Shown here: positions 1-64,000 of the stretch, in pieces
Layout of the letters: each line of letters opens with the position of its first letter
Position numbering within the stretch: position 1 is the stretch's first letter
Assembly (NCBI GenBank): GCA_021818465.1
Contig: JAKAEA010000001.1
Location: forward strand, 375,712-439,711
Direction: 5' to 3'
Source of the DNA: a bacterium
Lineage (GTDB): Bacteria; Patescibacteriota; Minisyncoccia; Phycocordibacterales; JAKAEA01
Length of the DNA stretch: 64,000 nt
The notes under the pieces: generated by a model
Seen by the model: only the letters and a program-made list of their open reading frames with translations
What the model was told of the DNA's origin: nothing
Databases searched by the model: none
Made by a program: the position numbers and the translations under genes

Positions 1-81
1 GCAGATGGCTCCGTTGCGATTCCAGAACTGTTGCAAAAATACATGGGTGGCAAAAAAATTATTGCCCCGAACCTATGTTGA
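1..81 (+). CDS. serS: Seryl-tRNA synthetase, C-terminal end (5' truncated by window edge)
   Basis: Frame 1 translates to ADGSVAIPELLQKYMGGKKIIAPNLC*. This matches the conserved SerRS C-terminus (..ADGxIxVPEVLRPYMGG..). Confidence 0.5.
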   Translation, partial: ADGSVAIPELLQKYMGGKKIIAPNLC

Positions 82-1040
82 GTATAAAAAAAACGCCTCT
101 AAAAAATAGTCGTACAGTACAGCGGCGGCGCTTGGTCATTATTAGCAAAGTAGGCGCGGTACTAATTATTTTGGCGGGATGTTTGTATGGTGTGGCGTGG
201 CTGTGGCGTCAACCTTTTTGGTCTATCAGTAGTGTGGTCGTTTCCGGTATGACCGCCGCCAATAATGCGGTGGTGCACAGTATTGCTGCGGCCGATCTAA
301 GCGGTGCCTATGGTCTGGTCATTTCTAAATCAAACGAACTTGTGTATCCGCAGGGAAAAATTAAACAGGACATTTTGACGGCCTTTCCTCAGATTGCAAC
401 GGTAACGTTTACTCTTACGAACCACGTGCTGTACCTGACGCTTACTGAGCGACACCAAACATATTGGTGGTGCGCCGCTCCTGGGTTTACGCCAGCATTC
501 CCCGATCCAACAACGATACTTACTACGACACACTGTGATCAAATGGATGCACACGGATTTATTTTTAAACCTGTTGGCGATACAGCAACGTCTACTGCAT
601 CTACCACAAGTTCCACGCCACCATTTTTTCGTTTCTATGGTCAGGTGGCAAGTACCAGTTCGTTTGTACTCGGCACGTCGTATATGAATATGCGTGCCAC
701 GTCGTTTAGTGCGCTTGCTGAATTTATTACCACCGTAACAAATCGTGGGTTACCGAGTTATGCGCTCGTCACGCGGCCGGATGGTGTGCGCGAATTGTAT
801 TTGACGGCAGGCGGCATGATTGTATTTGACGCTAACCAAAATCTTGACCAAGTAATACATGATATAGCCGCTCTGCAGGCCACCACATCAATTTTTAATG
901 GAACGACGACGTTGGCCTACGTTGATCTGCGTGTCGGTAACAAAGCATTCTATCGTTTTGGTAGCATCAATAGTTTTTCTAGCAGTTCCATAGCGACTTC
1001 TTCTGCTCTCCACACCATTGCTACGTCCACCGCTGGCTAG
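75..1040 (+). CDS. ftsQ: FtsQ/DivIB-like cell division protein (N-terminal TM plus POTRA-like region)
   Basis: A basic N-terminus is followed by a single TM helix (VGAVLIILAGCLYGVAWLW). Then comes a POTRA-like segment (ISSVVVSGMT..VYPQGKIKQDILTAFPQIATV). Its position next to serS and other envelope genes is consistent. Confidence 0.45.
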   Translation: MLSIKKTPLKNSRTVQRRRLVIISKVGAVLIILAGCLYGVAWLWRQPFWSISSVVVSGMTAANNAVVHSIAAADLSGAYGLVISKSNELVYPQGKIKQDILTAFPQIATVTFTLTNHVLYLTLTERHQTYWWCAAPGFTPAFPDPTTILTTTHCDQMDAHGFIFKPVGDTATSTASTTSSTPPFFRFYGQVASTSSFVLGTSYMNMRATSFSALAEFITTVTNRGLPSYALVTRPDGVRELYLTAGGMIVFDANQNLDQVIHDIAALQATTSIFNGTTTLAYVDLRVGNKAFYRFGSINSFSSSSIATSSALHTIATSTAG

Positions 1041-1495
1041 TGCGCTATACTAGGACGATGGAACGCGCGCTTACCGGTACACTCTCATTGATACCGAGTT
1101 ACCTCTATTGGCACTACCTGAAAGCCTCGCCACGTATCTGGCGACACGTGCATACTGGCGCGTGGTTTTTTTGGAATTTTTTCTCTATTGGTCTTTTGAC
1201 GCGTACGTTTTTTGCGCCGTGGTGGCGTGAGCGAGAACAAACACGTTTTACCGCGGCGACGCTTTTTAGTATTGATGAACTAGCCGACTATGTGTCCAGT
1301 AAACTTATGAATGGCGTGGTGCTGGTATTTGGTGTGATTGTGCGTGGGGTGGTTATTGGTGTGGGACTCTGCGCTGAAGTGGTGCTGTGGAGTGGTGCGG
1401 TGATCTTTTTTGTACTATGGCTCGTGTTGCCTGCCCTCGTTATGTACTTTCTTTTTATTGGTATTGTTTTTGTGGTACGCCCACTACCGCTATGA
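1040..1495 (+). CDS. Small polytopic membrane protein, unknown function
   Basis: Start overlaps the upstream stop in ATGA fashion. There are several hydrophobic helices (LVFGVIVRGVVIGVGLCAEVVLWSGAVIFFVLWLVLPALVMYFLFIGIVFVV). Confidence 0.35.
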   Translation: MRYTRTMERALTGTLSLIPSYLYWHYLKASPRIWRHVHTGAWFFWNFFSIGLLTRTFFAPWWREREQTRFTAATLFSIDELADYVSSKLMNGVVLVFGVIVRGVVIGVGLCAEVVLWSGAVIFFVLWLVLPALVMYFLFIGIVFVVRPLPL

Positions 1496-3906
1496 CTTGG
1501 AAAAATCTTACAAATACATTAGTCGTTACCTATCATCCTGCTCTGGTAGCAGAAAAGGTGGTGTCGTTGACGATGCGTCGCCGGATTCATCGATTACTTA
1601 ATTGGTTAGTAGCGCTCAGCGGTATCGGGGCGATTGTGCTTGCGCCAGCAATAGTGGTGGCGCCGCTGACCGTAGTTGGCATATGGGATATTCGTCTTAT
1701 TGGTTTATTCTTTTTGTGTCTTGTACCGTGGATTATCTCGGCCTGTTTTCGAGCGCTCTACTATTACTATGCTGATGGGCAGTACGTGTTGGCGACCATA
1801 CTGTATCATTCACGTCCCGCGGATCCTGTAGAGGGCTTCCTGCGCAGCAGCGTGGGAAAACTCTCTTTCGCTCGATTGGGAGCGACCACAGATGACGTGG
1901 CCACATTTTTAAAAAATCGTCCGGCGATTATATCGGCATTCGATCTTTCTTTTGTGGATATGGTTGATGTAGTCGGGTATGCTCGTGCACTTTTTTCAAC
2001 AGACGCCGCACTCGGACATTTCATTGCTTCGTATGGAGCAACCGAAGCGGATTTCGTGGCGGCGCTGCAGTGGGTGCTTGAGGATCGAGAACAAGAACTT
2101 GCTCGTGAACGCTGGTGGAGTCGTGAATGGCTCGGTCGTATTCGAGGTATTGGGACAACGTGGCAGTATGGTCGGCTTCCTGATCTGGAAAAATTTTCTC
2201 GTCCTTTGCCGCCGCGGCGTACCACGTTTTATGGCGATAAAGAATTGGTGACGCTTGAAAAACTTTTACGACGTAGTGAACAAGCTAATGCCTTTTTAGT
2301 TGGCGATAATTTGGAAGAAAAACTAGACATTATTGCCGAATTAGCTGGGTTAATTGAGGAAGGCCAGAGTATGCCCGAGCTTGCACATGCCCAGCTCGTT
2401 ATTTTAGATACAGACCTCCTTATTAGTGCCGCTCAAGATATGAGTAGTTTTGAGCAACTGACGCGAACGCTCGGCAATGAAGCTGCGGCAGCTGGCAATG
2501 TCATTTTAGTTTTCCTTGATTTTCCGGCTTTTGTGGCAGCAGGTGAGCGGTACGGTTTGGATATACCTGATATACTAGATCCTTTTTTCACTGCTCCCGA
2601 ATTGCATATTATTGCTGTGGCTGCTGGTCGCGGTTACCATATGCTCACGGAACGTTTTCCAGCGCTGAGTGAACGTTTTGGCGAAGTCTTTTTGGAATCA
2701 ACAGGACCAGCTGGCACGCTGCGCGCACTGCAACGAGAAGCGGTTCGGATGGAGACGCGCACGCCGATATTTTTTACGTACCAAGCCTTGCAAGCCTTGG
2801 TTGAAAGTGGTGATCGCTATATTGTTGCTGGCCTGCAGCCAGAAAAATCTCTCAATCTCTTGCGTGAATTGGTGCCGAATCTAGGCGCGACTGCTGGCCA
2901 CGCTCGTACGATGATACGTCGCGAGGATGTGCAGGATTTTCTGCACACCAAAACTGGCATCCCCATGGGTGCGGTTGATGAGGGTGAACGAGTAAAACTT
3001 TTGCAATTGGAGAAAATTTTACAGCAGCGCATTATTGGCCAAGATGAAGCGGTTCGGGCAGTAGCAGCAGCGGTGCGCCGAGCGCGTTCGGGTATTAATA
3101 ATCCCGACCGGCCATTGGGCTCGTTTCTTTTTTTGGGACCGACGGGCGTCGGTAAAACGGAAACAACCAAGGTTTTGGCCGATGTTTTTTTTGGTCACGG
3201 AGCGACTGGTGGCGAGGCGAGTGTCGAACGTTTAGATATGTCGGAATATGCCAGCGCCGATTCTCTGGAGAAGCTTATTGGTCGCACGGGCGGTGCGCCG
3301 GGTATTTTGGCTGATAGGGTACGCGAACATCCCTATGGCGTATTGCTTCTTGATGAATTTGAAAAAACGACGGCAGAAGTGGAAAATCTTTTTTTGCAAA
3401 TTCTTGATGAAGGATTTTTTTCCGACGGAGAAGGGGAGCGCGTCAATTGTCGCAATTTGCTCATTATTGCCACATCAAACGCTGGTGCCGAACTCATTTG
3501 GGATGCGGTTCGCGAAGGAAAAGATTTATCGCATTCCCGTGAACTTATTTTAGATGCTCTGGTGCACCAAGGCATTTTCCGACCCGAACTGCTCAATCGT
3601 TTTGACGGCGTCATTATTTTTCATCCTTTGGCTGCCGAGCAATTGGGAAAAATTGCTCGCTTGCAATTGGAAAAACTAGCAGCTCGTTTGGCTGACCGCG
3701 GCGTACGGCTTACGGTAACTGATGATCTTGTGCGGTTTGTGGTGCAGTTTGGTATGGATCCAAAATTTGGCGCTCGGCCAATGGCGCGAGCTATACAAAA
3801 TACTGTTGAACAAGCGGTAGCTGACAAAATTATTGCCGGGAATATAAAATCTGGTGACGATGTGGTGTTGTCTATGGCGGATTTAATTGCAGTCCATAAT
3901 GTGTGA
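1492..3906 (+). CDS. Membrane-anchored ClpB/ClpC-like AAA+ ATPase with degenerate first AAA module and intact second module
   Basis: I moved the start to ATG 1492, which overlaps the upstream stop in ATGA fashion; the ORF-track start at 1387 lies inside the previous gene. There are N-terminal TM helices. The D2 module carries GQDEAVRAV..GSFLFLGPTGVGKTE (Walker A), LLLDEFEK (Walker B), IIATSNAG (sensor 1) and RPELLNRFD. In the D1-equivalent region the Walker A is replaced by AFLVGDNLEEK. Confidence 0.7.
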   Translation: MTWKNLTNTLVVTYHPALVAEKVVSLTMRRRIHRLLNWLVALSGIGAIVLAPAIVVAPLTVVGIWDIRLIGLFFLCLVPWIISACFRALYYYYADGQYVLATILYHSRPADPVEGFLRSSVGKLSFARLGATTDDVATFLKNRPAIISAFDLSFVDMVDVVGYARALFSTDAALGHFIASYGATEADFVAALQWVLEDREQELARERWWSREWLGRIRGIGTTWQYGRLPDLEKFSRPLPPRRTTFYGDKELVTLEKLLRRSEQANAFLVGDNLEEKLDIIAELAGLIEEGQSMPELAHAQLVILDTDLLISAAQDMSSFEQLTRTLGNEAAAAGNVILVFLDFPAFVAAGERYGLDIPDILDPFFTAPELHIIAVAAGRGYHMLTERFPALSERFGEVFLESTGPAGTLRALQREAVRMETRTPIFFTYQALQALVESGDRYIVAGLQPEKSLNLLRELVPNLGATAGHARTMIRREDVQDFLHTKTGIPMGAVDEGERVKLLQLEKILQQRIIGQDEAVRAVAAAVRRARSGINNPDRPLGSFLFLGPTGVGKTETTKVLADVFFGHGATGGEASVERLDMSEYASADSLEKLIGRTGGAPGILADRVREHPYGVLLLDEFEKTTAEVENLFLQILDEGFFSDGEGERVNCRNLLIIATSNAGAELIWDAVREGKDLSHSRELILDALVHQGIFRPELLNRFDGVIIFHPLAAEQLGKIARLQLEKLAARLADRGVRLTVTDDLVRFVVQFGMDPKFGARPMARAIQNTVEQAVADKIIAGNIKSGDDVVLSMADLIAVHNV

Positions 3907-3918
3907 TAGGATGGCTGC

Positions 3919-4941
3919 ATGAAATTTTCTGACGCACCCCAGCTCGGCTTTTGGCAACACATACACGAAACAGCGCGGACCCACCAGCGCCCCATTTTTT
4001 CTTTGGCGCCGATGGCTAACGTAACCGATGCCGCATTTCGCACTATTATTGCGGCGCGCGGTAAGCCTGATGTGCTGTGGACGGAATTTGTTTCAGCTGA
4101 TGGTTTGGCTCGAGCCGATGAGCGTGGCCGAGCGAAACTTTTGCGCGACCTGGTGTTTACGGAAGCCGAGCGTCCAATAGTGGCACAATTTTTTACGGCC
4201 ACACCGGAGTATATGGAGCGAGCAGCGGCCCTTGCGGTGACACTCGGATTTGATGGCGTTGATATCAATATGGGATGTCCTGATCGTGCCGTGGAACGTC
4301 AAGGCGCCGGTGCGGCACTCATAAAAACACCAGCGCGAGCGCGCGAAATAATTGCAGCGGCTAAAACAGGAGCGGGGAGTTTGCCGGTTTCTGTTAAAAC
4401 GCGTCTTGGATGGAATACCAATCAACTTGAAACCTGGCTACCAGAACTGCTTGCCGAAGCGCCAGCGGTTATCACCGTGCATGCTCGGACGCGCAAGGAA
4501 ATGTCTAAAGTACCGGCACGGTGGGAAGATCTGCACCGTGCCGTAGAAATTCGCAATAGTATGCAAGCGATGCATGCTCCAGCGGCGCGAACGCTTATTT
4601 TTGGCAACGGTGACGCTCGTGATCTCGTTGACGCTACCGCTAAAGCTGTGGCCAGCGGTGTTGATGGAGTGATGCTGGGGCGGGCTATTTTTGGTAACCC
4701 TTGGCTTTTTTCTGGCAGGAACATTGAAACCATTTCTGTACATGAACGAATCACAACGCTCATAGAGCACATCAAACTGTTCGATACATTGCTCGGTGAT
4801 ATAAAAAGTTTTGCTCTTATGAAAAAACATTTTAAAGCATACATTGCCGGTTGGGATGGTGCCGCACTGCTGCGCGCGCAGTTGATGGAGACTAATCAAT
4901 CAACTGAAGCAATTGCTATATTGACACAAAATATATCTTAG
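3919..4941 (+). CDS. dusB: tRNA-dihydrouridine synthase
   Basis: Contains the Dus-family signature DINMGCPDRAV and the TIM-barrel flavoenzyme pattern (VSVKTRLGW, IFGNGD). Confidence 0.8.
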   Translation: MKFSDAPQLGFWQHIHETARTHQRPIFSLAPMANVTDAAFRTIIAARGKPDVLWTEFVSADGLARADERGRAKLLRDLVFTEAERPIVAQFFTATPEYMERAAALAVTLGFDGVDINMGCPDRAVERQGAGAALIKTPARAREIIAAAKTGAGSLPVSVKTRLGWNTNQLETWLPELLAEAPAVITVHARTRKEMSKVPARWEDLHRAVEIRNSMQAMHAPAARTLIFGNGDARDLVDATAKAVASGVDGVMLGRAIFGNPWLFSGRNIETISVHERITTLIEHIKLFDTLLGDIKSFALMKKHFKAYIAGWDGAALLRAQLMETNQSTEAIAILTQNIS

Positions 4942-4972
4942 TTTAGAATCAATGAAGTCGTTCGGTACCCAG

Positions 4973-5017
4973 CGTTCGGGGTGAGAATTGACGGGTTTTC
5001 TCCGCCCCAACGTTTTT
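4973..5017 (+). terminator. Hairpin plus T5 (first of two tandem terminator-like structures after dus)
   Basis: CGTTCGGGGTGAGAA pairs with TTCTCCGCCCCAACG, allowing G-U pairs and one bulge. TTTTT follows. Confidence 0.45.
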
Positions 5018-5021
5018 CCGA

Positions 5022-5061
5022 GCCGCCTCATGCGTACCTACAACGTGTGAGGCGGTTTTTT
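5022..5061 (+). terminator. Rho-independent terminator
   Basis: Stem GCCGCCTCA / TGAGGCGGT with a 17 nt loop, followed by TTTTTT. Confidence 0.6.
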
Positions 5062-5101
5062 ATATCTTTCCTAAACACAAAAAAATTTCTATAATAGTTA
5101 T

Positions 5102-6133
5102 ATGTCTTCATCACGTTCCACGACTGAAGTAGCGCTCTATCGGAAATATCGGCCGCAATCTTTCGCTGACGTTATTGGTCAAAAGGAAATTGTTACAATT
5201 TTGGAAAAAGTGGTTGCGATGAAAACGCCGGCGCACAGCTATTTGTTTGCCGGCTCGCGCGGCACCGGTAAAACTTCTATTGCGCGTATTTTTGCTAAAG
5301 CACTCGGAGTGACTGGCAACGATGTTTACGAAATGGACGCCGCTTCTAATCGCGGTATCGATGATATTAAAGCGATTCGTGACGGTGTGGCGGTTTCACC
5401 GTTGGAGTCGCCATGGAAAGTTTACATCATTGATGAGGCGCATATGCTCACCAAAGAAGCATGGAATGCGCTTCTAAAAACTTTGGAAGAACCGCCGGCG
5501 CATGTCATTTTTATTCTTGCCACTACCGAGTTTGAAAAAGTGCCTGATACCATTGTGTCTCGTTGCCAAGTTTTTAATTTTAAAAAACCATTGCTGGAGA
5601 CCTTGCGAAAAACAGTTGCCGACGTTGCCAAGCGCGAAAAAACTACGCTCGATCCGGCGGCTGCTGAGCTCATTGCTCTTGTGGGCGATGGATCATTCCG
5701 CGACGCGCTCGGCACGCTGCAAAAGGTGCTCGCTGCGACGTCGGGCAAAATAGCACGGGCCGATGTGGAGGCGGTGACCGGTTCACCGCGCGGTGAACTC
5801 GTGCGTAATTTTGTTGCTGGCTTGGCGGCCCGTGACGCCGCAAAAAGTCTTGCTGCGCTTAACGCTGCCGTCGCCGATACTGTTGATATCGCGCTTTTTA
5901 CCACGCTTGTCTTAAATCTTACTCGGGCTACGTTGCTGTCGCGGGTCGGTTCTCCGGTGCACAGCGACACTCTTTCTGAGGAAGACAAAAAATTTGTTGT
6001 TGCCAATCAACACGCCGCCGGTATCTCTTCTAAAACACTTACTGAATTGCTTGGCGCTGCAGTAGCACTGCGCTCCACACCTATTTCTCAGCTACCTTTA
6101 GAACTTGCCGTCGTGAATATCTGCGCCAATTGA
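5102..6133 (+). CDS. dnaX: DNA polymerase III subunit gamma/tau (short form)
   Basis: YRKYRPQSFADVIGQ, the Walker A GSRGTGKTS, IIDEAHMLT, and a CxxC-less short C-terminus. TATAAT lies 8 nt upstream of the ATG. Confidence 0.85.
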   Translation: MSSSRSTTEVALYRKYRPQSFADVIGQKEIVTILEKVVAMKTPAHSYLFAGSRGTGKTSIARIFAKALGVTGNDVYEMDAASNRGIDDIKAIRDGVAVSPLESPWKVYIIDEAHMLTKEAWNALLKTLEEPPAHVIFILATTEFEKVPDTIVSRCQVFNFKKPLLETLRKTVADVAKREKTTLDPAAAELIALVGDGSFRDALGTLQKVLAATSGKIARADVEAVTGSPRGELVRNFVAGLAARDAAKSLAALNAAVADTVDIALFTTLVLNLTRATLLSRVGSPVHSDTLSEEDKKFVVANQHAAGISSKTLTELLGAAVALRSTPISQLPLELAVVNICAN

Positions 6134-6166
6134 AAAAACATTAGAAACACGCTACTATAAACCCAT

Positions 6167-6240
6167 TGCCGGTTCGTCTAATGGTAGGACACCGCCCTTT
6201 GGAGGCGGGTATTGGGGTTCGAGTCCCTGACCGGCAGCCA
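6167..6240 (+). tRNA. tRNA-Gln (anticodon TTG), CCA encoded
   Basis: Cloverleaf with a 7 bp acceptor stem TGCCGGT/ACCGGCA. Anticodon stem CCGCC/GGCGG with loop CTTTGGA, giving UUG. The backbone is Glu/Gln-type (GTCTAATGGTAGGAC). Confidence 0.7.
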
Positions 6241-6260
6241 ATTATTGTAGAATACCGAAT

Positions 6261-6719
6261 ATGAAGGAAATAACGCTTCATAACCAGTGGGTCATTAAGG
6301 CTCCCGTAGATGATGTGTTTAAGATAATGACGGACTTCGAAAAACTTCCGGAGCGTTTTCCCAAAGTTGCTGAATCAATACGGATTAATAAACAGGAAGG
6401 AAACTACTTGGATATGGAAGCGACCGTAAAGTCGTTTGGTAAAAAATTTAAAGTGAAAATGAAGACGCAGATTCTTCCGGGTAAGGGCTACGTATCCGAT
6501 AATGACAGTTATCAATTTGGAACCTCTGGACACGAGGAGTTCTTGCTTTCTCCGCATACCCAAGGAACGCTGATTGACTACACATACCAAGTTACTATCC
6601 ATAAAAGATGGCTGCGAATAGTTGCTGTGCCGCTCCTGAGATGGTATTCGATGAAATTCTGGGAAAAAGCAGTTATTGATCAGCTTAAAAAGATCCTTGA
6701 AAAACATAACCCTGCTTAA
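6261..6719 (+). CDS. SRPBCC (polyketide cyclase/START-like) family protein
   Basis: About 150 aa. The N-terminal pattern VIKAPVDDVFKIMTDFEKLPERFP is typical of SRPBCC ligand-binding proteins. Confidence 0.45.
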   Translation: MKEITLHNQWVIKAPVDDVFKIMTDFEKLPERFPKVAESIRINKQEGNYLDMEATVKSFGKKFKVKMKTQILPGKGYVSDNDSYQFGTSGHEEFLLSPHTQGTLIDYTYQVTIHKRWLRIVAVPLLRWYSMKFWEKAVIDQLKKILEKHNPA

Positions 6720-6783
6720 TCAGGGCTTAAAACAATTCGGAGACCATCTCGCATCGCCAACCGAGATGGTATGATGGGTTACT

Positions 6784-8088
6784 ATGGATACGAATATGCA
6801 CGACATCATCATAGCTGGGGCGGGGCCGGCGGGGCTGGCGCTGGCTTCTGAGCTCGGCAAGGATTTCAGTGTCATCGTTTTAGAAAAAGGTCAGGCTGGC
6901 ACTACGACGCATTCGTGGTATTCGTTTAGGGATAGAATAGAAGCAGATAATTTGCAAGAAGCAATTGTGGCTACTCCGTCCCGAGTTAGATTTTATATGA
7001 GCGAGCAATCGTCTGTGGCATACCAAGATGACAATGTTGTTTTGGATGCGGATAAGATTTTAAAGATTTTTAAAGACAGAGTAGAGCGCCTTGGTTGTGA
7101 TGTGCGAAGCGATGTTACGGTTAAAGATTTTTCATATATTGCTCAAACAGATAGAAATAAGGGAGGCGTCACGGTCCACACCAACAATGGTGACTTCTCA
7201 GGATGTTTACTCATAGATTGCACGGGTGCTACTTCGCCTATAGTGCTTAAGCGCGGTTTGCAGAAAGATTTTAGAGTATGGGCCCTTTATGGTGTTCAAG
7301 CGGATGCGCCTGCACCTAATCCTGATAGTATTGATTTCGTTAAAATGCCAGAGCGATTTCAGCTCAAAAGCGATACGGGGAATTATATGTTTGGTATATA
7401 TCCCAAAGGTCCAAACAAAAGTGACCTATATCTTTTCGGTTATTACGATACGATAGTGGATCCGCTTATATTAAAGGATATGTTTGAAACGTCCTCGGCC
7501 GAGCTCTATCCCAACATTATCGACAACAAAAAAACCGAGCTCAAAGGTCTTATATATGGAGGCGAACTTAAAAAATATGCTCTCGATAGGGTGTTTTTTT
7601 ACGGAGAAGCTGGTGCTTTGACGCCGCCAGCAATAGGTATGGGATTCAACGAAGTATTACGTACCTACAAAGTCGTGGCTGCCAAAATCAAAGAGCACGT
7701 TATCAAAAATGATCTCGGTGAACGAGCGTTACGTACTATACTCCTTGAACATCGGACAAGCCCCAGTTTTACTTTTTTGGAAGTATGTCAGAGTTATTTC
7801 TTTTATGGCAATACGGCAAAAGAATATGAGAATGGCATTTTAATTCTGAAGAAAGCAGGCGATGAGTTTATGCGGAAGTGGATGAGAAACGAACTTGATG
7901 GGGCTATGGTTAAGAGAGGGCTGGAAGCATTGTTTGAAGTGGTCAGTCCGCACAAATTTCTAAACATGATGCCGTTCAGAGAATGGTTGCCGTTTTTGCG
8001 CAAAACATCACAGATTGTGGAAGGCAGTATAGTCGCCAAAGTTGCATGGTATTTTCATAGAATGGCAAAGAGAAGAAAAAAACATTGA
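6784..8088 (+). CDS. FAD-dependent oxidoreductase (geranylgeranyl reductase / lycopene cyclase-like fold)
   Basis: The N-terminal Rossmann dinucleotide motif DIIIAGAGPAGLALASEL, with a second GD-type motif FFYGEAGALTPP. Confidence 0.55.
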   Translation: MDTNMHDIIIAGAGPAGLALASELGKDFSVIVLEKGQAGTTTHSWYSFRDRIEADNLQEAIVATPSRVRFYMSEQSSVAYQDDNVVLDADKILKIFKDRVERLGCDVRSDVTVKDFSYIAQTDRNKGGVTVHTNNGDFSGCLLIDCTGATSPIVLKRGLQKDFRVWALYGVQADAPAPNPDSIDFVKMPERFQLKSDTGNYMFGIYPKGPNKSDLYLFGYYDTIVDPLILKDMFETSSAELYPNIIDNKKTELKGLIYGGELKKYALDRVFFYGEAGALTPPAIGMGFNEVLRTYKVVAAKIKEHVIKNDLGERALRTILLEHRTSPSFTFLEVCQSYFFYGNTAKEYENGILILKKAGDEFMRKWMRNELDGAMVKRGLEALFEVVSPHKFLNMMPFREWLPFLRKTSQIVEGSIVAKVAWYFHRMAKRRKKH

Positions 8089-8135
8089 TCTGTTTATGGT
8101 ATGAAGTAACCAAATTTGTGGTGTATACTTAACCT

Positions 8136-8720
8136 ATGAATCCAAAAATATCGGGAGTGTTTATATGTACTATAGTAGTAGCTACTTTTATTACAGGTGC
8201 GGTGGCGTATCCACTTGTTCACAGTGTTCGACTAGCGTTTGGTCTTCCGATTACACTCGTAATACTTTGGGGTCTCTGGGCCTTATTACCGGCAATTGAT
8301 CCAATCGCTAAAGGCTTTCCAGGTTTTCGATATGTGTATGATTTTTTTTGGATTCTACTTTCAGCGGTATTAGCCTATGCGTACGCATTGAGTCTTGGCG
8401 CAGCACTTGGATGGCCGGTGAATATATTTCATGCTGTTTTGCCCGCTGTGGCCATGTTGGTGTTTGTTGCTGCCATACTACTGCCGCAGATTCATCGTAA
8501 CTGGTTTTTTGGTATTCGCACACCGTGGACACTTTCTTCAGACGACGTTTGGATGAAGACACACCAATTTGGCCGTCCACTTTTTATTATCGTGGCCGTT
8601 CTTATATATATCAGTACTTTTGTGTCGCGAACATGGAGTATTGGAATTGTTAGCGGATCAATTCTTTTGGCGACCATTGGTATTGTTGCGTACTCGTATT
8701 TTATATTTCGCCGTCACTAG
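8136..8720 (+). CDS. Polytopic membrane protein, unknown function
   Basis: Five to six predicted TM helices and no recognisable catalytic motif. Confidence 0.35.
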   Translation: MNPKISGVFICTIVVATFITGAVAYPLVHSVRLAFGLPITLVILWGLWALLPAIDPIAKGFPGFRYVYDFFWILLSAVLAYAYALSLGAALGWPVNIFHAVLPAVAMLVFVAAILLPQIHRNWFFGIRTPWTLSSDDVWMKTHQFGRPLFIIVAVLIYISTFVSRTWSIGIVSGSILLATIGIVAYSYFIFRRH

Positions 8721-8743
8721 AGTGTCAGCTATATCGCATATAT

Positions 8744-8780
8744 AAAAACCCTTCTCTGATAATTATCAGAGAAGGGTTTT
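8744..8780. terminator. Bidirectional rho-independent terminator between convergent genes
   Basis: AAAAA, then CCCTTCTCTGAT, loop AATT, ATCAGAGAAGGG, then TTTT. A perfect 12 bp stem flanked by A-run and T-run. Confidence 0.7.
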
Positions 8781-8795
8781 GAATAATTGAAACTT

Positions 8796-9665
8796 TTATA
8801 TTTTTTCAACGACATGTCTCCGAAGTTGCCACATGATTTTTTTCTGAATTTGGCGGATTCGTTCTCTTGTGACATTGAATCGTACTCCAATTTCTTGAAG
8901 TGAGTGCGTTTTTCCGTCTGGTTGATTGAATCCAAACCGCAGTTGCAGTATTTCTAATTCCGTAGAGGATAACCCGGCACGATTATTGTTTAGAATTTTT
9001 TTGAGTCGCTCGAGATAAAGATTTTCTTCATCGCTTCTTTTTGCGTCGCGCCAATCAATGATTTCTGGCGGTCGAGTAAGTTTTTCTATATCTCGATTTC
9101 GTTTTTGGTATTGCCTCAAACGACCCATATATCTGCTCAGCGCTTTAATGATAGCTTGATATGCGTATGTGGAAAATTTAGAACCCCGCCGAACGTCAAA
9201 TTTTTCCACAGCACGAAGCAGGGCCACATTTGCTTCTGAAAAAAGTTCATTTTTTTCGGCATATGGACGAAACTTTTGAATCATCTTAACAACCAAAGCT
9301 ATATTTTTATTAACAATATAATCACGTACTATAGCCACGCGTTGTTCCCACAGATCAATTTCTTCCAAAACTTTTTTAGTGGGTTTTTCTTGTATACAAC
9401 AACGTTGTAAAATTTCCAATCGAAATTTTGCGTAGTTATAACGCAGAAACATTAATCGTTCCTCATCTCGTGTCATAACTTCCACTTTTTTGCTTTTGTT
9501 TTGTGTATTTTTTCCTGTGGTTGTAGTGAAGGTGTGCCAGCGATTTGTTGAAACTACAAGATGATTAATATCTTTTCCAAAAAGTAACGCCTCTGTTTTC
9601 GGTTTTTTAAATGAAGGATGCGCCACATACGATTGTGGTGATGAATCAATCATACCCATACCCAT
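8796..9665 (-). CDS. Sigma-70 family RNA polymerase sigma factor (alternative sigma)
   Basis: Region 2 (FSTYAYQAIIKALSRYM) and region 4 HTH (LQEIGVRFNVTRERIRQIQKKIMWQLRR). Confidence 0.75.
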   Translation of the reverse strand: MGMGMIDSSPQSYVAHPSFKKPKTEALLFGKDINHLVVSTNRWHTFTTTTGKNTQNKSKKVEVMTRDEERLMFLRYNYAKFRLEILQRCCIQEKPTKKVLEEIDLWEQRVAIVRDYIVNKNIALVVKMIQKFRPYAEKNELFSEANVALLRAVEKFDVRRGSKFSTYAYQAIIKALSRYMGRLRQYQKRNRDIEKLTRPPEIIDWRDAKRSDEENLYLERLKKILNNNRAGLSSTELEILQLRFGFNQPDGKTHSLQEIGVRFNVTRERIRQIQKKIMWQLRRHVVEKI

Positions 9666-9777
9666 GTCAAAACTCCTTTCAAGGTACTGTAATCTACCAC
9701 TATAGTACTTATATTATGTATAAAAACAAGGGTTGTAATTTGAGAAAAAATGAAATAGGTATGTTAGTCTGAGATGT

Positions 9778-10890
9778 ATGTGGTCACCGTTTGTCAAAAT
9801 TCGTGATATGTATTTTCGGTACGAGCGTCTCATCTCGTCAGTATCGTTGGTTGGCGGTTTCGTATTCGATGCTTTTACGTTACGGCGTGTTGATTTGTTT
9901 TGGGACAATGTCTGGGTGGTGGTGCATTTTATTATTATTGCCACATGCATCGTAGCTATTAATTTTTTAGAAAATAAACGAATCACGCAGAAACAGGAGG
10001 TTGTACTACGAATGCGTACCCCCACGTTGCATTTTTGGTTTGTGACTATACTGCAATTTTTCTTTGGTGGATTACTGAGTACCTTTCTTGTATTTTATTT
10101 TCGTAGTGGAACGCTTGCTGTAACGTGGCCGTTTTTGCTTTTACTGGGTGGGGCCTTTGCTGCCAATGAAGCGCTCAAACAACACTACACGCGTCTAGTA
10201 TTTCAAATCAGTTTATTTTTTCTGGCGCTTTTCTCTTTTGCAATTTTTATTGTGCCGATTATTGTGCATCAAATCGGGCCGGCAATTTTTGTTCTCAGTG
10301 GTGTTGTGAGCATTGTGGTGTTGTGGCTTTTTCTTGTGGTCTTGCGTTTTGTGGCGCGCGAAACATTTCAACAAAGCAAAAAAGTACTCGCTGTTTCTGT
10401 GGGGGGTATTTTTGTTATCACAAATATTTTATATTTTACAAATGTTATTCCACCGTTACCGCTCTCGCTTCAGGGCGGTGGGGTGTATCACAGCTTAGTG
10501 CATACGTCAGCAGGATATGTTGTAACTACTGAACCGCACGGTTGGTTTGATTTTTTTTCTCCCTATCAAGTATTTCATGAAGTGCCCGGACAGCCGATTT
10601 ATGCATGGACGGCTGTATTTTCACCCGCAGCTCTCAACACGACAATTGTGCACGTGTGGCAGCAGTATGTTGCAGCGACACACGAGTGGGTGACACGAGC
10701 ACAGGTGCCGCTCACTATTATTGGTGGTCGAGCGGGTGGGTATAATACATATTCTATGCTCGGTACCATTGCACCCGGCGCGTGGCGGGTGAATGCCGAA
10801 ACGACAAATGGACAAGTTATTGGTCGGCTTTTGTTTCGGGTTGTTGCTACTACGACCGAGCCGACACTAGAAACTGAGATTAAAAATTAA
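9778..10890 (+). CDS. Polytopic membrane protein with C-terminal extracytoplasmic domain, unknown function
   Basis: Seven to eight TM helices in the N-terminal two thirds and a soluble, likely beta-rich C-terminus. Transcribed divergently from the sigma factor. Confidence 0.4.
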   Translation: MWSPFVKIRDMYFRYERLISSVSLVGGFVFDAFTLRRVDLFWDNVWVVVHFIIIATCIVAINFLENKRITQKQEVVLRMRTPTLHFWFVTILQFFFGGLLSTFLVFYFRSGTLAVTWPFLLLLGGAFAANEALKQHYTRLVFQISLFFLALFSFAIFIVPIIVHQIGPAIFVLSGVVSIVVLWLFLVVLRFVARETFQQSKKVLAVSVGGIFVITNILYFTNVIPPLPLSLQGGGVYHSLVHTSAGYVVTTEPHGWFDFFSPYQVFHEVPGQPIYAWTAVFSPAALNTTIVHVWQQYVAATHEWVTRAQVPLTIIGGRAGGYNTYSMLGTIAPGAWRVNAETTNGQVIGRLLFRVVATTTEPTLETEIKN

Positions 10891-10922
10891 AATAGTACGA
10901 CTTGTATTGTTATACTAATTAG

Positions 10923-12305
10923 ATGACGAATTTTACAAAAGATGTACACGATGTTTTTGAAGCGCCAGCAGACATTCTAGAAGATACTATCAAAATAGTT
11001 GGCCGAGAAGAAAAAGCTATTTTGCACGAAAAGCCACTGAAGCTTGCGGAAGATTATTTTAATACTCTTGGACCGGGATTAGTGACGGGCGCTGCCGATG
11101 ATGATCCGTCGGGTATTGCCGTGTATTCACAAACCGGAGCGACCTATGGTTTTCAATTGTTGTGGCTCATGCTTTTTACCTTTCCATTCATGGCGATTAT
11201 TCAGGAGATGTGCGCGCGAATTGGAGTGGTAACGGGGCGTGGTTTGGCAGCGAACATCCGTAGTCATTATTCCTCACGAGTATTGTATGGCGTCGCAGCA
11301 TTACTTTTTATTGCTAATACGTTCAATATTGCCGCTGATTTGGGGGCTATGGCCGCGAGTACGCGTTTACTCGTGCCGCATCTTAATTTTTTATTACTGG
11401 TGAGCGGTTTTGCTCTGCTTATGATGCTCGTGCAGATTTTTACTTCGTATGCGCGGTACGCAAAAATTCTCAAATGGTTAACGTTGGCACTTTTTGCCTA
11501 CGTGGTAACCGCGTTTATGATCGGTTTAGATTGGAGTGGGGTGCTATACCACACCGTGGTGCCAACCGTAACGCTCTCTCAGAATCAACTTTTTTTGATA
11601 TGCGCTATTTTAGGAACGACCATTTCACCGTATCTGTTCTTTTGGCAAACGTCGCAAGAAGCTGAAGAACAACACTATACAGAAAATAAAATAACCAAAG
11701 CTGTACATGCTGAACCGCACGAAACTATAGTTAAAAAAAATATTCGAAAAATGCGAATCGATGTATGGAGTGGCATGTTTTTTTCAAATGCAATTTCCTT
11801 TTTTATTATGGCCACATGCGCGGCAACATTGTACGCCCATGGAATTACAAACATAGCTACTGCTGATCAAGCGGCGTTAGCGATTCGACCATTTGGTGGC
11901 GTGTTTACTTATTTCTTATTTGCCGTGGGTATTGTTGGCACTGGTCTTTTAGCTGTTCCCGTACTTGCTGGTTCTAGTGCCTATGCGATTGCGGAGAGTT
12001 TTCGCTGGCGAGAAGGTTTGCGATATACCCTGACACAAGCCCGAGCTTTTTATGGCGTTATTATTATTTCTATGTTGGTGGCAATACTGGCGAATGTTGC
12101 GGGGTTAGATCCTATTAAGGGGCTTATTTATGCCGCTGTAGCTAATGGGCTCGTGGCCCCGATCGTGATTTTCTTTATACTTCGTCTCAGTGGCAGAATG
12201 AAGCGTTATGGAAACCACCCGTTTGTTACGGTGCTTGGTTGGCTCGTGTTGCTGCTTATGAGTGTGTCGGGTTTAGCCGCAATCATTTCCTTGTTTATTG
12301 TATGA
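10923..12305 (+). CDS. mntH: NRAMP-family divalent metal (Mn2+/Fe2+) transporter
   Basis: GPGLVTGAADDDPSGIAVYSQTGATYGFQLLW and MAIIQEMCARIGVVTGRGLA match the NRAMP consensus TM1 and TM6 regions. Eleven to twelve TM helices. Confidence 0.7.
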   Translation: MTNFTKDVHDVFEAPADILEDTIKIVGREEKAILHEKPLKLAEDYFNTLGPGLVTGAADDDPSGIAVYSQTGATYGFQLLWLMLFTFPFMAIIQEMCARIGVVTGRGLAANIRSHYSSRVLYGVAALLFIANTFNIAADLGAMAASTRLLVPHLNFLLLVSGFALLMMLVQIFTSYARYAKILKWLTLALFAYVVTAFMIGLDWSGVLYHTVVPTVTLSQNQLFLICAILGTTISPYLFFWQTSQEAEEQHYTENKITKAVHAEPHETIVKKNIRKMRIDVWSGMFFSNAISFFIMATCAATLYAHGITNIATADQAALAIRPFGGVFTYFLFAVGIVGTGLLAVPVLAGSSAYAIAESFRWREGLRYTLTQARAFYGVIIISMLVAILANVAGLDPIKGLIYAAVANGLVAPIVIFFILRLSGRMKRYGNHPFVTVLGWLVLLLMSVSGLAAIISLFIV

Positions 12306-14065
12306 TGTTTCATTTTCGTTTTGTGCGAATATTTTGGCCGGCACTTGTAGTTGTGGTGCTGCTCAGTATTGGTGTCGGGGGAGTGCCATTTGCTTTAGTG
12401 CTAGCAACACTCGTTGGAGTGCTACACATCCTTGTTAATTCCTTTATAGAGTTACGTCAGCGAAGATATAGTTTGGATTATATTGCCTTTGTGGCGTTAA
12501 TAGTTTCTATAGTCTCGGGACAATATTTGGCTGGGGCGGTGGTCGCGCTCATGTTTACTGGTGGTCGTGGTTTGGAAGCATTTGCTTCCCAGCGCGCATA
12601 TGCTGCACTCAAATCACTCGGCGATGCAATTCCTAAACGAGTACTGGTGTGGCGAGACGGTTCGTATCAAGAAGTAGCTGTGCAACACATTCAAGCGGGG
12701 GAACGGATTTTAATAAAAGCAAATGAATTAGTGCCGCTCGATGGGATCCTCGTGTCAGAGGCTGGTACGTTTAATCTAGCTAATTTAACCGGTGAAATAC
12801 TACCGGCAGATTTCAAAAAGGGGACGTTTATAAAGAGTGGATTGGTGAATACGGGTACGACGGTGGAAATACGTGTCGTCGGCGATTTCTCATCGTCCAC
12901 ATATCACAAAATTGTAGAACTCGTTGCTGATGCTCGCGCCCATCCTGCTCGTCTTGTTCGTGTATCAGAACGAGCTAATATTTATTTTACTATTATTACA
13001 TTTGTATTTGTGGTGTTGGCATACCTTATAGATGGTAGTGTTGTTCGATTACTTGCTGTACTTGTCATTGCCACACCGTGCCCGCTTATTATTGCGGCGC
13101 CAGTAGCATTTTTAGGCGGTATGTCGCGTGCGGCACGAGCAGGTATTATTGTGCGACGGCCGGCGGCCTTCGAAGGGCTTGATGCGGCAGATGCAATTTT
13201 CTTTGATAAAACGGGTACGTTGACTATTGGCGAGCCGACGTTGTCTCTGGTCACGCCCTATGGATCACTATCAGAAACGGACGTGTTAAAAATTGCTGCA
13301 GCAATTGAAATACATTCTCTACATCCGCTGGCGCGAGCGACAGTACATGCAGCTACGCATCGTGGTATTACATTTCCAATCGCCACAGACGTTACAGAAA
13401 CTATAGGGCGAGGAATTAGTGGTGTGGTGGACGGTACTCGATATACCATCATTGGTTGCGCGCATACCCATCATGGTATTGCTTTGGAATTACGGTCGTC
13501 TGAAACTATATGCGCGCATTTTTATTTTGCTGATACGTTGAAACATGGCGCGGCAGATTTTTTGAAAAATCTTTTAGAGCAGGGGATTCGAACGGAGATT
13601 ATTACTGGTGATACTAAAGAGAACGCCGCGGCTGTATTTGCAGGCATTCCCGTAACCATTCGTGCCGAGACGTCACCAGAAGAAAAGTATCGACGTGTGG
13701 AACAGGCTCACGCTGCTGGTCAGATTGTCGTCATGATCGGTGATGGTCTAAATGACGCACCAGCGCTTGCTCGTGCTGATGTCGGTGTTGTATTTTCGGG
13801 AGGTGAGAATGGAGCGTCTATTACTGCGGCCGATGTGGTAGTGTTGCACCATCACATAGAAAAAATTTCTGAACTTTTTGCGACCGCTCATCGAACGGTG
13901 CGTATTGCTCGGCAAAGCATGTATGGTGGCATCGCCCTTTCTGCAATCGGTATGGCGTTTGCTGCTTTTGGTTTTATCGCGCCGGTTACTGGTGCATTGC
14001 TACAGGAGATAATTGATGTTGTTGTTATTGTGAATGCATTGCGGGCATTGAGTGCTCGGTTTTAA
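12302..14065 (+). CDS. P1B-type heavy-metal translocating P-type ATPase (TPCP-motif subgroup, no N-terminal metal-binding domain)
   Basis: TGE (NLTGEILPAD), the TM6 motif ATPCPLII, DKTGTLT, GDGLNDAPAL. I moved the start to ATG 12302, which overlaps the mntH stop. Confidence 0.8.
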   Translation: MMFHFRFVRIFWPALVVVVLLSIGVGGVPFALVLATLVGVLHILVNSFIELRQRRYSLDYIAFVALIVSIVSGQYLAGAVVALMFTGGRGLEAFASQRAYAALKSLGDAIPKRVLVWRDGSYQEVAVQHIQAGERILIKANELVPLDGILVSEAGTFNLANLTGEILPADFKKGTFIKSGLVNTGTTVEIRVVGDFSSSTYHKIVELVADARAHPARLVRVSERANIYFTIITFVFVVLAYLIDGSVVRLLAVLVIATPCPLIIAAPVAFLGGMSRAARAGIIVRRPAAFEGLDAADAIFFDKTGTLTIGEPTLSLVTPYGSLSETDVLKIAAAIEIHSLHPLARATVHAATHRGITFPIATDVTETIGRGISGVVDGTRYTIIGCAHTHHGIALELRSSETICAHFYFADTLKHGAADFLKNLLEQGIRTEIITGDTKENAAAVFAGIPVTIRAETSPEEKYRRVEQAHAAGQIVVMIGDGLNDAPALARADVGVVFSGGENGASITAADVVVLHHHIEKISELFATAHRTVRIARQSMYGGIALSAIGMAFAAFGFIAPVTGALLQEIIDVVVIVNALRALSARF

Positions 14066-14082
14066 ATTGATACTATATCTAT

Positions 14083-14727
14083 ATGACTATTAAAAAAATA
14101 GGGCATTGTTGTTTACATATACACGTACACGGAGTAACAATTCTTACTGATCCAGGTAGGTTTACTGAAGCGCAAAATACACTCACGGATATTGATATCA
14201 TACTCATCACACATGAGCACACAGATCATTTACATATAGAATCGTTGCAAGAGGTTTTGAAACATAATCCTCATGCCACTGTTGTTACCAATTCTGGAGT
14301 TGGTAAAAAATTAGACGCTATGCGCATTCCCTACACGATTCTTGAACATACTGATACGCTGACCCTTAAGGGGGTGGCGCTACAAGCTTTTGACGGTATA
14401 CACGAAGAAATTTTTGAGGAAATTGGGCAAGTGCAAAATACCGGGTATTTTATTGCCGATACATTGTTTTATCCGGGCGATTCGTTTTGCAAACCAGCAA
14501 ATCGGTCAGTGAATGTGCTTGCGCTGCCGGTGGCGGGGCCGTGGTGTCGTATTGCTGATGCTATTCGTTATTGTCTAGCGGTTAAGCCGCAGAAAGCTTT
14601 TCCTGTTCACGATGGCATGCTAGAACCTCACAATCTTGGTTTGGTGCATACTATACCGCAACAGGTGGTGACTGCACACGGAATAGAATTTGTGCCACTG
14701 CGGGCGGGTGATGAAAAAGAATTTTAA
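14083..14727 (+). CDS. MBL-fold metallo-hydrolase
   Basis: The HxHxDH motif (ITHEHTDH) plus downstream His/Asp ligands. Confidence 0.7.
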   Translation: MTIKKIGHCCLHIHVHGVTILTDPGRFTEAQNTLTDIDIILITHEHTDHLHIESLQEVLKHNPHATVVTNSGVGKKLDAMRIPYTILEHTDTLTLKGVALQAFDGIHEEIFEEIGQVQNTGYFIADTLFYPGDSFCKPANRSVNVLALPVAGPWCRIADAIRYCLAVKPQKAFPVHDGMLEPHNLGLVHTIPQQVVTAHGIEFVPLRAGDEKEF

Positions 14728-14736
14728 ATAAATAGC

Positions 14737-15312
14737 ATGTCCATTTCTGCAACTAGTATCAACACGCTTTGGCTGATTTTTGTTTTGTATTGGTTTGTGC
14801 TTGCATTTTTTGCAAAGAAAAGTATTGTACGAGGTTTACGCTGGCGTCAAACTATATGGTTTCGGGTGTTACTTATTATTGCAGTCCTGATTATAGTGCA
14901 CGTACAGTCCGCGCATAATTCTTTGTGGAAATCATTAACGTTTTCTTTTACAAATCCTATCGTGAATACTATCGGCATTGTTGTATGCGCACTCGGTCTT
15001 GGGCTTGCGGTGTGGGCGCGTATGTATCTGGGGCGCAACTGGGGCATGCCAATGTCATTACGAAAAAATCATGAACTTGTTACCAGCGGACCGTATCGGT
15101 ATATTCGTCACCCGATTTATAGCGGTATCTTACTTGCGGCACTTGGATCGACACTAGCGAGTACTACGTGGTGGTTATTGGTATGTGTCGCCTATGGCGC
15201 ATACTTTTTTTATAGCGTGAATGTGGAGGAAAATATGATGACTAAAGAGTTTCCTGATCACTATCCGGCATACATGGCGAAAACTAAGCAACTGATTCCG
15301 TTCGTGTACTAA
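14737..15312 (+). CDS. Isoprenylcysteine carboxyl methyltransferase (ICMT/PEMT) family membrane methyltransferase
   Basis: Multi-TM protein with the C-terminal signature GPYRYIRHPIYSG. Confidence 0.7.
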   Translation: MSISATSINTLWLIFVLYWFVLAFFAKKSIVRGLRWRQTIWFRVLLIIAVLIIVHVQSAHNSLWKSLTFSFTNPIVNTIGIVVCALGLGLAVWARMYLGRNWGMPMSLRKNHELVTSGPYRYIRHPIYSGILLAALGSTLASTTWWLLVCVAYGAYFFYSVNVEENMMTKEFPDHYPAYMAKTKQLIPFVY

Positions 15313-15332
15313 ATACGGTACAATAGACACAT

Positions 15333-18300
15333 ATGAAGTCGTCATCGGAAGCGCGATTTACCGATAGAAAATTAACGCTTCTTGCCGCCACACTTGCGCG
15401 AAAAAACCTTTTGTCTAGAACTGAGAGCAGTTCGCGGCAATTTTTCCATACTCTTAAAAAAGAAATTGATGCTACGCTAACAGCCTACGCTGAACTTGTT
15501 GCTGACGTGAATGCATCTCGGTATGTGAGCCGAGAGGTTGAATGGCTCATGGATAATTTTTATGTCGTAGAATCAGCCGCAGAGGATGTTACGCGATCAC
15601 TGAAGAGCGAAGATATTCAAAAATTACCTTCACTACTAACGAAAGCTGGTACGACGGTGCCGCATGTCTACGATGTGGTGTTTGAATTGCTTCGCGGCAC
15701 TGACAATACTGTTACCACAGAAAATGTATCGGTTTTTTTCAATCGGTATCAGCGGGAATATCCGCTTTCGATTCGTGAAGCCAATGCGATACCACTCATG
15801 CTTAAACTTGTGTTGGTGTTAAATATTCGTGATCTCATCACGTCGTCGCTCGTGTTGGTACGAGAATATTCTGAAGCAGAGGAAATTTTAAAGAAAATTG
15901 ATACGACAACCAAAAAATCGCTCGCGCAAATTTCATATGTGGAAGTGGTTAGTATGCTGACAACGCACTACAAGACGTTGTCGTCGGGATTGGGTGTTTA
16001 TCTTATAGAGCAACTTTCTCAATCTGGTTCGCACATGCGCCCAGTGATTCGTTGGCTTAAGTTGCATTTATTACAACAAGGGGTGAGCATTGAACGATTG
16101 CGAGAAATTGATAATGAGCAACGCGATAAACGTATTTTGGCGGCGGCGAATATTGTTGAGGGATTACGGTGGGTAAGTCAAATTCGCTGGGATGATTTTT
16201 TGGAAAAAATTAATCCTGTAGATGCAATTTTAACGCGTGATCCAGCTCAGCAGTTTGCCATTATGGATAGTCGAAGTAAGAGTGCATATTATCAGCGTAT
16301 TGTGCAATTGGCGGATGGCTCGGGAGTAGCAGATGTGGCCATAGCGCGGCTCGCCGTCAGATTGGCGCGTGCTCATGCCGACGGCGAACCGCGCGCTCCC
16401 GAGGCGCACGTTGGCTATTATCTTGTAGACGATGGCGCCTCTCAGTTAGAAGAGATGATTCATTATCGGCCACCATTTTCTGAGCGTGTGCATCGTTGGA
16501 TTTTGCGCTATCCAACACAGTGTTATTTTTCTCTTATTGCTGCTATAACGGCTATTGTCGGTTATCCACTTTTTTTATGGTTCACAACACAACCGATACC
16601 TGAAATTATACGTCTCTTTGTTGTACTTGCGACGTTACTGCTTTCCATTGATATTGCTCTATCTGTGCTCCATGCTTTTTTGGTGGGAACGTTGCCGGTT
16701 CGACGTCTTTTTAGTTTAGACACACTTGCTACTGGTCTTACCCCCGAACAGGCTACGTGTGTTGTTGTGCCGTCTATGATGCGAAATGTGGCAGCGTTAG
16801 ATGTTTTATTCTCTCGTTTTGAAAGTAATTTTGTCGGCAACCAAAGTACTAATATTTTTTTCATACTACTACTTGATTTTCCTGATGCACCACAAGAAAT
16901 TATGCCAGATGATGGAAAACTTTTAGAAGAGGTGCGCCGGCGTATTCAAGCGCTCAATGAAAAATATCCAACAAAAATTCCAACATTCTACGCTTTGTGT
17001 CGAAAACGAATGTGGAATCAACGTGAAGGAGTGTTTATGGGGTGGGAACGTAAGCGCGGTAAACTTCGTGAGTTCAATAAACTTATTCGTGGCGCGACTA
17101 ATACTAGCTACGTCAATACTGAAGTGCTATCGCTGCCGCGCATCACGTACGCTATTACCTTAGATGAAGATACAGAATTACCACGCGAAGGAGCACATCG
17201 ACTTATCGGGTGCATTGATCATGTGTTGAATCGACCACAACTTACTACCAATCGAATGGTGACGCGGGGGTATGGCATTATCCAACCACGGGCAAGTATG
17301 CGAATGCATGTTGCCAATCAAACTTTTTTTTCACGTCTTTTCTCGACAGCGAGCGGCATTGATTCATACGCGGGACCTAGTGCTGACCTGTATCAAGATC
17401 TTTTTGGAGCTGGTATTTTTTATGGTAAGGGTATCTACGACATTGACGTCGTGGAAACAACTATGGACGATGCTATTCCTGAAAATACAGTATTGAGCCA
17501 TGATTTGCTTGAGGGGTTATACACGCGAGTTGGTTTTGCTTCTCATATTCAAGTGTTTGAGGGTTTTCCGGCCCGTTTTAGTGAGTATTCACTTCGTCAA
17601 CGCCGCTGGATTCGAGGTGATTGGCAAATTATATCTTGGTTGTGGAATCGCTCGGTACACTTTAGTTTTATTGATCGCTGGAAAATTTTTGACAATCTTC
17701 GCCGCAGTGTACAGCCCATTGTGGCAGTTGGATTACTTTTACTGACGGCATTCTACATGCCGCACGCAGTGGTTGCGGTGAGTGTCGCTATTATTGCAAC
17801 CTTTTTCCTTGGCAGTAGCATCGGCATTATATATTCGCTTGTACCGCGTATGCGATTGGGGATTATTAAGAGTATTCTTGCACAATTATTTCGTGGATTA
17901 TTGAGTGAGGTGGTGCGCACCGTAGTTCGAGGTACGCTGCTATTTTATGAAGCGCTCGCCTTGCTTCAAGAAATTGTATTGACCATATTTAGAATGTGTA
18001 TTTCTCACCGCCATTTGCTTCAGTGGCGTACTGCTCACGAGGTGGCTCAAAAATATAAAGGTACAATTATAGAGTACATACGACTCATGGGGGTAGCGAG
18101 TGTTCTGGTATTGGCCATCGGTTGGTTTGTGGTTGTGGTTCATCCCGCATCAGATACGTTTACGTTTTTATTTTGGATTGGTATGTGGTGCTGCGCCCCG
18201 TTTTTTATGTTTTTACTTGGCTTGGTGGCTGTTGAGAAAGAATTTTCAGCACGACAGAAACGATTTTTGCGCACGATGGCGTATCGCAGCCTGCGTTATT

Positions 18301-21300
18301 TTATAGATTTTGCTACAGAAAAAAATAATTACTTAATTCCCGATCATTATCAAGTTGATATTCCGTACAGTGGTTTTGCGCCTGGTACCATGACGTCTAT
18401 TACCAATATTGGCATGATGCTTGCATCTTTTTATTCAGGTCATCGATTGGGATTTATTAGTCAACGAGAACTTCTTGAACGTTTGCGTCGCTCGTGTGAC
18501 ACACTTTCTACACTAGAGCGTTATAAAGGTCATTTTTACAACTGGTACCACATCCATCATCGGCAAGCGGCAATGCCTAAATATATTTCTTCTGTCGATA
18601 GTGCTAATTTTCTTTTTGTTTTAACCGCGCTTATTCAAGGTTTACGTGCTATGCCACAAACCCCCGTGGTGCACGATGGAGCACAAGAAGGATTAGAAGA
18701 CATGTTGAACACCATTAAAGAAGACGCACTCAGCGTGATACGTTCTGGGCCACCCAAGGATATTATTAAATTTATTCGCGCTGTATACGATGGAACGCAC
18801 CGGGCTCTACTTGATGTGCGTAAGTTATCTACAGCGACGCCAAGTTTGTATGCACACATGTTGCGCGAGATGGAATTACGAATGAATCATCTGTGGGAAT
18901 TTATCGAAAATGCACGCGCGCAAAGTGACCATCCTAATGTTGTATATTTGTACGCTAGTATTCAATCCGTTCGTCAGCATATTATAACCAGTCGAGCTGA
19001 AGCGGATACGCTGTTGTCTTTTCATATTTTAGCCAGTGCACGGGAAGCGCGCGGAACAAGTGCACATGGCGGAGGATTGGGCGTTTTTTATCAAAAAATT
19101 GCAACGTTAGCCAATACTATGCCCACGCTTGCCGCATTGGCCGATGGCTACTATTCAAAGGCACTCCAAATGTTAGATGTTGAAACATGTCTTTCTCAAG
19201 CAGCAATTTCTTCCCAAGATCAAGCCTCGATAAAAACATGGTTTACCAATTTACGTACGCGAAGTGCGCAAGCAGAAACAGCGGCCCAAGCAGTACTTGA
19301 AGAGGTGCGGTCTGTACGCGTATTGTGTGAACAGTGGACAAACGAAACCGACTTTACTTTTCTATACAACACTGAGCGCGGTCTTTTTCATATTGGTTAC
19401 AATGTGACGACTGACACTATTGATAATGCCTACTATGATTTTTTGGCTTCCGAATCAAATGCGGTGAGTTTTTGGGCAGTAAGCCGTGGGACGGCGCGCC
19501 TGGAACAATGGTTTCGTTTGAGCCGTCAACTTATTAGTCATGAAGGTGTTGATACAGCGTTAGCCTCGTGGGGTGGATCGCTCTTTGAATATTTAACGTC
19601 ACTCCTATTCTTAAACGTAGCACCCACAAGTATTCTGAATGAAGCAGCGCGCCGAGCTATTCATTCTCAACGAGCGTATGCGCGACAAAAACATGTTCCG
19701 TGGGGTATGGGTGAATCGGCTTTTGCGATTCGCCACCCCAATGGCGACTATCAATATCAAATTTTCGGTGACCCTGGGCTTGGCTTGAAACGAGGATTAG
19801 GTGAACGGCTCGTTGTTGCGCCATATACCACAGCTCTTTCGCTTTCCTACACAGGTGTTGCTGGTATACGAAATCTTAAGAAACTTATCACAGAAGGATG
19901 TTGGGGAATATATGGATTTTTTGATGCAATTGATTATACCGAAAGTGCCGGAGTCTTTTTTAAAAAAAGGGGAGTACCGGTAAAAATTTACTATGCGCAT
20001 CATCTTGGTTTTACTATTGCAGCAATTACTAATGTTCTCACCAATGATGTGCTCAAGGAGCTTTTTCATCGCGATCCACACATGCATTCCGTTGATGTTA
20101 TTTTAGATGAACAATATCCTGTTGCAGTTCCACTGCCGCACGCACATGATCAATTAGCATCTGAACGTCAGTGGAAACTACTGCACCGACCAACAAAAGG
20201 CGTGGTGGAATATGTACCTATTGTTTCTGATCACTCGTATCGTTACGCTGTTTTGTCTAATGGCACTTATACACTCACTATCAATAATTCTGGTGGTGGT
20301 TGGAGTTCGTATCGAGATACGTTGCTTACGCGCCAATCACTCGATCCGTTAGAAAGTCGTTGTGGTAATTTTATATACCTGCGTGACGTAAAATCAGGGG
20401 CAGTGTGGTCGACGACCTATGTGCCAACCTTTTCCAAAGGTGCTCGAGCTCGAACGATGTTTTCCGATGATAAGGTAGAATTTCATCAGCTACAAAATAC
20501 CATTCAAAGTACAGTGGTTATTTCGGTAGCCACTGACGAACCGGTGGAAATGCGAACTGTGACGCTCACGAATGTTGGTACTACGCCGCGCACGCTCGAT
20601 GTGACAAGTTATGGAGAAGTGGTGCTCGCAAAATCTGAAGAGTATCTGCAGCATCCGTCATTTCAAAAAATGTTTGTCAGCTCTGCGTTTCATAGCAATG
20701 TTGCTGCTATTGTTTTTTCGAAACGTTCATCGAATGATGCTAAAAGTACCATTAGTTTATTTCATTCAGTGGTAAGTCATTATCGTGATAGAACAAATGC
20801 AGTTGCTAGTTTGGCGCGCGAAGATTTTCTTGGTCGGCACGGCTCATTGATTGCACCGCCTGGCAGTACACCGAGTTTTACTCCTGTTGAACATCCGGAA
20901 CACACGCTTGATCCTATTTTTTCTTTGAGTAAACGAGTAACCTTAGGAGCGGGGCAATCAGTATCTCTCTCGTTTATTACTGGTGTTGCTGCCACGAATG
21001 AAGCGGCACTTCGACTGGCAACAAAGTATCAGAAAATTCGCATTCCATTTCGTTATGCAGAACTTTTTCATCGACCGGCGCGCACTATTGATGCTCTGGG
21101 CAGTATAGGCGTTACGCCATATCATCTTGAATTATTTCAGCGATTACTCTCGGGAATCATTTCTTTTGAATTTTGTCAGTATCTTCCCGAACAACTTTTT
21201 AGTGGCGCATCATATATGCGCACACTTTGGAAATATGGCATATCCGGCGATCGACCTCTTGTGGTGGTACGTATTTCCAATGCCGGCGATATTCCTTTTG

Positions 21301-24074
21301 TGCGCACAGTGTTGCTCTTGTATCGATATTGTCAACATAAAAACGTGGCGATTGATCTCGTTATCCTTAATGAGTACCCGGCAGGTTACGTAAAGACTTT
21401 TGAAGATGATATTGGTTTACTCATTCGTCAACTAACGACACCAGATACTAATTCTGAACAAGGTTCCGTGTTCCATCTTAAAACTGTATTGATGGATACC
21501 GCTGATGTTACATTGATACGTGCACTGAGTCGTCTGTGGTTGGATAGTAATAAAGGCTCATTAGAAAAACAAATAAAAGAGCTCACCGCTCCCAACATAC
21601 ATCCTCTGCCTGCTAAGTTTAAAGCAACAAAAGCAGCTACATTTAAAAAAGAAGAACTTGCTCGACCGCGCAATCTTTTGTTTGCTAATAGTATTGGAGG
21701 TTTTGATGAGCATCGGGGGGAATATGTTATGTACCTCTCAAAAAATAGTCGTACACCAGTGCCTTGGGTTAATGTTATTGCCAACGAATATTTTGGTACA
21801 GTAGTCACGGAAAGTGGTGCCGCAACAACATGGTCGGATGATAGTTTTGATAATCGTTTAACACCCTGGCAAAACGATTCGCTGGTAGATCGCTCAGGTG
21901 AGTCATTATATCTGCGCGATGAAGAAACGGGTACGGTTTGGAGTCCAACACCTTCGCCAAGCAAAATAGGGAATCCGTATATTGTGCGTCATGGAACGGG
22001 GTATAGCGTGTTCGAATCTCTTTCGTTTGAAATTAAAACGAATCTTGTTGTGTTCGTGCCACGTCGCGATCGAATAAAAGTACACATACTCACGCTTACT
22101 AATACTGGTGAACGCGAGCGACGTGTCTCATTAACGACATACGTAGAACCAGTTCTCGGCACATTCAGAGAAAAAACTCGGGTACATGTTGCTGTGCGAC
22201 GAGATTCTGCATCGGGAGTTATGCTAGCTCAAAATAGATTTCGTCCTCAGTTTTTTGAACGGTGTATGTTTGTTGATAGTGGTCCAGATAGTGCGTACAC
22301 CTCAGATCGACGTGAATTTTTGGGCGCTCATGGACGTATTGACGCGCCAGTCGCGTTGCGGCGCGAAACATTATCCAATACGCTTGGCCACACTGATGCT
22401 TGCATTGCACTTTCTCGTACCGTGACAGTGGCCCCGGGCCAGTCGGTGGAGTTGGTGGTGACTATTGGCGAAGCTGCGGACACTGCACAAGCAATTGCCA
22501 TCGCACAACAGTATCGATCACTAGATGTATCCAAAGCTGCACTAACCGACGTGCAAGATTTTTGGAATTCTGAACTCAACGCTCTTACTTTTACAACACC
22601 TGATGCGGCGATTAATCTTTTGGCTAACCGTTGGCTTCTCTATCAAGCGCTCTCGTCCCGTATGTTTGCCAAAACTGGTTTTTATCAACCCTCCGGTGCT
22701 TTTGGTTTTCGCGATCAACTTCAAGATATGGCGGCATTTGTGTGGAGTAATCCAGCACGTTTTCGAGAGCATATTATAACTGCGGCGCGACACCAATTTC
22801 GTGAAGGTGACGCTCTTAATTGGTGGCATACGCATAATAATTTCGGTGTTCGCAGTACTATTGTCGATCACCACGCTTGGTTACCGTGGGCGGTGAGTTT
22901 GTATGTGATAGCCACCAATGATCGAACGATTTTGGATGAGCACGTTGCATTTTTAGAATCGCCCGTAGCCATTACTGCGATTAACAAACGATGGGCAGGC
23001 ATACCACAACAAACTTCAGAAACAGCTACCGTGTATGAACACTGCATTCGAGCAATTGAAAAAAGTCTTGTGTTTGGAGCGCACGGGTTACCGCTGATGG
23101 GCGGTGGCGACTGGAATGACGGTCTGAATCGTGTCGGTGATGGCGGTCGCGGGGAAAGTGTGTGGTTTGCGTGGTTCCTTATTCATATCTTGTCACACTT
23201 TATTCTTATTGCCGAACAAGTTGGTGACAGCGAAAAGGTTCAGCGGTACAAAACAATTACCAACGACCTTCACACAGCTATCGAAAAGCGTGCCTGGGAT
23301 GGCGCTTGGTACTACCGCGCTTTTCTTGATAGTGGTGCGCCACTCGGTTCTTCAACGAACCGTGAATTTAAAATAGATTCTATTGCTCAATCGTGGTCGG
23401 TTCTTTGTGGGTACGGCGATCGTGAGCGCAGCGTTAAAGCCCTCGCTTCTGTTAAAGAAAAATTGATGGCCGATGGCGATTCTATTCGTCTCATTGATCC
23501 ACCGTTGGATAAGATGACCATCGATGTTGGTTATTTAGCGGCCTATCCGCCAGGTGTACGAGAAAATGGTGCTCAATATAATCATGCCGCGCTTTGGGCT
23601 ATTCAAGCGTTTGCGCTTTTAGGTGACGCAGACGCAGTAGAGGAAGGTTTGCGTCGTATTAATCCAATCATCCGTTCTGATTCTAAAGAAAAAGTAATGA
23701 CCTATCGTGTGGAACCGTATGTTATCGCTTCCGATATTTACACTGCACCATCGTATCCTGGTCGGGGTGGTTGGACATGGTATACCGGTTCAGCGGGTGT
23801 TTTGTATCGCACACTCGTTGAATATATTTATGGAATGCGAAAAACGGGCAACACGCTTTCGTTTCGACCATCATTACCACGCTCGTGGAATGAGTGCAGT
23901 CTTGTGTATCGCTATGGACAAGCGATCTATAAAATCACTATACATCGTGACCCGCATGCCACGGAAAAAATTTCCATCACTCTTGATGGGCAAAAAATGT
24001 CTGGAGACAGTGTACTATTGTCTGATGAGCGGGGAGAACGAAATATTGACGTTTTGGTGTCTAATGTGCTATAA
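15333..24074 (+). CDS. Cyclic beta-1,2-glucan synthase-like giant protein (NdvB/Cgs/ChvB family; GT2/GT84 processive glycosyltransferase plus C-terminal GH94-like phosphorylase domain), 2913 aa
   Basis: A single 8.7 kb ORF. TM helices at about aa 395-470 and 790-960. GT2 motifs DxD (TLDEDTELP) and Q(R/Q)xRW (LRQRRWIRGDWQ). The C-terminal region carries the GH94 catalytic signature GGGDWNDGLNRVG. The length and order match Brucella/Rhizobium Cgs/NdvB. Confidence 0.8.
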   Translation: MKSSSEARFTDRKLTLLAATLARKNLLSRTESSSRQFFHTLKKEIDATLTAYAELVADVNASRYVSREVEWLMDNFYVVESAAEDVTRSLKSEDIQKLPSLLTKAGTTVPHVYDVVFELLRGTDNTVTTENVSVFFNRYQREYPLSIREANAIPLMLKLVLVLNIRDLITSSLVLVREYSEAEEILKKIDTTTKKSLAQISYVEVVSMLTTHYKTLSSGLGVYLIEQLSQSGSHMRPVIRWLKLHLLQQGVSIERLREIDNEQRDKRILAAANIVEGLRWVSQIRWDDFLEKINPVDAILTRDPAQQFAIMDSRSKSAYYQRIVQLADGSGVADVAIARLAVRLARAHADGEPRAPEAHVGYYLVDDGASQLEEMIHYRPPFSERVHRWILRYPTQCYFSLIAAITAIVGYPLFLWFTTQPIPEIIRLFVVLATLLLSIDIALSVLHAFLVGTLPVRRLFSLDTLATGLTPEQATCVVVPSMMRNVAALDVLFSRFESNFVGNQSTNIFFILLLDFPDAPQEIMPDDGKLLEEVRRRIQALNEKYPTKIPTFYALCRKRMWNQREGVFMGWERKRGKLREFNKLIRGATNTSYVNTEVLSLPRITYAITLDEDTELPREGAHRLIGCIDHVLNRPQLTTNRMVTRGYGIIQPRASMRMHVANQTFFSRLFSTASGIDSYAGPSADLYQDLFGAGIFYGKGIYDIDVVETTMDDAIPENTVLSHDLLEGLYTRVGFASHIQVFEGFPARFSEYSLRQRRWIRGDWQIISWLWNRSVHFSFIDRWKIFDNLRRSVQPIVAVGLLLLTAFYMPHAVVAVSVAIIATFFLGSSIGIIYSLVPRMRLGIIKSILAQLFRGLLSEVVRTVVRGTLLFYEALALLQEIVLTIFRMCISHRHLLQWRTAHEVAQKYKGTIIEYIRLMGVASVLVLAIGWFVVVVHPASDTFTFLFWIGMWCCAPFFMFLLGLVAVEKEFSARQKRFLRTMAYRSLRYFIDFATEKNNYLIPDHYQVDIPYSGFAPGTMTSITNIGMMLASFYSGHRLGFISQRELLERLRRSCDTLSTLERYKGHFYNWYHIHHRQAAMPKYISSVDSANFLFVLTALIQGLRAMPQTPVVHDGAQEGLEDMLNTIKEDALSVIRSGPPKDIIKFIRAVYDGTHRALLDVRKLSTATPSLYAHMLREMELRMNHLWEFIENARAQSDHPNVVYLYASIQSVRQHIITSRAEADTLLSFHILASAREARGTSAHGGGLGVFYQKIATLANTMPTLAALADGYYSKALQMLDVETCLSQAAISSQDQASIKTWFTNLRTRSAQAETAAQAVLEEVRSVRVLCEQWTNETDFTFLYNTERGLFHIGYNVTTDTIDNAYYDFLASESNAVSFWAVSRGTARLEQWFRLSRQLISHEGVDTALASWGGSLFEYLTSLLFLNVAPTSILNEAARRAIHSQRAYARQKHVPWGMGESAFAIRHPNGDYQYQIFGDPGLGLKRGLGERLVVAPYTTALSLSYTGVAGIRNLKKLITEGCWGIYGFFDAIDYTESAGVFFKKRGVPVKIYYAHHLGFTIAAITNVLTNDVLKELFHRDPHMHSVDVILDEQYPVAVPLPHAHDQLASERQWKLLHRPTKGVVEYVPIVSDHSYRYAVLSNGTYTLTINNSGGGWSSYRDTLLTRQSLDPLESRCGNFIYLRDVKSGAVWSTTYVPTFSKGARARTMFSDDKVEFHQLQNTIQSTVVISVATDEPVEMRTVTLTNVGTTPRTLDVTSYGEVVLAKSEEYLQHPSFQKMFVSSAFHSNVAAIVFSKRSSNDAKSTISLFHSVVSHYRDRTNAVASLAREDFLGRHGSLIAPPGSTPSFTPVEHPEHTLDPIFSLSKRVTLGAGQSVSLSFITGVAATNEAALRLATKYQKIRIPFRYAELFHRPARTIDALGSIGVTPYHLELFQRLLSGIISFEFCQYLPEQLFSGASYMRTLWKYGISGDRPLVVVRISNAGDIPFVRTVLLLYRYCQHKNVAIDLVILNEYPAGYVKTFEDDIGLLIRQLTTPDTNSEQGSVFHLKTVLMDTADVTLIRALSRLWLDSNKGSLEKQIKELTAPNIHPLPAKFKATKAATFKKEELARPRNLLFANSIGGFDEHRGEYVMYLSKNSRTPVPWVNVIANEYFGTVVTESGAATTWSDDSFDNRLTPWQNDSLVDRSGESLYLRDEETGTVWSPTPSPSKIGNPYIVRHGTGYSVFESLSFEIKTNLVVFVPRRDRIKVHILTLTNTGERERRVSLTTYVEPVLGTFREKTRVHVAVRRDSASGVMLAQNRFRPQFFERCMFVDSGPDSAYTSDRREFLGAHGRIDAPVALRRETLSNTLGHTDACIALSRTVTVAPGQSVELVVTIGEAADTAQAIAIAQQYRSLDVSKAALTDVQDFWNSELNALTFTTPDAAINLLANRWLLYQALSSRMFAKTGFYQPSGAFGFRDQLQDMAAFVWSNPARFREHIITAARHQFREGDALNWWHTHNNFGVRSTIVDHHAWLPWAVSLYVIATNDRTILDEHVAFLESPVAITAINKRWAGIPQQTSETATVYEHCIRAIEKSLVFGAHGLPLMGGGDWNDGLNRVGDGGRGESVWFAWFLIHILSHFILIAEQVGDSEKVQRYKTITNDLHTAIEKRAWDGAWYYRAFLDSGAPLGSSTNREFKIDSIAQSWSVLCGYGDRERSVKALASVKEKLMADGDSIRLIDPPLDKMTIDVGYLAAYPPGVRENGAQYNHAALWAIQAFALLGDADAVEEGLRRINPIIRSDSKEKVMTYRVEPYVIASDIYTAPSYPGRGGWTWYTGSAGVLYRTLVEYIYGMRKTGNTLSFRPSLPRSWNECSLVYRYGQAIYKITIHRDPHATEKISITLDGQKMSGDSVLLSDERGERNIDVLVSNVL

Positions 24075-24075
24075 T
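24046..24075 (+). promoter_or_regulatory. Near-consensus sigma70 promoter for the Tyr-rich mini-protein gene
   Basis: TTGACG, an 18 nt spacer, then TATAAT. The -10 box overlaps the giant gene's stop codon. A strong SD (AAAGGAGGTG) lies 5 nt before ATG 24123. Confidence 0.5.
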
Positions 24076-24122
24076 GCGAAAAGAGTGTTCGAGACACATT
24101 TTTTACAGAAAGGAGGTGTCTT

Positions 24123-24449
24123 ATGAAGAACACGCTTTGGGGAATTGTTTTGGCTGCGGTACTCATTCTTTTTTTGATGCCGTCGGCCCCGGCTCGCGCT
24201 GATATCCGCGTCAATGTTCTTGGAGGACTGGTGCGGGTGTATGTTTATGGTGGGTATGGGTATTCTTGCCCGTCATACTATCAACCGTATTATCAGTCAT
24301 ATTGTCCGCAGCAGTACTATCAGCCAGCGTACTGCGCACCTCAACAATACTGTTACCCGCAACAGTATTATGCACCACGCTATTATTCGTCGCCGTGTTA
24401 CCGGGGCGGATGGCGTGGGGGGTTCCATCGAGGCGGATGGCATCGCTAG
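24123..24449 (+). CDS. Secreted Tyr/Gln/Pro/Cys-rich low-complexity mini-protein (signal peptide plus about 82 aa mature region)
   Basis: Signal peptide MKNTLWGIVLAAVLILFLMPSAPARA. The mature part has about 19 Tyr and 5 Cys in YYQP/QQYY repeats and a GGWRGGFHRGGWHR tail. It has its own promoter and SD. A GC-rich hairpin plus T-run follows at about 24480-24512. Confidence 0.55.
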   Translation: MKNTLWGIVLAAVLILFLMPSAPARADIRVNVLGGLVRVYVYGGYGYSCPSYYQPYYQSYCPQQYYQPAYCAPQQYCYPQQYYAPRYYSSPCYRGGWRGGFHRGGWHR

Positions 24450-24570
24450 TCCTTCCTTGGCCAGTTCCACACTGGCTGCGCGCTCCCTGCCCCCGGGGCG
24501 CGTTTTTTATTATCAAAAAAAGACGAGCACCAAAAGTATTGTTATAATCGTATAGATGTGAAAGTTTGGG

Positions 24571-25230
24571 GTGCGTCAGTTTGTCATACTTATTATGAAG
24601 TTTTTGGGCACCAATAAAAAAGTCTCCCTGGAAAATACAGGGAATTTTGATACATCTTCACAAACTTCTCTGAGTGACATTGATTTAATTGAACGTTATT
24701 GTGATGGCGATGAACAAGCATTCACGATATTAGTTACACGGCATGCTGCTGTTGTATATAGTTTTGTTGTTCGATATGTTGGTAGTGGAGCTGAGGCGGA
24801 AGATATTGTACAAGATGTGTTTGTGAAGACGTGGAAAAATTTAAAACGTTTTGATACAAAACGAAATTTTCGTACCTGGATTTTTACTATTGCAAAAAAT
24901 ACTGCACTCGATTGGTTAAAAAAGAAAAAACCAACTGCGTTTTCAGAACTACATACCAGTGATGAGAAGGCGCCTGCATTTGAAGAAACTTTAGCGACCG
25001 ATGAGCCATTACAAAGCGATGTGCTTGAACAGCGGCAAACGCACGAAGCTTTATCTGCGGCGCTGGCAACACTGTCAGCAGAATATCGTGCCGTTGTGCT
25101 CTTGCGGTTAGATAATCAGTTCACATTTCGAGAGATTGCTGAAGCACTCAACAAACCATTAAATACTGTAAAGAGCCACTATCGGCGGGCAGTTAATGTA
25201 CTCAGTACTAAACTTGGTCGCACCAAATAA
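24571..25230 (+). CDS. ECF (group 4) sigma factor
   Basis: Region 2 (IVQDVFVKTWKNLKRFDTKRNFRTWIFTIAKNTALDWL) and region 4 (EYRAVVLLRLDNQFTFREIAEALNKPLNTVKSHYRRA). Confidence 0.8.
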   Translation: MRQFVILIMKFLGTNKKVSLENTGNFDTSSQTSLSDIDLIERYCDGDEQAFTILVTRHAAVVYSFVVRYVGSGAEAEDIVQDVFVKTWKNLKRFDTKRNFRTWIFTIAKNTALDWLKKKKPTAFSELHTSDEKAPAFEETLATDEPLQSDVLEQRQTHEALSAALATLSAEYRAVVLLRLDNQFTFREIAEALNKPLNTVKSHYRRAVNVLSTKLGRTK

Positions 25231-25254
25231 ATACATACGTTCGTACAAATAGGT

Positions 25255-25662
25255 ATGCATCAAACGATTTCCACATCAAATATAAAACGCCTTACGCCAC
25301 CAATTGATTTAGTACGTCGTATTTTACAACGTATAGAAATTGAAAAATTGCGTCAAAAAGTTCGTCGTTCGTTGGTTGCGTGGATTTCAATAACGTGTCT
25401 ATCCGTCGCCGGTCTTGTTGTGACCGGTATATTCTTTTTTCAAGAAGCGGCCACTTCTGGTTTCAGTGCATATATAAGTCAAATGTGGGCCTTACTACGT
25501 ACCAATCCCGGTCTTGTGATAGAACACTGGCAAGATATTTTAACATCTGTCAGTGAAGCATTACCGGTTGTTGGTTTGGTAGGTGTTGCGATAACTATAG
25601 GACTTGCACTCTGGTCGGCTGATAAAGTCATTGGTTTTGGAAGAAAATGGAGAGCGGTATAG
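25255..25662 (+). CDS. Putative membrane-anchored anti-sigma factor (assigned by position only)
   Basis: Lies immediately downstream of the ECF sigma gene. Cytoplasmic N-terminus, two TM helices. No zinc-binding anti-sigma motif is seen. Confidence 0.3.
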   Translation: MHQTISTSNIKRLTPPIDLVRRILQRIEIEKLRQKVRRSLVAWISITCLSVAGLVVTGIFFFQEAATSGFSAYISQMWALLRTNPGLVIEHWQDILTSVSEALPVVGLVGVAITIGLALWSADKVIGFGRKWRAV

Positions 25663-25683
25663 CAATTTCAGTCTCATATTTTT

Positions 25684-26178
25684 ATGCACGCTTCAAAAAC
25701 TGTGATATGGATTGTCGGTAGCATTATCGGTCTCATCGTTGTGTTACTCGCTTTTCGTACTGGTATGGTTATTGGATATCGCCAAGCTGAGTATTCAGCG
25801 GCATGGCAACACTTTCGTGCTAGTCACGCAAATACGCCTTTTGGTCGTGGTGGACTTTTACAAGCATTTACCAATCCCAATGATTTTATAAATGATCATG
25901 GTGCTATCGGTACTATTGTATCCATAGCTACCACCACCGCTACAGGTACAAGTATTATTGTTCACGATATTCACGATGCCGTAAATAAAACTATATACGT
26001 TTTTTCTACAACAACCGTACTCGGCACACGAGCGATGGCGCGAAACTATCCTGTTTCTGCATCAATGTTTCAAGTTGGTGAGGGTATAGCAGTGATAGGT
26101 ACACCAGGCAGCCAAGGACAAATAGTAGCCAGTATCATCCATCTTGTACCTGCTTCGTCGCTCGGGTTACTACAATAA
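25684..26178 (+). CDS. Membrane-anchored extracytoplasmic protein, unknown function
   Basis: An N-terminal TM (VIWIVGSIIGLIVVLLAF) and a Thr-rich beta-type domain. Confidence 0.3.
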   Translation: MHASKTVIWIVGSIIGLIVVLLAFRTGMVIGYRQAEYSAAWQHFRASHANTPFGRGGLLQAFTNPNDFINDHGAIGTIVSIATTTATGTSIIVHDIHDAVNKTIYVFSTTTVLGTRAMARNYPVSASMFQVGEGIAVIGTPGSQGQIVASIIHLVPASSLGLLQ

Positions 26179-26210
26179 AAGTATAAAAATTATTTTTTAA
26201 TCGTTGTACC

Positions 26211-28022
26211 ATGAACATTTTTACTACAATCGGTGTCTATATAAAAGCGCATAAAATAATTTCAACCTGTATCGCCATCGCGGTGCTGATTGAAGTAATT
26301 GCTATCGCGCGTGGCGCAGGAAATCCAATCATACCAACGTACGTTCTTGCCGCTGCCGAACGGGGTACTATTTCCCAAACGGTAAGTGGTACAGGTCAAG
26401 TAGAAGGCCAAAGTCAGGTAAATATTACACCGCAAGGTTCAGGTGGGCAGGTGGTGGCTATTAATGTCACACCCGGACAGATGGTGTCACAAGGCCAAAC
26501 ACTCATAACGCTTGATGATCAAACAGCTCGCGCATCGCTCACCCAAGCACAAGCAAATGTGGCCAGTGCTCAAGCTAATTATGATAAAGTTATTGAAGGA
26601 CTTACCCCAGCGCAAATTGCCGCCGATCAAGCAACAGTAACAAACGCAAGCCAGTCTCTTGTAGCCGAGCTCATTAGTGCATACACGCAAACGAATAATC
26701 TTTTACGCACCAATATCGACACACTGTTTACTAGTCCTACTACCGATCCAGCATTCGGTTTAAGTTTTCTTGATAGTAACGGTAATTTAGTCACGTTTAC
26801 TTCGACTGACCCAGTGTTGATAGCAAAAATTAATGGTGAGCGTGTACGAATTAATAGTTTGATGCCAGTGTGGCAAAATGATGTCAATTCACTTTCGTTA
26901 CAAGTAAGTACCTCATCAAGCAATTTGGCCCCGCATGTTGCATTGGCTCTTAGTGATTTGCAATTCATTGCTAATTTTTTAGATGATGTGTCGAATGCTG
27001 TCTATGGTATTTCAGCGCAGTACACGAAATATTCCAGCAATATTAGTTCTTATAAATCCACCGTTGCTTCAGCCTTGCAAACGATTGATTCGCAAATTTC
27101 TGGAGTAACGAGTAGTAACCAAGCACTTGTCTCTGCTCAGGCGAATTATAACGTTGACACCGCACCGCCAACTAATGCCGATATTCAAAGTGCACAAGCG
27201 TCACTTATAAGTGCTCAAGCAAGTTTACAGTCGGCGCAAACTACATATAACAATACACGCATTACCGCACCATTTTCTGGTCAGGTTGGTAATATTGGCG
27301 TACAAGTAGGTGATGTTGTGAGTGGATCTACTGAGGTTGCAACAATCGTGACAACGCAAAAGATCGCTGACATTTCACTCAATGAAGTTGATGCTGCTTC
27401 TGTGCATGTTGGCGATAAAGCAATACTTACTTTTAATGCTGTACCGAATGTAAGCGTGCCAGCCTATGTTTCAGAAATGTCGCTTGTGGGTACCGTCAGC
27501 TCGGGAGTCGTTGATTATGACGTAAAATTAGCACTAGCCACCAGTACAAATGGTTTCGGTTCTATCTTACAAGGTGTTGGTCAAGGTAGAAAAACGACAC
27601 TTTCTTCAACAACGATTGCAACATTTGAACAAAACGCTCAAAAAAAATTGACGCAAGCTTTAACGGAAATTAAACCAGGTATGAGTGTGACGGCTACCAT
27701 TACCACGAAAACGAGTGCGAACACTATCATTGTTCCGAGTTCAGCTCTCAAGAGTAATCCCGGTGGTCGAGGTGTGTATGTAGAGACATTGCCTGGAGTA
27801 ACAACAGCAGGTACGATTTCGAGTACTGCAGTGCCTCAGGCCATACAAATCACCACAGGTATTACTAGTGGGACAGAAACAGAAGTGACATCCGGTCTTA
27901 ATCAGGGTGATCTTATAATTATTGGCGGTGCCGGTGGGAGTAGTGTAGCTTCGGGCGTTGCTGCCGCAACGGTACAACGCGGTGGCTTTGGCGGCGGCGG
28001 GCGTATGTTTTTCGGTGGTTAA
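26211..28022 (+). CDS. HlyD/MacA-family periplasmic adaptor (membrane fusion protein) with extended coiled-coil and Gly-rich tail
   Basis: An N-terminal TM, lipoyl-like halves (QTVSGTGQVEG..VNITPQG and ITAPFSGQVGNIGVQVGDVVSG) and a long A/Q-rich coiled coil. Confidence 0.75.
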   Translation: MNIFTTIGVYIKAHKIISTCIAIAVLIEVIAIARGAGNPIIPTYVLAAAERGTISQTVSGTGQVEGQSQVNITPQGSGGQVVAINVTPGQMVSQGQTLITLDDQTARASLTQAQANVASAQANYDKVIEGLTPAQIAADQATVTNASQSLVAELISAYTQTNNLLRTNIDTLFTSPTTDPAFGLSFLDSNGNLVTFTSTDPVLIAKINGERVRINSLMPVWQNDVNSLSLQVSTSSSNLAPHVALALSDLQFIANFLDDVSNAVYGISAQYTKYSSNISSYKSTVASALQTIDSQISGVTSSNQALVSAQANYNVDTAPPTNADIQSAQASLISAQASLQSAQTTYNNTRITAPFSGQVGNIGVQVGDVVSGSTEVATIVTTQKIADISLNEVDAASVHVGDKAILTFNAVPNVSVPAYVSEMSLVGTVSSGVVDYDVKLALATSTNGFGSILQGVGQGRKTTLSSTTIATFEQNAQKKLTQALTEIKPGMSVTATITTKTSANTIIVPSSALKSNPGGRGVYVETLPGVTTAGTISSTAVPQAIQITTGITSGTETEVTSGLNQGDLIIIGGAGGSSVASGVAAATVQRGGFGGGGRMFFGG

Positions 28023-28041
28023 TACGTGTGGTGTGATTGTT

Positions 28042-28767
28042 ATGATTGAATGTAGAAATATTGTTAAAACGTATCGTAATGGTGATAATGAAACCAAAGC
28101 TTTGCGTGATGTATCATTTACGATTGCCGATGGTGAATTCGTTGCTATTATGGGACCATCCGGTTCTGGTAAATCAACCCTCATGCACATTCTTGGTTGT
28201 TTAGATACGCCAACATCGGGCACCTATATTCTTGATAATCACGACGTGTCGAGAATGTCAGATGATGAGTTAGCAGATATTCGTTCTAAAAAAATTGGTT
28301 TTGTTTTTCAATCTTTTAATTTATTACCGCGCGCTACCGTGATGCGCAACGTTGTATTGCCACTTATGTATAGTCCCACCGTGACTGACGATGAACGGAA
28401 TAAGCGTGCAGCTGATGCGCTTTTATCAGCGGGACTTGCCCAAGATCGTTGGCAACATTTTTCCAATCAACTTTCTGGTGGGCAAATTCAACGTGTGGCT
28501 ATTGCTCGAGCGCTTGTTAATAATCCCGCACTCATTATGGCTGACGAACCAACTGGCAACTTAGATACTCGTACTGGCGAAATTGTTATGGGAACGTTTC
28601 AACGTCTTAATGAAAAAGAACACCGTACTATTGTGCTTATTACACATGAATTAGACATAGCTGCTCACGCCGATCGCATCATTCATATCCGCGACGGTGT
28701 GATAGTAGACGACAGTATTAACCATCGTAAAAAAGTCGTTGATCAATCATTGTCGCACCATATATGA
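28042..28767 (+). CDS. MacB/LolD-type ABC transporter ATP-binding protein
   Basis: Walker A GPSGSGKST, the ABC signature LSGGQIQRVAIARAL and Walker B IMADEPTGNLD. I placed the start at ATG 28042, 20 nt past the upstream stop. Confidence 0.85.
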   Translation: MIECRNIVKTYRNGDNETKALRDVSFTIADGEFVAIMGPSGSGKSTLMHILGCLDTPTSGTYILDNHDVSRMSDDELADIRSKKIGFVFQSFNLLPRATVMRNVVLPLMYSPTVTDDERNKRAADALLSAGLAQDRWQHFSNQLSGGQIQRVAIARALVNNPALIMADEPTGNLDTRTGEIVMGTFQRLNEKEHRTIVLITHELDIAAHADRIIHIRDGVIVDDSINHRKKVVDQSLSHHI

Positions 28768-37164: not shown

Positions 37165-38373
37165 ATGTTTACGATCGAGAAAAAAACAAAAGGATTAATG
37201 CGCGCTGGTGTGATACACACACCGCACGGCGACATCGCAACGCCAGCGTTTGTGCCGGTTGCAACCAAGGCAACCATTAAATCTCTTACTCCCGAACAGG
37301 TGAGCTCACTTGGTGCGCAGGTGATACTCGCCAATACTTACCATCTATATTTGCAACCAGGTGACGAATTGATCAGGCATGCGGGTGGTTTTGGAACGTT
37401 TATGGGTTGGCGTGGTCCAACAATGACCGATTCTGGTGGTTTTCAAGCATTTTCTCTTGGCGCCGCATTTGGTACTGGTATTAGCAAGTTGCTTAAAAAA
37501 AACGATGAACTGATTTTGCCTGAAGCGGTGGCAGATATTGAGGATCGTGAGACTGAACAAGAAAAAAAAGTAGCGCGACTGGCAAAAATTGATCGTGATG
37601 GGGTTATGTTTCGATCATATCTGGATGGTTCAGCTCATTACTTCACACCGGAAAAATCGATTGAAATTCAGCACAATCTTGGTGCGGACATAATTTTTGC
37701 TTTTGACGAATGTACGTCGCCGACCGAGTCAGTTCACTATCAACGTGAAGCTCTTGATCGGACACATGTGTGGGCCAAACGAAGTCTCTTGCATCACCAA
37801 GAAAAGAAAAGTCAACAAGCGCTTTTCGGTATTGTACAAGGTGGGCGACACGAAGAGTTGCGTCGCGCTAGTGCCACAACACTTGGTGCGATGGATTTTG
37901 CTGGTTTCGGTATTGGTGGCAGTTTTGCTAAAGAGGACATGGGTAAAGCGGTGCGTTGGGTTAATGAACTTTTACCGAGTGATCGGCCGCGACATTTACT
38001 TGGTATTGGTGAGCCGGCCGATATTTTTGATGCTGTTTCGAATGGGTGTGATCTTTTTGATTGTGTGGCACCGACTCGTAACGCTCGCACCGGCACGCTC
38101 TACACATCGCACGGAAAAATAAATATTCTTAATAATCAATTTATTACCGATTTTTCACCTATTGATTCATCGTGTGGTTGCTACACGTGTCGTACCTACA
38201 CTCGCGCATACCTCGCCCATCTTTTTCGAGCTAAAGAAATGCTCGCCGCTACGCTTGCTTCAATACATAATCTGTACTATATCGTTCATATGGTTGCGAG
38301 TATTCGTGAAAGTATTTTGAATGATTCGTTTAATGCGTATAGAGATTCTTTTTTTCAAAATTATCAATCTTAA
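37165..38373 (+). CDS. tgt: Queuine tRNA-ribosyltransferase
   Basis: The N-terminus aligns with TGT (GVIHTPHGDIATPAFVPVATKATIK). Catalytic DSGGFQ is present, along with the zinc site CGCYTCRTYTRAYLAHL. The gene starts 9 nt after tRNA-Val. Confidence 0.9.
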   Translation: MFTIEKKTKGLMRAGVIHTPHGDIATPAFVPVATKATIKSLTPEQVSSLGAQVILANTYHLYLQPGDELIRHAGGFGTFMGWRGPTMTDSGGFQAFSLGAAFGTGISKLLKKNDELILPEAVADIEDRETEQEKKVARLAKIDRDGVMFRSYLDGSAHYFTPEKSIEIQHNLGADIIFAFDECTSPTESVHYQREALDRTHVWAKRSLLHHQEKKSQQALFGIVQGGRHEELRRASATTLGAMDFAGFGIGGSFAKEDMGKAVRWVNELLPSDRPRHLLGIGEPADIFDAVSNGCDLFDCVAPTRNARTGTLYTSHGKINILNNQFITDFSPIDSSCGCYTCRTYTRAYLAHLFRAKEMLAATLASIHNLYYIVHMVASIRESILNDSFNAYRDSFFQNYQS

Positions 38374-38561
38374 TTAAAATATTGACACACGGCATATTAA
38401 TTAGTATCCTGAAAATAGAACGGTGCGGCGTCTTCTTCTTATATGGTTCCGACAATTTGTACGGTAGTAGTTGGAACAGTATGCATATCGAAACGTGCCA
38501 GGGCAATTTGCGTGGTAGTAGCTCTGAAAAAACAGGAAACACGCCAATTCTCGCAATTAAG

Positions 38562-38595
38562 CCACTTGACTTACCGGCAGGTCAAGTGGTTTTTT
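38562..38595 (+). terminator. Rho-independent terminator
   Basis: CCACTTGAC, loop TTACCGGCAG, GTCAAGTGG, then TTTTTT. Confidence 0.7.
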
Positions 38596-38645
38596 ACATT
38601 ATGCAAACTCTTGCTATGCACGTGTAAGCTATAGTAAAGTCATAT

Positions 38646-40715
38646 TTGAATATGTCAGAGGCTACGTTCAAACTTTCTCAAAAATTTAAACCATCGGGCG
38701 ACCAACCGCAGGCTATTGCAACGCTCGTGAAGGGTTTTCAGAAGGGCTTACAACATCACACGCTCCTCGGTGTTACCGGTTCTGGTAAAACTTTTACTGC
38801 GGCAAACGTCATCGCTGCGGTGGGAAAACCAACGCTTGTTATTGCGCACAATAAAACATTGGCCGCACAACTTGTCCAAGAGTATCGTGAATTTTTTCCT
38901 GAAAATGCCGTACAGTATTTTGTGTCCTACTACGACTTCTATCAACCTGAAGCGTATATGCCAGTAACTGATACGTACATAGAAAAAGAGGCGCAAATAA
39001 ATGAAGAGATTGATCGTTTGCGCCATGCGGCTACGCAGGCACTTTTGACACGACGCGACGTTGTGGTGGTGGCTACGGTGTCATGTATTTATGGTTTGGG
39101 TTCGCCAGTAGAATACGAGAAAGTGAATATGCGTTTAGAACAAGGGATGCACTTCGGCGTGGGCGGACGCGCAGACCTTATTCGCCGACTCATTACTATT
39201 CACTATGAACGAGTAGCGGGTGATCTGACGCCGGGAACATTTCGCGCGCTGGGTACCATGGTGGAAATTATGCCCGTGAGTGATACAACTATCTACCGTC
39301 TTACTTTTGATGGTCCAAAAATTACCACAATTACACGGCTCGATGCGGTGAGTAGAAAAATTATAGATGATGTAAAAGTGTTTTTTTTATTTCCGGCAAA
39401 GCATTTCATTACCGATACTGATCAGGTGCAGCGAGCGACAAAAACAATTCGAACCGAGCTCGAAGAGCGTTTGGCTGCACTTACAAAAGCCGGCAAACTA
39501 TTAGAAGCCGAGCGCCTTAAACGACGCACCACCTACGACTTAGCAATGATTGCTGAAATTGGCTACTGTAACGGTATTGAAAATTATTCTCGCCATTTTT
39601 CCGGTAAAGCACCTGGTGAACCGCCCGATACCTTACTCTCTTATTTTCCTCACACTGCTAGTGGTGCGCCGGATTTTCTTACGATTATTGATGAATCACA
39701 TGTTACTGTGCCACAAATCGCGGGAATGTTTGCCGGCGATCGTTCACGTAAAGACACACTCGTCGAGCACGGATTCCGTTTACCGAGTGCTCGCGATAAT
39801 CGACCACTGCAATTTAAAGAATTTGAAGCGCGTGTTGGTCAAACACTCTATACATCGGCAACACCTGGTACCTACGAACGTGACCACAGTGTGCCACCCA
39901 ATGGTCAGATTATTGAACAGGTTATTCGCCCCACAGGTCTCGTTGATCCCGAGTTGGAAGTACGACCAATCATCGAACGGAAACCAGTATATAAAGGTCA
40001 AATTTTTGATTTTATTGATGAAGCAGAAAAAACGATTGCTCGTGGCGGTCGCGTCATTGCTACCACGCTTACGAAAAAGATGGCTGAAGATTTGAGTGAA
40101 TTTCTCAAAGAGCGACATTTGAAAGCTGCGTATGTACACAGCGATGTTAAAACTATAGAGCGTATCGAAATACTAACAAATTTTCGTAAGGGTATTTTTG
40201 ATATATTGGTTGGAGTGAATCTTTTGCGTGAAGGTCTTGATTTACCAGAAGTACAACTTATTGGAATTCTTGATGCAGACAAAGAAGGATTTTTACGTTC
40301 CGAAACATCACTGATTCAAACCATTGGTCGAGCGGCGCGCAACGTCCTCGGGCGCGTCATTCTCTATGCCGATACTATTACTGGTTCTATGGAGCGCGCT
40401 ATTTCCGAAACTAACCGTCGCCGCGCGTTGCAAATCGCGTACAACAAAAAGCACAACATCACTCCTAAAACTATTGAAAAGAAAATTCATGACATTACTG
40501 ATCAGTTAGCGACTGAACACACGAAAGCTATTAAGGAGTTGGCCACTATAGACGCTGAAGCATTTAAGAAAAATCCTCAAGCACTTATTAAAAACAAGGA
40601 AAAACAAATGGCAGAGGCTGTCAAGGATTTAGATTTTGAAACAGCGGCTTTGCTTCGCGACGAAATAAAAATGTTACAAAAAACACCTTCGCCACGGCGA
40701 AAAAGGTCACGCTAA
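38646..40715 (+). CDS. uvrB: Excinuclease ABC subunit B
   Basis: GVTGSGKTFT, YYDFYQPEAY, helicase motifs, and a C-terminal UVR domain (ETAALLRDEIKMLQ). Confidence 0.9.
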   Translation: MNMSEATFKLSQKFKPSGDQPQAIATLVKGFQKGLQHHTLLGVTGSGKTFTAANVIAAVGKPTLVIAHNKTLAAQLVQEYREFFPENAVQYFVSYYDFYQPEAYMPVTDTYIEKEAQINEEIDRLRHAATQALLTRRDVVVVATVSCIYGLGSPVEYEKVNMRLEQGMHFGVGGRADLIRRLITIHYERVAGDLTPGTFRALGTMVEIMPVSDTTIYRLTFDGPKITTITRLDAVSRKIIDDVKVFFLFPAKHFITDTDQVQRATKTIRTELEERLAALTKAGKLLEAERLKRRTTYDLAMIAEIGYCNGIENYSRHFSGKAPGEPPDTLLSYFPHTASGAPDFLTIIDESHVTVPQIAGMFAGDRSRKDTLVEHGFRLPSARDNRPLQFKEFEARVGQTLYTSATPGTYERDHSVPPNGQIIEQVIRPTGLVDPELEVRPIIERKPVYKGQIFDFIDEAEKTIARGGRVIATTLTKKMAEDLSEFLKERHLKAAYVHSDVKTIERIEILTNFRKGIFDILVGVNLLREGLDLPEVQLIGILDADKEGFLRSETSLIQTIGRAARNVLGRVILYADTITGSMERAISETNRRRALQIAYNKKHNITPKTIEKKIHDITDQLATEHTKAIKELATIDAEAFKKNPQALIKNKEKQMAEAVKDLDFETAALLRDEIKMLQKTPSPRRKRSR

Positions 40716-40858
40716 CTTGTATTATCATTTTTAGTATGTTATAATTACATTTAGACATGTTTAGGTGTGTATTCCTAACATGATTAGTTCATGAGTCGTT
40801 TACTTATGAACATATATATCTATATATTGAACGCAAAAGCGTTCGGAAAGGAATCCTT

Positions 40859-41053
40859 ATGCTAGTATTATCCCGACAAAGGGATGAGTCCATCATGATT
40901 GGCGAAGGAATAGAAATCGTCATCGTGGACGTGCGAAACGGCAAAGTGCGGCTAGGTATCACTGCACCTCCGACCATCCCCGTACACCGGAAGGAGGTGT
41001 ACGAAAGCATACGGGCTAACGTGCCACCTCCAGTAAAAAATAATAGAAGGTGA
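40859..41053 (+). CDS. csrA: Carbon storage regulator CsrA (RNA-binding translational regulator)
   Basis: [51 protein letters not shown] matches the CsrA consensus almost residue by residue. Confidence 0.85.
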
Positions 41054-41058
41054 CACTC

Positions 41059-41089
41059 GCCGCAGATCTTCAGGATCTGCGGCTTTTTT
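41059..41089 (+). terminator. Rho-independent terminator after csrA
   Basis: GCCGCAGATC, loop TTCAG, GATCTGCGGC, then TTTTTT. Confidence 0.7.
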
Positions 41090-41191
41090 ATTTGCACGCT
41101 TCTAAAAATGATGCTACGATTTTTTATACCTATCCCCAGCGCCACACACTGGGGCTTTGCGCATTTTATGAAAAACCATACAAAAACCGAT

Positions 41192-43864
41192 ATGAGCGGA
41201 GAACACAAAGACAAAATCGTTGTGAAGGGTGCACGTACGCATAATCTCAAAAACATTACTGTAGAAATGCCGCGCGACAAGATGGTTGTCTTCACTGGAC
41301 TTTCTGGTTCCGGTAAATCGTCATTGGCTTTTGATACGATTTTTGCTGAAGGACAGCGACGCTATGTTGAGTCGCTTTCGTCATATGCCCGTCAATTTTT
41401 ACGTCAGATGCAAAAGCCGGACGTTGATGAAATACAAGGTTTGTCACCAGCCATTTCTATTGATCAGAAATCTCGATCTAATAATCCACGTTCTAATGTT
41501 GCCACCATCACTGAAATCTACGACTATCTACGTATTCTTTTTGCTCGCGTTGGTAAACCACATTGCTTAGTGTGTGGTCGTGAGATCAAACGCTTATCAC
41601 ACGAAGAAATTTTGGCAACCATTTTGGAGGTCGCCGGAGATGTTTCCGGAAAAGATATTGAAAAAAAGGTGCTCAACGTGCCGATTAACGAAACAAAATT
41701 ACTTCTCTACGCTCCGGTCGTCGTGGGACGCAAAGGTGAATACTATCAGTTGCTCTACGATTTGCTTGGTAAGGGCTATGAACAAGTGCGTATTGATGGT
41801 CATATAAAAAAATTACGGGAGCAAATCTTACTTGATAAAAACAAGAAACACGACATTGACGTGCTTGTTGATGCGCTGTATACAAGTGAGCTTACGAAGG
41901 TAGAAGGACGTGAGCGTTTGAGTGAAGCAATAGAGCGCGCGCTTATAGAATCAAGTGGTCTGTTGCGTATTCAACTTGTCGCTCAGCAGAGTGTACTGCA
42001 CGAACGGCTCATTTCTTCAAAATTTATGTGTCCGTATGACGGCTTCAGTTACCCAGAAATTGAACCGCGACTCTTTTCGTTTAATTCTCCCTACGGTGCA
42101 TGTCCCGCATGTAATGGTCTTGGTACTGAGCATTTTTGGAGCGATGATCCGTGTCCAGTGTGTAATGGTACGCGATTGCGAGAGGAAGCGCTCCATGTGT
42201 ATCTTGGCGACAACGCGTTGCTTAAAAAAATTAATGCTCGTGCATCACAGCGTACAGCGGCCGATGCATTATCGGGCGCTGAGTATCATCAACCAGAAGG
42301 ACTGAGTGTTGCCGATCTCATCTCACTTTCTATCGCTGATGCAAGCGCTTTTTTTGCATCGTTAAAACTTACTCCTAAAGAGCGCTCTATCGCTAAAGTG
42401 CTACTCCGTGAGATTGAAGCACGATTACATTTTATGCAAGATGTTGGTATTGAGTATTTGAGTTTAAATCGTCGCGCCAATACACTCTCTGGTGGGGAAG
42501 CGCAACGTATTCGCCTTGCTTCACAGCTCGGTTCCGGTTTAGTTGGTGCACTCTATGTTTTAGATGAGCCGACCATTGGTTTACACCAACGTGACAATGA
42601 TCGCTTAATAAAAACATTGCTTGATTTGCGCGATGCCGGCAATACTATTCTCGTGGTAGAGCACGATGAAGATACAATTTTTGCGAGCGACTACATTGTT
42701 GATATTGGACCAGGTGCCGGCGTACATGGTGGCAAAGTGGTGGTGGCTGGTTGGCTTGAAGAACTACTCACGGCAAAAAAGAATGATTCAAAATCTTTAA
42801 CCCTGGCATATTTGCGTGGCGAAGAAAAAATTGAGGTGCCGCGCGAGCGTCGTACTGAAAACGCTGGTAAAATAATGATTCGTGACGCCAACGTGTTTAA
42901 CATTACAAAAATGGACGTGGATGTACCGCTCGGCAAGCTCGTTATGGTGACTGGCGTTTCTGGATCGGGTAAATCGACTTTTTTATACGAGCTCCTTTAT
43001 AAAAATTTACAAGCCCGTCTTGATCGAAAACATCGTTCGGCTAACACTTTTAATTGTGCTAGTTTTGCTGGTACCGAATATCTTGGTCGCACTGTTCTTA
43101 TTGACCAAAGCGCTATCGGTCGTACGCCGCGTTCTAATCCAGCTACGTATACTGGTGCTTGGACGTTTATCCGCGATCTGTTTGCTGCCGAACCGGAAGC
43201 GCGGGCTCGTGGTTGGAAAGCTAATCGTTTCAGTTTTAACGTTAAGGGTGGCCGCTGTGAAGCTTGTCAGGGTAATGGAGAGGTAGCTGTAGAAATGAGT
43301 TTTCTACCAACCGTGTATGTGCCGTGTGATATTTGTGATGGTAAGCGGTTCATGAAAGAAACACTAGAAATTGTGTATAAAAAGAAAAATATCTACGACG
43401 TATTACGCATGACTGTGGAAGAGGCGTTAGATTTTTTCCAAGATATTCCCGCCATATCTGATCGCTTGCGTGTACTCAACGATGTTGGCCTTGGCTATCT
43501 TGAGCTTGGCCAATCGGCAACAACGCTTTCTGGCGGGGAAGCACAACGCGTTAAAATTTCTGCTGAACTGTATCGACCGCATGTACAAAAATCAATCTAT
43601 CTTTTGGACGAGCCAACTATTGGTCTTCACTATGAGGATGTTCGTAAACTTATTGAGATTTTACAAAAACTTGTCGATAAAGGTAACACGGTGGTTGTTA
43701 TTGAGCACAATATGGATCTTATTAAATCCGCCGACTACATTATAGATATCGGTCCTGAAGGCGGTGTGGGTGGTGGTACTATTGTGGCTACAGGCACCCC
43801 TGAAGACGTTGCTGCCACTGCTAAAAGTCACACCGGCCACTATCTTAAAAAAGTTCTCAAATAA
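41192..43864 (+). CDS. uvrA: Excinuclease ABC subunit A
   Basis: [50 protein letters not shown]. Two ABC modules and zinc-finger Cys pairs. I moved the start to ATG 41192 by alignment with the UvrA N-terminus. Confidence 0.9.
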
Positions 43865-43911
43865 ATCTAAATAAAAAAGACTAATCTCTTCGGACTAGTC
43901 TTGCGTTTTTT

Positions 43912-44181
43912 TCAATTTCTTTTCGCAGCCTCTGCATGAAGGCCACAATCTGGACAATATCCTTGGATAAGAATATTTCTACAATTATTTCCCCGAATAC
44001 CAATGGCTCTAGGATGGGTACAGCTACGCTGTAAGTCTTGAAGTTCCTCTACAAGTTTCATCATATTTTCGTGATATATGCTTTGGGCTTTTTGCAACGC
44101 GTCTTCGTTTCGTTGCTTACGCCGCATAATTGAATTGTACTGTTGTTTGACTGAGTTACTGGTACTGTCTGACATTTTCAA
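43912..44181 (-). CDS. Small Cys/His-containing protein (possible zinc ribbon), unknown function
   Basis: 89 aa with a C-terminal Cx17C(N)..Cx2C..H pattern (SCTHPRAIGIRGNNCRN..GYCPDCGLH). It lies convergent between uvrA and uvrC. Confidence 0.3.
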   Translation of the reverse strand: MKMSDSTSNSVKQQYNSIMRRKQRNEDALQKAQSIYHENMMKLVEELQDLQRSCTHPRAIGIRGNNCRNILIQGYCPDCGLHAEAAKRN

Positions 44182-44239
44182 TACTCCTTTTCATAAAATT
44201 TTATTGAAAAAATTCTAAAAATAGATTACTATAAATTTT

Positions 44240-45514
44240 ATGACTAGTCAAGAATTTACAGAATATATTGCGCCTAATCTTCCTGATGCACCTGGTGTTT
44301 ATCTTTTTAAAGATGCAGCGAATGTAGTATTGTACGTTGGTAAAGCTACGTCGCTGCGCGACCGAGTACGCAGCTATTTTGGCGCAGATTTGATTGCAAC
44401 ACGTGGCCGACGACTGGTAGATATGGTAGCTAAAACTATGACCATTGACACCATTACAACTGATTCCGTAGTGGAGGCTCTGATTTTAGAAGCGAACTTA
44501 ATAAAATATCACCAACCACCTTATAATATTGAAGAAAAAGACAATCGCAGCTGGAATTATGTTGTAATAACCGAAGAGGATTTCCCACAAGTGGTATTGG
44601 TGCGTGGCCGAGTTTTAGCAACAGAAATATCTAAAAAGTATCGCTTCGTGTTCGGCCCCTTTCCGTATGGCGGTCAATTAAAAGAAGCCATAAAGATCGT
44701 TCGAAAGATTTTTCCGTTTCGTGATGAGAAGTGTATCCCAGCAAATGTGCAGTTGGCTACCGGCAAAACGCCGCGGCCATGTTTCAATCGACAAATCGGC
44801 CTTTGTCCCGGTGTGTGCACTGGCGAAATTAGCCGCGAAGCATACGCCGAACAAATTGCGCACATCGTTTTGTTTTTTCAGGGAAAGAAAAAAGAGTTGC
44901 TTAGTGAACTCACACAAGAAATGAACACCCTGGCTGTACAAGAAAAATTTGAGGAAGCCGCGCACATTCGCCAAACCATATTCGCACTTAATCATATTCA
45001 AGACATTGCTGTGTTAAAACGCCACGATAAACTTGGCGATATGCGTGGCGGTACACCCGATAGCAACTCGCCAGCAGGTTTTCGCATTGAGGCGTACGAT
45101 GTTGCCCACGTCAGTGGCGCGCACACGGTGGGAGTAATGACGGTTATGCGTGATGGCGAACCAGTAAAGAGTTCGTATCGAAAATTTCGTATTCGTTCAA
45201 CAGCTGGTGGCGATATTGGTGCAGTGCAAGAAATTTTACGTCGACGACTCACGCACCTGGAATGGCCCCTACCACAACTTATCGTGGTTGATGGTGGACG
45301 GGCACACATACAGGCCGCAAAAAAAGTGCTCACAGCGCACGGTTTTACTATTGATGTGGTGGCGGTGGTAAAAGATAAACGACATAAACCACGAGATATT
45401 ATTGCCTCAGCCGCACTACAAGAAAAATATGGAGATGCACTATTACTAGCAAATGCTGAAGCACATCGTTTTGCTGTGGCCTACCACCGCCACCGTCGTG
45501 ATCGACTCAGTTAA
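44240..45514 (+). CDS. uvrC: Excinuclease ABC subunit C (short form lacking C-terminal HhH pair)
   Basis: GIY-YIG N-terminus (GVYLFKDAANVVLYVGKATSLRDRVRSYF), UVR domain (QEKFEEAAHIRQTIFAL) and an RNase H-like endonuclease region. Confidence 0.85.
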   Translation: MTSQEFTEYIAPNLPDAPGVYLFKDAANVVLYVGKATSLRDRVRSYFGADLIATRGRRLVDMVAKTMTIDTITTDSVVEALILEANLIKYHQPPYNIEEKDNRSWNYVVITEEDFPQVVLVRGRVLATEISKKYRFVFGPFPYGGQLKEAIKIVRKIFPFRDEKCIPANVQLATGKTPRPCFNRQIGLCPGVCTGEISREAYAEQIAHIVLFFQGKKKELLSELTQEMNTLAVQEKFEEAAHIRQTIFALNHIQDIAVLKRHDKLGDMRGGTPDSNSPAGFRIEAYDVAHVSGAHTVGVMTVMRDGEPVKSSYRKFRIRSTAGGDIGAVQEILRRRLTHLEWPLPQLIVVDGGRAHIQAAKKVLTAHGFTIDVVAVVKDKRHKPRDIIASAALQEKYGDALLLANAEAHRFAVAYHRHRRDRLS

Positions 45515-45544
45515 GTTCGCAACGAAATTTGTTATACTACCTGT

Positions 45545-46537
45545 ATGTCAAAAATGGTTGTGGCTGTGCTGCGAGGCGGGCCATCAAGTGAATATGAAGT
45601 TTCATTGAAATCAGGTGCTACGGTGTTACGACATTTAGAACAACAGCCGTTTGCGGAAAAATACCAACCGCTAGATATTCTTATTTCTCGTACTGGCACG
45701 TGGCACCGTGATGGTTACGAGCGATCACCTGCACGAGCACTCGCTGGCAGTGATGTTGTATTTAATGCGCTGCACGGTCAATTTGGTGAAGATGGTCGTG
45801 TCCAAAAAATTCTTGACGATCTCGCTGTGCCGTACACAGGTTCTCGTGCTTTTACATCAGCACTCGGCATGAATAAAGCGCTCTCTAAAGAACTGTTCAA
45901 GCGTGCTGACATTAAGACTCCATACCATATAGTAATTCGTCGAGGTGAAGACGTACGAGAAAAATATAATCACGTGTTCCACCATTTTTTATTACCGTTC
46001 ATAGTCAAACCAGCCAGTGCCGGCTCCTCTGTAGGTGTAACGATGGTCACAAAATACATTGATTTTTTCACTGCCCTAGACGTAGCCCTCGCGCACAGTG
46101 ACGCGGCGCTTGTAGAAGAATATATTCACGGTCAAGAGGCGACGTGCGCTATTGTCGATGATTTTCGCAATCAAGAATTGTACGCTTTGCCGCCAGTCGA
46201 AATTATTCCGCCAGTCACCAGTCCGTTTTTTGATTATCAAGCTAAATATATGGACGGTGCCCAAGCCGCGCAAGAACGGTGTCCAGGTAATTTCTCTGTT
46301 ACCCAAAAACAAGAAATTGAGCGCGTGGCTCGTGCTGTTCATCAAGCCTTTGGTGCTCGCCATTATTCTCGTACCGACTTTCTTGTTACCCCACGCCGCG
46401 GGATATACGTGTTGGAAATCAACACACTACCTGGATTAACTACCACATCACTCCTGCCCAAATCATTAGCTGCCGTTGGTGCTGGTCTCGGCGACTTTTT
46501 TGACCACATCATTAACTTGGCCAGAAATGGAAAATAG
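45545..46537 (+). CDS. ddl: D-alanine--D-alanine ligase
   Basis: The N-terminus VVAVLRGGPSSEYEVSLKSG, an ATP-grasp body and the C-terminal EINTLPG. Confidence 0.85.
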   Translation: MSKMVVAVLRGGPSSEYEVSLKSGATVLRHLEQQPFAEKYQPLDILISRTGTWHRDGYERSPARALAGSDVVFNALHGQFGEDGRVQKILDDLAVPYTGSRAFTSALGMNKALSKELFKRADIKTPYHIVIRRGEDVREKYNHVFHHFLLPFIVKPASAGSSVGVTMVTKYIDFFTALDVALAHSDAALVEEYIHGQEATCAIVDDFRNQELYALPPVEIIPPVTSPFFDYQAKYMDGAQAAQERCPGNFSVTQKQEIERVARAVHQAFGARHYSRTDFLVTPRRGIYVLEINTLPGLTTTSLLPKSLAAVGAGLGDFFDHIINLARNGK

Positions 46538-46560
46538 GGTAGGATAGTTAGGCAAAATCT

Positions 46561-46633
46561 GGGCCCATAGCTCAGTTGGTAGAGCGCCCGCTTTGCAAGC
46601 GGGAGGTCAGCGGTTCGAACCCGCTTGGGTCCA
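46561..46633 (+). tRNA. tRNA-Ala (anticodon TGC)
   Basis: GGGCCCATAGCTCAGTTGGTAGAGC, anticodon loop TTTGCAA, G3:U70, acceptor TGGGTCC plus A. Confidence 0.8.
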
Positions 46634-46669
46634 CCGCACGTAATGCCAGCACCAGATTGCACAACCTTC

Positions 46670-46743
46670 GGGCCTATAGTCTAGTAGTACGACGCGGCAT
46701 TCGCATTGCCGAGGCGGGGGTGCGATTCCCCCTAGGTCCACCA
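46670..46743 (+). tRNA. tRNA-Ala (anticodon CGC), CCA encoded; atypical T-loop
   Basis: Acceptor GGGCCTA/TAGGTCC with G3:U70, anticodon stem-loop CGGCA TTCGCAT TGCCG. The T-loop reads TGCGATT, with G at position 55. Confidence 0.55.
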
Positions 46744-46744
46744 T

Positions 46745-46818
46745 CGGGCTGTAGTATAACGGTAGTATACACGCATGGGGTGCGTGCGGCCCGGGTTCAA
46801 TTCCCGGCAGCCCGACCA
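46745..46818 (+). tRNA. tRNA-Pro (anticodon GGG), CCA encoded
   Basis: A C1:G72 acceptor (CGGGCTG/CAGCCCG), anticodon loop ATGGGGT, T-arm CCGGGTTCAATTCCCGG. It starts 1 nt after the preceding tRNA. Confidence 0.75.
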
Positions 46819-46828
46819 ATAGATATAA

Positions 46829-46852
46829 CAAAACCCGCCGAAGCGGGTTTTG
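46829..46852. terminator. Bidirectional terminator after the tRNA cluster
   Basis: AAAA, CCCGC, cgaa, GCGGG, TTTT. A GNRA-like tetraloop hairpin with symmetric A and T runs. Confidence 0.6.
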
Positions 46853-46874
46853 TTATGGAAAAAAGAAAAACCAA

Positions 46875-47273
46875 TTACATTGGATTGGAAGATGGTGATG
46901 TTTGGGAATTTCCCATATTTCCTTTACTTTTTGCATAGCCGCCCAAAACAAGAATAATACCCAACACCAAATTGAGCCAGGTATCAGCCATGTTTGCGCC
47001 AATAAAACTAAACAAAGCACTAGACTGAAAAAGACCATCAATAAAGAGGATCAATTCCAAAACACCTATAATTTTGAGCCACAATGCCGACGCACCTTCA
47101 CCAGCACCAGCTGCGATGAGCAGAGCGATGCCGAAGATTAGATACATAATGTTGTATGTTACGTCGGTGGTGAAGAGACTATTATTTGCTCCAATAAATT
47201 GATTGGGAATAAAAGCCACAAGACTCAAGACCACAAAAACAATACCGAGAATGATTGCCAACGTTTTAGCCAT
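46875..47273 (-). CDS. Small polytopic membrane protein
   Basis: Four predicted TM helices and no catalytic motif. Confidence 0.35.
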   Translation of the reverse strand: MAKTLAIILGIVFVVLSLVAFIPNQFIGANNSLFTTDVTYNIMYLIFGIALLIAAGAGEGASALWLKIIGVLELILFIDGLFQSSALFSFIGANMADTWLNLVLGIILVLGGYAKSKGNMGNSQTSPSSNPM

Positions 47274-47394
47274 AGAAATGTACTTTAATTTATTGCTAAT
47301 TCATCGACCTTTTGATTACACTATAAAAAGTATAACGCATACTATATTGGGTACGGATACACCTGTGGATAATTAATTTTGCTATAATCAATAG

Positions 47395-47973
47395 ATGAAA
47401 AAGATATTTATCCTTGTAGGACAAGAAGATTGTGCTCAGAGTATGTGTGACGCCCTCGCCGCGGCCTACGAACAAGGTGCGCGCCAAGCGGGTCACGATA
47501 TTCGACGCGTCAACATTGGTGACCTGAAATTTGACCCTCTCTTACACCACGGCTATCGTGTTATCCAAGATTTGGAGCCCGATTTAAAAAAGGTGCAGGA
47601 TGATATGCGTTGGGCTGACCATATTGTTATTCTGTATCCAACGTGGTGGAGCTCTATGCCAGCTATTTTGAAAGGTTTTTTTGATCGTCTATGGTTACCA
47701 GGTTTTGCGTTCCATTTTCATAAGTCTGGTTTTGGTTGGGATGAACTTTTGAAAGGACGCACCGGACGAGTAATTACCACTATGGAAGAATGGCCGTTAG
47801 CAGAACGCGTTCTTTTTGGTGATTCCACAAATGAGATTGGGCGAGCTATTTTACGGTTTAGTGGCATTAAACCAGTACGTATCAGAAAAATTGGTCCCTT
47901 GAAAGATTCTACTGAAGCAGAGCGAAAAGGTTGGCTTGCTTGGGCAACTGAAATTGGTACGCGCGCCCGATAA
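47395..47973 (+). CDS. Flavodoxin-like NAD(P)H-dependent (quinone) oxidoreductase
   Basis: Flavodoxin_2 pattern: MKKIFILVGQ, DHIVILYPTWWSSMPAILKGFFDRL. Confidence 0.6.
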   Translation: MKKIFILVGQEDCAQSMCDALAAAYEQGARQAGHDIRRVNIGDLKFDPLLHHGYRVIQDLEPDLKKVQDDMRWADHIVILYPTWWSSMPAILKGFFDRLWLPGFAFHFHKSGFGWDELLKGRTGRVITTMEEWPLAERVLFGDSTNEIGRAILRFSGIKPVRIRKIGPLKDSTEAERKGWLAWATEIGTRAR

Positions 47974-48082
47974 TTTTTAGGATCACTTGCTTTTATATAA
48001 AATTCTGGTATATTAACGCCAGTTTTGGTTCCTTGTGTATTCCTTTTGTCATTTTTTACTCTACGAAAGGAGGTGATGACAT

Positions 48083-48382
48083 ATGGGTTCGCAAATTTCT
48101 CCACGTAAGGATGAGCTTTCTGCCAGCCTCCGTACTCTTGCAGATACAATCAGTATGTATCTCAAAAAAGCACGGGCGATACATACGACTACAGCTGCCA
48201 GAGTCAAACGGTACCGTGGGCTGGACGATTGGAGCAATGCCGATAAAAAATGGCGTGATGAGCAATTAGAGAAAATACGTTCTCTCGCTCGCACGCTCGA
48301 GGTGAACGGCGAAAGTATCCAAGACATAGCCCACACTATTGGCCTTGATCCAGAAAGCGTCAAGGCAATTCTAGGACACTAA
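48083..48382 (+). CDS. Hypothetical 99 aa protein with strong SD
   Basis: AAAGGAGGTGATGACAT precedes the ATG. The protein is helical and charged, with no recognised motif. Confidence 0.4.
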   Translation: MGSQISPRKDELSASLRTLADTISMYLKKARAIHTTTAARVKRYRGLDDWSNADKKWRDEQLEKIRSLARTLEVNGESIQDIAHTIGLDPESVKAILGH

Positions 48383-48395
48383 CAAGGAGGTGACC

Positions 48396-48440
48396 ATGAA
48401 AACGGTTAATCCGCTTCGTCAGAAGTGCAGAAGCCGGTGA
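48396..48440 (+). CDS. Possible 14-codon micro-ORF (MKTVNPLRQKCRSR) with strong SD, followed by a hairpin, upstream of ychF
   Basis: CAAGGAGGTGACC-ATG. The stop is followed by AGCCGGTG..CACCGGCT, an 8 bp stem. This is speculative. Confidence 0.2.
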   Translation: MKTVNPLRQKCRSR

Positions 48441-48505
48441 TGCAAAAATGTACCACCGGCTTACCTTTTGGTTTAATTCTAATTTTCGTATACAATCTGT
48501 TTCGT

Positions 48506-49606
48506 ATGTCTTTATCTATTGGTATTGTCGGTCTGCCGAACGTTGGTAAGTCAACGCTTTTTAATGCACTGACTAAGAAAAGCGTGCTGGCCGCAAATTA
48601 TCCATTCGCAACCATTGATCCATCTGTGGGTATAGTTGCTGTGCCAGACGATCGTCTTGAAAAACTAAATACATTTTCCGCATCTGCAAAAAAAATACCC
48701 GCAGCAATCGAGTTTGTTGATATTGCTGGTTTAGTGAAAGGAGCATCAGAAGGTGAGGGACTGGGTAATCAATTCTTAGCCAATATTCGCGAGACCGACG
48801 CTATAGCTCAAGTGGTACGGATTTTTGATGATGAGAGTATCATTCATGTTTCGAATCGTATTGACCCACTTTCTGATATTGAAACTATTAACTTAGAATT
48901 AATACTTGCCGATTTGCAAACAACGGAAAAGCGTCTGGCGAACGTAGCGCGTGATGCTAAGCGCGGCGATAAGAATGCGGTCATAGAAGAAGGCCTGCTC
49001 AAACGACTCGTGGAATTTTTAAAAGCTGGACAATTAGCACGTCATCTTCAAATAACAGATCAAGAAATACCTTTTTTACAGCAACTGCATTTACTAACCA
49101 CCAAACCAATTCTGTATGTTTTAAACAAGAAAGCCGGCGGAAAAAATCTGGATGAATTACCCGACGATCCACGTTGGGTTACGCTCAACGCATTTTTTAA
49201 AAAAAATACATCTAGTTTTGTCATAGTTGATGCTGGTATAGAAGAAGAGCTTAAGGAATTAGCAGATGAAGAAAAAGTGACCTTTCGTACCGAACTTGGT
49301 GCTGTAGACGATGGTGTTAATAGCCTTATTCGTGCGAGCTACGATATGCTCGGTCTCATCACGTTCTTTACCACGGGTCCTGATGAGACGCGTGCCTGGA
49401 CTATTTTACGCGGCGCTACTGCGCCCGAAGCAGGCACTGCCATCCACACCGATTTTAAAGAAAAATTTATTCGCGCCGAAGTTATTCACTGGGACGAATT
49501 GCTGGCTGTGGGCTCCTACGCTGCCGCTCGTGACCGCGGTTTATTGCGAACTGAAGGTAAAGAATACATTGTTTGCGATGGTGACGTGATAGAGTTTAAA
49601 ATATAG
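48506..49606 (+). CDS. ychF: Ribosome-binding ATPase YchF (Obg-family)
   Basis: MSLSIGIVGLPNVGKSTLFNALT, a DIAGLV(K)GAS G3 region and a C-terminal TGS domain. I placed the start at ATG 48506. Confidence 0.85.
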   Translation: MSLSIGIVGLPNVGKSTLFNALTKKSVLAANYPFATIDPSVGIVAVPDDRLEKLNTFSASAKKIPAAIEFVDIAGLVKGASEGEGLGNQFLANIRETDAIAQVVRIFDDESIIHVSNRIDPLSDIETINLELILADLQTTEKRLANVARDAKRGDKNAVIEEGLLKRLVEFLKAGQLARHLQITDQEIPFLQQLHLLTTKPILYVLNKKAGGKNLDELPDDPRWVTLNAFFKKNTSSFVIVDAGIEEELKELADEEKVTFRTELGAVDDGVNSLIRASYDMLGLITFFTTGPDETRAWTILRGATAPEAGTAIHTDFKEKFIRAEVIHWDELLAVGSYAAARDRGLLRTEGKEYIVCDGDVIEFKI

Positions 49607-49715
49607 GAAATAAAAAACTGCACGATGGAGATGCACAAAATTTTTCGTTCGCCACTACTAGATTTTTTCCACCGTGCAGTAGCCCGTTGTAAGGCCAGTT
49701 ACCAATATAGCAGAT

Positions 49716-50321
49716 TTATTTTGTTTCCACAATTTGTATCGGTGGCACCACTTTATAGTTCGAATTTTTAATAAATGTAGGTTGGCCATCTTTCATACCA
49801 ACGTAATATGCAGCGCCGTGGAGTTTTTGATAGGGTGTGTAGTCAGCGTGACCAGGTTTTGAAACGGCATCTTTTTCTGAAAAATTTACGGGGCTATCAT
49901 CGGAAGTAACAAGCCAGGTGGTACCGGTGTTAATAGCAAGGTGACCAGCTCGCAGGGGGATGACTACTTTGTCACCAGCTTTTACTTTGATAGCGTGCAC
50001 ACTGGTAATTTCATCGTCAATTGGGCGACCGACAGTATCAATAGCGCGCTCCTGAAGCAGCACGATACCTTCACCTTGGAGAATAGTGTATGTTTCCTGA
50101 ATATCATCACGATGATAGTGGCCATAGGATTTTATATATTCACCACCAACGACACCCGGTTCCCACACGGTAATGTTAGATTTTTCGCGCCCGCCACGAA
50201 TCATATAGTAATGAATAGTTGGTCCGTCGGCATTGGGAAACATTAAAACATCCTTCATTTCTTCTTGCGTTCTAGCGGCATATGGTTGTGTCATATCACT
50301 CAGTATAACGCACCCGCACAT
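49716..50321 (-). CDS. Cupin-type glucose-6-phosphate isomerase (archaeal-type cPGI)
   Basis: The cupin metal-site motifs SYGHYH and ..AGH..(N)..GHADY, and an overall size of about 200 aa, match the Pyrococcus-type PGI (TKGHFH..YWAHRTVNIGDEP..GHDY). Confidence 0.55.
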   Translation of the reverse strand: MCGCVILSDMTQPYAARTQEEMKDVLMFPNADGPTIHYYMIRGGREKSNITVWEPGVVGGEYIKSYGHYHRDDIQETYTILQGEGIVLLQERAIDTVGRPIDDEITSVHAIKVKAGDKVVIPLRAGHLAINTGTTWLVTSDDSPVNFSEKDAVSKPGHADYTPYQKLHGAAYYVGMKDGQPTFIKNSNYKVVPPIQIVETK

Positions 50322-50379
50322 TTTAAGAAAATTTTAGAAAAAATATACAGAAATTTTATTACCGACAATATAGGGTAGT

Positions 50380-50907
50380 TTGATGCGTTGGCTATATATA
50401 GAAATAAGCACAATTCTCGTTGTAAGTACTATTACCATGGTTGCAAGCATGTTCTATTTTCACCATACTTTTAAAGTATTTTATAGTTTAGACGCACACC
50501 GCAACGATCAGGAGGTAATTACTGTTATACATAACGCCCAAAAATATGTGTACTTCGCCGTGTATACATTCACGAAACAAAATATTGCCGATGCTCTCAT
50601 TGATGCAAAAAAACGTGGACTTACTGTATGGGGCATTACCGATGCTCACCAATCACACCTTCCGGAAGAAGCAGCGATAGTACAGCAATTGCAATCAGCT
50701 GGAATTCCTGTGGAAATACAAAAACATCCGAGCGGCATTATGCACATAAAAGCGGTTGTTACAGAAAAACAATATGCTTCAGGTAGTTACAACTGGACGT
50801 CGAGTGCCACACAGGTCAATGATGAAATATTAGAAGTGGGGAGTGATAAAAATATACGAAATCGTTACGATGCGATTATTAGTAAAATTTTAGTTACCAA
50901 TGAATAA
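50380..50907 (+). CDS. Phospholipase D/Nuc-like single-HKD-domain protein with N-terminal TM
   Basis: HIKAVVTE..GSYNWTSSA corresponds to the HxK(x4)D..GSxN PLD motif, with Glu at the Asp position. Confidence 0.5.
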   Translation: MMRWLYIEISTILVVSTITMVASMFYFHHTFKVFYSLDAHRNDQEVITVIHNAQKYVYFAVYTFTKQNIADALIDAKKRGLTVWGITDAHQSHLPEEAAIVQQLQSAGIPVEIQKHPSGIMHIKAVVTEKQYASGSYNWTSSATQVNDEILEVGSDKNIRNRYDAIISKILVTNE

Positions 50908-51370
50908 AAAAATTCGTACGCGATGGCAAAGATTTGGTTGGATTTTTGTGGTGTTGGGCATTATCATAATCGGCTGCGTTTGGTATTGGTATCAAAAGGA
51001 CACGAAACATATGTTTGTTATACCATCACCAACAATTTCCCGTAACACTACCGCCCCAAAAAACACCGGTACCCAAAACGAATACGCGTATACCGAAGCT
51101 CCTGACCATATTGGCGAAACCACTCACATTCGTGGCACCGTAGTACGGGCGTATACCTCAAAAAGCGGAACGATATTTCTTGATTTTTGCAAACAATATA
51201 GCACCTGCCCATTCTCGATTGTTATTTTTGGCGATGATGCAAAAAAATTTATATCTGGTGTTGCGCCGTATGAAAATAAAACAGTGATTGCGAGCGGCAC
51301 TATCCAGACATATAATAATCAGGCTGAAATGGTTATTACCAATCCGTCACAAATACGTATACAAAAATAA
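50900..51370 (+). CDS. Membrane-anchored protein with probable OB-fold-like extracytoplasmic domain
   Basis: A TM helix WIFVVLGIIIIGCVWYW, then a beta-rich domain (IRGTVVRAYTSKSGTIFLDF..IASGTIQTYNNQAEMVI). Confidence 0.3.
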   Translation: MNKKIRTRWQRFGWIFVVLGIIIIGCVWYWYQKDTKHMFVIPSPTISRNTTAPKNTGTQNEYAYTEAPDHIGETTHIRGTVVRAYTSKSGTIFLDFCKQYSTCPFSIVIFGDDAKKFISGVAPYENKTVIASGTIQTYNNQAEMVITNPSQIRIQK

Positions 51371-54231
51371 TGAAATCGTACGATCCCAAAAAAATAGAGA
51401 AGAAATGGCAATCCGTGTGGCAAAAAAGTGGTATATATACAGCTGCTGATAAAAGCCGCAAACCGAAATTTTACGGTCTTATTGAATTTCCTTATCCTTC
51501 CGGTGACGGTTTACATGTTGGCCATGTTCGTTCCAACACAGCTATGGACATTATTTGTCGCAAACGTCGCATGGAAGGGTACAACGTTTTGTATCCGATA
51601 GGTTGGGATGCTTTTGGTTTACCTACAGAAAATTACGCCCTGAAAACTGGTACGCCGCCTAAGGTGGTTACTAAACGCAACACCGCCACGTTTCGCCGCC
51701 AACTCCAAGCGCTCGGTTTTTCATTTGACTGGTCGCGAGAAATTAACACCACTGACCCCGCATATTACAAATGGACGCAGTGGATTTTTCTCCAATTGTG
51801 GAAACATAATCTTGCCTACAAAAAGAAAACGCTCATCAATTGGTGTCCCAAAGATAAAATTGGTTTAGCGAACGAAGAGGTGATTGATGGCTGCTGCGAA
51901 CGCTGCGGTACACCAGTGGAAAAACGTCAGAAAGAACAGTGGATGCTTGCTATTACTCAGTACGCTGATCGACTTGATGCTGATTTAGACACGGTCGATT
52001 ATTTACCTGAAATTAAAGCCCAACAAAGAAATTGGATTGGTCGCAGTGAGGGTGCGGAGATAGCCTTTTCAGTAGAACATGCCGATTCAAAAATCAATGT
52101 GTTTACCACCCGTGCCGACACACTGTTTGGTGTGACCTACATTGTACTTGCGCCAGAACACGATTTGATTAAAATTTTGAAACCAAAAATATTGAATGCA
52201 TCTGACGTTGAAGCATACATCAGCACCACCACGAAAAAATCTGAAATTGAACGTACTGATATTAAAAAAGAGAAAACCGGTATAGAGCTCAAGGGCATTA
52301 AGGCTATTAATCCAGCCACGGGTGAGAAAATCCCTGTGTGGATTGCCGATTACGTTTTGGCTGATTATGGCACCGGTGCGGTAATGGCCGTGCCTGCTCA
52401 CGATGAGCGCGATTGGGAATTTGCTCAAAAATATGCACTGCCAATCAAAGAAGTAGTTTTACCTACTGTTATCGATAAGCGAAATCCGCCAATGCCAGGT
52501 AAAAAATCGGTTGAGCGAAAAAATGTACACGCTCTTGTTCGTGACCCTGCAACAGGTAAATATCTGGGTTTGAAATGGAAAAAATTTAATTGGCTTACGT
52601 TTCCAATGGGCGGTATTGAAGATGGAGAAAATGCAATAACAGCAGCCAAACGAGAAGTTGAGGAGGAAACGGGATTCAAAAATCTCAAACTTATTAAAGT
52701 AATTACTGGTCAAGCGCGTGCCGAATATTTTGCCGCTCATAAAGATCAAAATCGAATTTCTTATACCACAGCGGTACTTCTAGAATTACTTGATCATACT
52801 CAAGCACCAGTGAGTGTCGAAGAAAATGAAAAATACGACATTGTTTGGCTCGATGAGTCAAAGTTAAATTACGAACACATGACTCACGCTGAAATTGGAA
52901 TATGGATGCATAAGCTTGCTGTTAAAAATCCTGCATATACCGATGAAGGAATTCTTGTTAACTCCGATTCATTTACTAACCAAACATCAAAGGAAGCGAG
53001 GGGTGCTATTGCTCGAAAATTTGGAAAAATTGTTACAACGTATAAACTTCGTGATTGGGTATTCTCTCGTCAGCGCTACTGGGGTGAGCCGATTCCTCTT
53101 GTGCATTGTAAACAGTGTGGTTGGCAAGCTGTTCCGGAAAAAGATTTGCCGGTTACGTTGCCACCAGTTAAAAATTATCAGCCAACTGATACAGGTGAAT
53201 CGCCATTGGCCGCTGATACCCCTGCTATGAAAAAGTGGCGCACAGTGCAGTGTCCCACCTGTGGTGCTCCCGCCACTCGCGAAACTGATACTATGCCCAA
53301 CTGGGCTGGTTCTAGTTGGTATTTTTTGCGTTATTGTGATCCCAAAAACAAAACGTCCCTCGCCAATCAACTAAAATTGAAAACGTGGCAACCAGTAGAT
53401 TGGTACAACGGTGGTATGGAACACGTCACACTACACCTCTTATATTCGCGCTTTTGGAATAAATTTTTATTTGATATCGGCATTGCTCCAACAAGTGAGC
53501 CCTACGTTAAACGCACCGCCCACGGTCTTATTTTAGCCTCTGATGGTGAAAAAATGTCAAAGTCGCGCGGTAATGTTATCAATCCAGACCACATTGTTGC
53601 CCAATTTGGTGCCGACACCGTACGTCTCTATGAAATGTTTATGGGTCCTTTTAATCAAGCGGTAAGCTGGAGCACCGAGGGCATTATAGGTCCGCGTCGT
53701 TTTCTGGAAAAGGTGTGGCGATTACAAAAAAAAGTACGTGCTAAAAAAGTACATACTGGCAAAGATGGAGTATTCGAAAACGTACTGCAAAAAACAATCA
53801 AAAAAGTGAGTGATGATATTGAAGCAATGCAATTCAATACTGCTATTTCATCGCTGATGATTTTAACTAATGATATGGAGAAAAAATCAGAAATTTCTTT
53901 GCGGGCGTATGAAATACTATTGCGGCTTATGGCTCCTTTTGCTCCTCATAGTACCGAAGAAATTTGGCACATACTTGGTCATAAAAAATCTATTCATTTA
54001 GAAGCATGGCCATCTGTTGATACAACTAAAATACAGCGTGAGGTCGTCACTATTATAGTACAAGTGAATGGTAAAGTTCGTGGAAGTTTTCAAACATCCG
54101 CACATAGTAGTGAGACGGAAGCAACTACGCAAGCTCAATCTGTACCTAGTGTTAAAAAATGGCTCATGGATAAAACTATAGCGCGCGTTATATATATTCC
54201 TGATCGATTAATTAATATAGTTATTACATAA
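51370..54231 (+). CDS. leuS: Leucyl-tRNA synthetase with an inserted Nudix hydrolase domain
   Basis: HIGH (GLHVGHVRSN), the editing-site motifs TTRADT and AVPAHDERDWEF, RDWVFSRQRYWGEPIP, and KMSKS. Between the editing core and RDWVF lies an insert of about 200 aa with a perfect Nudix box, GGIEDGENAITAAKREVEEETGF, at nt 52609-52677. Confidence 0.9.
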   Translation: MKSYDPKKIEKKWQSVWQKSGIYTAADKSRKPKFYGLIEFPYPSGDGLHVGHVRSNTAMDIICRKRRMEGYNVLYPIGWDAFGLPTENYALKTGTPPKVVTKRNTATFRRQLQALGFSFDWSREINTTDPAYYKWTQWIFLQLWKHNLAYKKKTLINWCPKDKIGLANEEVIDGCCERCGTPVEKRQKEQWMLAITQYADRLDADLDTVDYLPEIKAQQRNWIGRSEGAEIAFSVEHADSKINVFTTRADTLFGVTYIVLAPEHDLIKILKPKILNASDVEAYISTTTKKSEIERTDIKKEKTGIELKGIKAINPATGEKIPVWIADYVLADYGTGAVMAVPAHDERDWEFAQKYALPIKEVVLPTVIDKRNPPMPGKKSVERKNVHALVRDPATGKYLGLKWKKFNWLTFPMGGIEDGENAITAAKREVEEETGFKNLKLIKVITGQARAEYFAAHKDQNRISYTTAVLLELLDHTQAPVSVEENEKYDIVWLDESKLNYEHMTHAEIGIWMHKLAVKNPAYTDEGILVNSDSFTNQTSKEARGAIARKFGKIVTTYKLRDWVFSRQRYWGEPIPLVHCKQCGWQAVPEKDLPVTLPPVKNYQPTDTGESPLAADTPAMKKWRTVQCPTCGAPATRETDTMPNWAGSSWYFLRYCDPKNKTSLANQLKLKTWQPVDWYNGGMEHVTLHLLYSRFWNKFLFDIGIAPTSEPYVKRTAHGLILASDGEKMSKSRGNVINPDHIVAQFGADTVRLYEMFMGPFNQAVSWSTEGIIGPRRFLEKVWRLQKKVRAKKVHTGKDGVFENVLQKTIKKVSDDIEAMQFNTAISSLMILTNDMEKKSEISLRAYEILLRLMAPFAPHSTEEIWHILGHKKSIHLEAWPSVDTTKIQREVVTIIVQVNGKVRGSFQTSAHSSETEATTQAQSVPSVKKWLMDKTIARVIYIPDRLINIVIT

Positions 54232-54328
54232 TCACACAGTACCCTTGACACTTTTTTCAATAGGTGATAAATAATAGAAGAATTCGCGCACATCAACAAA
54301 TGTATTTAGTCAATTTTACTCTCATTTC

Positions 54329-55375
54329 ATGACTACCCCACACCAACCTCCGCTCACTAGCTTCAAACCGAAGCACGTTACCGATCGGTTGCTTTCTGTG
54401 TTACCGGAACGAGCCAAAGATGTTATGGTGTCTCGCTATGGTTTGGGGAAAAATACCGAACGCTTAACTCTCGATGCTATTGGGAAAAAATATAAAATTA
54501 CTCGTGAACGCGTTCGCCAGATTGAAAATCACGCTCTCATTACTATTAGAAAATCAAAAGAATACGAAAAAGAACGGAAGACTTTTGAAGAATTAGAAGA
54601 GGCTGTTAAAAAACTCGGTGGTATTATTTCAGAATCTGATCTTCTGAAGGAACTTTCAAAAGATCCGAGTGTTCATAATCATCTTAATTTTTTGCTCATC
54701 ATAGGTGAGTCATTTAAACGAAAAAAAGAAGATGATTATTTTCAACACCGTTGGTATATGGACGATCAGCTTTCCGATAAAGTACACACGGCCCTGCACA
54801 AACTTTACGAAAACCTTTCTGATGACGATTTAATTTCTGAGCAAGATATTTTACAGTCATTCTTAACGCATCTCAAAGAAGTTTCCGACGAATATAAAAA
54901 AGAGGAAATTTTACGACGCTGGCTCTCTCTTTCTAAAGCAATTTCTAGAAATCCTCTAGGTGAATGGGGCCGAAGTGCTAGTTCGAACGTACACGCTAAA
55001 GGTATGCGTGATTATGCGTTTTTAGTTATTCGTAAACACGGTTCTCCCATTCACTTTACAGAAGTTGCTAAGCAAATTGAAAAACTTTTTAAACGTAAAG
55101 CTCATGTTGCGACCACGCACAACGAACTCATTAAAGATCCACGTTTTGTGCTCGTTGGTCGCGGTCTGTATGCACTCTCGGAATGGGGTTATATTTCTGG
55201 CGTAGTAAAAGATGTTATTCGAAAAATTTTGGAACAAAATGGTCCAATGACAAAAAGTGAAATTGTAGACAAAGTACTTAAAGAACGTTACGTTAAAGAA
55301 AATACCATTATGGTTAATTTACAGAATCCTAAATTTTTCAAAAAAGACAAGGACGGTCGTTACTATTTGGTATAG
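54329..55375 (+). CDS. DNA-binding protein with sigma-70 region-4-like HTH (N-terminal) and HARE-HTH-like domain (C-terminal)
   Basis: An N-terminal ERLTLDAIGKKYKITRERVRQIENHALITIRK (sigma r4-like) and a C-terminal GSPIHFTEVAKQI..ATTHNELIKDPRFVLVGRGLYALSEWGY (HARE-HTH pattern). Confidence 0.45.
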   Translation: MTTPHQPPLTSFKPKHVTDRLLSVLPERAKDVMVSRYGLGKNTERLTLDAIGKKYKITRERVRQIENHALITIRKSKEYEKERKTFEELEEAVKKLGGIISESDLLKELSKDPSVHNHLNFLLIIGESFKRKKEDDYFQHRWYMDDQLSDKVHTALHKLYENLSDDDLISEQDILQSFLTHLKEVSDEYKKEEILRRWLSLSKAISRNPLGEWGRSASSNVHAKGMRDYAFLVIRKHGSPIHFTEVAKQIEKLFKRKAHVATTHNELIKDPRFVLVGRGLYALSEWGYISGVVKDVIRKILEQNGPMTKSEIVDKVLKERYVKENTIMVNLQNPKFFKKDKDGRYYLV

Positions 55376-55433
55376 ACTTTTTTTATCCTCAAAAAATCTT
55401 CTTTTGTGTGCATTCTGATATAATGGGAGCACT

Positions 55434-56684
55434 ATGAATGCATTCTGGTTAACAGTGAAGCCGCTGCTCTGGCAGGTCTGGTCACTCTTTGTTGCTTTGT
55501 ATCCACTGTGGGTGCCGATTGTCTTGGCTATTATTTTATGGGATGTGTGGGTTGAATATGTACGAGTAAAAAATTGGGCAAAGCAAAAATATGTTCTTTT
55601 GGAAATCCGTTTACCACAAGAAATTGTTAAATCGCCACGAGCGATGGAAGTCGTCATTAATTCTCTGTATAACACGGGTGGGGAAGGGAATTTTATGTTG
55701 CGATACTGGCAAGGAAACACTCGACCAACATTCTCTCTAGAAATTGTTTCTGACGCTGGCCATATTCGTTTCTTATTGTGGACACGAGAAAATTTACGCA
55801 ATTATGTAGAATCACAAATTTATGCCCAATATCCAGAAGTAGAAATTCATCAAGTTGAAGATTACGCCACACAATTGGTTTTTGATCCTAAACAAAATTC
55901 CGTGTGGGGGTGTCGCTTTGAATTAGCAGCCGATACGCCGCTTCCTATTGCTTCGTACGTTGACTACGGTCTGGATCTAGATAAAAATCCTAAAGAAGAA
56001 TTCAAAATCGATCCTTTGGCGCAGGTATTGGAACTTCTCAATACCGTAAAACCGGGCGAACACATGTGGTTACAGATTGTTATTCGAGCTCACAAAAATG
56101 AGAAGCGAGGGGGTGCGTTTTCAGAAGCTAGTGATTGGCGTAAGGAAATTCGTAAAACTCGCGATGCAATTTTTGAAGCAATTAAAAAAGAAGGGCGCAT
56201 TGCAGGTACAACAAACGAAATAACCACAGTGACCGCTCTTGGCCGCGCATACCAAAAATATCCCTTCGATTGTGGCATCAGAGGTTTGTACATTGTAGAT
56301 GATAAAAGTAAATTTAGTGTGCCAATGATTGGCACACTCACGAGTTTATTGAGACCTTTTAGTTATTCCGCTTCCACCTTCAAAAAAGCCTTTAAAGAAG
56401 ATACCCTTGCTGGTTTTAATGGTTTTAAAGTTGCTGGCGGCACAGGGTTAGACTATCCATGGCAAGATTTTAAAAATTGGCGTACTAACAAAATGCGCCG
56501 ACGTATAGTAAATCAATACAAACGTCGCGCTTTCTTCTGGCCGCCATATAAAGAAAAAACCTTCGTACTTACCAGCGAATCGCTTGCGACTATATACCAC
56601 TTTCCCGGTGAGACCGCTGCTGCTCCAGGTCTGGAACGTATTCCCTCAACACGTGCCCAAGCTCCCAGTAATTTACCGATATAA
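55434..56684 (+). CDS. Hypothetical membrane-anchored protein (416 aa)
   Basis: N-terminal TM helices and a large soluble domain with no recognised motif. Confidence 0.3.
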   Translation: MNAFWLTVKPLLWQVWSLFVALYPLWVPIVLAIILWDVWVEYVRVKNWAKQKYVLLEIRLPQEIVKSPRAMEVVINSLYNTGGEGNFMLRYWQGNTRPTFSLEIVSDAGHIRFLLWTRENLRNYVESQIYAQYPEVEIHQVEDYATQLVFDPKQNSVWGCRFELAADTPLPIASYVDYGLDLDKNPKEEFKIDPLAQVLELLNTVKPGEHMWLQIVIRAHKNEKRGGAFSEASDWRKEIRKTRDAIFEAIKKEGRIAGTTNEITTVTALGRAYQKYPFDCGIRGLYIVDDKSKFSVPMIGTLTSLLRPFSYSASTFKKAFKEDTLAGFNGFKVAGGTGLDYPWQDFKNWRTNKMRRRIVNQYKRRAFFWPPYKEKTFVLTSESLATIYHFPGETAAAPGLERIPSTRAQAPSNLPI

Positions 56685-56701
56685 TATATACTGTTGCTCT
56701 C

Positions 56702-57691
56702 ATGAAGTTTTTTACTATAGATATGCGTCGTTGGCAGTGGGTAGGAATTTTTACTGCCGTTGTTATAATTGCTGTTTTAGGCGTTGGTGTGGCTGTATAC
56801 GTTACTACACTAAGCGCACCATCACTATTTCCTCAAGGCAGTATGCTGGCTATTGCCAACGGCCAAAGTTTGTCAGCAATTGCTCAAACGCTACAGGAAC
56901 ACCATCTTATTCGTTCATCGTTTTGGTTTACCAATGCGGTACTTATACTTGGTCGTGAACACGGCGTCCATGAGGGAACATACTATTTTCCCAACAAAGA
57001 AAATGTTTTTATGGTTGCTTGGCGTTTGACACATGCTGATTATCAAACTAATCAAGTAAAAACCATTATTCCTAACGATGCTACCGTATCTGATATCGCA
57101 CTAGTTATGCAAAAAAATTATCCTTCGTTTGATACGGCGCAATTTTTACTACTAGCCCAATCAAAAGAAGGTTATCTTTTTCCTGACACATATTATTTTG
57201 GTACCGATCCTTCAGCTCCGAGTGTAGTAACGGCTATGATTGACAATTTTCAGAGAAAAATTTCTACAGCGAGCGTCTCAGCGGCTCTGTCTCAATTTAA
57301 TAAACCACTCTCAGAGGTGCTTACTATGGCTTCTATTGTTGAACGTGAAGCACTAACGGCACAGGATCAACGTATTGTTGCCGGCATTCTTTGGAAACGT
57401 TTAGCATTACATATGCCACTTGACGTTGACGCTACACTTTATTACCTTACAGGTCGCACATCGGCACAATTAACAAAAGCCGATCTCGCTAGTACGTCAC
57501 CGTATAATACCTACACGCACGTGGGATTGCCACCAACACCTATCGGTAACCCGAGTTTACGTGCGATTATGAATACCGTAACACCCATTACCACAAACTA
57601 TCTTTATTTTTTATCGGATGCTACCGGTGCAATGCACTATGCAGCTACTTTAAGTGAACAACACGCGAATCAAACAAAATACTTGCATTAA
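56702..57691 (+). CDS. mltG: Endolytic murein transglycosylase MltG (YceG family)
   Basis: An N-terminal TM, a LysM-like segment, and the conserved GLPPTPIGNPSLRAI and YLYF regions. Confidence 0.8.
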   Translation: MKFFTIDMRRWQWVGIFTAVVIIAVLGVGVAVYVTTLSAPSLFPQGSMLAIANGQSLSAIAQTLQEHHLIRSSFWFTNAVLILGREHGVHEGTYYFPNKENVFMVAWRLTHADYQTNQVKTIIPNDATVSDIALVMQKNYPSFDTAQFLLLAQSKEGYLFPDTYYFGTDPSAPSVVTAMIDNFQRKISTASVSAALSQFNKPLSEVLTMASIVEREALTAQDQRIVAGILWKRLALHMPLDVDATLYYLTGRTSAQLTKADLASTSPYNTYTHVGLPPTPIGNPSLRAIMNTVTPITTNYLYFLSDATGAMHYAATLSEQHANQTKYLH

Positions 57692-57697
57692 TATTTT

Positions 57698-58768
57698 ATG
57701 AATAGTAAGAAACAAAAAGTTTTTGTCGGTCTTTCCGGCGGAGTGGATAGTTCTGTTTCTGCAGCACTTTTACAGCGAGCTGGGTATGATGTTACAGGAG
57801 TATTTATTAAAGTCTGGAGTCCGGATTGGTTGCCGTGCACATGGCGAGAGGAGCGCCGCGACGCGATGCGCGTCGCGGCGCATCTTAATATTCCATTTTT
57901 AACATTTGATTTTGAAGATATATATAAACACGCTGTCGTCGATTATCTATTAGCAGAATACCAGCGCGGTCGAACACCTAATCCTGACGTTCTCTGTAAT
58001 AAGGAAGTAAAATTCGGTGCCTTTTTCAAAGAGGCGCGTCGTCGCGGTGCAGATTATATTGCCACTGGTCATTATGCTCAAAATTTATATAAAAACGGTA
58101 AGCATCATCTTTTTGAAAGTATCGACAAGGAAAAAGATCAATCATATTTTTTGTGGACCATATCGCAAGGAACACTACAACGAGTATTGTTTCCTGTGGG
58201 AAACTTACACAAGAGACAGGTGCGCGATCTAGCAAAAAAATTTAATCTTCCTACAGCAGCCAAAAAAGATAGCCAGGGAATTTGTTTTTTAGGACAGATA
58301 GACATGAAAGAATTTCTGGCACACTATATTTCACCGCAGCGTGGCATCGTACTCGACACGCGGGGTCATGCCATAGGGTGGCATCCGGGTGCATTATTTT
58401 TTACGCTCGGTGAACGACACGGCTTTACCATAACCGATCAAAATGCTCGCCACGAACCCCACTACGTTAGTGCCAAAGATATGATCCATAATACTATAAC
58501 TGTTGCACCGCACCAAGTCCAAGTACCAGATACGGCTATTTCTCAGGTACATCTAGAAACACCGCATTGGATATCTGGTGAGGCACCCGTAACAGATACA
58601 ACATACGCGGCTCGTTGGCGATATCGACAACAGACAACACCATGCCGTATCACAATCGATACGCGTACAAATATTTTTTTTGAAACACCCCAAAAACACA
58701 TTCCCCCCGGACAATCACTCGTACTATATAAAGATTCAGAATGTCTTGGCGGCGGTATCCTGTTATAA
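57698..58768 (+). CDS. mnmA: tRNA-specific 2-thiouridylase
   Basis: The PP-loop VGLSGGVDSSV, catalytic Cys residues and a C-terminal beta-barrel. Confidence 0.85.
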   Translation: MNSKKQKVFVGLSGGVDSSVSAALLQRAGYDVTGVFIKVWSPDWLPCTWREERRDAMRVAAHLNIPFLTFDFEDIYKHAVVDYLLAEYQRGRTPNPDVLCNKEVKFGAFFKEARRRGADYIATGHYAQNLYKNGKHHLFESIDKEKDQSYFLWTISQGTLQRVLFPVGNLHKRQVRDLAKKFNLPTAAKKDSQGICFLGQIDMKEFLAHYISPQRGIVLDTRGHAIGWHPGALFFTLGERHGFTITDQNARHEPHYVSAKDMIHNTITVAPHQVQVPDTAISQVHLETPHWISGEAPVTDTTYAARWRYRQQTTPCRITIDTRTNIFFETPQKHIPPGQSLVLYKDSECLGGGILL

Positions 58769-58776
58769 TGATAGCT

Positions 58777-59628
58777 ATGTCCGAACAAATTCTTGTCACC
58801 AAAACCGACGGCACCAAAGAACCTTTCAATGAAGAGAAGTTGGCCGTTTCATTACGACGTTCTCGCGCTTCCGCTGTAACTATCCAAGCCGTACTTGATC
58901 ATGTGCGTAAGGAAATCCGCGAAGATATGACAACACACCATATCTACCAACACGCTCTTGATGTACTCCATAAAATTCAGAAGAGCGCCGCAATCAGCTA
59001 CTCGTTACGACGCGCCATTGCTGATCTTGGTCCATCTGGTTTTCCGTTTGAAAAATTTATAGCTGAAATATTTAAACAGCGCGACTACAAAATACTAACC
59101 GATCAAACTGTTGTTGGTGGTTGTGTCGAGCACGAAGTTGATATTGTTGCTTGGAAACCTGTCGACGATCTTGTTATGGTAGAAGCAAAATTTCATAATC
59201 AACCCGGTTTAAAATGTGATTTAAAAGTGGCACTGTATGTCAAAGCTCGTTTTGATGATTTAGCCAAAGCAACATTTACGTATGACGATCACCACTATCG
59301 TTTAGGTGCTGGTTGGCTTGTGACAAATACAAAATTCACCAGTAGCGCTATTAAATACGCCGAATGCCAAACAATGACCATTATCGGTTGGAGTTATCCG
59401 CACAAAGGCAATTTGCAAGATTTAGTTGAATCGGCCCATCTCCATCCACTAACGTGTTTACGTCTTTTAAGCGAGCACGATAAGAAAACTCTATTGGGGC
59501 AGGGTATCGTACTTTGTCGAGATCTAGAGAAAAATCCTACACTTTTACGTACTCTAGGACTCGCTGAACTCAATATTGAAGCAATTCTTTCAGAAATCAG
59601 TCACATTTACGCCGAAAAAACACCATAA
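58777..59628 (+). CDS. ATP-cone domain fused to Mrr-like (restriction endonuclease-type PD-(D/E)XK) domain
   Basis: An N-terminal ATP-cone (ILVTKTDGTKEPFNEEKLAVSLRRS..). A middle Mrr_cat-like core (FEKFIAEIFKQRDYKILTDQTVVGGCVEHEVDIVAWK..VMVEAKFH) with D..E.K spacing. I placed the start at ATG 58777; TATAAT sits within the last mnmA codons. Confidence 0.55.
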   Translation: MSEQILVTKTDGTKEPFNEEKLAVSLRRSRASAVTIQAVLDHVRKEIREDMTTHHIYQHALDVLHKIQKSAAISYSLRRAIADLGPSGFPFEKFIAEIFKQRDYKILTDQTVVGGCVEHEVDIVAWKPVDDLVMVEAKFHNQPGLKCDLKVALYVKARFDDLAKATFTYDDHHYRLGAGWLVTNTKFTSSAIKYAECQTMTIIGWSYPHKGNLQDLVESAHLHPLTCLRLLSEHDKKTLLGQGIVLCRDLEKNPTLLRTLGLAELNIEAILSEISHIYAEKTP

Positions 59629-59711
59629 CAACACAAATTTTTAATATCGGCTATTGCCCTGGCTTTTCTGAGGGGGCTATAATAGGTATTATTTATTAAA
59701 TCACCGCTTTT

Positions 59712-60422
59712 ATGGATAACTCTCAATCGTCTGGACAAAAACAAAACCAGCAGCAACAGCCACAACAGAAACCAATACAACAACATCAACCACAATTAAA
59801 TCTCAATCAGAAACCAGTACAGAAATTTCAACAAACTAATACACCATCACAACCCATTAAACCGACTGCGAATAAAAATGTTTCAGCCGCACCGACCCCA
59901 TCACCGGCTATGCAAGTTGCTGCCGCCTTTGTTGTCGGTATTCTCGTTGGTGTTATTGGCTATTCACTGGTCAACAAAAACCCTAACGTAAACACTGCAC
60001 TAAATACCCAATCGGCTTCTTCAACTATTTCTCTACAAAATAGTAATCAAATTAGCCCAACGAGCGCCGATGAAATCGTCAATCCCACATCAGTTAGCGA
60101 CAATAGCGTTATTGTGCATAGCCAACCAGCTGGAGCTAGTGTTGCTCTTTCACAAGTAGACCTTAAAAACGGCGGTTGGGTCGCTATTCAAGAAAACGCC
60201 GCTGGCACTCCTGGAGTTATTCTGGGTGCCGCGTATTTTGACGCCGGTCAGACTCTTAACGGCACCGTATCACTCTTGCGACCCACAGTCGCCGGTACAT
60301 CTTATTTTGCTGTGATTCACACTGATGATGGTACCAAACCACGTGTGTTTAATTATCACACTGACACTATTCTCAATGACAGTGCTGGTAATCCTATTGA
60401 CGCTTCCTTTACCGCACAATAA
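59712..60422 (+). CDS. Membrane-anchored protein with Gln/Pro-rich N-terminal tail and extracytoplasmic domain
   Basis: QKQNQQQQPQQKPIQQHQPQ low-complexity sequence, one TM (AAFVVGILVGVIGYSLV) and a beta-rich C-terminus. Confidence 0.35.
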   Translation: MDNSQSSGQKQNQQQQPQQKPIQQHQPQLNLNQKPVQKFQQTNTPSQPIKPTANKNVSAAPTPSPAMQVAAAFVVGILVGVIGYSLVNKNPNVNTALNTQSASSTISLQNSNQISPTSADEIVNPTSVSDNSVIVHSQPAGASVALSQVDLKNGGWVAIQENAAGTPGVILGAAYFDAGQTLNGTVSLLRPTVAGTSYFAVIHTDDGTKPRVFNYHTDTILNDSAGNPIDASFTAQ

Positions 60423-60461
60423 AATTATATTGTTTGTGTTTGGTTAACACACTAAAAAATA

Positions 60462-60968
60462 ATGATACCTACTACAGGTTTAGGAATACTCAGTAGCAGT
60501 TGGCCATTTCTACAAGTTACCATTGCAACAATTTTGGGAATGATTTTGGGGGTGGAACGTCTACTTGCCAGTCGAGCTGCCGGTCCACGGACCTACGGAC
60601 TTATTTCACTTGGATCATGTCTTGCCACTATTCTTTCGCTTAATGTTGTGCCTATGTACCTCGCGGGCATGAGTCCAGAGGTAATAGGTCATGCTTTCAG
60701 TCTCAATCCTTTGATGATTGTTGCCAATATTCTTGTTGGTATTGGCTTCATTGGCGCAGGCATGATTGTATTGCACGGCTCTCAAGTCAGCGGCCTCACA
60801 ACAGCGGCCGGCATTTGGGTTGCTGCCATTATTGGTATTACCGTTGGTTTTGGATTCTACATTCTGGCAACTTTTGTCACCTTCTTAACACTTTTCTTGT
60901 TTAGTATTCTCTGGCGGTGGGAACAGAGTTGGAAACGAAACAACCAAGATACCGACACGCACGCATAA
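60462..60968 (+). CDS. mgtC: MgtC/SapB family membrane protein
   Basis: ILGMILGVERLLASRAAGPRTYGLISLGS matches the MgtC signature (G.ERE..AG.RT). Confidence 0.7.
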   Translation: MIPTTGLGILSSSWPFLQVTIATILGMILGVERLLASRAAGPRTYGLISLGSCLATILSLNVVPMYLAGMSPEVIGHAFSLNPLMIVANILVGIGFIGAGMIVLHGSQVSGLTTAAGIWVAAIIGITVGFGFYILATFVTFLTLFLFSILWRWEQSWKRNNQDTDTHA

Positions 60969-61009
60969 ACGTGTTACGATGTCTGCCACCAAGTGGTACA
61001 ATATAGCCA

Positions 61010-61885
61010 ATGTCTCATTTTGACGCTACGCGCCGAAAATTTATTTTCAATCCCACTTCGCGTGAGCCTTTTAAGGTCAGTCGCTCAAAAATTGATCTCT
61101 TTATGGAGTGTCCGCGCTGTTTTTACTTGGATGCGCGCCATGGAGTTAGTCGCGTTCGTGGACCATCATTTACGTTAAACGTTGCTGTTGACGCGCTCCT
61201 CAAGAAAGAATTTGATGTGCACCGCGCCGCGGGTACCACGCATCCGCTTATGAAAGCCTACGGTCTTGATCTGGTACCATTCCAGCATCCCGATATGGAT
61301 ATTTGGCGAGAAAATTTTAAGGGCGTACAGTATCTCTACAAACCGGCCAACATACTTGTCACTGGCGCTGTTGATGATGTGTGGGTTAATAAAGTCGGTG
61401 AGCTTATTGTTGTTGATTACAAAGCCACCGCCAAACAGGGGAGACTGGAAACGTTGAGTGATACTACATGGGAACGCCAGTATCGCCGACAGATGGAAAT
61501 ATATCAGTGGCTCCTGCGTCAAAATGGTTTCAATGTTTCTTCCACCGGCTACTTTCTTTATGTTAATGGCAAAAAAGATGCCGCGGCTTTTGACGGTAAA
61601 CTTGAATTTGAAACCACACTCATTCCACACAATGGCGACGACAGTTGGATTGAAAAAAGTCTTATGCTCCTGAAGCACTGTCTCGTCGACGAGCGTCTTC
61701 CTGAAGCGGCTCCCACCTGTGAACATTGTCAATATTTGGAAAAATATTTAAACGTTTTACGCAATCGCGCATCCAAAAAAGATTCGACTACCACTAAACC
61801 TACCACCAAACCTAAAAAAAATCCGACTAAAAAATCGAAAACTACCGCCGTGACTCGTCCCGAGGGAAAATTATTTGATATGTAA
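61010..61885 (+). CDS. Cas4-like PD-(D/E)XK nuclease with Fe-S cluster cysteines and Lys/Thr-rich tail (no CRISPR context)
   Basis: An N-terminal CPRC, motif II D, motif III VVDYKATAK, a QxxxY (RRQMEIYQW) and a C-terminal CEHC. This is the RecB/Cas4-family arrangement. Confidence 0.55.
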   Translation: MSHFDATRRKFIFNPTSREPFKVSRSKIDLFMECPRCFYLDARHGVSRVRGPSFTLNVAVDALLKKEFDVHRAAGTTHPLMKAYGLDLVPFQHPDMDIWRENFKGVQYLYKPANILVTGAVDDVWVNKVGELIVVDYKATAKQGRLETLSDTTWERQYRRQMEIYQWLLRQNGFNVSSTGYFLYVNGKKDAAAFDGKLEFETTLIPHNGDDSWIEKSLMLLKHCLVDERLPEAAPTCEHCQYLEKYLNVLRNRASKKDSTTTKPTTKPKKNPTKKSKTTAVTRPEGKLFDM

Positions 61886-61906
61886 TATATAGATACTGCA
61901 TACCCC

Positions 61907-62512
61907 ATGTTCACCGTCGAAGAACGACATAACGCTATGAAAAAAATTCGCGACGAAGTGGTAGCTTTGAAAGACTCGCCACTTTATGCCTTTCGCATCA
62001 AAAATGGAGCGCTCCCTGTTATCGGTGAAGGTAGCCATGCGGCAAAAATCATGTTCATCGGCGAAGCGCCAGGCGTACACGAAGCAAAAACTGGTCGGCC
62101 ATTCGTGGGAGCAGCAGGAAAATTTCTTAATGAGCTTCTGGAAAGCGTCGGTGCACAACGTAATGATGTCTACATCACCAACATTGTCAAAGATCGGCCA
62201 CCAGAAAATCGCGACCCTACGCCACACGAAATTGCTACGTACGGCCCATTCTTAGATCGGCAAATAAACATCATTCAACCGCGCGCCATCGTCACGCTCG
62301 GCCGCTTTTCTATGTATTACATTATGCGTACACTGCATGTAGACTTTAACAGTGAACCAATTTCAAAATCGCACGGCAAAACCTATATCGCCCAAACACC
62401 TTTTGGCGAACTCTCCATTCTCACTATGTATCATCCGGCGGCGGCACTCTATAATGGTGCTATGCGCGACGTTCTTAAAAAAGACTTTGCGATTGTTAAA
62501 AAATTTCTGTAG
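61907..62512 (+). CDS. Uracil-DNA glycosylase, family 4
   Basis: GEGSHAAKIMFIGEAPGVHEAKTGRPFVGAAGKFL, a Thermus-type UDG signature. Confidence 0.8.
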   Translation: MFTVEERHNAMKKIRDEVVALKDSPLYAFRIKNGALPVIGEGSHAAKIMFIGEAPGVHEAKTGRPFVGAAGKFLNELLESVGAQRNDVYITNIVKDRPPENRDPTPHEIATYGPFLDRQINIIQPRAIVTLGRFSMYYIMRTLHVDFNSEPISKSHGKTYIAQTPFGELSILTMYHPAAALYNGAMRDVLKKDFAIVKKFL

Positions 62513-62581
62513 GATTTTTACATTGCATCGTATCTTGAAAAAAGCATGATTTAAAGCTATTATACGCTTTCAAGTAAAACT

Positions 62582-64000
62582 ATGATGACCTCTGAAGAAA
62601 TACGTCAAAAATTTTTAAAGTTTTTTGAAAAACGTGGACACACAGTTATTCCTTCAGCATCGTTAGTGCCAAGTGAAGAAATCGGCGCGGTCACCTCGAG
62701 TCAAACTCTTTTCACCACGGCCGGCATGCAGCCACTCATTCCATATCTGCTTGGCAAACCTCATCCGGCGGGCACACGTTTGGTAGACGCACAAAAGTGT
62801 GTGCGCACCGGTGATATTGACGATGTTGGTGACAATCGTCATTTAACTTTTTTTGAAATGCTTGGCAATTGGTCACTCGGTGATTATTTTAAGCGCGAAG
62901 CTATTAGCTGGAGCTTCGAATTTTTAACATCAAAAAACGAGGGATTGGGTTTAGACCCTCAACGTTTTTACGTCACTGTTTTTAAAGGTGAACAAGGTAT
63001 TCCACGTGACAATGAATCAATAAAAATCTGGCAAGAAATTTTTGCCCAACACGGTCTCTCCAACGAGGTGGCGGCAGATGATGAAATAGTGCGCAATAAT
63101 GTGCGTATTATTCCGCTTGGCGTCAACGACAATTTTTGGATTGCTGGCGCAACCGGCCCGTGCGGCGGTGATACAGAAATGTTTTACGATACTCGTCCAG
63201 GCGACGGAAATATAGAAGGGAAATTCAGCGATTTTGTAGATTCATTTCGCCTCATTGAAGTTTGGAATGACGTCTTTATGGAATTTAATAAAACCGTCGA
63301 TGGTCACTACGAAAAACTATCGGCGAAAAATGTTGATACGGGTATGGGTTTAGAGCGCACCACCGCCGTAGTTAATGGTGTTTCTACTGTTTTTGAAACG
63401 GATTGTTTTGTACCAATTCTTGATGGTATTCGCACCCACGCCACAATCGCAAACGAAAAATCAGAGCGAATTATTGCTGACCATATGCGCGCGGCTGTCT
63501 TTATGATTGCCGATGGTATTACTCCTTCAAATACCGACCGTGGTTACATACTACGTCGAATTTTGCGTCGCGCTATTCGTCACGCCGATAGTATTAGCAT
63601 GACTCGTGATTTGGGTACTATTGCCGAAATAATCCAAAAAAAATACGGTGCGGCGTATCCAGAAATTATGGGTAATGATAGGGGAGCCTCTATTCGAAAA
63701 ATTATTCACGAAGAAGAGCAGAAATTTCGCACGACGCTTAAGGAAGGCATGAAAGAATACGAAAAAAGAAAAAAGGACTGGGTTGGCGTACCTAACGAGC
63801 CACTCCCTGCCGATAGTAACAAGACGCTGCCTATATCTGGCCGTGCGGTGCAAAAAATACTAGGAAAAACAATTTTTGATCTTTTCCAAACGTACGGTTT
63901 TCCTATTGAACTTACTGAGGAATTAGCTAAAGAAGAAGGAGCGGTTATTGATAGGGAAGGTTTCGATCAATTAGTACGTGAACATCAAAATCTCTCCCGC
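62582..64000 (+). CDS. alaS: Alanyl-tRNA synthetase, N-terminal part (3' truncated by window edge)
   Basis: FLKFFEKRGHTVIPSASLVP, FTTAGMQ, FFEMLGNWSLGDYFK. The ORF runs in frame to the window end. The minus-strand ORF at 63551-63853 is spurious. Confidence 0.85.
   Translation, partial: MMTSEEIRQKFLKFFEKRGHTVIPSASLVPSEEIGAVTSSQTLFTTAGMQPLIPYLLGKPHPAGTRLVDAQKCVRTGDIDDVGDNRHLTFFEMLGNWSLGDYFKREAISWSFEFLTSKNEGLGLDPQRFYVTVFKGEQGIPRDNESIKIWQEIFAQHGLSNEVAADDEIVRNNVRIIPLGVNDNFWIAGATGPCGGDTEMFYDTRPGDGNIEGKFSDFVDSFRLIEVWNDVFMEFNKTVDGHYEKLSAKNVDTGMGLERTTAVVNGVSTVFETDCFVPILDGIRTHATIANEKSERIIADHMRAAVFMIADGITPSNTDRGYILRRILRRAIRHADSISMTRDLGTIAEIIQKKYGAAYPEIMGNDRGASIRKIIHEEEQKFRTTLKEGMKEYEKRKKDWVGVPNEPLPADSNKTLPISGRAVQKILGKTIFDLFQTYGFPIELTEELAKEEGAVIDREGFDQLVREHQNLSR

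Follow-up and report, generated by a model that had tools for sequence, protein, structure and literature searches.

[quoted passage not shown]

We analyze a 64,000-nucleotide stretch of bacterial DNA (hereafter, "the window") in which one open reading frame, running from an ATG at 15333 to a stop at 24074 on the forward strand, takes up 13.7% of the sequence. The question it raises is whether a bacterium of a group known for small genomes encodes a complete synthase of cyclic beta-1,2-glucan (Cgs) and, if so, what it would do with the product. The canonical role of Cgs is the accumulation of glucan in the periplasm, which presupposes an outer membrane, and Patescibacteria are, as far as we are aware, generally thought to lack one. 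A preliminary description made from the sequence alone had read the locus as a single NdvB/Cgs-like ORF of 2913 codons, about 14% of the window, in a reduced genome. The frame is indeed intact, encoding 2913 residues plus the stop; at 44% GC, an ORF of such length does not arise by chance. The N-terminus MKSSSEARFTDRKL is kept in the relatives with 75% and 65% identity, which backs the start codon. What we observe directly is homology, domain order, the known catalytic residues, purifying selection, and residence in a Patescibacterium. Judged from these comparisons, the ORF very probably encodes a Cgs that makes cyclic beta-1,2-glucan from UDP-glucose in that organism.

The NdvB/Cgs-like identity proposed earlier is confirmed by an end-to-end alignment to the Agrobacterium enzyme solved by cryo-EM. 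Against A. tumefaciens Cgs (8RF0/8RF9), the match is full-length and collinear (1558 bits, E = 0, query residues 34–1131 and 1319–2886), the sole gap being a variable insert in the cyclization (CY) domain. With Agrobacterium Cgs/ChvB (8RF0, 8RF9; Sedzicki et al. 2024, PMC10901819), grouped in our comparison with its orthologues Brucella abortus Cgs and Sinorhizobium NdvB, the window protein shares a similar overall size and the order NTD, TM1-2, GT84, TM3-6, CY, and GH94 plus extra subdomain. Identity to alphaproteobacterial homologues is nonetheless only ~33–34% over ~2550–2590 aligned columns, and the CY insert is ~90–100 aa longer than in alphaproteobacterial Cgs. The protein comprises five modules (N-terminal domain, GT84, six predicted TM helices, GH189, and GH94; Table 1). 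The three-part architecture described earlier is thus correct for the N-domain, the glycosyltransferase core, and GH94, but it overlooked a central GH189 cyclization domain of ~640 aa. Domain lengths lie within the family norm, including that of the N-terminal domain (394 aa, family-typical). A search of NCBIfam with the window protein matched no curated Cgs model and returned a weak MdoH fragment alone. Membership in OpgH/MdoH, the family behind linear or branched osmoregulated periplasmic glucans, was rejected (NF003962, 21.8 bits versus a cut-off of 328, a local match of 56 aa); OpgH/MdoH is likewise a membrane GT2-fold glucosyltransferase making envelope glucans, but its architecture and product differ.

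Table 1. Modules of the predicted Cgs and genes around it, in window coordinates
Feature	Residues (aa)	Position	Strand	Basis or location
MBL hydrolase		14083-14727		upstream of cgs
PEMT/ICMT-like methyltransferase		14737-15312		between MBL and cgs
N-terminal cytoplasmic scaffold domain	1-398	15333..16526	+	aligns with Atu Cgs NTD from aa 34
TM helices 1-2	399-446	16527..16670	+	hydropathy peaks aa 399-417, 428-446
GT84 (GT2-fold) glycosyltransferase with primer-tyrosine loop	447-791	16671..17705	+	residue mapping to Atu Cgs
TM helices 3-6	792-967	17706..18233	+	hydropathy peaks aa 792-810, 812-830, 912-936, 949-967
Cyclization (transglycosylase) domain, GH189 / GH144-like	~968-1611	18234..20165	+	8WY1, Atu CY, PF10091 matches
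GH94 phosphorylase region, two supersandwich modules and catalytic (alpha/alpha)6 domain	~1612-2913	20166..24071	+	Pfam, residue mapping
MFP / ABC ATPase / MacB-FtsX set		26211-29984		downstream of cgs

The earlier reading had been made to hinge on conservation of the glycosyltransferase and GH94 catalytic residues, and all of them are kept in the alignment with Agrobacterium (Atu) Cgs, for which mutational and structural data are available (PMC10901819, PMC11842490), as is every Atu residue whose importance was established by mutation or structure. In the GT84 domain, where Pfam Glyco_trans_2_3 matches weakly, D515, the predicted UDP-binding Asp, corresponds to Atu D527, R573 to R586, D611/D613 to D624/D626, D724 to D739, and R758/W759/R761 to R773/W774/R776. 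Y679, in the context GIDS-Y-AGP within the IF1-homology loop, corresponds to Atu Y694, the autoglucosylated primer site, and D739 is the catalytic base (PMC10901819). D515 is found in 105 of 106 full-length homologues, and the other window residues (R573, D611, D613, Y679, D724, R758, W759, and R761) are invariant in all 106. The DxD motif noted earlier is present as D611-E-D613; the "QRRRW" motif is also there, but the string had been slightly misread, the actual sequence at aa 754–759 being L-R-Q-R-R-W. This gives the RxxRW form of (Q/R)xxRW as R755-Q-R-R758-W759, equivalent to RQHRW in Agrobacterium. The six TM helices, in a 2+2+2 pattern, are predicted to leave every soluble domain facing the cytoplasm, as in the Atu structure (PMC10901819).

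The GH189 region matches the cyclization domain of Thermoanaerobacter italicus CGS (8WY1; Tanaka et al. 2024, PMC10834661), the founding member of GH189 (review PMC11842490), with an E-value of 5e-92, and Pfam PF10091 ("Glycoamylase") with 56.5 bits versus a cut-off of 27. E1374 corresponds to the acid/base E1356 of TiCGS (Atu E1300), E1461 to the nucleophile E1442, and H1556 to the supporting histidine H1536; TiCGS W1394 is kept as well, and S1086/D1089 correspond to Atu S1101/D1104. Across the 106 homologues, E1374, E1461, S1086, and D1089 are invariant, as is H1556 in the three close relatives in which it was checked. T. italicus is, like the window organism, a non-proteobacterial host of Cgs, though of a different phylum, and the insert between two aligned blocks is ~122 aa in its enzyme versus ~178 aa here. 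The cyclase insert, which is helical, measures 253 aa in the window protein; the family median is 208 aa, and alphaproteobacterial enzymes have 151–163 aa.

In the GH94 region, PF06165 matches in two stretches (5.5e-124, 413 bits) and PF17167 matches with 1.5e-97 (327 bits). D2461 corresponds to Atu D2393 (in GFRDQLQD) and D2596 to Atu D2528, the catalytic acid; the latter lies in the previously reported GGGDWNDG motif, found at aa 2590–2597, and RENGAQYNH is also kept. Like the GT and CY sites, the mapped phosphorylase sites are invariant or nearly so in the 106 full-length homologues. Among stand-alone GH94 enzymes, which include the cellobiose/chitobiose phosphorylases, the C-terminal ~790 aa match cellobiose phosphorylases (E = 1e-77) and the Lachnoclostridium phytofermentans 1,2-beta-oligoglucan phosphorylase (5H3Z, 3.5e-12). 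The DWND catalytic Asp is common to the window protein and the stand-alone GH94 phosphorylases, but those are soluble, catabolic proteins of 800–1100 aa, whereas in the window protein a synthase and a cyclase are joined to the module, which would serve in length control. As an enzyme, the window protein is an ordinary textbook Cgs, and mechanistically it presents nothing new.

The organism belongs to the Parcubacteria/Paceibacteria group of Patescibacteria, and the suspicion of a reduced genome was sound: the genome is of the Patescibacteria type. Given that no search returned a homologue above ~42% identity beyond three close relatives, one may ask whether cgs is foreign to this genome: a chimera of assembly or binning, a passenger brought in by recent horizontal transfer, or a gene in decay. 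We regard this as extremely improbable. The gene is internal to a 540 kb contig and flanked to left and right by host-type genes, and the same contig carries Parcubacteria-type LeuRS, ribosomal, and tRNA genes. Its arrangement is syntenic in three genomes (the window and two others), and its GC content (0.444) and GC3 (0.356) equal those of host housekeeping genes. Relative to the 75% and 65% relatives, dN/dS is ~0.05–0.06, with no frameshifts. Sister sequences likewise come from Parcubacteria, and the same protein is present on 4 contigs (sources listed as NCBI, Logan, and ENA). Composition, synteny, and dN/dS effectively rule out a chimera or a recent transfer: cgs is resident in the host genome and under purifying selection. 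An Rfam scan of the window identified six tRNAs and no riboswitch or leader near cgs, and repeat and tandem-repeat scans of the 14–26 kb region gave short chance-level matches alone.

The window Cgs falls in a clade of 17 sequences with an NJ bootstrap of 100, and three lineages of this clade, including that of the window, can be assigned to Parcubacteria. Some clade loci are assigned to Ca. Taylorbacteria (HisRS 82% identical), and a further Parcubacteria lineage has the YchF-LeuRS-sigma/HARE-HTH-YceG block in common with the window. In sister lineages, cgs adjoins hexose-phosphate enzymes (a cupin PGI at 5 loci, a PMM-like HAD at 4, a classical PGI at 1, and GAPDH at 1), which would supply the UDP-glucose pathway or bring glucose-1-phosphate back into use. 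The Cgs family as a whole comprises ~2750 clusters at 50% identity in many phyla, single-membrane phyla among them. Our scan of GTDB representatives found 42 cgs loci at 29–38% identity in Bacteroidota, Planctomycetota, Chlorobiota, Bacillota, Spirochaetota, Chloroflexota, and Sumerlaeota, with single loci titled Limnohabitans and Methanothrix. None of the 42 is labelled Patescibacteria, but this absence is weak evidence because the scan requires exact peptide words of the query. In the literature we searched, no paper ties Cgs to CPR/Patescibacteria.

The preliminary description had also suggested that the flanking ICMT-like methyltransferase and MBL hydrolase (14083–15312) and a downstream exporter assist in modifying or transporting the glucan. 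Both flanking genes exist, in the order MBL first and then the PEMT/ICMT-like gene, and so does the MFP/ABC/MacB pump set, although it is separated from cgs by an ORF for a small secreted protein, an ECF sigma factor, and two unknown membrane proteins. A functional unit, in which MBL and ICMT would modify the glucan and the pump would export it, might be read from the co-directional run of Nramp, P-ATPase, MBL, ICMT, and cgs, with gaps of 9–33 bp, and from the recurrence of the sigma factor, two unknown genes, MFP, ABC, and MacB 3' of cgs in 3/3 close relatives. However, the 65% relative has no MBL, ICMT, or P-type ATPase between Nramp and cgs, and around ~120 other cgs loci there is no homologue of MBL, ICMT, MFP, the MacB permease, or the two unknown proteins; the ECF sigma factor finds weak matches (28–30%) at two of them. 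The synteny also runs on into unrelated housekeeping genes (GidB, ABC-2, DUF2914), and therefore reflects close relatedness. Between cgs and the sigma/pump block lie a strong promoter-like site, a separate small gene, and the region's best terminator, and the known glucan-modifying enzymes (succinyl, phosphoglycerol, and methylmalonyl transferases) belong to other families. We consider such a unit very unlikely: as these neighbors do not recur, their adjacency is lineage synteny and no sign of glucan modification or export. An accessory role for MBL and ICMT was rejected on their absence from the 65% relative and the other cgs loci, and the MacB-type pump as glucan exporter has no comparative backing, with a separate transcription unit in between.

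In proteobacterial Cgs systems, the glucan leaves the cytoplasm through a dedicated ABC exporter, a half-transporter with ABC_membrane and ABC_tran domains (Cgt/ChvA/NdvA). In contrast to Agrobacterium, the window cgs has no chvA/ndvA-type exporter gene adjacent to it, and no exporter of the Cgt/NdvA/ChvA type and no ABC_membrane-bearing ORF turned up in the 84 kb covered (the window plus 10 kb to each side), out of a contig of at least 540 kb. Among clade members, just one (locus L053) has an ABC_membrane pair nearby; this is an exporter of the generic TM287/288 type or ABCB1-like, and it was rejected as not Cgt-like. Our best guess is that the glucan is exported by a transporter unlinked to cgs. 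As to the donor, neither galU nor a phosphoglucomutase gene was found in the same 84 kb, and the flanks of all loci contain no galU-type nucleotidyltransferase motifs.

The product and its ring size (~17–25 glucoses), the source of UDP-glucose, the export route, and the purpose of the glucan are what we infer from these observations. In the proposed cycle, the GT84 domain would glucosylate Tyr679 with UDP-glucose as donor and then lengthen the beta-1,2 chain; the C-terminal GH94 domain would trim over-long chains by phosphorolysis, yielding glucose-1-phosphate; and the central GH189 domain, with Glu1374 as acid/base and Glu1461 as nucleophile, would free the chain by intramolecular transglycosylation as a ring of that size. 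The same fold might instead give a different output: a linear beta-1,2-glucan, rings of uncommon size, or mainly degradation in vivo, with GH94 phosphorolysis and GH189 disproportionation turning host-made beta-1,2-glucans into glucose-1-phosphate in a salvage variant. The CY insert exceeds the length of that in characterized enzymes, no UDP-glucose pathway genes are seen in the 84 kb, and the PGI and PMM-like neighbors of sister cgs genes would equally suit glucose-1-phosphate catabolism. Against this, no part of the GT84 machinery is missing, primer tyrosine included; it is invariant and subject to purifying selection, and a purely catabolic enzyme could do without it. Since the soluble domains are all predicted to be cytoplasmic, they could reach an external glucan only after its import, and finished rings are left uncut by characterized Cgs enzymes (PMC11842490). 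On balance, a different product or salvage appears quite unlikely, and synthesis of the cyclic glucan remains our preferred reading.

Where the glucan would act is a separate matter. The description of cyclic beta-1,2-glucans as periplasmic osmoprotectants does not carry over directly to an organism expected to be without an outer membrane. Unlike Agrobacterium, the window host is a small-genome Patescibacterium that presumably has a single membrane, and a periplasmic osmolyte role is therefore unlikely. Our best guess is that, once exported, the glucan works beyond the membrane, either in the zone of the wall or where the bacterium touches a host cell. A more specific version, to which we give a small chance, is that cyclic beta-1,2-glucan is a long-retained symbiosis factor of Parcubacteria, the ring being released by a cell that has no periplasm, to act at host-cell contact. 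By analogy with cyclodextrins, such a ring might, for example, carry or extract host membrane lipids or other hydrophobic molecules that Parcubacteria cannot make; the Brucella glucan, in parallel, is reported to act on host membrane cholesterol. The symbiosis version leans indirectly on the fact that genomes of ~0.5–1 Mb have long kept a 9 kb gene by vertical descent, and also on the absence of the compartment for the canonical osmolyte role.

The framing as a periplasmic osmoprotectant of Proteobacteria is too narrow for a family that spans many phyla, including single-membrane ones. Patescibacteria have shed most biosynthesis, and still a group of Parcubacteria lineages retains a glucan machine of 2900 aa, on which purifying selection is strong. 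Through this retention, cyclic beta-1,2-glucan becomes a concrete candidate, open to assay, for a molecule of the envelope or of host contact in Patescibacteria, for which we know of almost no such molecules. The value of the window cgs is contextual, and the gene is moderately interesting for CPR biology.

The cgs gene is a single ATG-initiated open reading frame of 2913 codons that occupies 13.7 % of the window, just as the preliminary description had it. Pfam matches its protein, Cgs, to two copies of the GH94 supersandwich (5.5e-124), the GH94 catalytic domain (1.5e-97), "Glycoamylase" PF10091 (3.7e-15) and, weakly, GT2. In a PDB search, the Agrobacterium tumefaciens Cgs (Atu; 8RF0/8RF9), whose structure was solved by cryo-EM (PMC10901819), is collinear with it (1558 bits; query 34-1131 and 1319-2886), and the isolated cyclization domain of the Thermoanaerobacter italicus enzyme (TiCGS; 8WY1) also aligns (1e-89). 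Hydropathy predicts six transmembrane (TM) helices in a 2+2+2 pattern. Based on Pfam and these alignments, the predicted module order is N-terminal domain, 2 TM, GT84 glycosyltransferase, 4 TM, central cyclization domain (CY, GH189) and GH94 phosphorylase, matching the five modules described by Sedzicki et al. 2024 (PMC10901819); the three-part architecture proposed initially had the right type of enzyme and was incomplete, lacking CY among its parts. Module lengths are typical for the family except for the CY helical insert, which measures 253 aa; the median across the family is 208 aa, and alphaproteobacterial Cgs have 151-163 aa.

We mapped the functionally important sites established by PMC10901819 and PMC11842490, using 8RF0 numbering checked on D624/D626 (table). 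The D515 position is Asp in 105 of 106 full-length homologues, and the remaining checked sites are identical in all 106; H1556 was compared among the three close relatives, where it is invariant. The DxD (D611-E-D613) and GGGDWNDG (aa 2590-2597) motifs are present as described, and what had been read as QRRRW is actually LRQRRW (aa 754-759), an RxxRW variant that Agrobacterium shares as RQHRW. As the catalytic residues are conserved and we saw neither loss of the catalytic Asp or QxxRW residues nor a non-GH94 C-terminus, the gene is identified from its sequence as encoding a Cgs, which very probably belongs to the known enzyme family and works like its characterised relatives.

Positions of features and catalytic sites (Cgs residues are those of the window protein)
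Feature	Location	Strand	Remark
ClpB-like ORF	window 1387-3906	+	
Nramp + P-type ATPase	window 10923-14065		beside cgs
MBL-fold hydrolase	window 14083-14727		cgs side neighbour, precedes ICMT-like gene
PEMT/ICMT-like methyltransferase	window 14737-15312		after MBL gene
cgs	window 15333-24074	+	
sigma-70-like promoter	window 24046-24075		11/12 positions; overlaps cgs stop codon
108-aa ORF	window 24123-24449	+	
terminator	window 24478-24503		strong
ECF sigma, two small membrane proteins	window 24571-26178	+	135 and 164 aa
gene order shared with L093	window 48425-57691		
cupin-type (archaeal-like) glucose-6-phosphate isomerase, PF06560	window 49716-50321	-	25 kb from cgs
LeuRS	window 51370-54231	+	NUDIX insert aa 405-499
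Sigma70 region 4 + HARE-HTH protein	window 54329-55375	+	
108-aa ORF counterpart	L044 ~18820-19270		75 % relative
cupin-type PGI	L066 18837-19403		
cupin-type PGI	L130 9297-9908		
P-type ATPase	L132 14092-15927		beside cgs
Zip + FUR + iron permease	L133 6917-9349		beside cgs
GT84	Cgs D515		Atu D527
GT84	Cgs R573		Atu R586
GT84	Cgs D611/D613		Atu D624/D626
GT84	Cgs Y679		Atu Y694 (primer tyrosine)
GT84	Cgs D724		Atu D739
GT84	Cgs R758/W759/R761		Atu R773/W774/R776
CY	Cgs S1086/D1089		Atu S1101/D1104
CY	Cgs E1374		Atu E1300 = TiCGS E1356 (acid/base)
CY	Cgs E1461		TiCGS E1442 (nucleophile)
CY	Cgs H1556		TiCGS H1536
GH94	Cgs D2461		Atu D2393
GH94	Cgs D2596		Atu D2528 (catalytic acid)

Housekeeping genes (UvrABC, Ddl, YchF, Tgt, MnmA, SerRS, AlaRS) are scattered over the window and the 10 kb on either side, together with S13-S11-S4-RpoA-L17 and six tRNAs. 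The LeuRS carries a NUDIX hydrolase domain directly after its editing domain, and since 120 of its 120 best homologues share this insert, it looks like a trait of the Parcubacteria lineage. The named records among these 120 are Candidatus Paceibacter (now under Minisyncoccota in NCBI taxonomy), Parcubacteria or Patescibacteria, bar one record each labelled Thermodesulfobacteriota, Ca. Fimivivens and plain "bacterium"; this affinity supports the earlier suggestion of a reduced genome. Some of the 120 have additional alpha/beta-hydrolase fusions. Elsewhere in the window, the ClpB-like ORF is 839 aa in the ORF listing and 804 aa in the public gene call; Pfam sees its second AAA module only (AAA_2 + ClpB_D2-small), and its N-terminal ~570 aa match no family. 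The GC content of cgs (0.444; GC3 0.356) equals that of host genes, and an identical protein occurs on four contigs, for which NCBI, Logan and ENA are given as sources, including DAIEME010000001.1 (GCA_027341405.1; 539,823 bp).

Close relatives number only two in the searched collections, at 75 % (GCA_027328845.1) and 65 % (VFSW01004898) identity; dN/dS against them is 0.05-0.06, with dS saturated. Scanning all 1.84 billion representatives with Cgs aa 1-1200 returned 2750 clusters at E ≤ 1e-30, among them a second tier of ~11 clusters (37-41 % identity, 709-889 bits) before the next matches fall to ≤636 bits. These clusters coincide with metagenome loci making up the sister branches of a neighbor-joining tree (106 sequences, 2653 columns), in which the window clade has a bootstrap value of 100, that clade plus nine loci 75 and a 17-sequence clade 100. 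Two members of the last, L066 and L085, are Candidatus Taylorbacteria-like, and the L066 HisRS shares 82 % identity with a protein from a named Taylorbacteria record. L093 repeats a window gene order: YchF (64 %), LeuRS (52 %), Sigma70_r4/HARE-HTH (63 %), DUF8128 and YceG. In further clade members (L131, L132 and L133), cgs likewise sits amid housekeeping genes and numerous small unknown ORFs. On this evidence, cgs seems to be long established in part of the Parcubacteria rather than a recent import. As a side observation, the window protein joining Sigma70 region 4 to HARE-HTH has its 63 % counterpart within the same LeuRS-to-YceG order of L093, a distant Parcubacteria locus.

The MBL, ICMT and exporter genes had been proposed as accessory factors, an idea that their distribution does not support. 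The close relatives' common order is DUF2914, Nramp, P-ATPase, MBL, ICMT, cgs, ECF sigma, two unknown genes, MFP, ABC and MacB, with P-ATPase, MBL and ICMT missing from the 65 % relative. In tblastn searches of 127 fetched loci, MBL, ICMT, MFP, the MacB permease and the two unknown proteins had no match outside the close relatives, the ECF sigma matched two further loci weakly (28-30 %), and the ABC ATPase showed generic similarity only. Furthermore, the region's best promoter, a small ORF and the region's best terminator part cgs from the sigma/pump block. This 108-aa ORF, with its own near-consensus promoter and terminator, has a strong AAAGGAGGTG Shine-Dalgarno, a signal peptide and a Tyr/Gln/Pro/Cys-rich tail; its counterpart in the 75 % relative is Tyr/Gly/Cys-rich and shares the Shine-Dalgarno sequence, and the 65 % relative has no counterpart. 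Public gene calls there use another frame or strand. The ECF sigma and two membrane-protein genes, the latter without Pfam or NCBIfam match, precede the MFP/ABC/MacB pump in all three close relatives, and the set resembles an envelope-stress or peptide-resistance module under sigma/anti-sigma control.

Genes for hexose-phosphate enzymes, in contrast, do recur beside cgs in sister lineages. In five loci (L050, L051, L066, L085, L130), a cupin-type PGI lies convergent and directly downstream, ~58-61 % identical to the window's PF06560 protein; a PMM-like HAD phosphatase/mutase lies directly upstream in L051, L066, L085 and L086, and a classical PGI (L132) or GAPDH (L049) adjoins cgs elsewhere. 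We infer that these genes fit a link to cgs through precursor supply or glucose-1-phosphate recycling. Divalent-metal transport genes adjoin cgs in three separate lineages; iron storage has been reported among the functions of cyclic glucans (PMC11842490), and the adjacency may be coincidental.

The TM helices of Cgs do not form a channel, and a separate transporter is required for export (PMC10901819). We saw neither a Cgt/NdvA-type exporter nor galU in 84 kb, and full-text searches found no paper linking Cgs, NdvB or GH94 to CPR, Patescibacteria or Parcubacteria. Patescibacteria are thought to have no outer membrane, so a periplasmic osmolyte role for the glucan in this organism is doubtful, and we conjecture that a role in released form or in the wall zone is likelier. 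The initial reading of a Cgs in a reduced genome was right at its core, and what makes the case of interest is not the enzyme itself but the host lineage and the fact that a gene of this size has been kept over the long term.

Follow-up and report, generated by a model that had tools for sequence, protein, structure and literature searches.

A short gene between a giant glucan synthase and an ECF sigma/exporter module encodes a predicted secreted, tyrosine-rich mini-protein

In the 64-kb stretch of DNA analyzed here (the window), a short tyrosine-rich reading frame is located directly downstream of the gene of a giant NdvB-like glucan synthase and upstream of an ECF sigma/exporter module. Is this frame a real gene and, if so, what could its product do? 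In the preliminary description it was considered a strongly expressed secreted protein acting together with the glucan synthase in the cell envelope or matrix. The host is a candidate-phyla, Patescibacteria-like genome.

Reading frame and expression signals

The mini-protein ORF covers positions 24123..24449 of the forward strand (108 codons followed by TAG), with the sequence exactly as first quoted. It is overlapped by at least three ORFs in other frames. Among the six frames, conservation between the window and the related locus L088 is highest in the Tyr-rich one (z = 8.2), whereas the cross-genome conservation of a second forward-strand frame, 24241..24555 (104 aa), is weak. The latter reads through the terminator, and its product has no relative besides itself among 5.8 billion clusters. 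The overlapping ORFs are artefacts, as had been proposed, and the gene calls on record for this contig (GCA_027341405.1) picked one of them, 24241..24555, in place of the 24123..24449 frame; consequently, the true product is missing from protein databases.

A sigma-70-type promoter is present at 24046..24075 (+), with TTGACG and (TGc)TATAAT separated by 18 nt (11/12 matches, TG before the -10), in agreement with the near-consensus promoter described earlier. With the two strands of the whole 64 kb taken together, only one other site reaches 11/12 matches or more, and that site lacks the extended -10. The -35 falls within the final codons of the NdvB-like gene, inside a conserved I-D-V coding motif (a motif found also in relatives devoid of the mini-gene), and the -10 overlaps the stop codon of that gene. 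The Shine-Dalgarno (SD) sequence AAAGGAGGTG (24109..24118, +) is placed with 6 nt between GGAGG and ATG. Its duplex, calculated with a generic anti-SD and not with the 16S sequence of the host, has an energy of -18.4 kcal/mol vs -11.4 kcal/mol for the next best; what had been called one of the strongest SDs in the window is the strongest of 93 ORFs. The intrinsic terminator (24459..24512, +), previously seen as a single GC-rich hairpin with a T-run, consists of two adjacent hairpins (24459..24503, the second being GC-rich) followed by UUUUUU (-26.5 kcal/mol, z = -3.9 vs shuffles). Further downstream, the extended -10 (TGTTATAAT, 24540..24548, +) of the ECF sigma operon promoter belongs to a block conserved between the window and locus L082 (CACCAAAAnTAnTGyTATAATCGTATAG). 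As the downstream operon has this separate promoter, the mini-gene is a transcription unit of its own.

The 24123..24449 frame is thus a genuine, monocistronic protein-coding gene, borne out in the frame originally proposed by the strong expression signals, the signal peptide, the terminator, and an orthologue. Judged from the promoter and SD signals only, it is probably strongly expressed.

Features of the encoded protein

The first 26 residues (24123..24200, +) form a predicted Sec-type signal peptide composed of MKN, the hydrophobic core TLWGIVLAAVLILFLM, and PSAPARA, with the predicted cleavage at ARA|D. The earlier assignment of a classic signal peptide is supported by a Kyte-Doolittle hydrophobic window, an AF2 helix (residues 2-18), and conservation in L088. 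The mature part consists of 82 aa, ends with GGWRGGFHRGGWHR, and would be a basic protein of 9.8 kDa (pI about 9.1). The whole product contains 19 Tyr, 5 Cys, 9 Gln, and 10 Pro, of which 19 Tyr (23%), 5 Cys, 9 Gln, and 8 Pro fall in the mature 82 residues, along with an RGG/aromatic tail; the counts given earlier (about 82 residues, about 19 Tyr, 5 Cys) are therefore correct. In respect to the cysteines (residues 49, 61, 71, 77, and 92), the spacings of 12, 10, 6, and 15 show that they are not regularly distributed, contrary to the first impression.

Three segments can be distinguished in the mature chain. The N-terminus DIRVNVLGGLVRVYVYG (24201..24251, +) has an alternating-hydrophobic pattern and is predicted as a beta-hairpin (AF2 strands 26-33 and 36-43; block-mean pLDDT 55-71 across residues 21-40). 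It is followed by a low-complexity core rich in Tyr, Gln, Pro, and Cys (GYGYSCPSYYQPYYQSYCPQQYYQPAYCAPQQYCYPQQYYAPRYYSSPCY; 24252..24401, +), delimited by composition and predicted to be disordered, and by the Arg-Gly-Gly/aromatic tail RGGWRGGFHRGGWHR with the TAG stop (24402..24449, +), likewise delimited by composition and conserved in L088. The pLDDT is below 50 for residues 44-51 and 62-108, with a mean of 52.8. No match for the mini-protein was found in Pfam, NCBIfam, or the PDB.

Orthologue and wider family

The family is tiny and fast-evolving, and standard searches cannot see its members; relatives of the mini-gene were recovered via synteny. In L088, of a sister clade, the same slot is occupied by an orthologue with its own terminator, an independent near-consensus promoter, the same strong SD (AAAGGAGG in L088), and a similar signal peptide (..AMPTTSRA|D) and tail. 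The full proteins of the window and L088 score z = 7.5 above composition-preserving shuffles, and the signal peptides z = 6.4 vs shuffles. In the tail (RGGYRGGWHR* in L088) there are 6 synonymous, 3 identical, and no non-synonymous codons, while the flanking genes of the window and the sister clade are diverged by about 35% at the protein level; the signal peptide and the tail are thus under purifying selection. The L088 orthologue contains no Cys, carries a perfect 15-nt repeat (2.9 copies), and loses its tail to an in-frame TGA, a codon that the window genome uses as a normal stop. In L082 the same slot holds a tail fragment, HGRGGFHQQGGWGHRRR*, and a terminator; behind the orthologous ORFs of both L088 and L082 there is an equivalent hairpin with a T-run.

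More distantly, L084-L087 encode secreted proteins of 250 and 310 aa that have the C-terminal module of the mini-protein. In L086 (250 aa) and L085 (310 aa) the ordered module of a strand, SYCAP/PCYR, and GGGGRH(R)* is common with the window (z = 4.0-4.8), although at z of about 4-5 the statistics of this homology are modest. The N-terminal strand segments NINLNLGGLSIGGG and FGLGLNFNFGGG in L085 and L086 are analogous to DIRVNVLGGLVRVYVYG, and the strings QQYYQPA, YCAPQ, and PCYR are common to the window core and L086. These longer relatives have long Q/N/S-rich and coiled-coil-like regions, and the L085 and L086 genes sit in conserved long-range synteny. A lack of homologues in related genomes had been named as a reason to doubt the gene; since the orthologue and the more distant relatives exist, this objection fails.

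The family is known from only 4-5 lineages. It appears to be a small set of fast-evolving, secreted low-complexity proteins restricted to the Patescibacteria-like clade, with the window gene as its minimal member. It seems to evolve by repeat slippage, as suggested by the perfect repeat in L088; its Cys content is variable, and the gene has been lost repeatedly. Constancy is apparently limited to the signal peptide, the tail, and the richness in Tyr.

Neighboring genes

The mini-gene lies immediately downstream of the NdvB-like gene (2913 aa) in both the window and L088, which suggested a protein that is an accessory or a substrate of the cyclic beta-glucan synthase, within a coordinated envelope or matrix module. 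Against this, the recommended search next to NdvB-like genes gave a related or Tyr-rich downstream ORF in 0 of 80 loci from other species. In the close relatives L083, L089, and L095 the mini-gene was deleted (in two independent events), and the retained NdvB and sigma genes now abut. In addition, the family is present without NdvB in L084-L087, and the mini-gene has a separate promoter and terminator. The comparative data thus appear to largely refute the glucan-synthase connection, which we regard as very unlikely; the adjacency would be positional and not functional. The two deletions, along with the loss of the tail by the TGA in L088, also indicate that the mini-gene is dispensable.

The downstream module (24595..29984, +) comprises the ECF sigma factor, proteins of 135 aa (2-TM) and 164 aa (1-TM), a membrane-fusion protein (MFP), an ABC ATPase, and a MacB/FtsX-type permease, and occurs in every relative, whether the Tyr-rich gene is present or not. 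The best NCBIfam similarity of the sigma factor is SigW-type, below the cut-off, and the permease is of the MacB-PCD/FtsX kind. This composition resembles the YknWXYZ/MacAB-type exporters, which handle peptides and are controlled by an ECF sigma factor, and the MFPs of the relatives match the YknX beta-barrel model; it differs in that no YknW/Yip1 component was identified in the module, and the module persists without the mini-protein. The link between the two seems to be by proximity only.

Possible function

The best reading, adopted tentatively, is that of an abundant, secreted, self-associating protein of the cell surface or matrix. Expression would rely on the gene's own strong extended -10 promoter and on the unusually strong SD, and the product would be exported through Sec, with cleavage following Ala26 (ARA|D). 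The mature form, with a short amphipathic beta-hairpin, a disordered core (23% Tyr, with Gln, Pro, Gly, and Cys), and the Arg-Gly-Gly/aromatic tail, could accumulate outside the membrane as a surface coat, matrix, or adhesive. Its self-association might proceed through Tyr-Tyr and Tyr/Trp-Arg contacts (sticker-and-spacer behavior), and the cationic RGG tail may bind anionic wall polymers. The composition fits the adhesive or cross-linkable matrix proposed initially, and oxidative cross-links might be contributed by the Cys and Tyr of the window copy. Against this reading, the 64 kb yielded no oxidase, peroxidase, or tyrosinase, the mini-gene is dispensable, the homology to the longer proteins has modest statistics, and the lineages are few. 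In the case of disulfides, cross-linking as a defining feature is weakened because the orthologue has no Cys.

The main rival, which is possible but clearly less probable, is a cationic, Gly/aromatic-rich secreted peptide of an antimicrobial or host-acting (bacteriocin-like) type, with the adjacent ECF-sigma/YknXYZ-like exporter module serving in sensing, self-protection, or export in the producer. The RGGW-RGGFH-RGGWH-R tail shares the Gly-Gly, aromatic, His/Arg repeat logic of armadillidin (GGGF(H/N)(R/S) repeats), a membranolytic Gly-rich, cationic, unstructured peptide (PMC5031766), and the mature product is basic; however, tail-like sequence makes up only about 15 of the 82 residues, the bulk being Tyr/Gln/Pro-rich, and armadillidins are animal peptides. 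Pumps of the YknXYZ/MacB type deal with peptide toxins, and YknWXYZ protects from the SDP toxin (PMC4887032); the syntenic region also contains an SdpI-family gene. Although rearrangements have occurred, the family members of four lineages lie at most about 3 kb upstream of the sigma/MFP/ABC/FtsX module. The strong promoter, presence/absence polymorphism, and fast divergence are typical of bacteriocin genes as well. On the other hand, the module is fully kept where the mini-gene was deleted and is conserved in the more distant L090-L094 with no family member nearby, although orphan immunity modules are common. Furthermore, the promoter of this separate transcription unit is sigma-70-type rather than ECF-type, the Cys are not conserved, and the 23% Tyr, the Gln/Pro repeats, and the 250- and 310-aa relatives look structural, not toxin-like. 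The AMP-like tail and the recurring proximity to the ECF-sigma/peptide-exporter genes fit the antimicrobial explanation equally well.

A decaying or functionless lineage-specific ORF, with fortuitous signals and neutral drift of the low-complexity sequence, would accord with the two deletions, the premature TGA in the sister clade, and the -35 hexamer residing within a conserved coding motif. However, the window copy of the ORF is intact, and the purifying selection on the signal peptide and tail, with the independent promoter and the same SD in L088, makes this unlikely. Taken under the same low estimate, an extracellular metal-binding (Tyr/Cys/His) peptide could be suggested by the metal-related genes of the surrounding variable block (Nramp and P-type ATPase in the window, cytochrome b5 and ferric reductase in L084-L087), but the mini-protein has no known metal-binding motif. 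Least probable of all is a precursor of a ribosomally synthesized, post-translationally modified peptide, an idea raised earlier. In its favor, the ORF is small, rich in Cys and Tyr, and close to an ABC exporter. Against it, the N-terminus is not a leader but a signal peptide of the Sec type, having an AxA site, none of the neighbors contains a radical-SAM, YcaO, lanthipeptide, cyclase, or peptidase-C39 domain, the ABC system is of the MacB/FtsX type, and the family members range from 108 to 310 aa with a variable, low-complexity core.

Several known proteins resemble the proposed self-associating surface or matrix protein. In FUS-like prion-like low-complexity domains, Tyr stickers in a disordered Q/G/S/P-rich chain, with RGG motifs, drive phase separation, and the mini-protein shares these elements. 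The repeats of cereal HMW glutenin (GYYPTSPQQ), which forms Cys/Tyr-cross-linked elastic networks, are similar in their YYP.SPQQ portion to YYSPQ and YYQP of the mini-protein. Both are eukaryotic, intracellular or storage proteins with no homology to it. Mussel foot protein 3 (Mfp-3, an adhesive of ~6 kDa with abundant Tyr-derived Dopa and Trp as well as cationic residues) and related secreted adhesives and coacervating proteins are small (6-10 kDa), basic, disordered, and very Tyr-rich with Gly/Arg/Trp, have a signal peptide, and are produced in bulk for extracellular self-association (PMC12721214), as predicted for the mini-protein. The latter differs in being bacterial, Gln/Pro-rich, and without Lys, has no sequence homology to them, and no tyrosinase, which Mfp function requires for the Tyr-to-Dopa conversion, was seen in the 64 kb. 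The CotC and CotU coat proteins of Bacillus subtilis are made in the mother cell, have no signal peptide, are Lys-rich, and show no homology (Pfam/NCBIfam), whereas the mini-protein comes from a lineage without sporulation context. They are nevertheless small bacterial proteins of extreme Tyr content which assemble into high-mass forms, in coat layers where dityrosine and disulfide cross-links are used (PMC7944565).

Product and expression signals of the Tyr-rich gene

The open reading frame at 24123..24449 (+) comprises 108 codons and is identical to the coding sequence quoted in the preliminary description. Its product contains 19 Tyr, 12 Gly, 10 Pro, 9 Gln and 5 Cys residues. The N-terminus (MKN, followed by TLWGIVLAAVLILFLM and PSAPARA|D) has the organization of a classic type I signal peptide, with a charged n-region, an h-region of at least 10 residues, the AxA motif at positions -3/-1 and no lipobox Cys; it is kept in L088, the contig carrying the orthologue, and comparable signal peptides are found in L085 and L086, which bear longer family members. 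Sec export with cleavage at A26|D27 is predicted. The mature mini-protein, after the predicted cleavage at ARA|D, would have 82 residues, a mass of 9.8 kDa and a pI of 9.1, no Lys or Glu, and 19 Tyr (23%), and it ends with the tail RGGWRGGFHRGGWHR.

In the AF2 model, calculated from the single sequence (mean pLDDT 52.8), the signal peptide forms a helix (residues 2-18), followed by one beta-hairpin (residues 26-43; block-mean pLDDT of 55-71 over residues 21-40), and nothing confident is predicted beyond these two elements. A PDB sequence search gave no match at E <= 10. The mature mini-protein is best viewed as a disordered, sticker-rich chain preceded by a short amphipathic hairpin.

The gene has its own near-consensus promoter (TTGACG, an 18-nt spacer and TATAAT, with TG preceding the -10 element). 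Counting either strand, the whole 64 kb contains a single other site that matches at 11/12 or better. The SD sequence (AAAGGAGGTG) pairs at -18.4 kcal/mol with a generic anti-SD, used in place of the organism's own 16S sequence; the runner-up among 93 ORFs reaches -11.4 kcal/mol. Because most genes of the window show weak or no SD complementarity (mostly weaker than -8 kcal/mol), a canonical strong SD is doubly unusual for this genome. Past the stop codon, two adjacent hairpins precede a U-run (-26.5 kcal/mol, z = -3.9). The promoter and the SD are outliers, exceptional for the genome, and point to high expression. With its own terminator, and with a separate conserved extended -10 promoter in front of the sigma operon, the mini-gene is a transcription unit of its own.

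Reading frame and the L088 orthologue

Gene calls are available for contig DAIEME010000001.1 (GCA_027341405.1), which shows 0 mismatches to the window over 21,221 bp. They omit the Tyr-rich ORF and carry a 104-aa ORF at 24241..24555 (+), in another frame and crossing the terminator; the same call is present for the window in the public copies of the contig (NCBI, ENA, Logan). Since the caller picked this overlapping artefact, the Tyr-rich product is unrecorded, and an exact look-up returned no record in a collection of 15 billion proteins. The alternative-frame product, used as a query meant to catch relatives miscalled likewise, matched only itself. Similar artefacts are called over the relatives, at 1112..1435 (+) in L088 and 2..298 (-) in L087.

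In the Logan contig L088, whose flanking genes are 62-65% identical to those of the window, a very similar cassette occupies the same position, flanked by the NdvB-like gene on one side and the ECF sigma gene on the other. It consists of an intergenic promoter (TTGACA-17-TATAGT), an SD (AAAGGAGG), a signal peptide (MSKKFFIMAVLAAIAIVFAMPTTSRA|D), a Tyr-rich body whose reading frame ends with RGGYRGGWHR*, and a hairpin terminator. Conservation among the six frames is highest in the Tyr-rich one (z = 8.2). The other ORFs overlapping it are artefacts, as the preliminary description stated. The full proteins of the window and L088 score z = 7.5 over composition-preserving shuffles, and the signal peptides alone z = 6.4. 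In the tail, the nine alignable codons comprise 6 synonymous, 0 non-synonymous and 3 identical ones; over all alignable ends there are 8 identical codons, 12 synonymous and 7 conservative changes. These comparative data settle the frame: the gene is real and Tyr-rich, and selection at the protein level acts on its signal peptide and tail.

Tyr accounts for 25 of 84 residues in the L088 product, or 38 of 126 with readthrough. The difference is due to an in-frame TGA (L088 1172..1174) that removes the last 42 codons, including the tail, with the frame beyond it staying Tyr-rich as far as RGGWHR*. Recoding of TGA was rejected, as in the genome of the window this codon serves as a regular stop (7/48 genes); the TGA therefore reflects either a recent nonsense mutation (a premature stop) or faulty assembly of a repetitive stretch.

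The -35 hexamer of the window promoter (24046..24051) falls within a conserved I-D-V coding motif that ends the NdvB-like gene, and the motif also occurs in relatives devoid of the mini-gene (the equivalents in L083, L088, L089 and L095 were examined). As the L088 promoter relies on another, intergenic TTGACA, the two promoters are not positionally homologous. In L082, the closest relative by sigma identity (70%), the contig breaks off inside an upstream ORF, 51 nt short of its end. The remaining part reads ...HGRGGFHQQGGWGHRRR* and is followed by a hairpin terminator and by a sigma promoter block conserved with the window.

A wider family missed by searches

Two further lineages encode longer secreted members of the family, of 250 aa (L086/L087) and 310 aa (L084/L085), with a few genes separating them from the orthologous sigma module downstream. 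The C-terminal 55-85 residues of the L085 and L086 proteins contain the same ordered elements as the mini-protein: an alternating-hydrophobic strand (NINLNLGGLSIGGG or FGLGLNFNFGGG, compared with IRVNVLGGLVRVYVYGG in the window), a Cys/Pro/Tyr/Gln-rich stretch sharing the strings QQYYQPA, SYCAPQ and PCYR, and a glycine-rich C-terminus, GGGGRH(R)* in L085 and L086. The comparison of the window with the long relatives gives shuffle z values of 4.0-4.8. The order of genes is also shared between the window and L086 (SdpI, DUF2914, variable block, Tyr-rich protein, variable block, sigma module, GidB, ADK). The low-complexity part varies from 82 to about 285 residues. In ~1.4 Mb of compared sequence the family architecture and Tyr density are found nowhere else, and a density of at least 13 Tyr per 40 aa occurs only in family members. 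The mini-protein belongs to a lineage-restricted family.

The Cys residues are not a family trait. They were initially described as regularly spaced, and are found at residues 49, 61, 71, 77 and 92 (spacings of 12, 10, 6 and 15); the L088 orthologue has 0 Cys, and the patterns in L085 and L086 differ.

Neither a word-indexed search of 5.8 billion clusters nor an exhaustive phmmer search of 1.84 billion representatives returned a relative; the sole phmmer match, P0001 (E = 3e-4), was rejected as an unrelated FG-GAP/VCBS-like repeat protein. The proteins of L088, L086 and L085 do exist in databases. When compared locally by phmmer, they score between -2 and -17 bits after a bias correction of 30-80 bits, which wipes out the homology signal and explains the empty searches. 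Scans of JGI metagenomes with single-sequence and alignment queries gave no tblastn-confirmed relative. No meaningful match was obtained with Pfam and NCBIfam for the mini-protein or with Pfam for the L088, L086 and L085 proteins, and no literature on tyrosine-rich proteins in Patescibacteria was found. The family has been overlooked because gene callers take the wrong frame and composition corrections erase the homology signal. It is a bacterial family of Tyr-rich, low-complexity proteins, predicted to be Sec-secreted and devoid of annotated relatives. An unrecorded gene whose expression signals are the strongest of the 64 kb is a concrete blind spot of annotation and homology searching, and low-complexity secreted proteins of uncultivated bacteria may be missed systematically.

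Gene turnover

L088, L089, L083 and L095 form a tight clade (84-95% identity in sigma and 88-97% in the NdvB C-terminus), within which the mini-gene is present only in L088. At the empty site of L083 and L095 the NdvB 3' end is fused to the pre-sigma segment TCGTCATAYTCAT, while L089 retains the post-stop segment TAATRAGTTGAGA instead. Since the empty sites keep different pieces of the flanks of the filled site, they are deletions, and insertion of a mobile element was rejected as the cause of the presence/absence pattern. As the breakpoints differ, the mini-gene must have been lost independently at least twice from an ancestor whose site was filled; it is dispensable. A perfect 15-nt tandem repeat (x2.9) encoding YYSPQ in L088 and a degenerate 12-nt repeat in the window indicate that the body evolves by slippage, while selection keeps the Tyr-rich composition and, at the two ends, the signal peptide and the RGG/aromatic tail. 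The locus is a natural experiment in gene turnover, with ancestral presence, two deletions, one apparent premature stop and slippage within one small clade.

Neighbouring genes

Upstream of the mini-gene, in what is a Patescibacteria-like genome, lies the gene (15333..24074, +) for a giant NdvB/Cgs-like protein of 2913 aa that contains glycoamylase and GH94 domains. Downstream is the module of an ECF sigma factor, small 2-TM and 1-TM proteins, a membrane-fusion protein, an ABC ATPase and a MacB-PCD/FtsX permease. A coordinated function with the glucan synthase had been proposed. In a genome scan with the NdvB C-terminus, which served as a negative control, 0 of 80 NdvB-like loci of other species among the matches listed (<=51% identity, other phyla) carry the mini-gene. 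In L083, L089 and L095, NdvB and sigma are both retained and the mini-gene has been deleted from the interval, and L084-L087 have the family without NdvB. A functional tie to the synthase is not supported, and the mini-gene is independent of NdvB. The best of the listed matches to the C-terminal 514 aa of NdvB, in species-representative genomes, are ~50% identical and span Victivallales, Paceibacterota, Saccharibacteria, Acidobacteriota and others; the pattern points to a patchy distribution of this gene, possibly by horizontal spread.

The family is found near the sigma/exporter module in 4 lineages, and at least 5 others carry the module intact but not the family gene; for a bacteriocin or peptide toxin, this could be explained by orphan immunity. 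An SdpI/YfhL-family membrane protein is encoded in the same syntenic region (8136..8720, +, ~16 kb upstream of the mini-gene; L086 1..519). Its family contains the Bacillus protein that confers immunity to the SDP peptide toxin.

No partner enzyme for Tyr cross-linking (oxidase, peroxidase, tyrosinase or laccase) and no H2O2 source was found in the 64-kb window. In the two lineages with long members, a gene pair of a cytochrome b5 and a ferric-reductase/NOX-like protein (PF01794 with NAD/FAD-binding domains) is located between the Tyr-rich member and the ECF sigma gene (L084 6291..8020; L085 5556..7285; L086 6209..7978; L087 1049..2818). It could be an extracellular source of electrons or oxidant for Tyr chemistry, or a coincidence.

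Possible function

Candidate-phyla bacteria live attached to other cells, and to our knowledge their surface biology is largely unknown. A presumably abundant, secreted Tyr/RGG mini-protein is a candidate surface, matrix or adhesive component, or a secreted antimicrobial. FUS-like LC+RGG proteins and glutenin repeats resemble it without homology. The extreme Tyr content, small size, disorder (low pLDDT) and predicted export are those of Tyr-rich structural and adhesive proteins. Compositionally, the closest are small Tyr/Gly/Arg/Trp-rich adhesives such as Mfp-3 (PMC12721214) and the Tyr-rich Bacillus coat proteins CotC/CotU (PMC7944565), the likeness being one of composition only; no homology to either type of family was detected in Pfam, NCBIfam or the PDB. 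In the favoured mechanism, the chains would self-associate outside the cell via Tyr/Trp-Arg and Tyr-Tyr contacts, the tail would bind anionic wall polymers, and oxidative cross-linking would be optional. A more speculative and rather improbable reading makes the organism an episymbiotic or ultra-small Patescibacteria-like bacterium that produces in bulk a secreted "sticker" protein of 10 kDa, a Tyr-rich disordered chain bearing the RGG/aromatic tail. This protein would phase-separate or cross-link into an extracellular cement or coat, a bacterial counterpart of mussel-foot or FUS-like materials, for envelope reinforcement or attachment to a host cell; in the relatives, the oxidant for Tyr cross-linking could come from the neighbouring cytochrome b5/NOX-like reductase.

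In the main rival reading, the product would be a cationic, Gly/aromatic secreted peptide that acts against microbes or on a host; its tail parallels the GGGF(H/N)(R/S) repeats of armadillidin (PMC5031766). The family also repeatedly adjoins the ECF-sigma module, whose exporter is of the YknXYZ-like peptide type (PMC4887032). Against this reading, the module is unchanged where the mini-gene has been lost, and the long relatives (250 and 310 aa) look structural. A precursor of a modified peptide (RiPP), as considered in the preliminary description, is disfavoured by the Sec signal in place of a leader and by the variable lengths; there is no conserved leader with a short defined core, and Pfam and NCBIfam on all neighbours revealed no modifying enzymes (no rSAM, YcaO, LanM/LanB or cyclase) and no C39-peptidase exporter, the ABC system being of the MacB/FtsX type. 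In general, the earlier interpretation is partly supported: it holds for the real gene, its signals and the artefactual ORFs, while the glucan-synthase link and the modified-peptide precursor find no support and the Cys spacing is not regular.

Other features of the window

The genes for the MacB-type permease and for an 89-aa membrane protein are directly followed by one (30342..31379, +) that encodes a 345-aa secreted protein with perfect QQTEAP repeats, and an unannotated gene of ~300 aa occupies the same place in L082 and L084-L086. The sigma module is thereby accompanied by a second secreted protein of low complexity.

The leucyl-tRNA synthetase (51370..54231, +; 953 aa) shows a NUDIX match at residues 405-499 (E = 2e-12), just past the editing domain, which is an unusual insertion or fusion. 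Rfam detected no RNA family in or around the mini-gene (locally, sub-threshold chance matches) and, window-wide, only tRNAs. Three tRNA genes are clustered at 46561..46815 (+), overlapping the listed ORF 46576..46938, which is presumably spurious.

Follow-up and report, generated by a model that had tools for sequence, protein, structure and literature searches.

To our knowledge, ATP-cones have been studied in ribonucleotide reductases (RNRs) and NrdR only. In both the cone acts via nucleotide-dependent oligomerisation, governed by the ratio of ATP to dATP: in the cone-bearing RNRs it is a master switch that works through quaternary structure, and in NrdR, the Zn-ribbon plus ATP-cone repressor of ribonucleotide reductase genes, ATP/dATP occupancy switches the oligomers and hence the engagement of DNA. 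The closest described relative of the gene analysed here is AF1548 of Archaeoglobus fulgidus (PDB 1Y88), a structural-genomics entry without a functional study, for which the GOS paper predicted the D/E/K residues to be catalytic on the basis of the structure.

The gene, hereafter X (Table 1), lies in a 64,000-nt stretch of DNA, the window, and its reading frame is open up to a TAA stop at 59626–59628, as judged by the ORF list and a check of the sequence. The public protein P0001 (286 aa), called from an alternative in-frame ATG, agrees with the product at 100% identity; the N-termini of homologues fit the 58777 start at least as well as the 58768 start, and the alignment does not choose between the two. 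Scanning the window with a family-specific cone HMM yielded a single copy of X, with neither a second X nor another ATP-cone protein seen. The family sharing the three-domain architecture comprises about 420 clusters at 50% identity and ranges over Patescibacteria, many archaeal lineages and Flavobacteriaceae/Sphingobacteriia, with the identical domain order in Patescibacteria, archaea (including P0121, the true AF1548 orthologue) and Bacteroidota; X is 33–39% identical over its full length to the archaeal three-domain members. Since alignments begin at residue 9 or earlier in 146 of the 150 cluster representatives on which our conservation counts are based, and since the architecture is the same across groups, the ATP-cone fusion defines the family. 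X is an unremarkable member of a large family that Pfam, NCBI and the PDB already include (some annotation pipelines label its members 'NrdR family'), and the domain pairing is not new. Our literature search found no study of an ATP-cone/nuclease fusion or of an ATP-cone controlling a nuclease, and no biochemistry on any family member; an article in NAR from 2000, on Holliday-junction resolvases and nucleases related to them, is reported to mention the fusion.

Table 1. Features of X and its surroundings, in window coordinates.
Feature	Position	Strand	Remarks
mnmA (tRNA 2-thiouridylase)	57698–58768	+	Pfam; conserved upstream neighbour of X
TATAAT hexamer	58764–58769	+	inside/at the end of mnmA; no −35 partner
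Alternative in-frame ATG of X	58768–58770	+	overlaps mnmA stop (TAATG); 286 aa; start of public call P0001
Gene X	58777–59628	+	283 aa; ATP-cone, AF1548-type PD-(D/E)XK nuclease and HhH-like C-terminal domain
ATP-cone (residues 6–80)	58792–59016	+	PF03477; β-hairpin, then four helices
Linker motif L-G-P-S-G-F-P-F-E (residues 84–92)	59026–59052	+	near-invariant; ends in the predicted first catalytic Glu, E92
Mrr_cat / PD-(D/E)XK core (residues 88–202)	59038–59382	+	PF04471; 1Y88 alignment
Cys116	59122–59124	+	co-varies with Cys197 in the 150-representative alignment
Catalytic D122 (predicted)	59140–59142	+	PD-(D/E)XK signature E92...D122...E136-x-K138
Catalytic E136 (predicted)	59182–59184	+	as above
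Catalytic K138 (predicted)	59188–59190	+	as above
Cys197	59365–59367	+	co-varies with Cys116
C-terminal helical domain (residues ~206–283)	59392–59625	+	AF1548-like_C; probable (HhH)2/SAM-like DNA-binding module
Promoter-like site TTGCCC-18-TATAAT	59654–59683	+	between X and the next gene; 10/12 consensus matches
PDDEXK_1 nuclease, two CxxC pairs ('Cas4-like')	61010–61885	+	PF12705, 45.4 bits
Family-4 UDG (uracil-DNA glycosylase)	61907–62512	+	TIGR00758, 191 bits vs 125

A preliminary description of the locus had read X as an N-terminal ATP-cone joined to a central Mrr_cat-type PD-(D/E)XK core. Both domains pass the curated Pfam thresholds – PF03477 with 29.4 bits (gathering score 25.8; E=1.2e-6) over residues 6–80, PF04471 with 35.3 bits (gathering score 21; E=1.4e-8) over residues 88–202 – so that this part of the description stands. 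The family-specific cone HMM scores 103 bits on X. In the AlphaFold model, strands 6–8 and 14–16 form a hairpin capping a bundle of four helices (19–28, 33–46, 53–67 and 69–82; pLDDT ~90), which is the ATP-cone fold, and Foldseek aligns it with NrdR cones (E ~1e-3, 81–84 columns, rmsd 1.9–2.3 Å) as well as with RNR cones. The signature residues are ~90–99% conserved overall among the 150 representatives: K9 in 145, G12 in 147, F17 in 135 (with Tyr in another 11), K21 in 142, T53 in 132 (with Ser in another 11) and Y75 in 140. All elements of the nucleotide-contact signature are thereby present, namely the Lys of the hairpin, the Lys at the start of helix 1, the Thr/Ser of helix 3 and the aromatic/basic position of the last helix; the Tyr that serves ATP/dATP discrimination in NrdR (outer site) is ambiguously placed on X in the alignment. 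Archaeal cones carry the canonical VxKRDGxxExF motif. In Patescibacteria KRDG is replaced by K(A/S/T)(S/D/N)G, and hence the Arg is mostly missing, as it is from E. coli NrdR.

The linker connects the final helix of the cone straight to helix α-1 of the nuclease. Its LGPxGFxFE motif is common to Patescibacteria and archaea and invariant between them, with G85 and G88 each found in 149 of 150 representatives and F91 and E92 in all. The core that follows is modelled as helix 91–101, strands 105–113, 118–127 and 131–138, helix 149–162 and strand 178–183, a PD-(D/E)XK fold that matches 1Y88. E92, E120, D122, E136, K138, R158 and D161 are each conserved in 150/150 representatives, as is the TNTKF motif (residues 183–187), and the nuclease core of X is, as judged by its residues, intact, with a predicted active site. 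The whole-protein model has a pLDDT of 92.3 and a pTM of 0.85, which suggests a defined domain arrangement. After 1Y88, the structural neighbours of the core found by Foldseek are MspJI, AspBHI, NucS/EndoMS and the CARF nucleases. We considered and set aside two other assignments: NucS-EndoMS, the match to which is confined to the nuclease core (~120 columns, TM ~0.3), and Hjc (PF01870), which gives no match to X at E ≤1 and only a sub-threshold one to P0121 (18.1 vs 21.1).

As a separate observation on the same domain, Cys116 and Cys197 occur together in 145 of the 150 representatives and are both missing from the other five; the pair is a candidate disulfide, metal site or packing pair.

The preliminary description overlooked a third domain, AF1548-like_C. 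The corresponding Pfam model, PF22357, scores 13.9 bits on residues 224–276, below its gathering score of 23.9; although this model alone is sub-threshold, X belongs to the AF1548 family, and the 1Y88 alignment spans its C-terminal domain up to residue 275. In the orthologue P0121 the domain scores 93 bits with AF1548-like_C and gives weak matches to HHH_5 and HhH-GPD. The domain is modelled with a pLDDT of 83, and its Foldseek matches are weak (E 0.6–7, TM 0.5–0.63) and include many HhH/SAM-like DNA-binding modules: those of Pol kappa/iota, the N-terminal domains of RAD51 paralogues and RadA, the RNAP alpha-CTD, BAF and LigA. From these non-significant fold matches (E ≥0.6), a (HhH)2/SAM-like DNA-binding module is probable.

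X lies close behind mnmA, as described before, with a spacer of 8 nt rather than 9 (the mnmA stop ends at 58768), and the two genes are probably co-transcribed. The TATAAT reported within the last codons of mnmA is there; since it lacks a −35 partner and since the region holds 7 promoter-like sites against 6.5 ± 2.6 expected in shuffles, we judge it to be a chance match with no support as a promoter. The promoter-like site downstream of X, a consensus match only, suggests that the genes beyond it form a separate unit. Two of these, encoding a DUF7282 protein (with a promoter-like site of its own) and MgtC, are unrelated to X and separate it from the supposed Cas4-like Fe-S nuclease, which together with a family-4 UDG had been placed within 3 kb. 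Both genes are real, the UDG is confirmed and the nuclease has its four Cys (CxxC...CxxC). The Cas4 identity did not hold: Cas_Cas4 (PF01930) scores 17.5 against 22.7 and TIGR00372 23.7 against 65, both below cut-off, only the generic PDDEXK_1 profile passes, and no cas genes were found near the nuclease gene within the window.

The gene order in Paceibacteria follows a block: sigma-r4/HARE-HTH, DUF8128, MltG, MnmA, X. In 75 of 82 Paceibacteria loci MnmA is directly upstream of X on the same strand, and most of these pairs abut or overlap. The slot immediately after X is variable, being taken by HD/YfbR-like, UDG, MgtC, M3 peptidase or PDDEXK_1 genes; a HD_3/YfbR-like, 5'-deoxynucleotidase-type gene directly follows X in 15 loci, UDG is found within ~4 genes downstream in 49–55 of 80 and a Cas4-like PDDEXK_1 gene is nearby in only 10–12 of 80. 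Median identities to the window proteins across the Paceibacteria loci are 51.6% for X, 53.0% for MnmA and 56.2% for UDG. With its fixed locus and a divergence as slow as that of MnmA, X behaves as a housekeeping gene, while the conserved synteny itself may reflect low rearrangement rates in the streamlined genomes of Patescibacteria rather than function.

We extended the survey to 77 diverse metagenome loci, running a Pfam scan on 212 flanking proteins. In these distant loci X is flanked by ordinary genes of metabolism and translation, and no family recurs above 4/117 (±1 gene) or 3/95 (±2 genes); UDG, frequent in Paceibacteria only, is not among the recurrent ones. The 'small cluster for DNA processing' proposed earlier thus dissolves into lineage-specific synteny, in which UDG is frequent and the Cas4-like gene rare, and X is a stand-alone gene with no family-wide partner. 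A link to ion transporters, suggested at first by CorA (Ferroglobus), a Cu-ATPase (Bacteroidota) and the MgtC genes of 15 Patescibacteria loci, was dropped because no neighbour family recurs more than four times in the 77 distant loci. In Flavobacteriaceae, X sits, within a cluster of glycolytic enzymes, between a tandem Usp and a β-CASP nuclease (aCPSF1-like) and ahead of an archaeal-type nucleoside/AMP-phosphorylase-like gene and a PRPP synthetase, and in Geoglobus a permease–Usp fusion ends 2 nt upstream of X; the adjacency to Usp is real in these two groups and not recurrent in the 77 metagenome loci. Together with the HD_3 genes of Paceibacteria, these lineage-specific contexts hint at nucleotide or energy status.

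We propose, with a probability of about one half, that X is a stand-alone, constitutively kept, Mg2+-dependent PD-(D/E)XK DNA endonuclease of the AF1548 family that is switched by adenine nucleotides, probably via its oligomeric state, and so couples cleavage to nucleotide or energy status. Given the intact nuclease core and the retained cone signature, gating of the nuclease by ATP/dATP, as had been suggested for this locus, is reasonable to infer, and by analogy it fits the oligomerisation of the ATP-cones studied so far. The HhH-like C-terminal domain would hold DNA without sequence specificity and the central domain would cut it using E92, D122, E136 and K138; the N-terminal cone would bind adenine nucleotides, ATP as opposed to dATP and perhaps ADP or AMP too, and set the activity, most likely through a change of oligomeric state as in RNRs and NrdR, with the signal travelling through the LGPxGFxFE linker that bears the putative first catalytic Glu. 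Cleavage would then serve repair or DNA turnover and salvage, tied to the nucleotide or energy status of the cell. The inferred part of this proposal comprises the binding of nucleotides, the switch in oligomeric state with its direction, the choice of DNA as substrate and the physiological role.

Several other readings have to be weighed against this one. X could be an ordinary repair or recombination nuclease, Hjc- or NucS-like and specific for a structure or lesion, in which the cone is a structural or oligomerisation module only and no physiological nucleotide switch exists. The Foldseek match to NucS/EndoMS, the weak Hjc Pfam matches in archaea (E=0.0026 for P0121; PF01870 is listed for P0142 and P0146), the frequent UDG and occasional PDDEXK_1 genes beside X in Paceibacteria and the similarity of the HhH-like tail to many repair proteins are all compatible with that; however, the UDG association is gone outside Paceibacteria, a separate Hjc is encoded 2 kb downstream of X in Geoglobus, and a purely structural module is hard to square with cone contacts (K9, K21, T53 and Y75) kept across two domains of life, which leaves this reading rather unlikely. 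Retention of the catalytic residues bears on the idea that X does not cleave at all and is a DNA-binding nucleotide sensor like NrdR, with the restriction fold and HhH domain replacing the Zn-ribbon. Inactivated restriction-fold DNA binders normally lose their catalytic residues, whereas in this family the four catalytic positions plus E120, R158 and D161 are present in all 150 representatives. NrdR logic does combine an ATP-cone with a DNA-binding module, the 'NrdR family' name is given by some pipelines, and several lineages have X in operons (1–4 nt overlaps, 2-nt gaps) near transporters and stress proteins; against this, X lacks the Zn-ribbon and begins directly with the cone, and TIGR00244 reaches 18.3 bits (cut-off 124.65) with only the cone region aligning, so that we rejected NrdR membership and hold a non-cleaving regulator to be very unlikely. 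Slighter still is the chance that X is directed at RNA, as a nuclease for its turnover or processing in energy-stressed cells. Such a role would account for the RNA-related neighbours, which are MnmA in Patescibacteria, ThiI in 2–3 metagenome loci, the aCPSF1-like β-CASP protein in Flavobacteriaceae and the PemK/MazF read-through described below, but this neighbour evidence is weak and lineage-specific, the nearest characterised folds all cleave DNA, and HhH-type modules typically bind double-stranded DNA.

A possible defence role, raised in the preliminary description, fared poorly. X would here be an effector, type IV-like or of abortive infection, whose cutting of DNA is set off by a phage perturbing the ATP/dNTP pool, and there is some ground for the idea: both the characterised Mrr_cat relatives and the nearest structures outside the family (MspJI, AspBHI) belong to the modification-dependent restriction enzymes, the CARF nucleases Can2, Card1 and Cdn1 share the logic of a ligand sensor plus PD-(D/E)XK domain, a PemK/MazF-like ORF reads into X in a few Taylorbacteria, and Sphingobacteriia and Myroides have an identical X copy on a conjugative-transposon-like island with an N6_Mtase-helicase giant gene 7 kb off. 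On that island, however, X is inside a copper-resistance operon and not beside the restriction gene. The PADLOC search of defence systems returned 0 matches, IMG/VR yielded no relatives, and BFVD and PHROGs give single-domain matches only (the latter on the RNR cone region) with no viral protein of the whole architecture, which led us to reject a phage origin. Nor did Pfam match a modified-DNA reader (Mrr_N, SRA or winged-helix) in X, the N-terminus of which is the ATP-cone, and there is no methyltransferase partner and no defence-island context. With no reader domain, no defence model and the conserved housekeeping synteny, membership of the type IV (Mrr-like) restriction or anti-phage systems was rejected as well; the fixed site behind MnmA, the MnmA-like divergence and the ordinary genes flanking the 77 distant loci all stand against defence, which we regard as unlikely.

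A bolder version of the nucleotide-switched nuclease can be put forward tentatively, as possible if on the doubtful side: X would for the first time extend the switching of catalysis by an ATP-cone beyond ribonucleotide reduction, as a nucleotide- or energy-gated DNase shared by Patescibacteria, many archaeal lineages and marine Flavobacteriaceae that licenses cleavage for repair or deoxynucleotide salvage only at certain ATP/dATP or adenylate-charge levels. If so, ultra-small auxotrophic cells might rely on it as a central connection between their nucleotide supply and the upkeep of their genomes. What makes X worth pursuing is that a sensor is joined to an intact predicted nuclease, conserved in two domains of life, and that Paceibacteria keep it as tightly as a tRNA-modification enzyme. 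Were the gating real, nucleases under allosteric control would gain a new class, and there would be a handle on how reduced-genome lineages (Patescibacteria, Nanoarchaeota, Aenigmarchaeota, Altiarchaeales) link their DNA metabolism to the supply of nucleotides; were it not, X would be one more uncharacterised restriction-fold nuclease. Cultivable members among Flavobacteriaceae and Sphingobacterium make the question open to experiment.

Among known systems, AF1548 is closest: its chain matches residues 94–275 of X with E=5.8e-28 (phmmer, ~34–36% identity) and E=6e-14 in Foldseek (TM 0.71 normalised on the target), with the same catalytic D/E/K residues and the same C-terminal domain, and the archaeal KRDG against the patescibacterial motif is a difference within the cone. 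The deposited 1Y88 chain (199 residues), unlike X, has no ATP-cone. The full-length orthologue P0121 (265 aa, 99% identical to the crystallised part) has one, as X does, and it is therefore 1Y88 that lacks the cone, apparently due to a truncated gene model or construct. The modification-dependent type IV enzymes Mrr, MspJI and AspBHI share the Mrr_cat-type PD-(D/E)XK domain, rank among the best fold matches outside the family and are, like X, single-gene systems without a methyltransferase; they carry a winged-helix or SRA-like reader of modified DNA where X has the ATP-cone, lack its HhH-like tail and follow a defence-island pattern in contrast to its housekeeping context. CARF/SAVED-type nucleases (Can2, Card1, Cdn1) resemble X in joining an N-terminal sensor of a nucleotide-derived ligand to a restriction-fold nuclease; their Rossmann-like CARF sensor, which binds cyclic oligoadenylates, is unrelated to the four-helix cone, and they are CRISPR type III accessories, whereas X has no CRISPR or defence context. 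The cone of NrdR is homologous to that of X (phmmer E ~0.04; rmsd as above), C-terminal in NrdR and N-terminal in X, which has neither the Zn-ribbon nor NrdR-box evidence and whose effector part is a nuclease predicted to be catalytically intact. Finally, the cone-bearing RNRs (NrdA, NrdD and NrdB of Leeuwenhoekiella) have an N-terminal cone like X and match it in fold: there the regulated enzyme is the reductase, and in X it would be the nuclease.

The open reading frame directly downstream of mnmA encodes a 283-amino-acid protein in which both domains proposed by the preliminary description, an N-terminal ATP-cone and a central Mrr-like PD-(D/E)XK nuclease, are correctly assigned, well past chance level: both pass the curated Pfam gathering scores (ATP-cone, 29.4 versus 25.8 bits, residues 6-80; Mrr_cat, 35.3 versus 21 bits, residues 88-202), and the PDB, AlphaFold and Foldseek comparisons agree. 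Searched against PDB sequences, residues 94-275 align with AF1548 of Archaeoglobus fulgidus (1Y88; E=5.8e-28), and the N-terminus weakly matches NrdR cones. AlphaFold, given 39 homologues, predicts with confidence (pLDDT 92.3, pTM 0.85) a chain that runs from a beta-hairpin with four helices through an alpha-beta-beta-beta-alpha-beta core to a helical tail. Foldseek places 1Y88 first (E=6e-14); MspJI, AspBHI, NucS/EndoMS and three CARF nucleases (Cdn1, Can2, Card1) match next through their nuclease domains, and NrdR and RNR ATP-cones are also among the matches. A third, C-terminal domain (approximately residues 206-283) had been overlooked. Modelled alone (pLDDT 83), it matches known folds only weakly (E 0.6-7, TM 0.5-0.63), in many cases DNA-binding modules of the HhH/SAM-like kind (Pol kappa/iota, the N-terminal domains of RAD51 paralogues and RadA, RNAP alpha-CTD, BAF, LigA); the same domain of P0121, a full-length public near-twin of AF1548, gives weak HHH_5 and HhH-GPD matches. 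SCOP lists the AF1548-type C-terminal domain as 'Rad51 N-terminal domain-like'.

The ATP-cone-nuclease fusion is the hallmark of the protein and is common to a large family. A word-indexed search returned more than 6,500 relatives, of which the top 120, from Patescibacteria and mostly nameless or annotated as 'ATP cone domain-containing protein' or 'restriction endonuclease', share the architecture at 273-315 aa, the exceptions being two PemK fusions (444-447 aa). HMMER, run exhaustively against 1.84 billion cluster representatives, found 419 clusters (50% identity) with E<=1e-30; 146 of the 150 best representatives align from residue 9 or earlier and therefore include the cone. The crystallised part of AF1548, used as query, retrieved P0121 (265 aa, 99% identical, ATP-cone + Mrr_cat + AF1548-like_C) and the same architecture in Archaeoglobi, Korarchaeota, Bathyarchaeia, Aenigmarchaeota, Nanoarchaeota and Altiarchaeales. 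The 199-residue 1Y88 chain ('hypothetical protein AF1548') aligns from the nuclease domain onward only; since P0121 carries the ATP-cone, 1Y88 is a cone-less fragment of a family member, and both the entry and the original AF1548 gene model appear to be N-terminally truncated. Cultured Bacteroidota with homologues (Mesonia, Aequorivita, Arenibacter, Zunongwangia, Winogradskyella, Sphingobacterium and Myroides) show approximately 36% identity to the window protein, and the fusion is obligatory across two domains of life. We found no relatives in IMG/VR, no whole-architecture match among viral predicted structures and, in the literature open to search, no experimental work on the family.

Conservation was counted over 150 aligned sequences, each representing a 50%-identity cluster. 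F91, E92, G114, E120, D122, E136, K138, R158 and D161 are invariant (150/150); the equivalents of D122, E136 and K138 are the catalytic residues predicted from the AF1548 structure. The cone signature is near-invariant (K9 in 145, G12 in 147, K21 in 142, T53 in 132 with Ser in a further 11, and Y75 in 140). The hairpin motif is the canonical VxKRDGxxExF in archaeal members and has K(A/S/T)(S/D/N)G instead of KRDG in Patescibacteria; the Arg of KRDG is also missing from E. coli NrdR. The invariant LGPxGFxFE motif directly continues the last cone helix and ends in the first catalytic Glu, thus providing a short physical route from sensor to active site. Residues Cys116 and Cys197 vary strictly together (C/C in 145/150, neither in 5/150); they may form a disulfide, share a metal site or pack tightly against each other beside the active site.

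Coordinates of the ATP-cone-nuclease gene, its surroundings and related loci
Feature	Position	Strand	Remarks
Long single ORF	15333-24074	+	2,913 aa
tRNA cluster	46561-46818		Tight; Ala-TGC, Ala-CGC, Pro-GGG
Sigma-70 region 4/HARE-HTH gene	54329-55375		N-terminal sigma region and RNAP delta-like domain in one protein
DUF8128 gene	55434-56684		416 aa; weak precomputed match
TATAAT hexamer	58764-58769
Other ATG	58768		Overlaps mnmA stop; start chosen by public gene call
ATP-cone-nuclease gene	58777-59628	+	283 aa
Cys116 codon	59122-59124
Cys197 codon	59365-59367
Promoter-like site of DUF7282 gene	59654-59683
DUF7282 gene	59712-60422		Gln/Pro-rich low-complexity N-terminus, hydrophobic segment, DUF7282 domain
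HD_3/YfbR-like gene (locus L022)	6831-7445		5'-deoxynucleotidase-type; directly 3' of the family gene
PemK/MazF-like toxin ORF in frame into the family gene (locus L011, Candidatus Taylorbacteria)	581-1915		Also proteins P0097, P0102; Met of the family gene kept at ~residue 166

The window derives from a Paceibacteria-type Patescibacteria genome, in which the identical public protein is encoded on a contig of 549 kb. All genes surrounding the fusion in the window are co-directional housekeeping genes. Across 80 species-level Paceibacteria genome loci (48-83% identity; 82 with two identical contigs), MnmA lies directly upstream in 75/82, mostly abutting or overlapping, and the block sigma-r4/HARE-HTH, DUF8128, MltG/YceG, MnmA and ATP-cone nuclease is retained in approximately 60-66, with AlaRS at its end in 58/80. 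Divergence of the fusion gene is as slow as that of MnmA, with median identities to the window of 51.6% and 53.0%, respectively, versus 56.2% for UDG and 38% for MltG. The most conserved gene of the block encodes the sigma-region/HARE-HTH protein (median 66% across Paceibacteria), which may be an unusual RNA-polymerase-associated factor; the DUF8128 gene adjoins MltG in 66/82 loci, and its product has no match in Pfam and NCBIfam scans. The PemK/MazF read-through occurs in at least two independent assemblies and is a candidate true fusion or lost stop codon. The window holds six tRNAs in total, and tRNA is the only Rfam family to reach its gathering score there.

Several local details were revised. 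The spacer after mnmA is 8 nt rather than 9. The reported TATAAT is present, but as a promoter it falls short: a -35 partner is missing, and shuffled sequence yields promoter-like sites about as often. The downstream 'Cas4-like' gene passes the generic PDDEXK_1 model alone. The UDG is a true family-4 enzyme. UDG lies within about four genes in 49-55/80 loci and PDDEXK_1 nearby in 10-12/80; the slot directly after the fusion varies (M3 peptidases 17, HD_3/YfbR-like 15, UDG 13, MgtC 10, PDDEXK_1 8) and distant neighbours differ, so the proposed small DNA-processing cluster is not supported. The HD_3/YfbR-like adjacency, absent in this window, is a possible link to deoxynucleotide metabolism. The DUF7282 gene is kept near the fusion in the closest relatives only (4 loci).

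Outside Paceibacteria the neighbours change. The Ferroglobus order is CorA, the fusion, DUF389, with overlapping stops and starts; in Geoglobus a permease-Usp fusion lies 2 nt upstream, with MerR, TiaS and Hjc downstream; other archaea have DJ-1/PfpI, glutamate-synthase-like and thioredoxin reductase genes. Among 77 diverse metagenome loci, no Pfam family occurs in more than 4/117 immediate or 3/95 next-but-one neighbours, and neither DNA methyltransferases nor defence genes are prominent. Because neighbours change between lineages and none recurs across the 77 loci, the gene has a stand-alone function. In Flavobacteriaceae (L095-L099: Arenibacter, Winogradskyella, Mesonia) it sits inside a conserved co-directional cluster of archaeal flavour, in the order Usp, NDH-2-like, permease, archaeal type II GAPDH, class I FBP aldolase, ATP-PFK, dehydrogenase, tandem Usp (stop 2 nt before the fusion), the fusion itself, a beta-CASP (aCPSF1-like) nuclease, an archaeal-type 'putative thymidine phosphorylase' (TIGR02645, 601 bits; the AMP-phosphorylase model scores slightly under its cut-off), PRPP synthetase and a Cu P-type ATPase. 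This looks like a stress/energy-limitation and nucleotide-salvage island. In Sphingobacteriia and Myroides (L089-L094: Myroides, Sphingobacterium, metagenomes) an identical 'MULTISPECIES' copy lies on an RteC-bearing conjugative-transposon-like island, where it follows GAPDH-II and aldolase within a copper-resistance operon (CusA/OEP/CusB, DUF305, Cu P-type ATPase, multicopper oxidase); this indicates that the gene has recently moved horizontally from one Bacteroidota class to another. Both Bacteroidota settings hint at a role under stress or limited energy and in the breakdown or salvage of nucleotides; they are lineage-specific and count as hints only.

The ligand of an ATP-cone is ATP or dATP, and some cones bind two nucleotides. 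Cones work by rearranging oligomers, both in several RNR classes and in NrdR, whose DNA-binding tetramers form or not according to the ATP/dATP load. We put at about one half the probability that the protein acts as a DNA endonuclease and that adenine nucleotides control its assembly and activity: the cone would bind an adenine nucleotide, binding would change the oligomeric state, and the enzyme would cleave DNA in repair, or in DNA turnover and salvage, coupled to nucleotide or energy status. This reading is the best supported because the active site is intact and invariant, the cone signature conserved, the fusion obligatory, the sensor-to-catalyst linker invariant and the tail HhH-like.

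We consider a conventional repair nuclease, its cone of purely structural use, unlikely. More doubtful still is a defence or abortive-infection effector, against which stand housekeeping synteny, slow divergence, a PADLOC scan without a match, absence from viral data, and the fact that neither a reader domain nor a methyltransferase is present. A non-cleaving NrdR-like regulator is highly improbable given the 150/150 catalytic residues, and we hold an RNA nuclease to be the least probable.

Compared with known systems, the window protein is a routine member of a known, uncharacterised family, that of AF1548: it carries a bona fide ATP-cone and Mrr_cat core, is 100% identical to a public entry, and has an architecture already annotated in Pfam and NCBI and, in part, in the PDB since 2004. 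It is not NrdR, lacking the Zn-ribbon and scoring 18.3 bits against that NCBIfam model's cut-off of 124.65, with the cone part alone aligned; nor a type IV restriction enzyme in the defining sense, having no reader domain or defence context; Hjc and NucS were likewise rejected. It resembles the ligand-gated PD-(D/E)XK nucleases Can2 and Card1 in logic only. The nucleotide-gated nuclease function proposed in the preliminary description is plausible, but its defence setting is not supported. Control of a nuclease by an ATP-cone would be novel biochemistry, and hosts of the family include cultivable ones.
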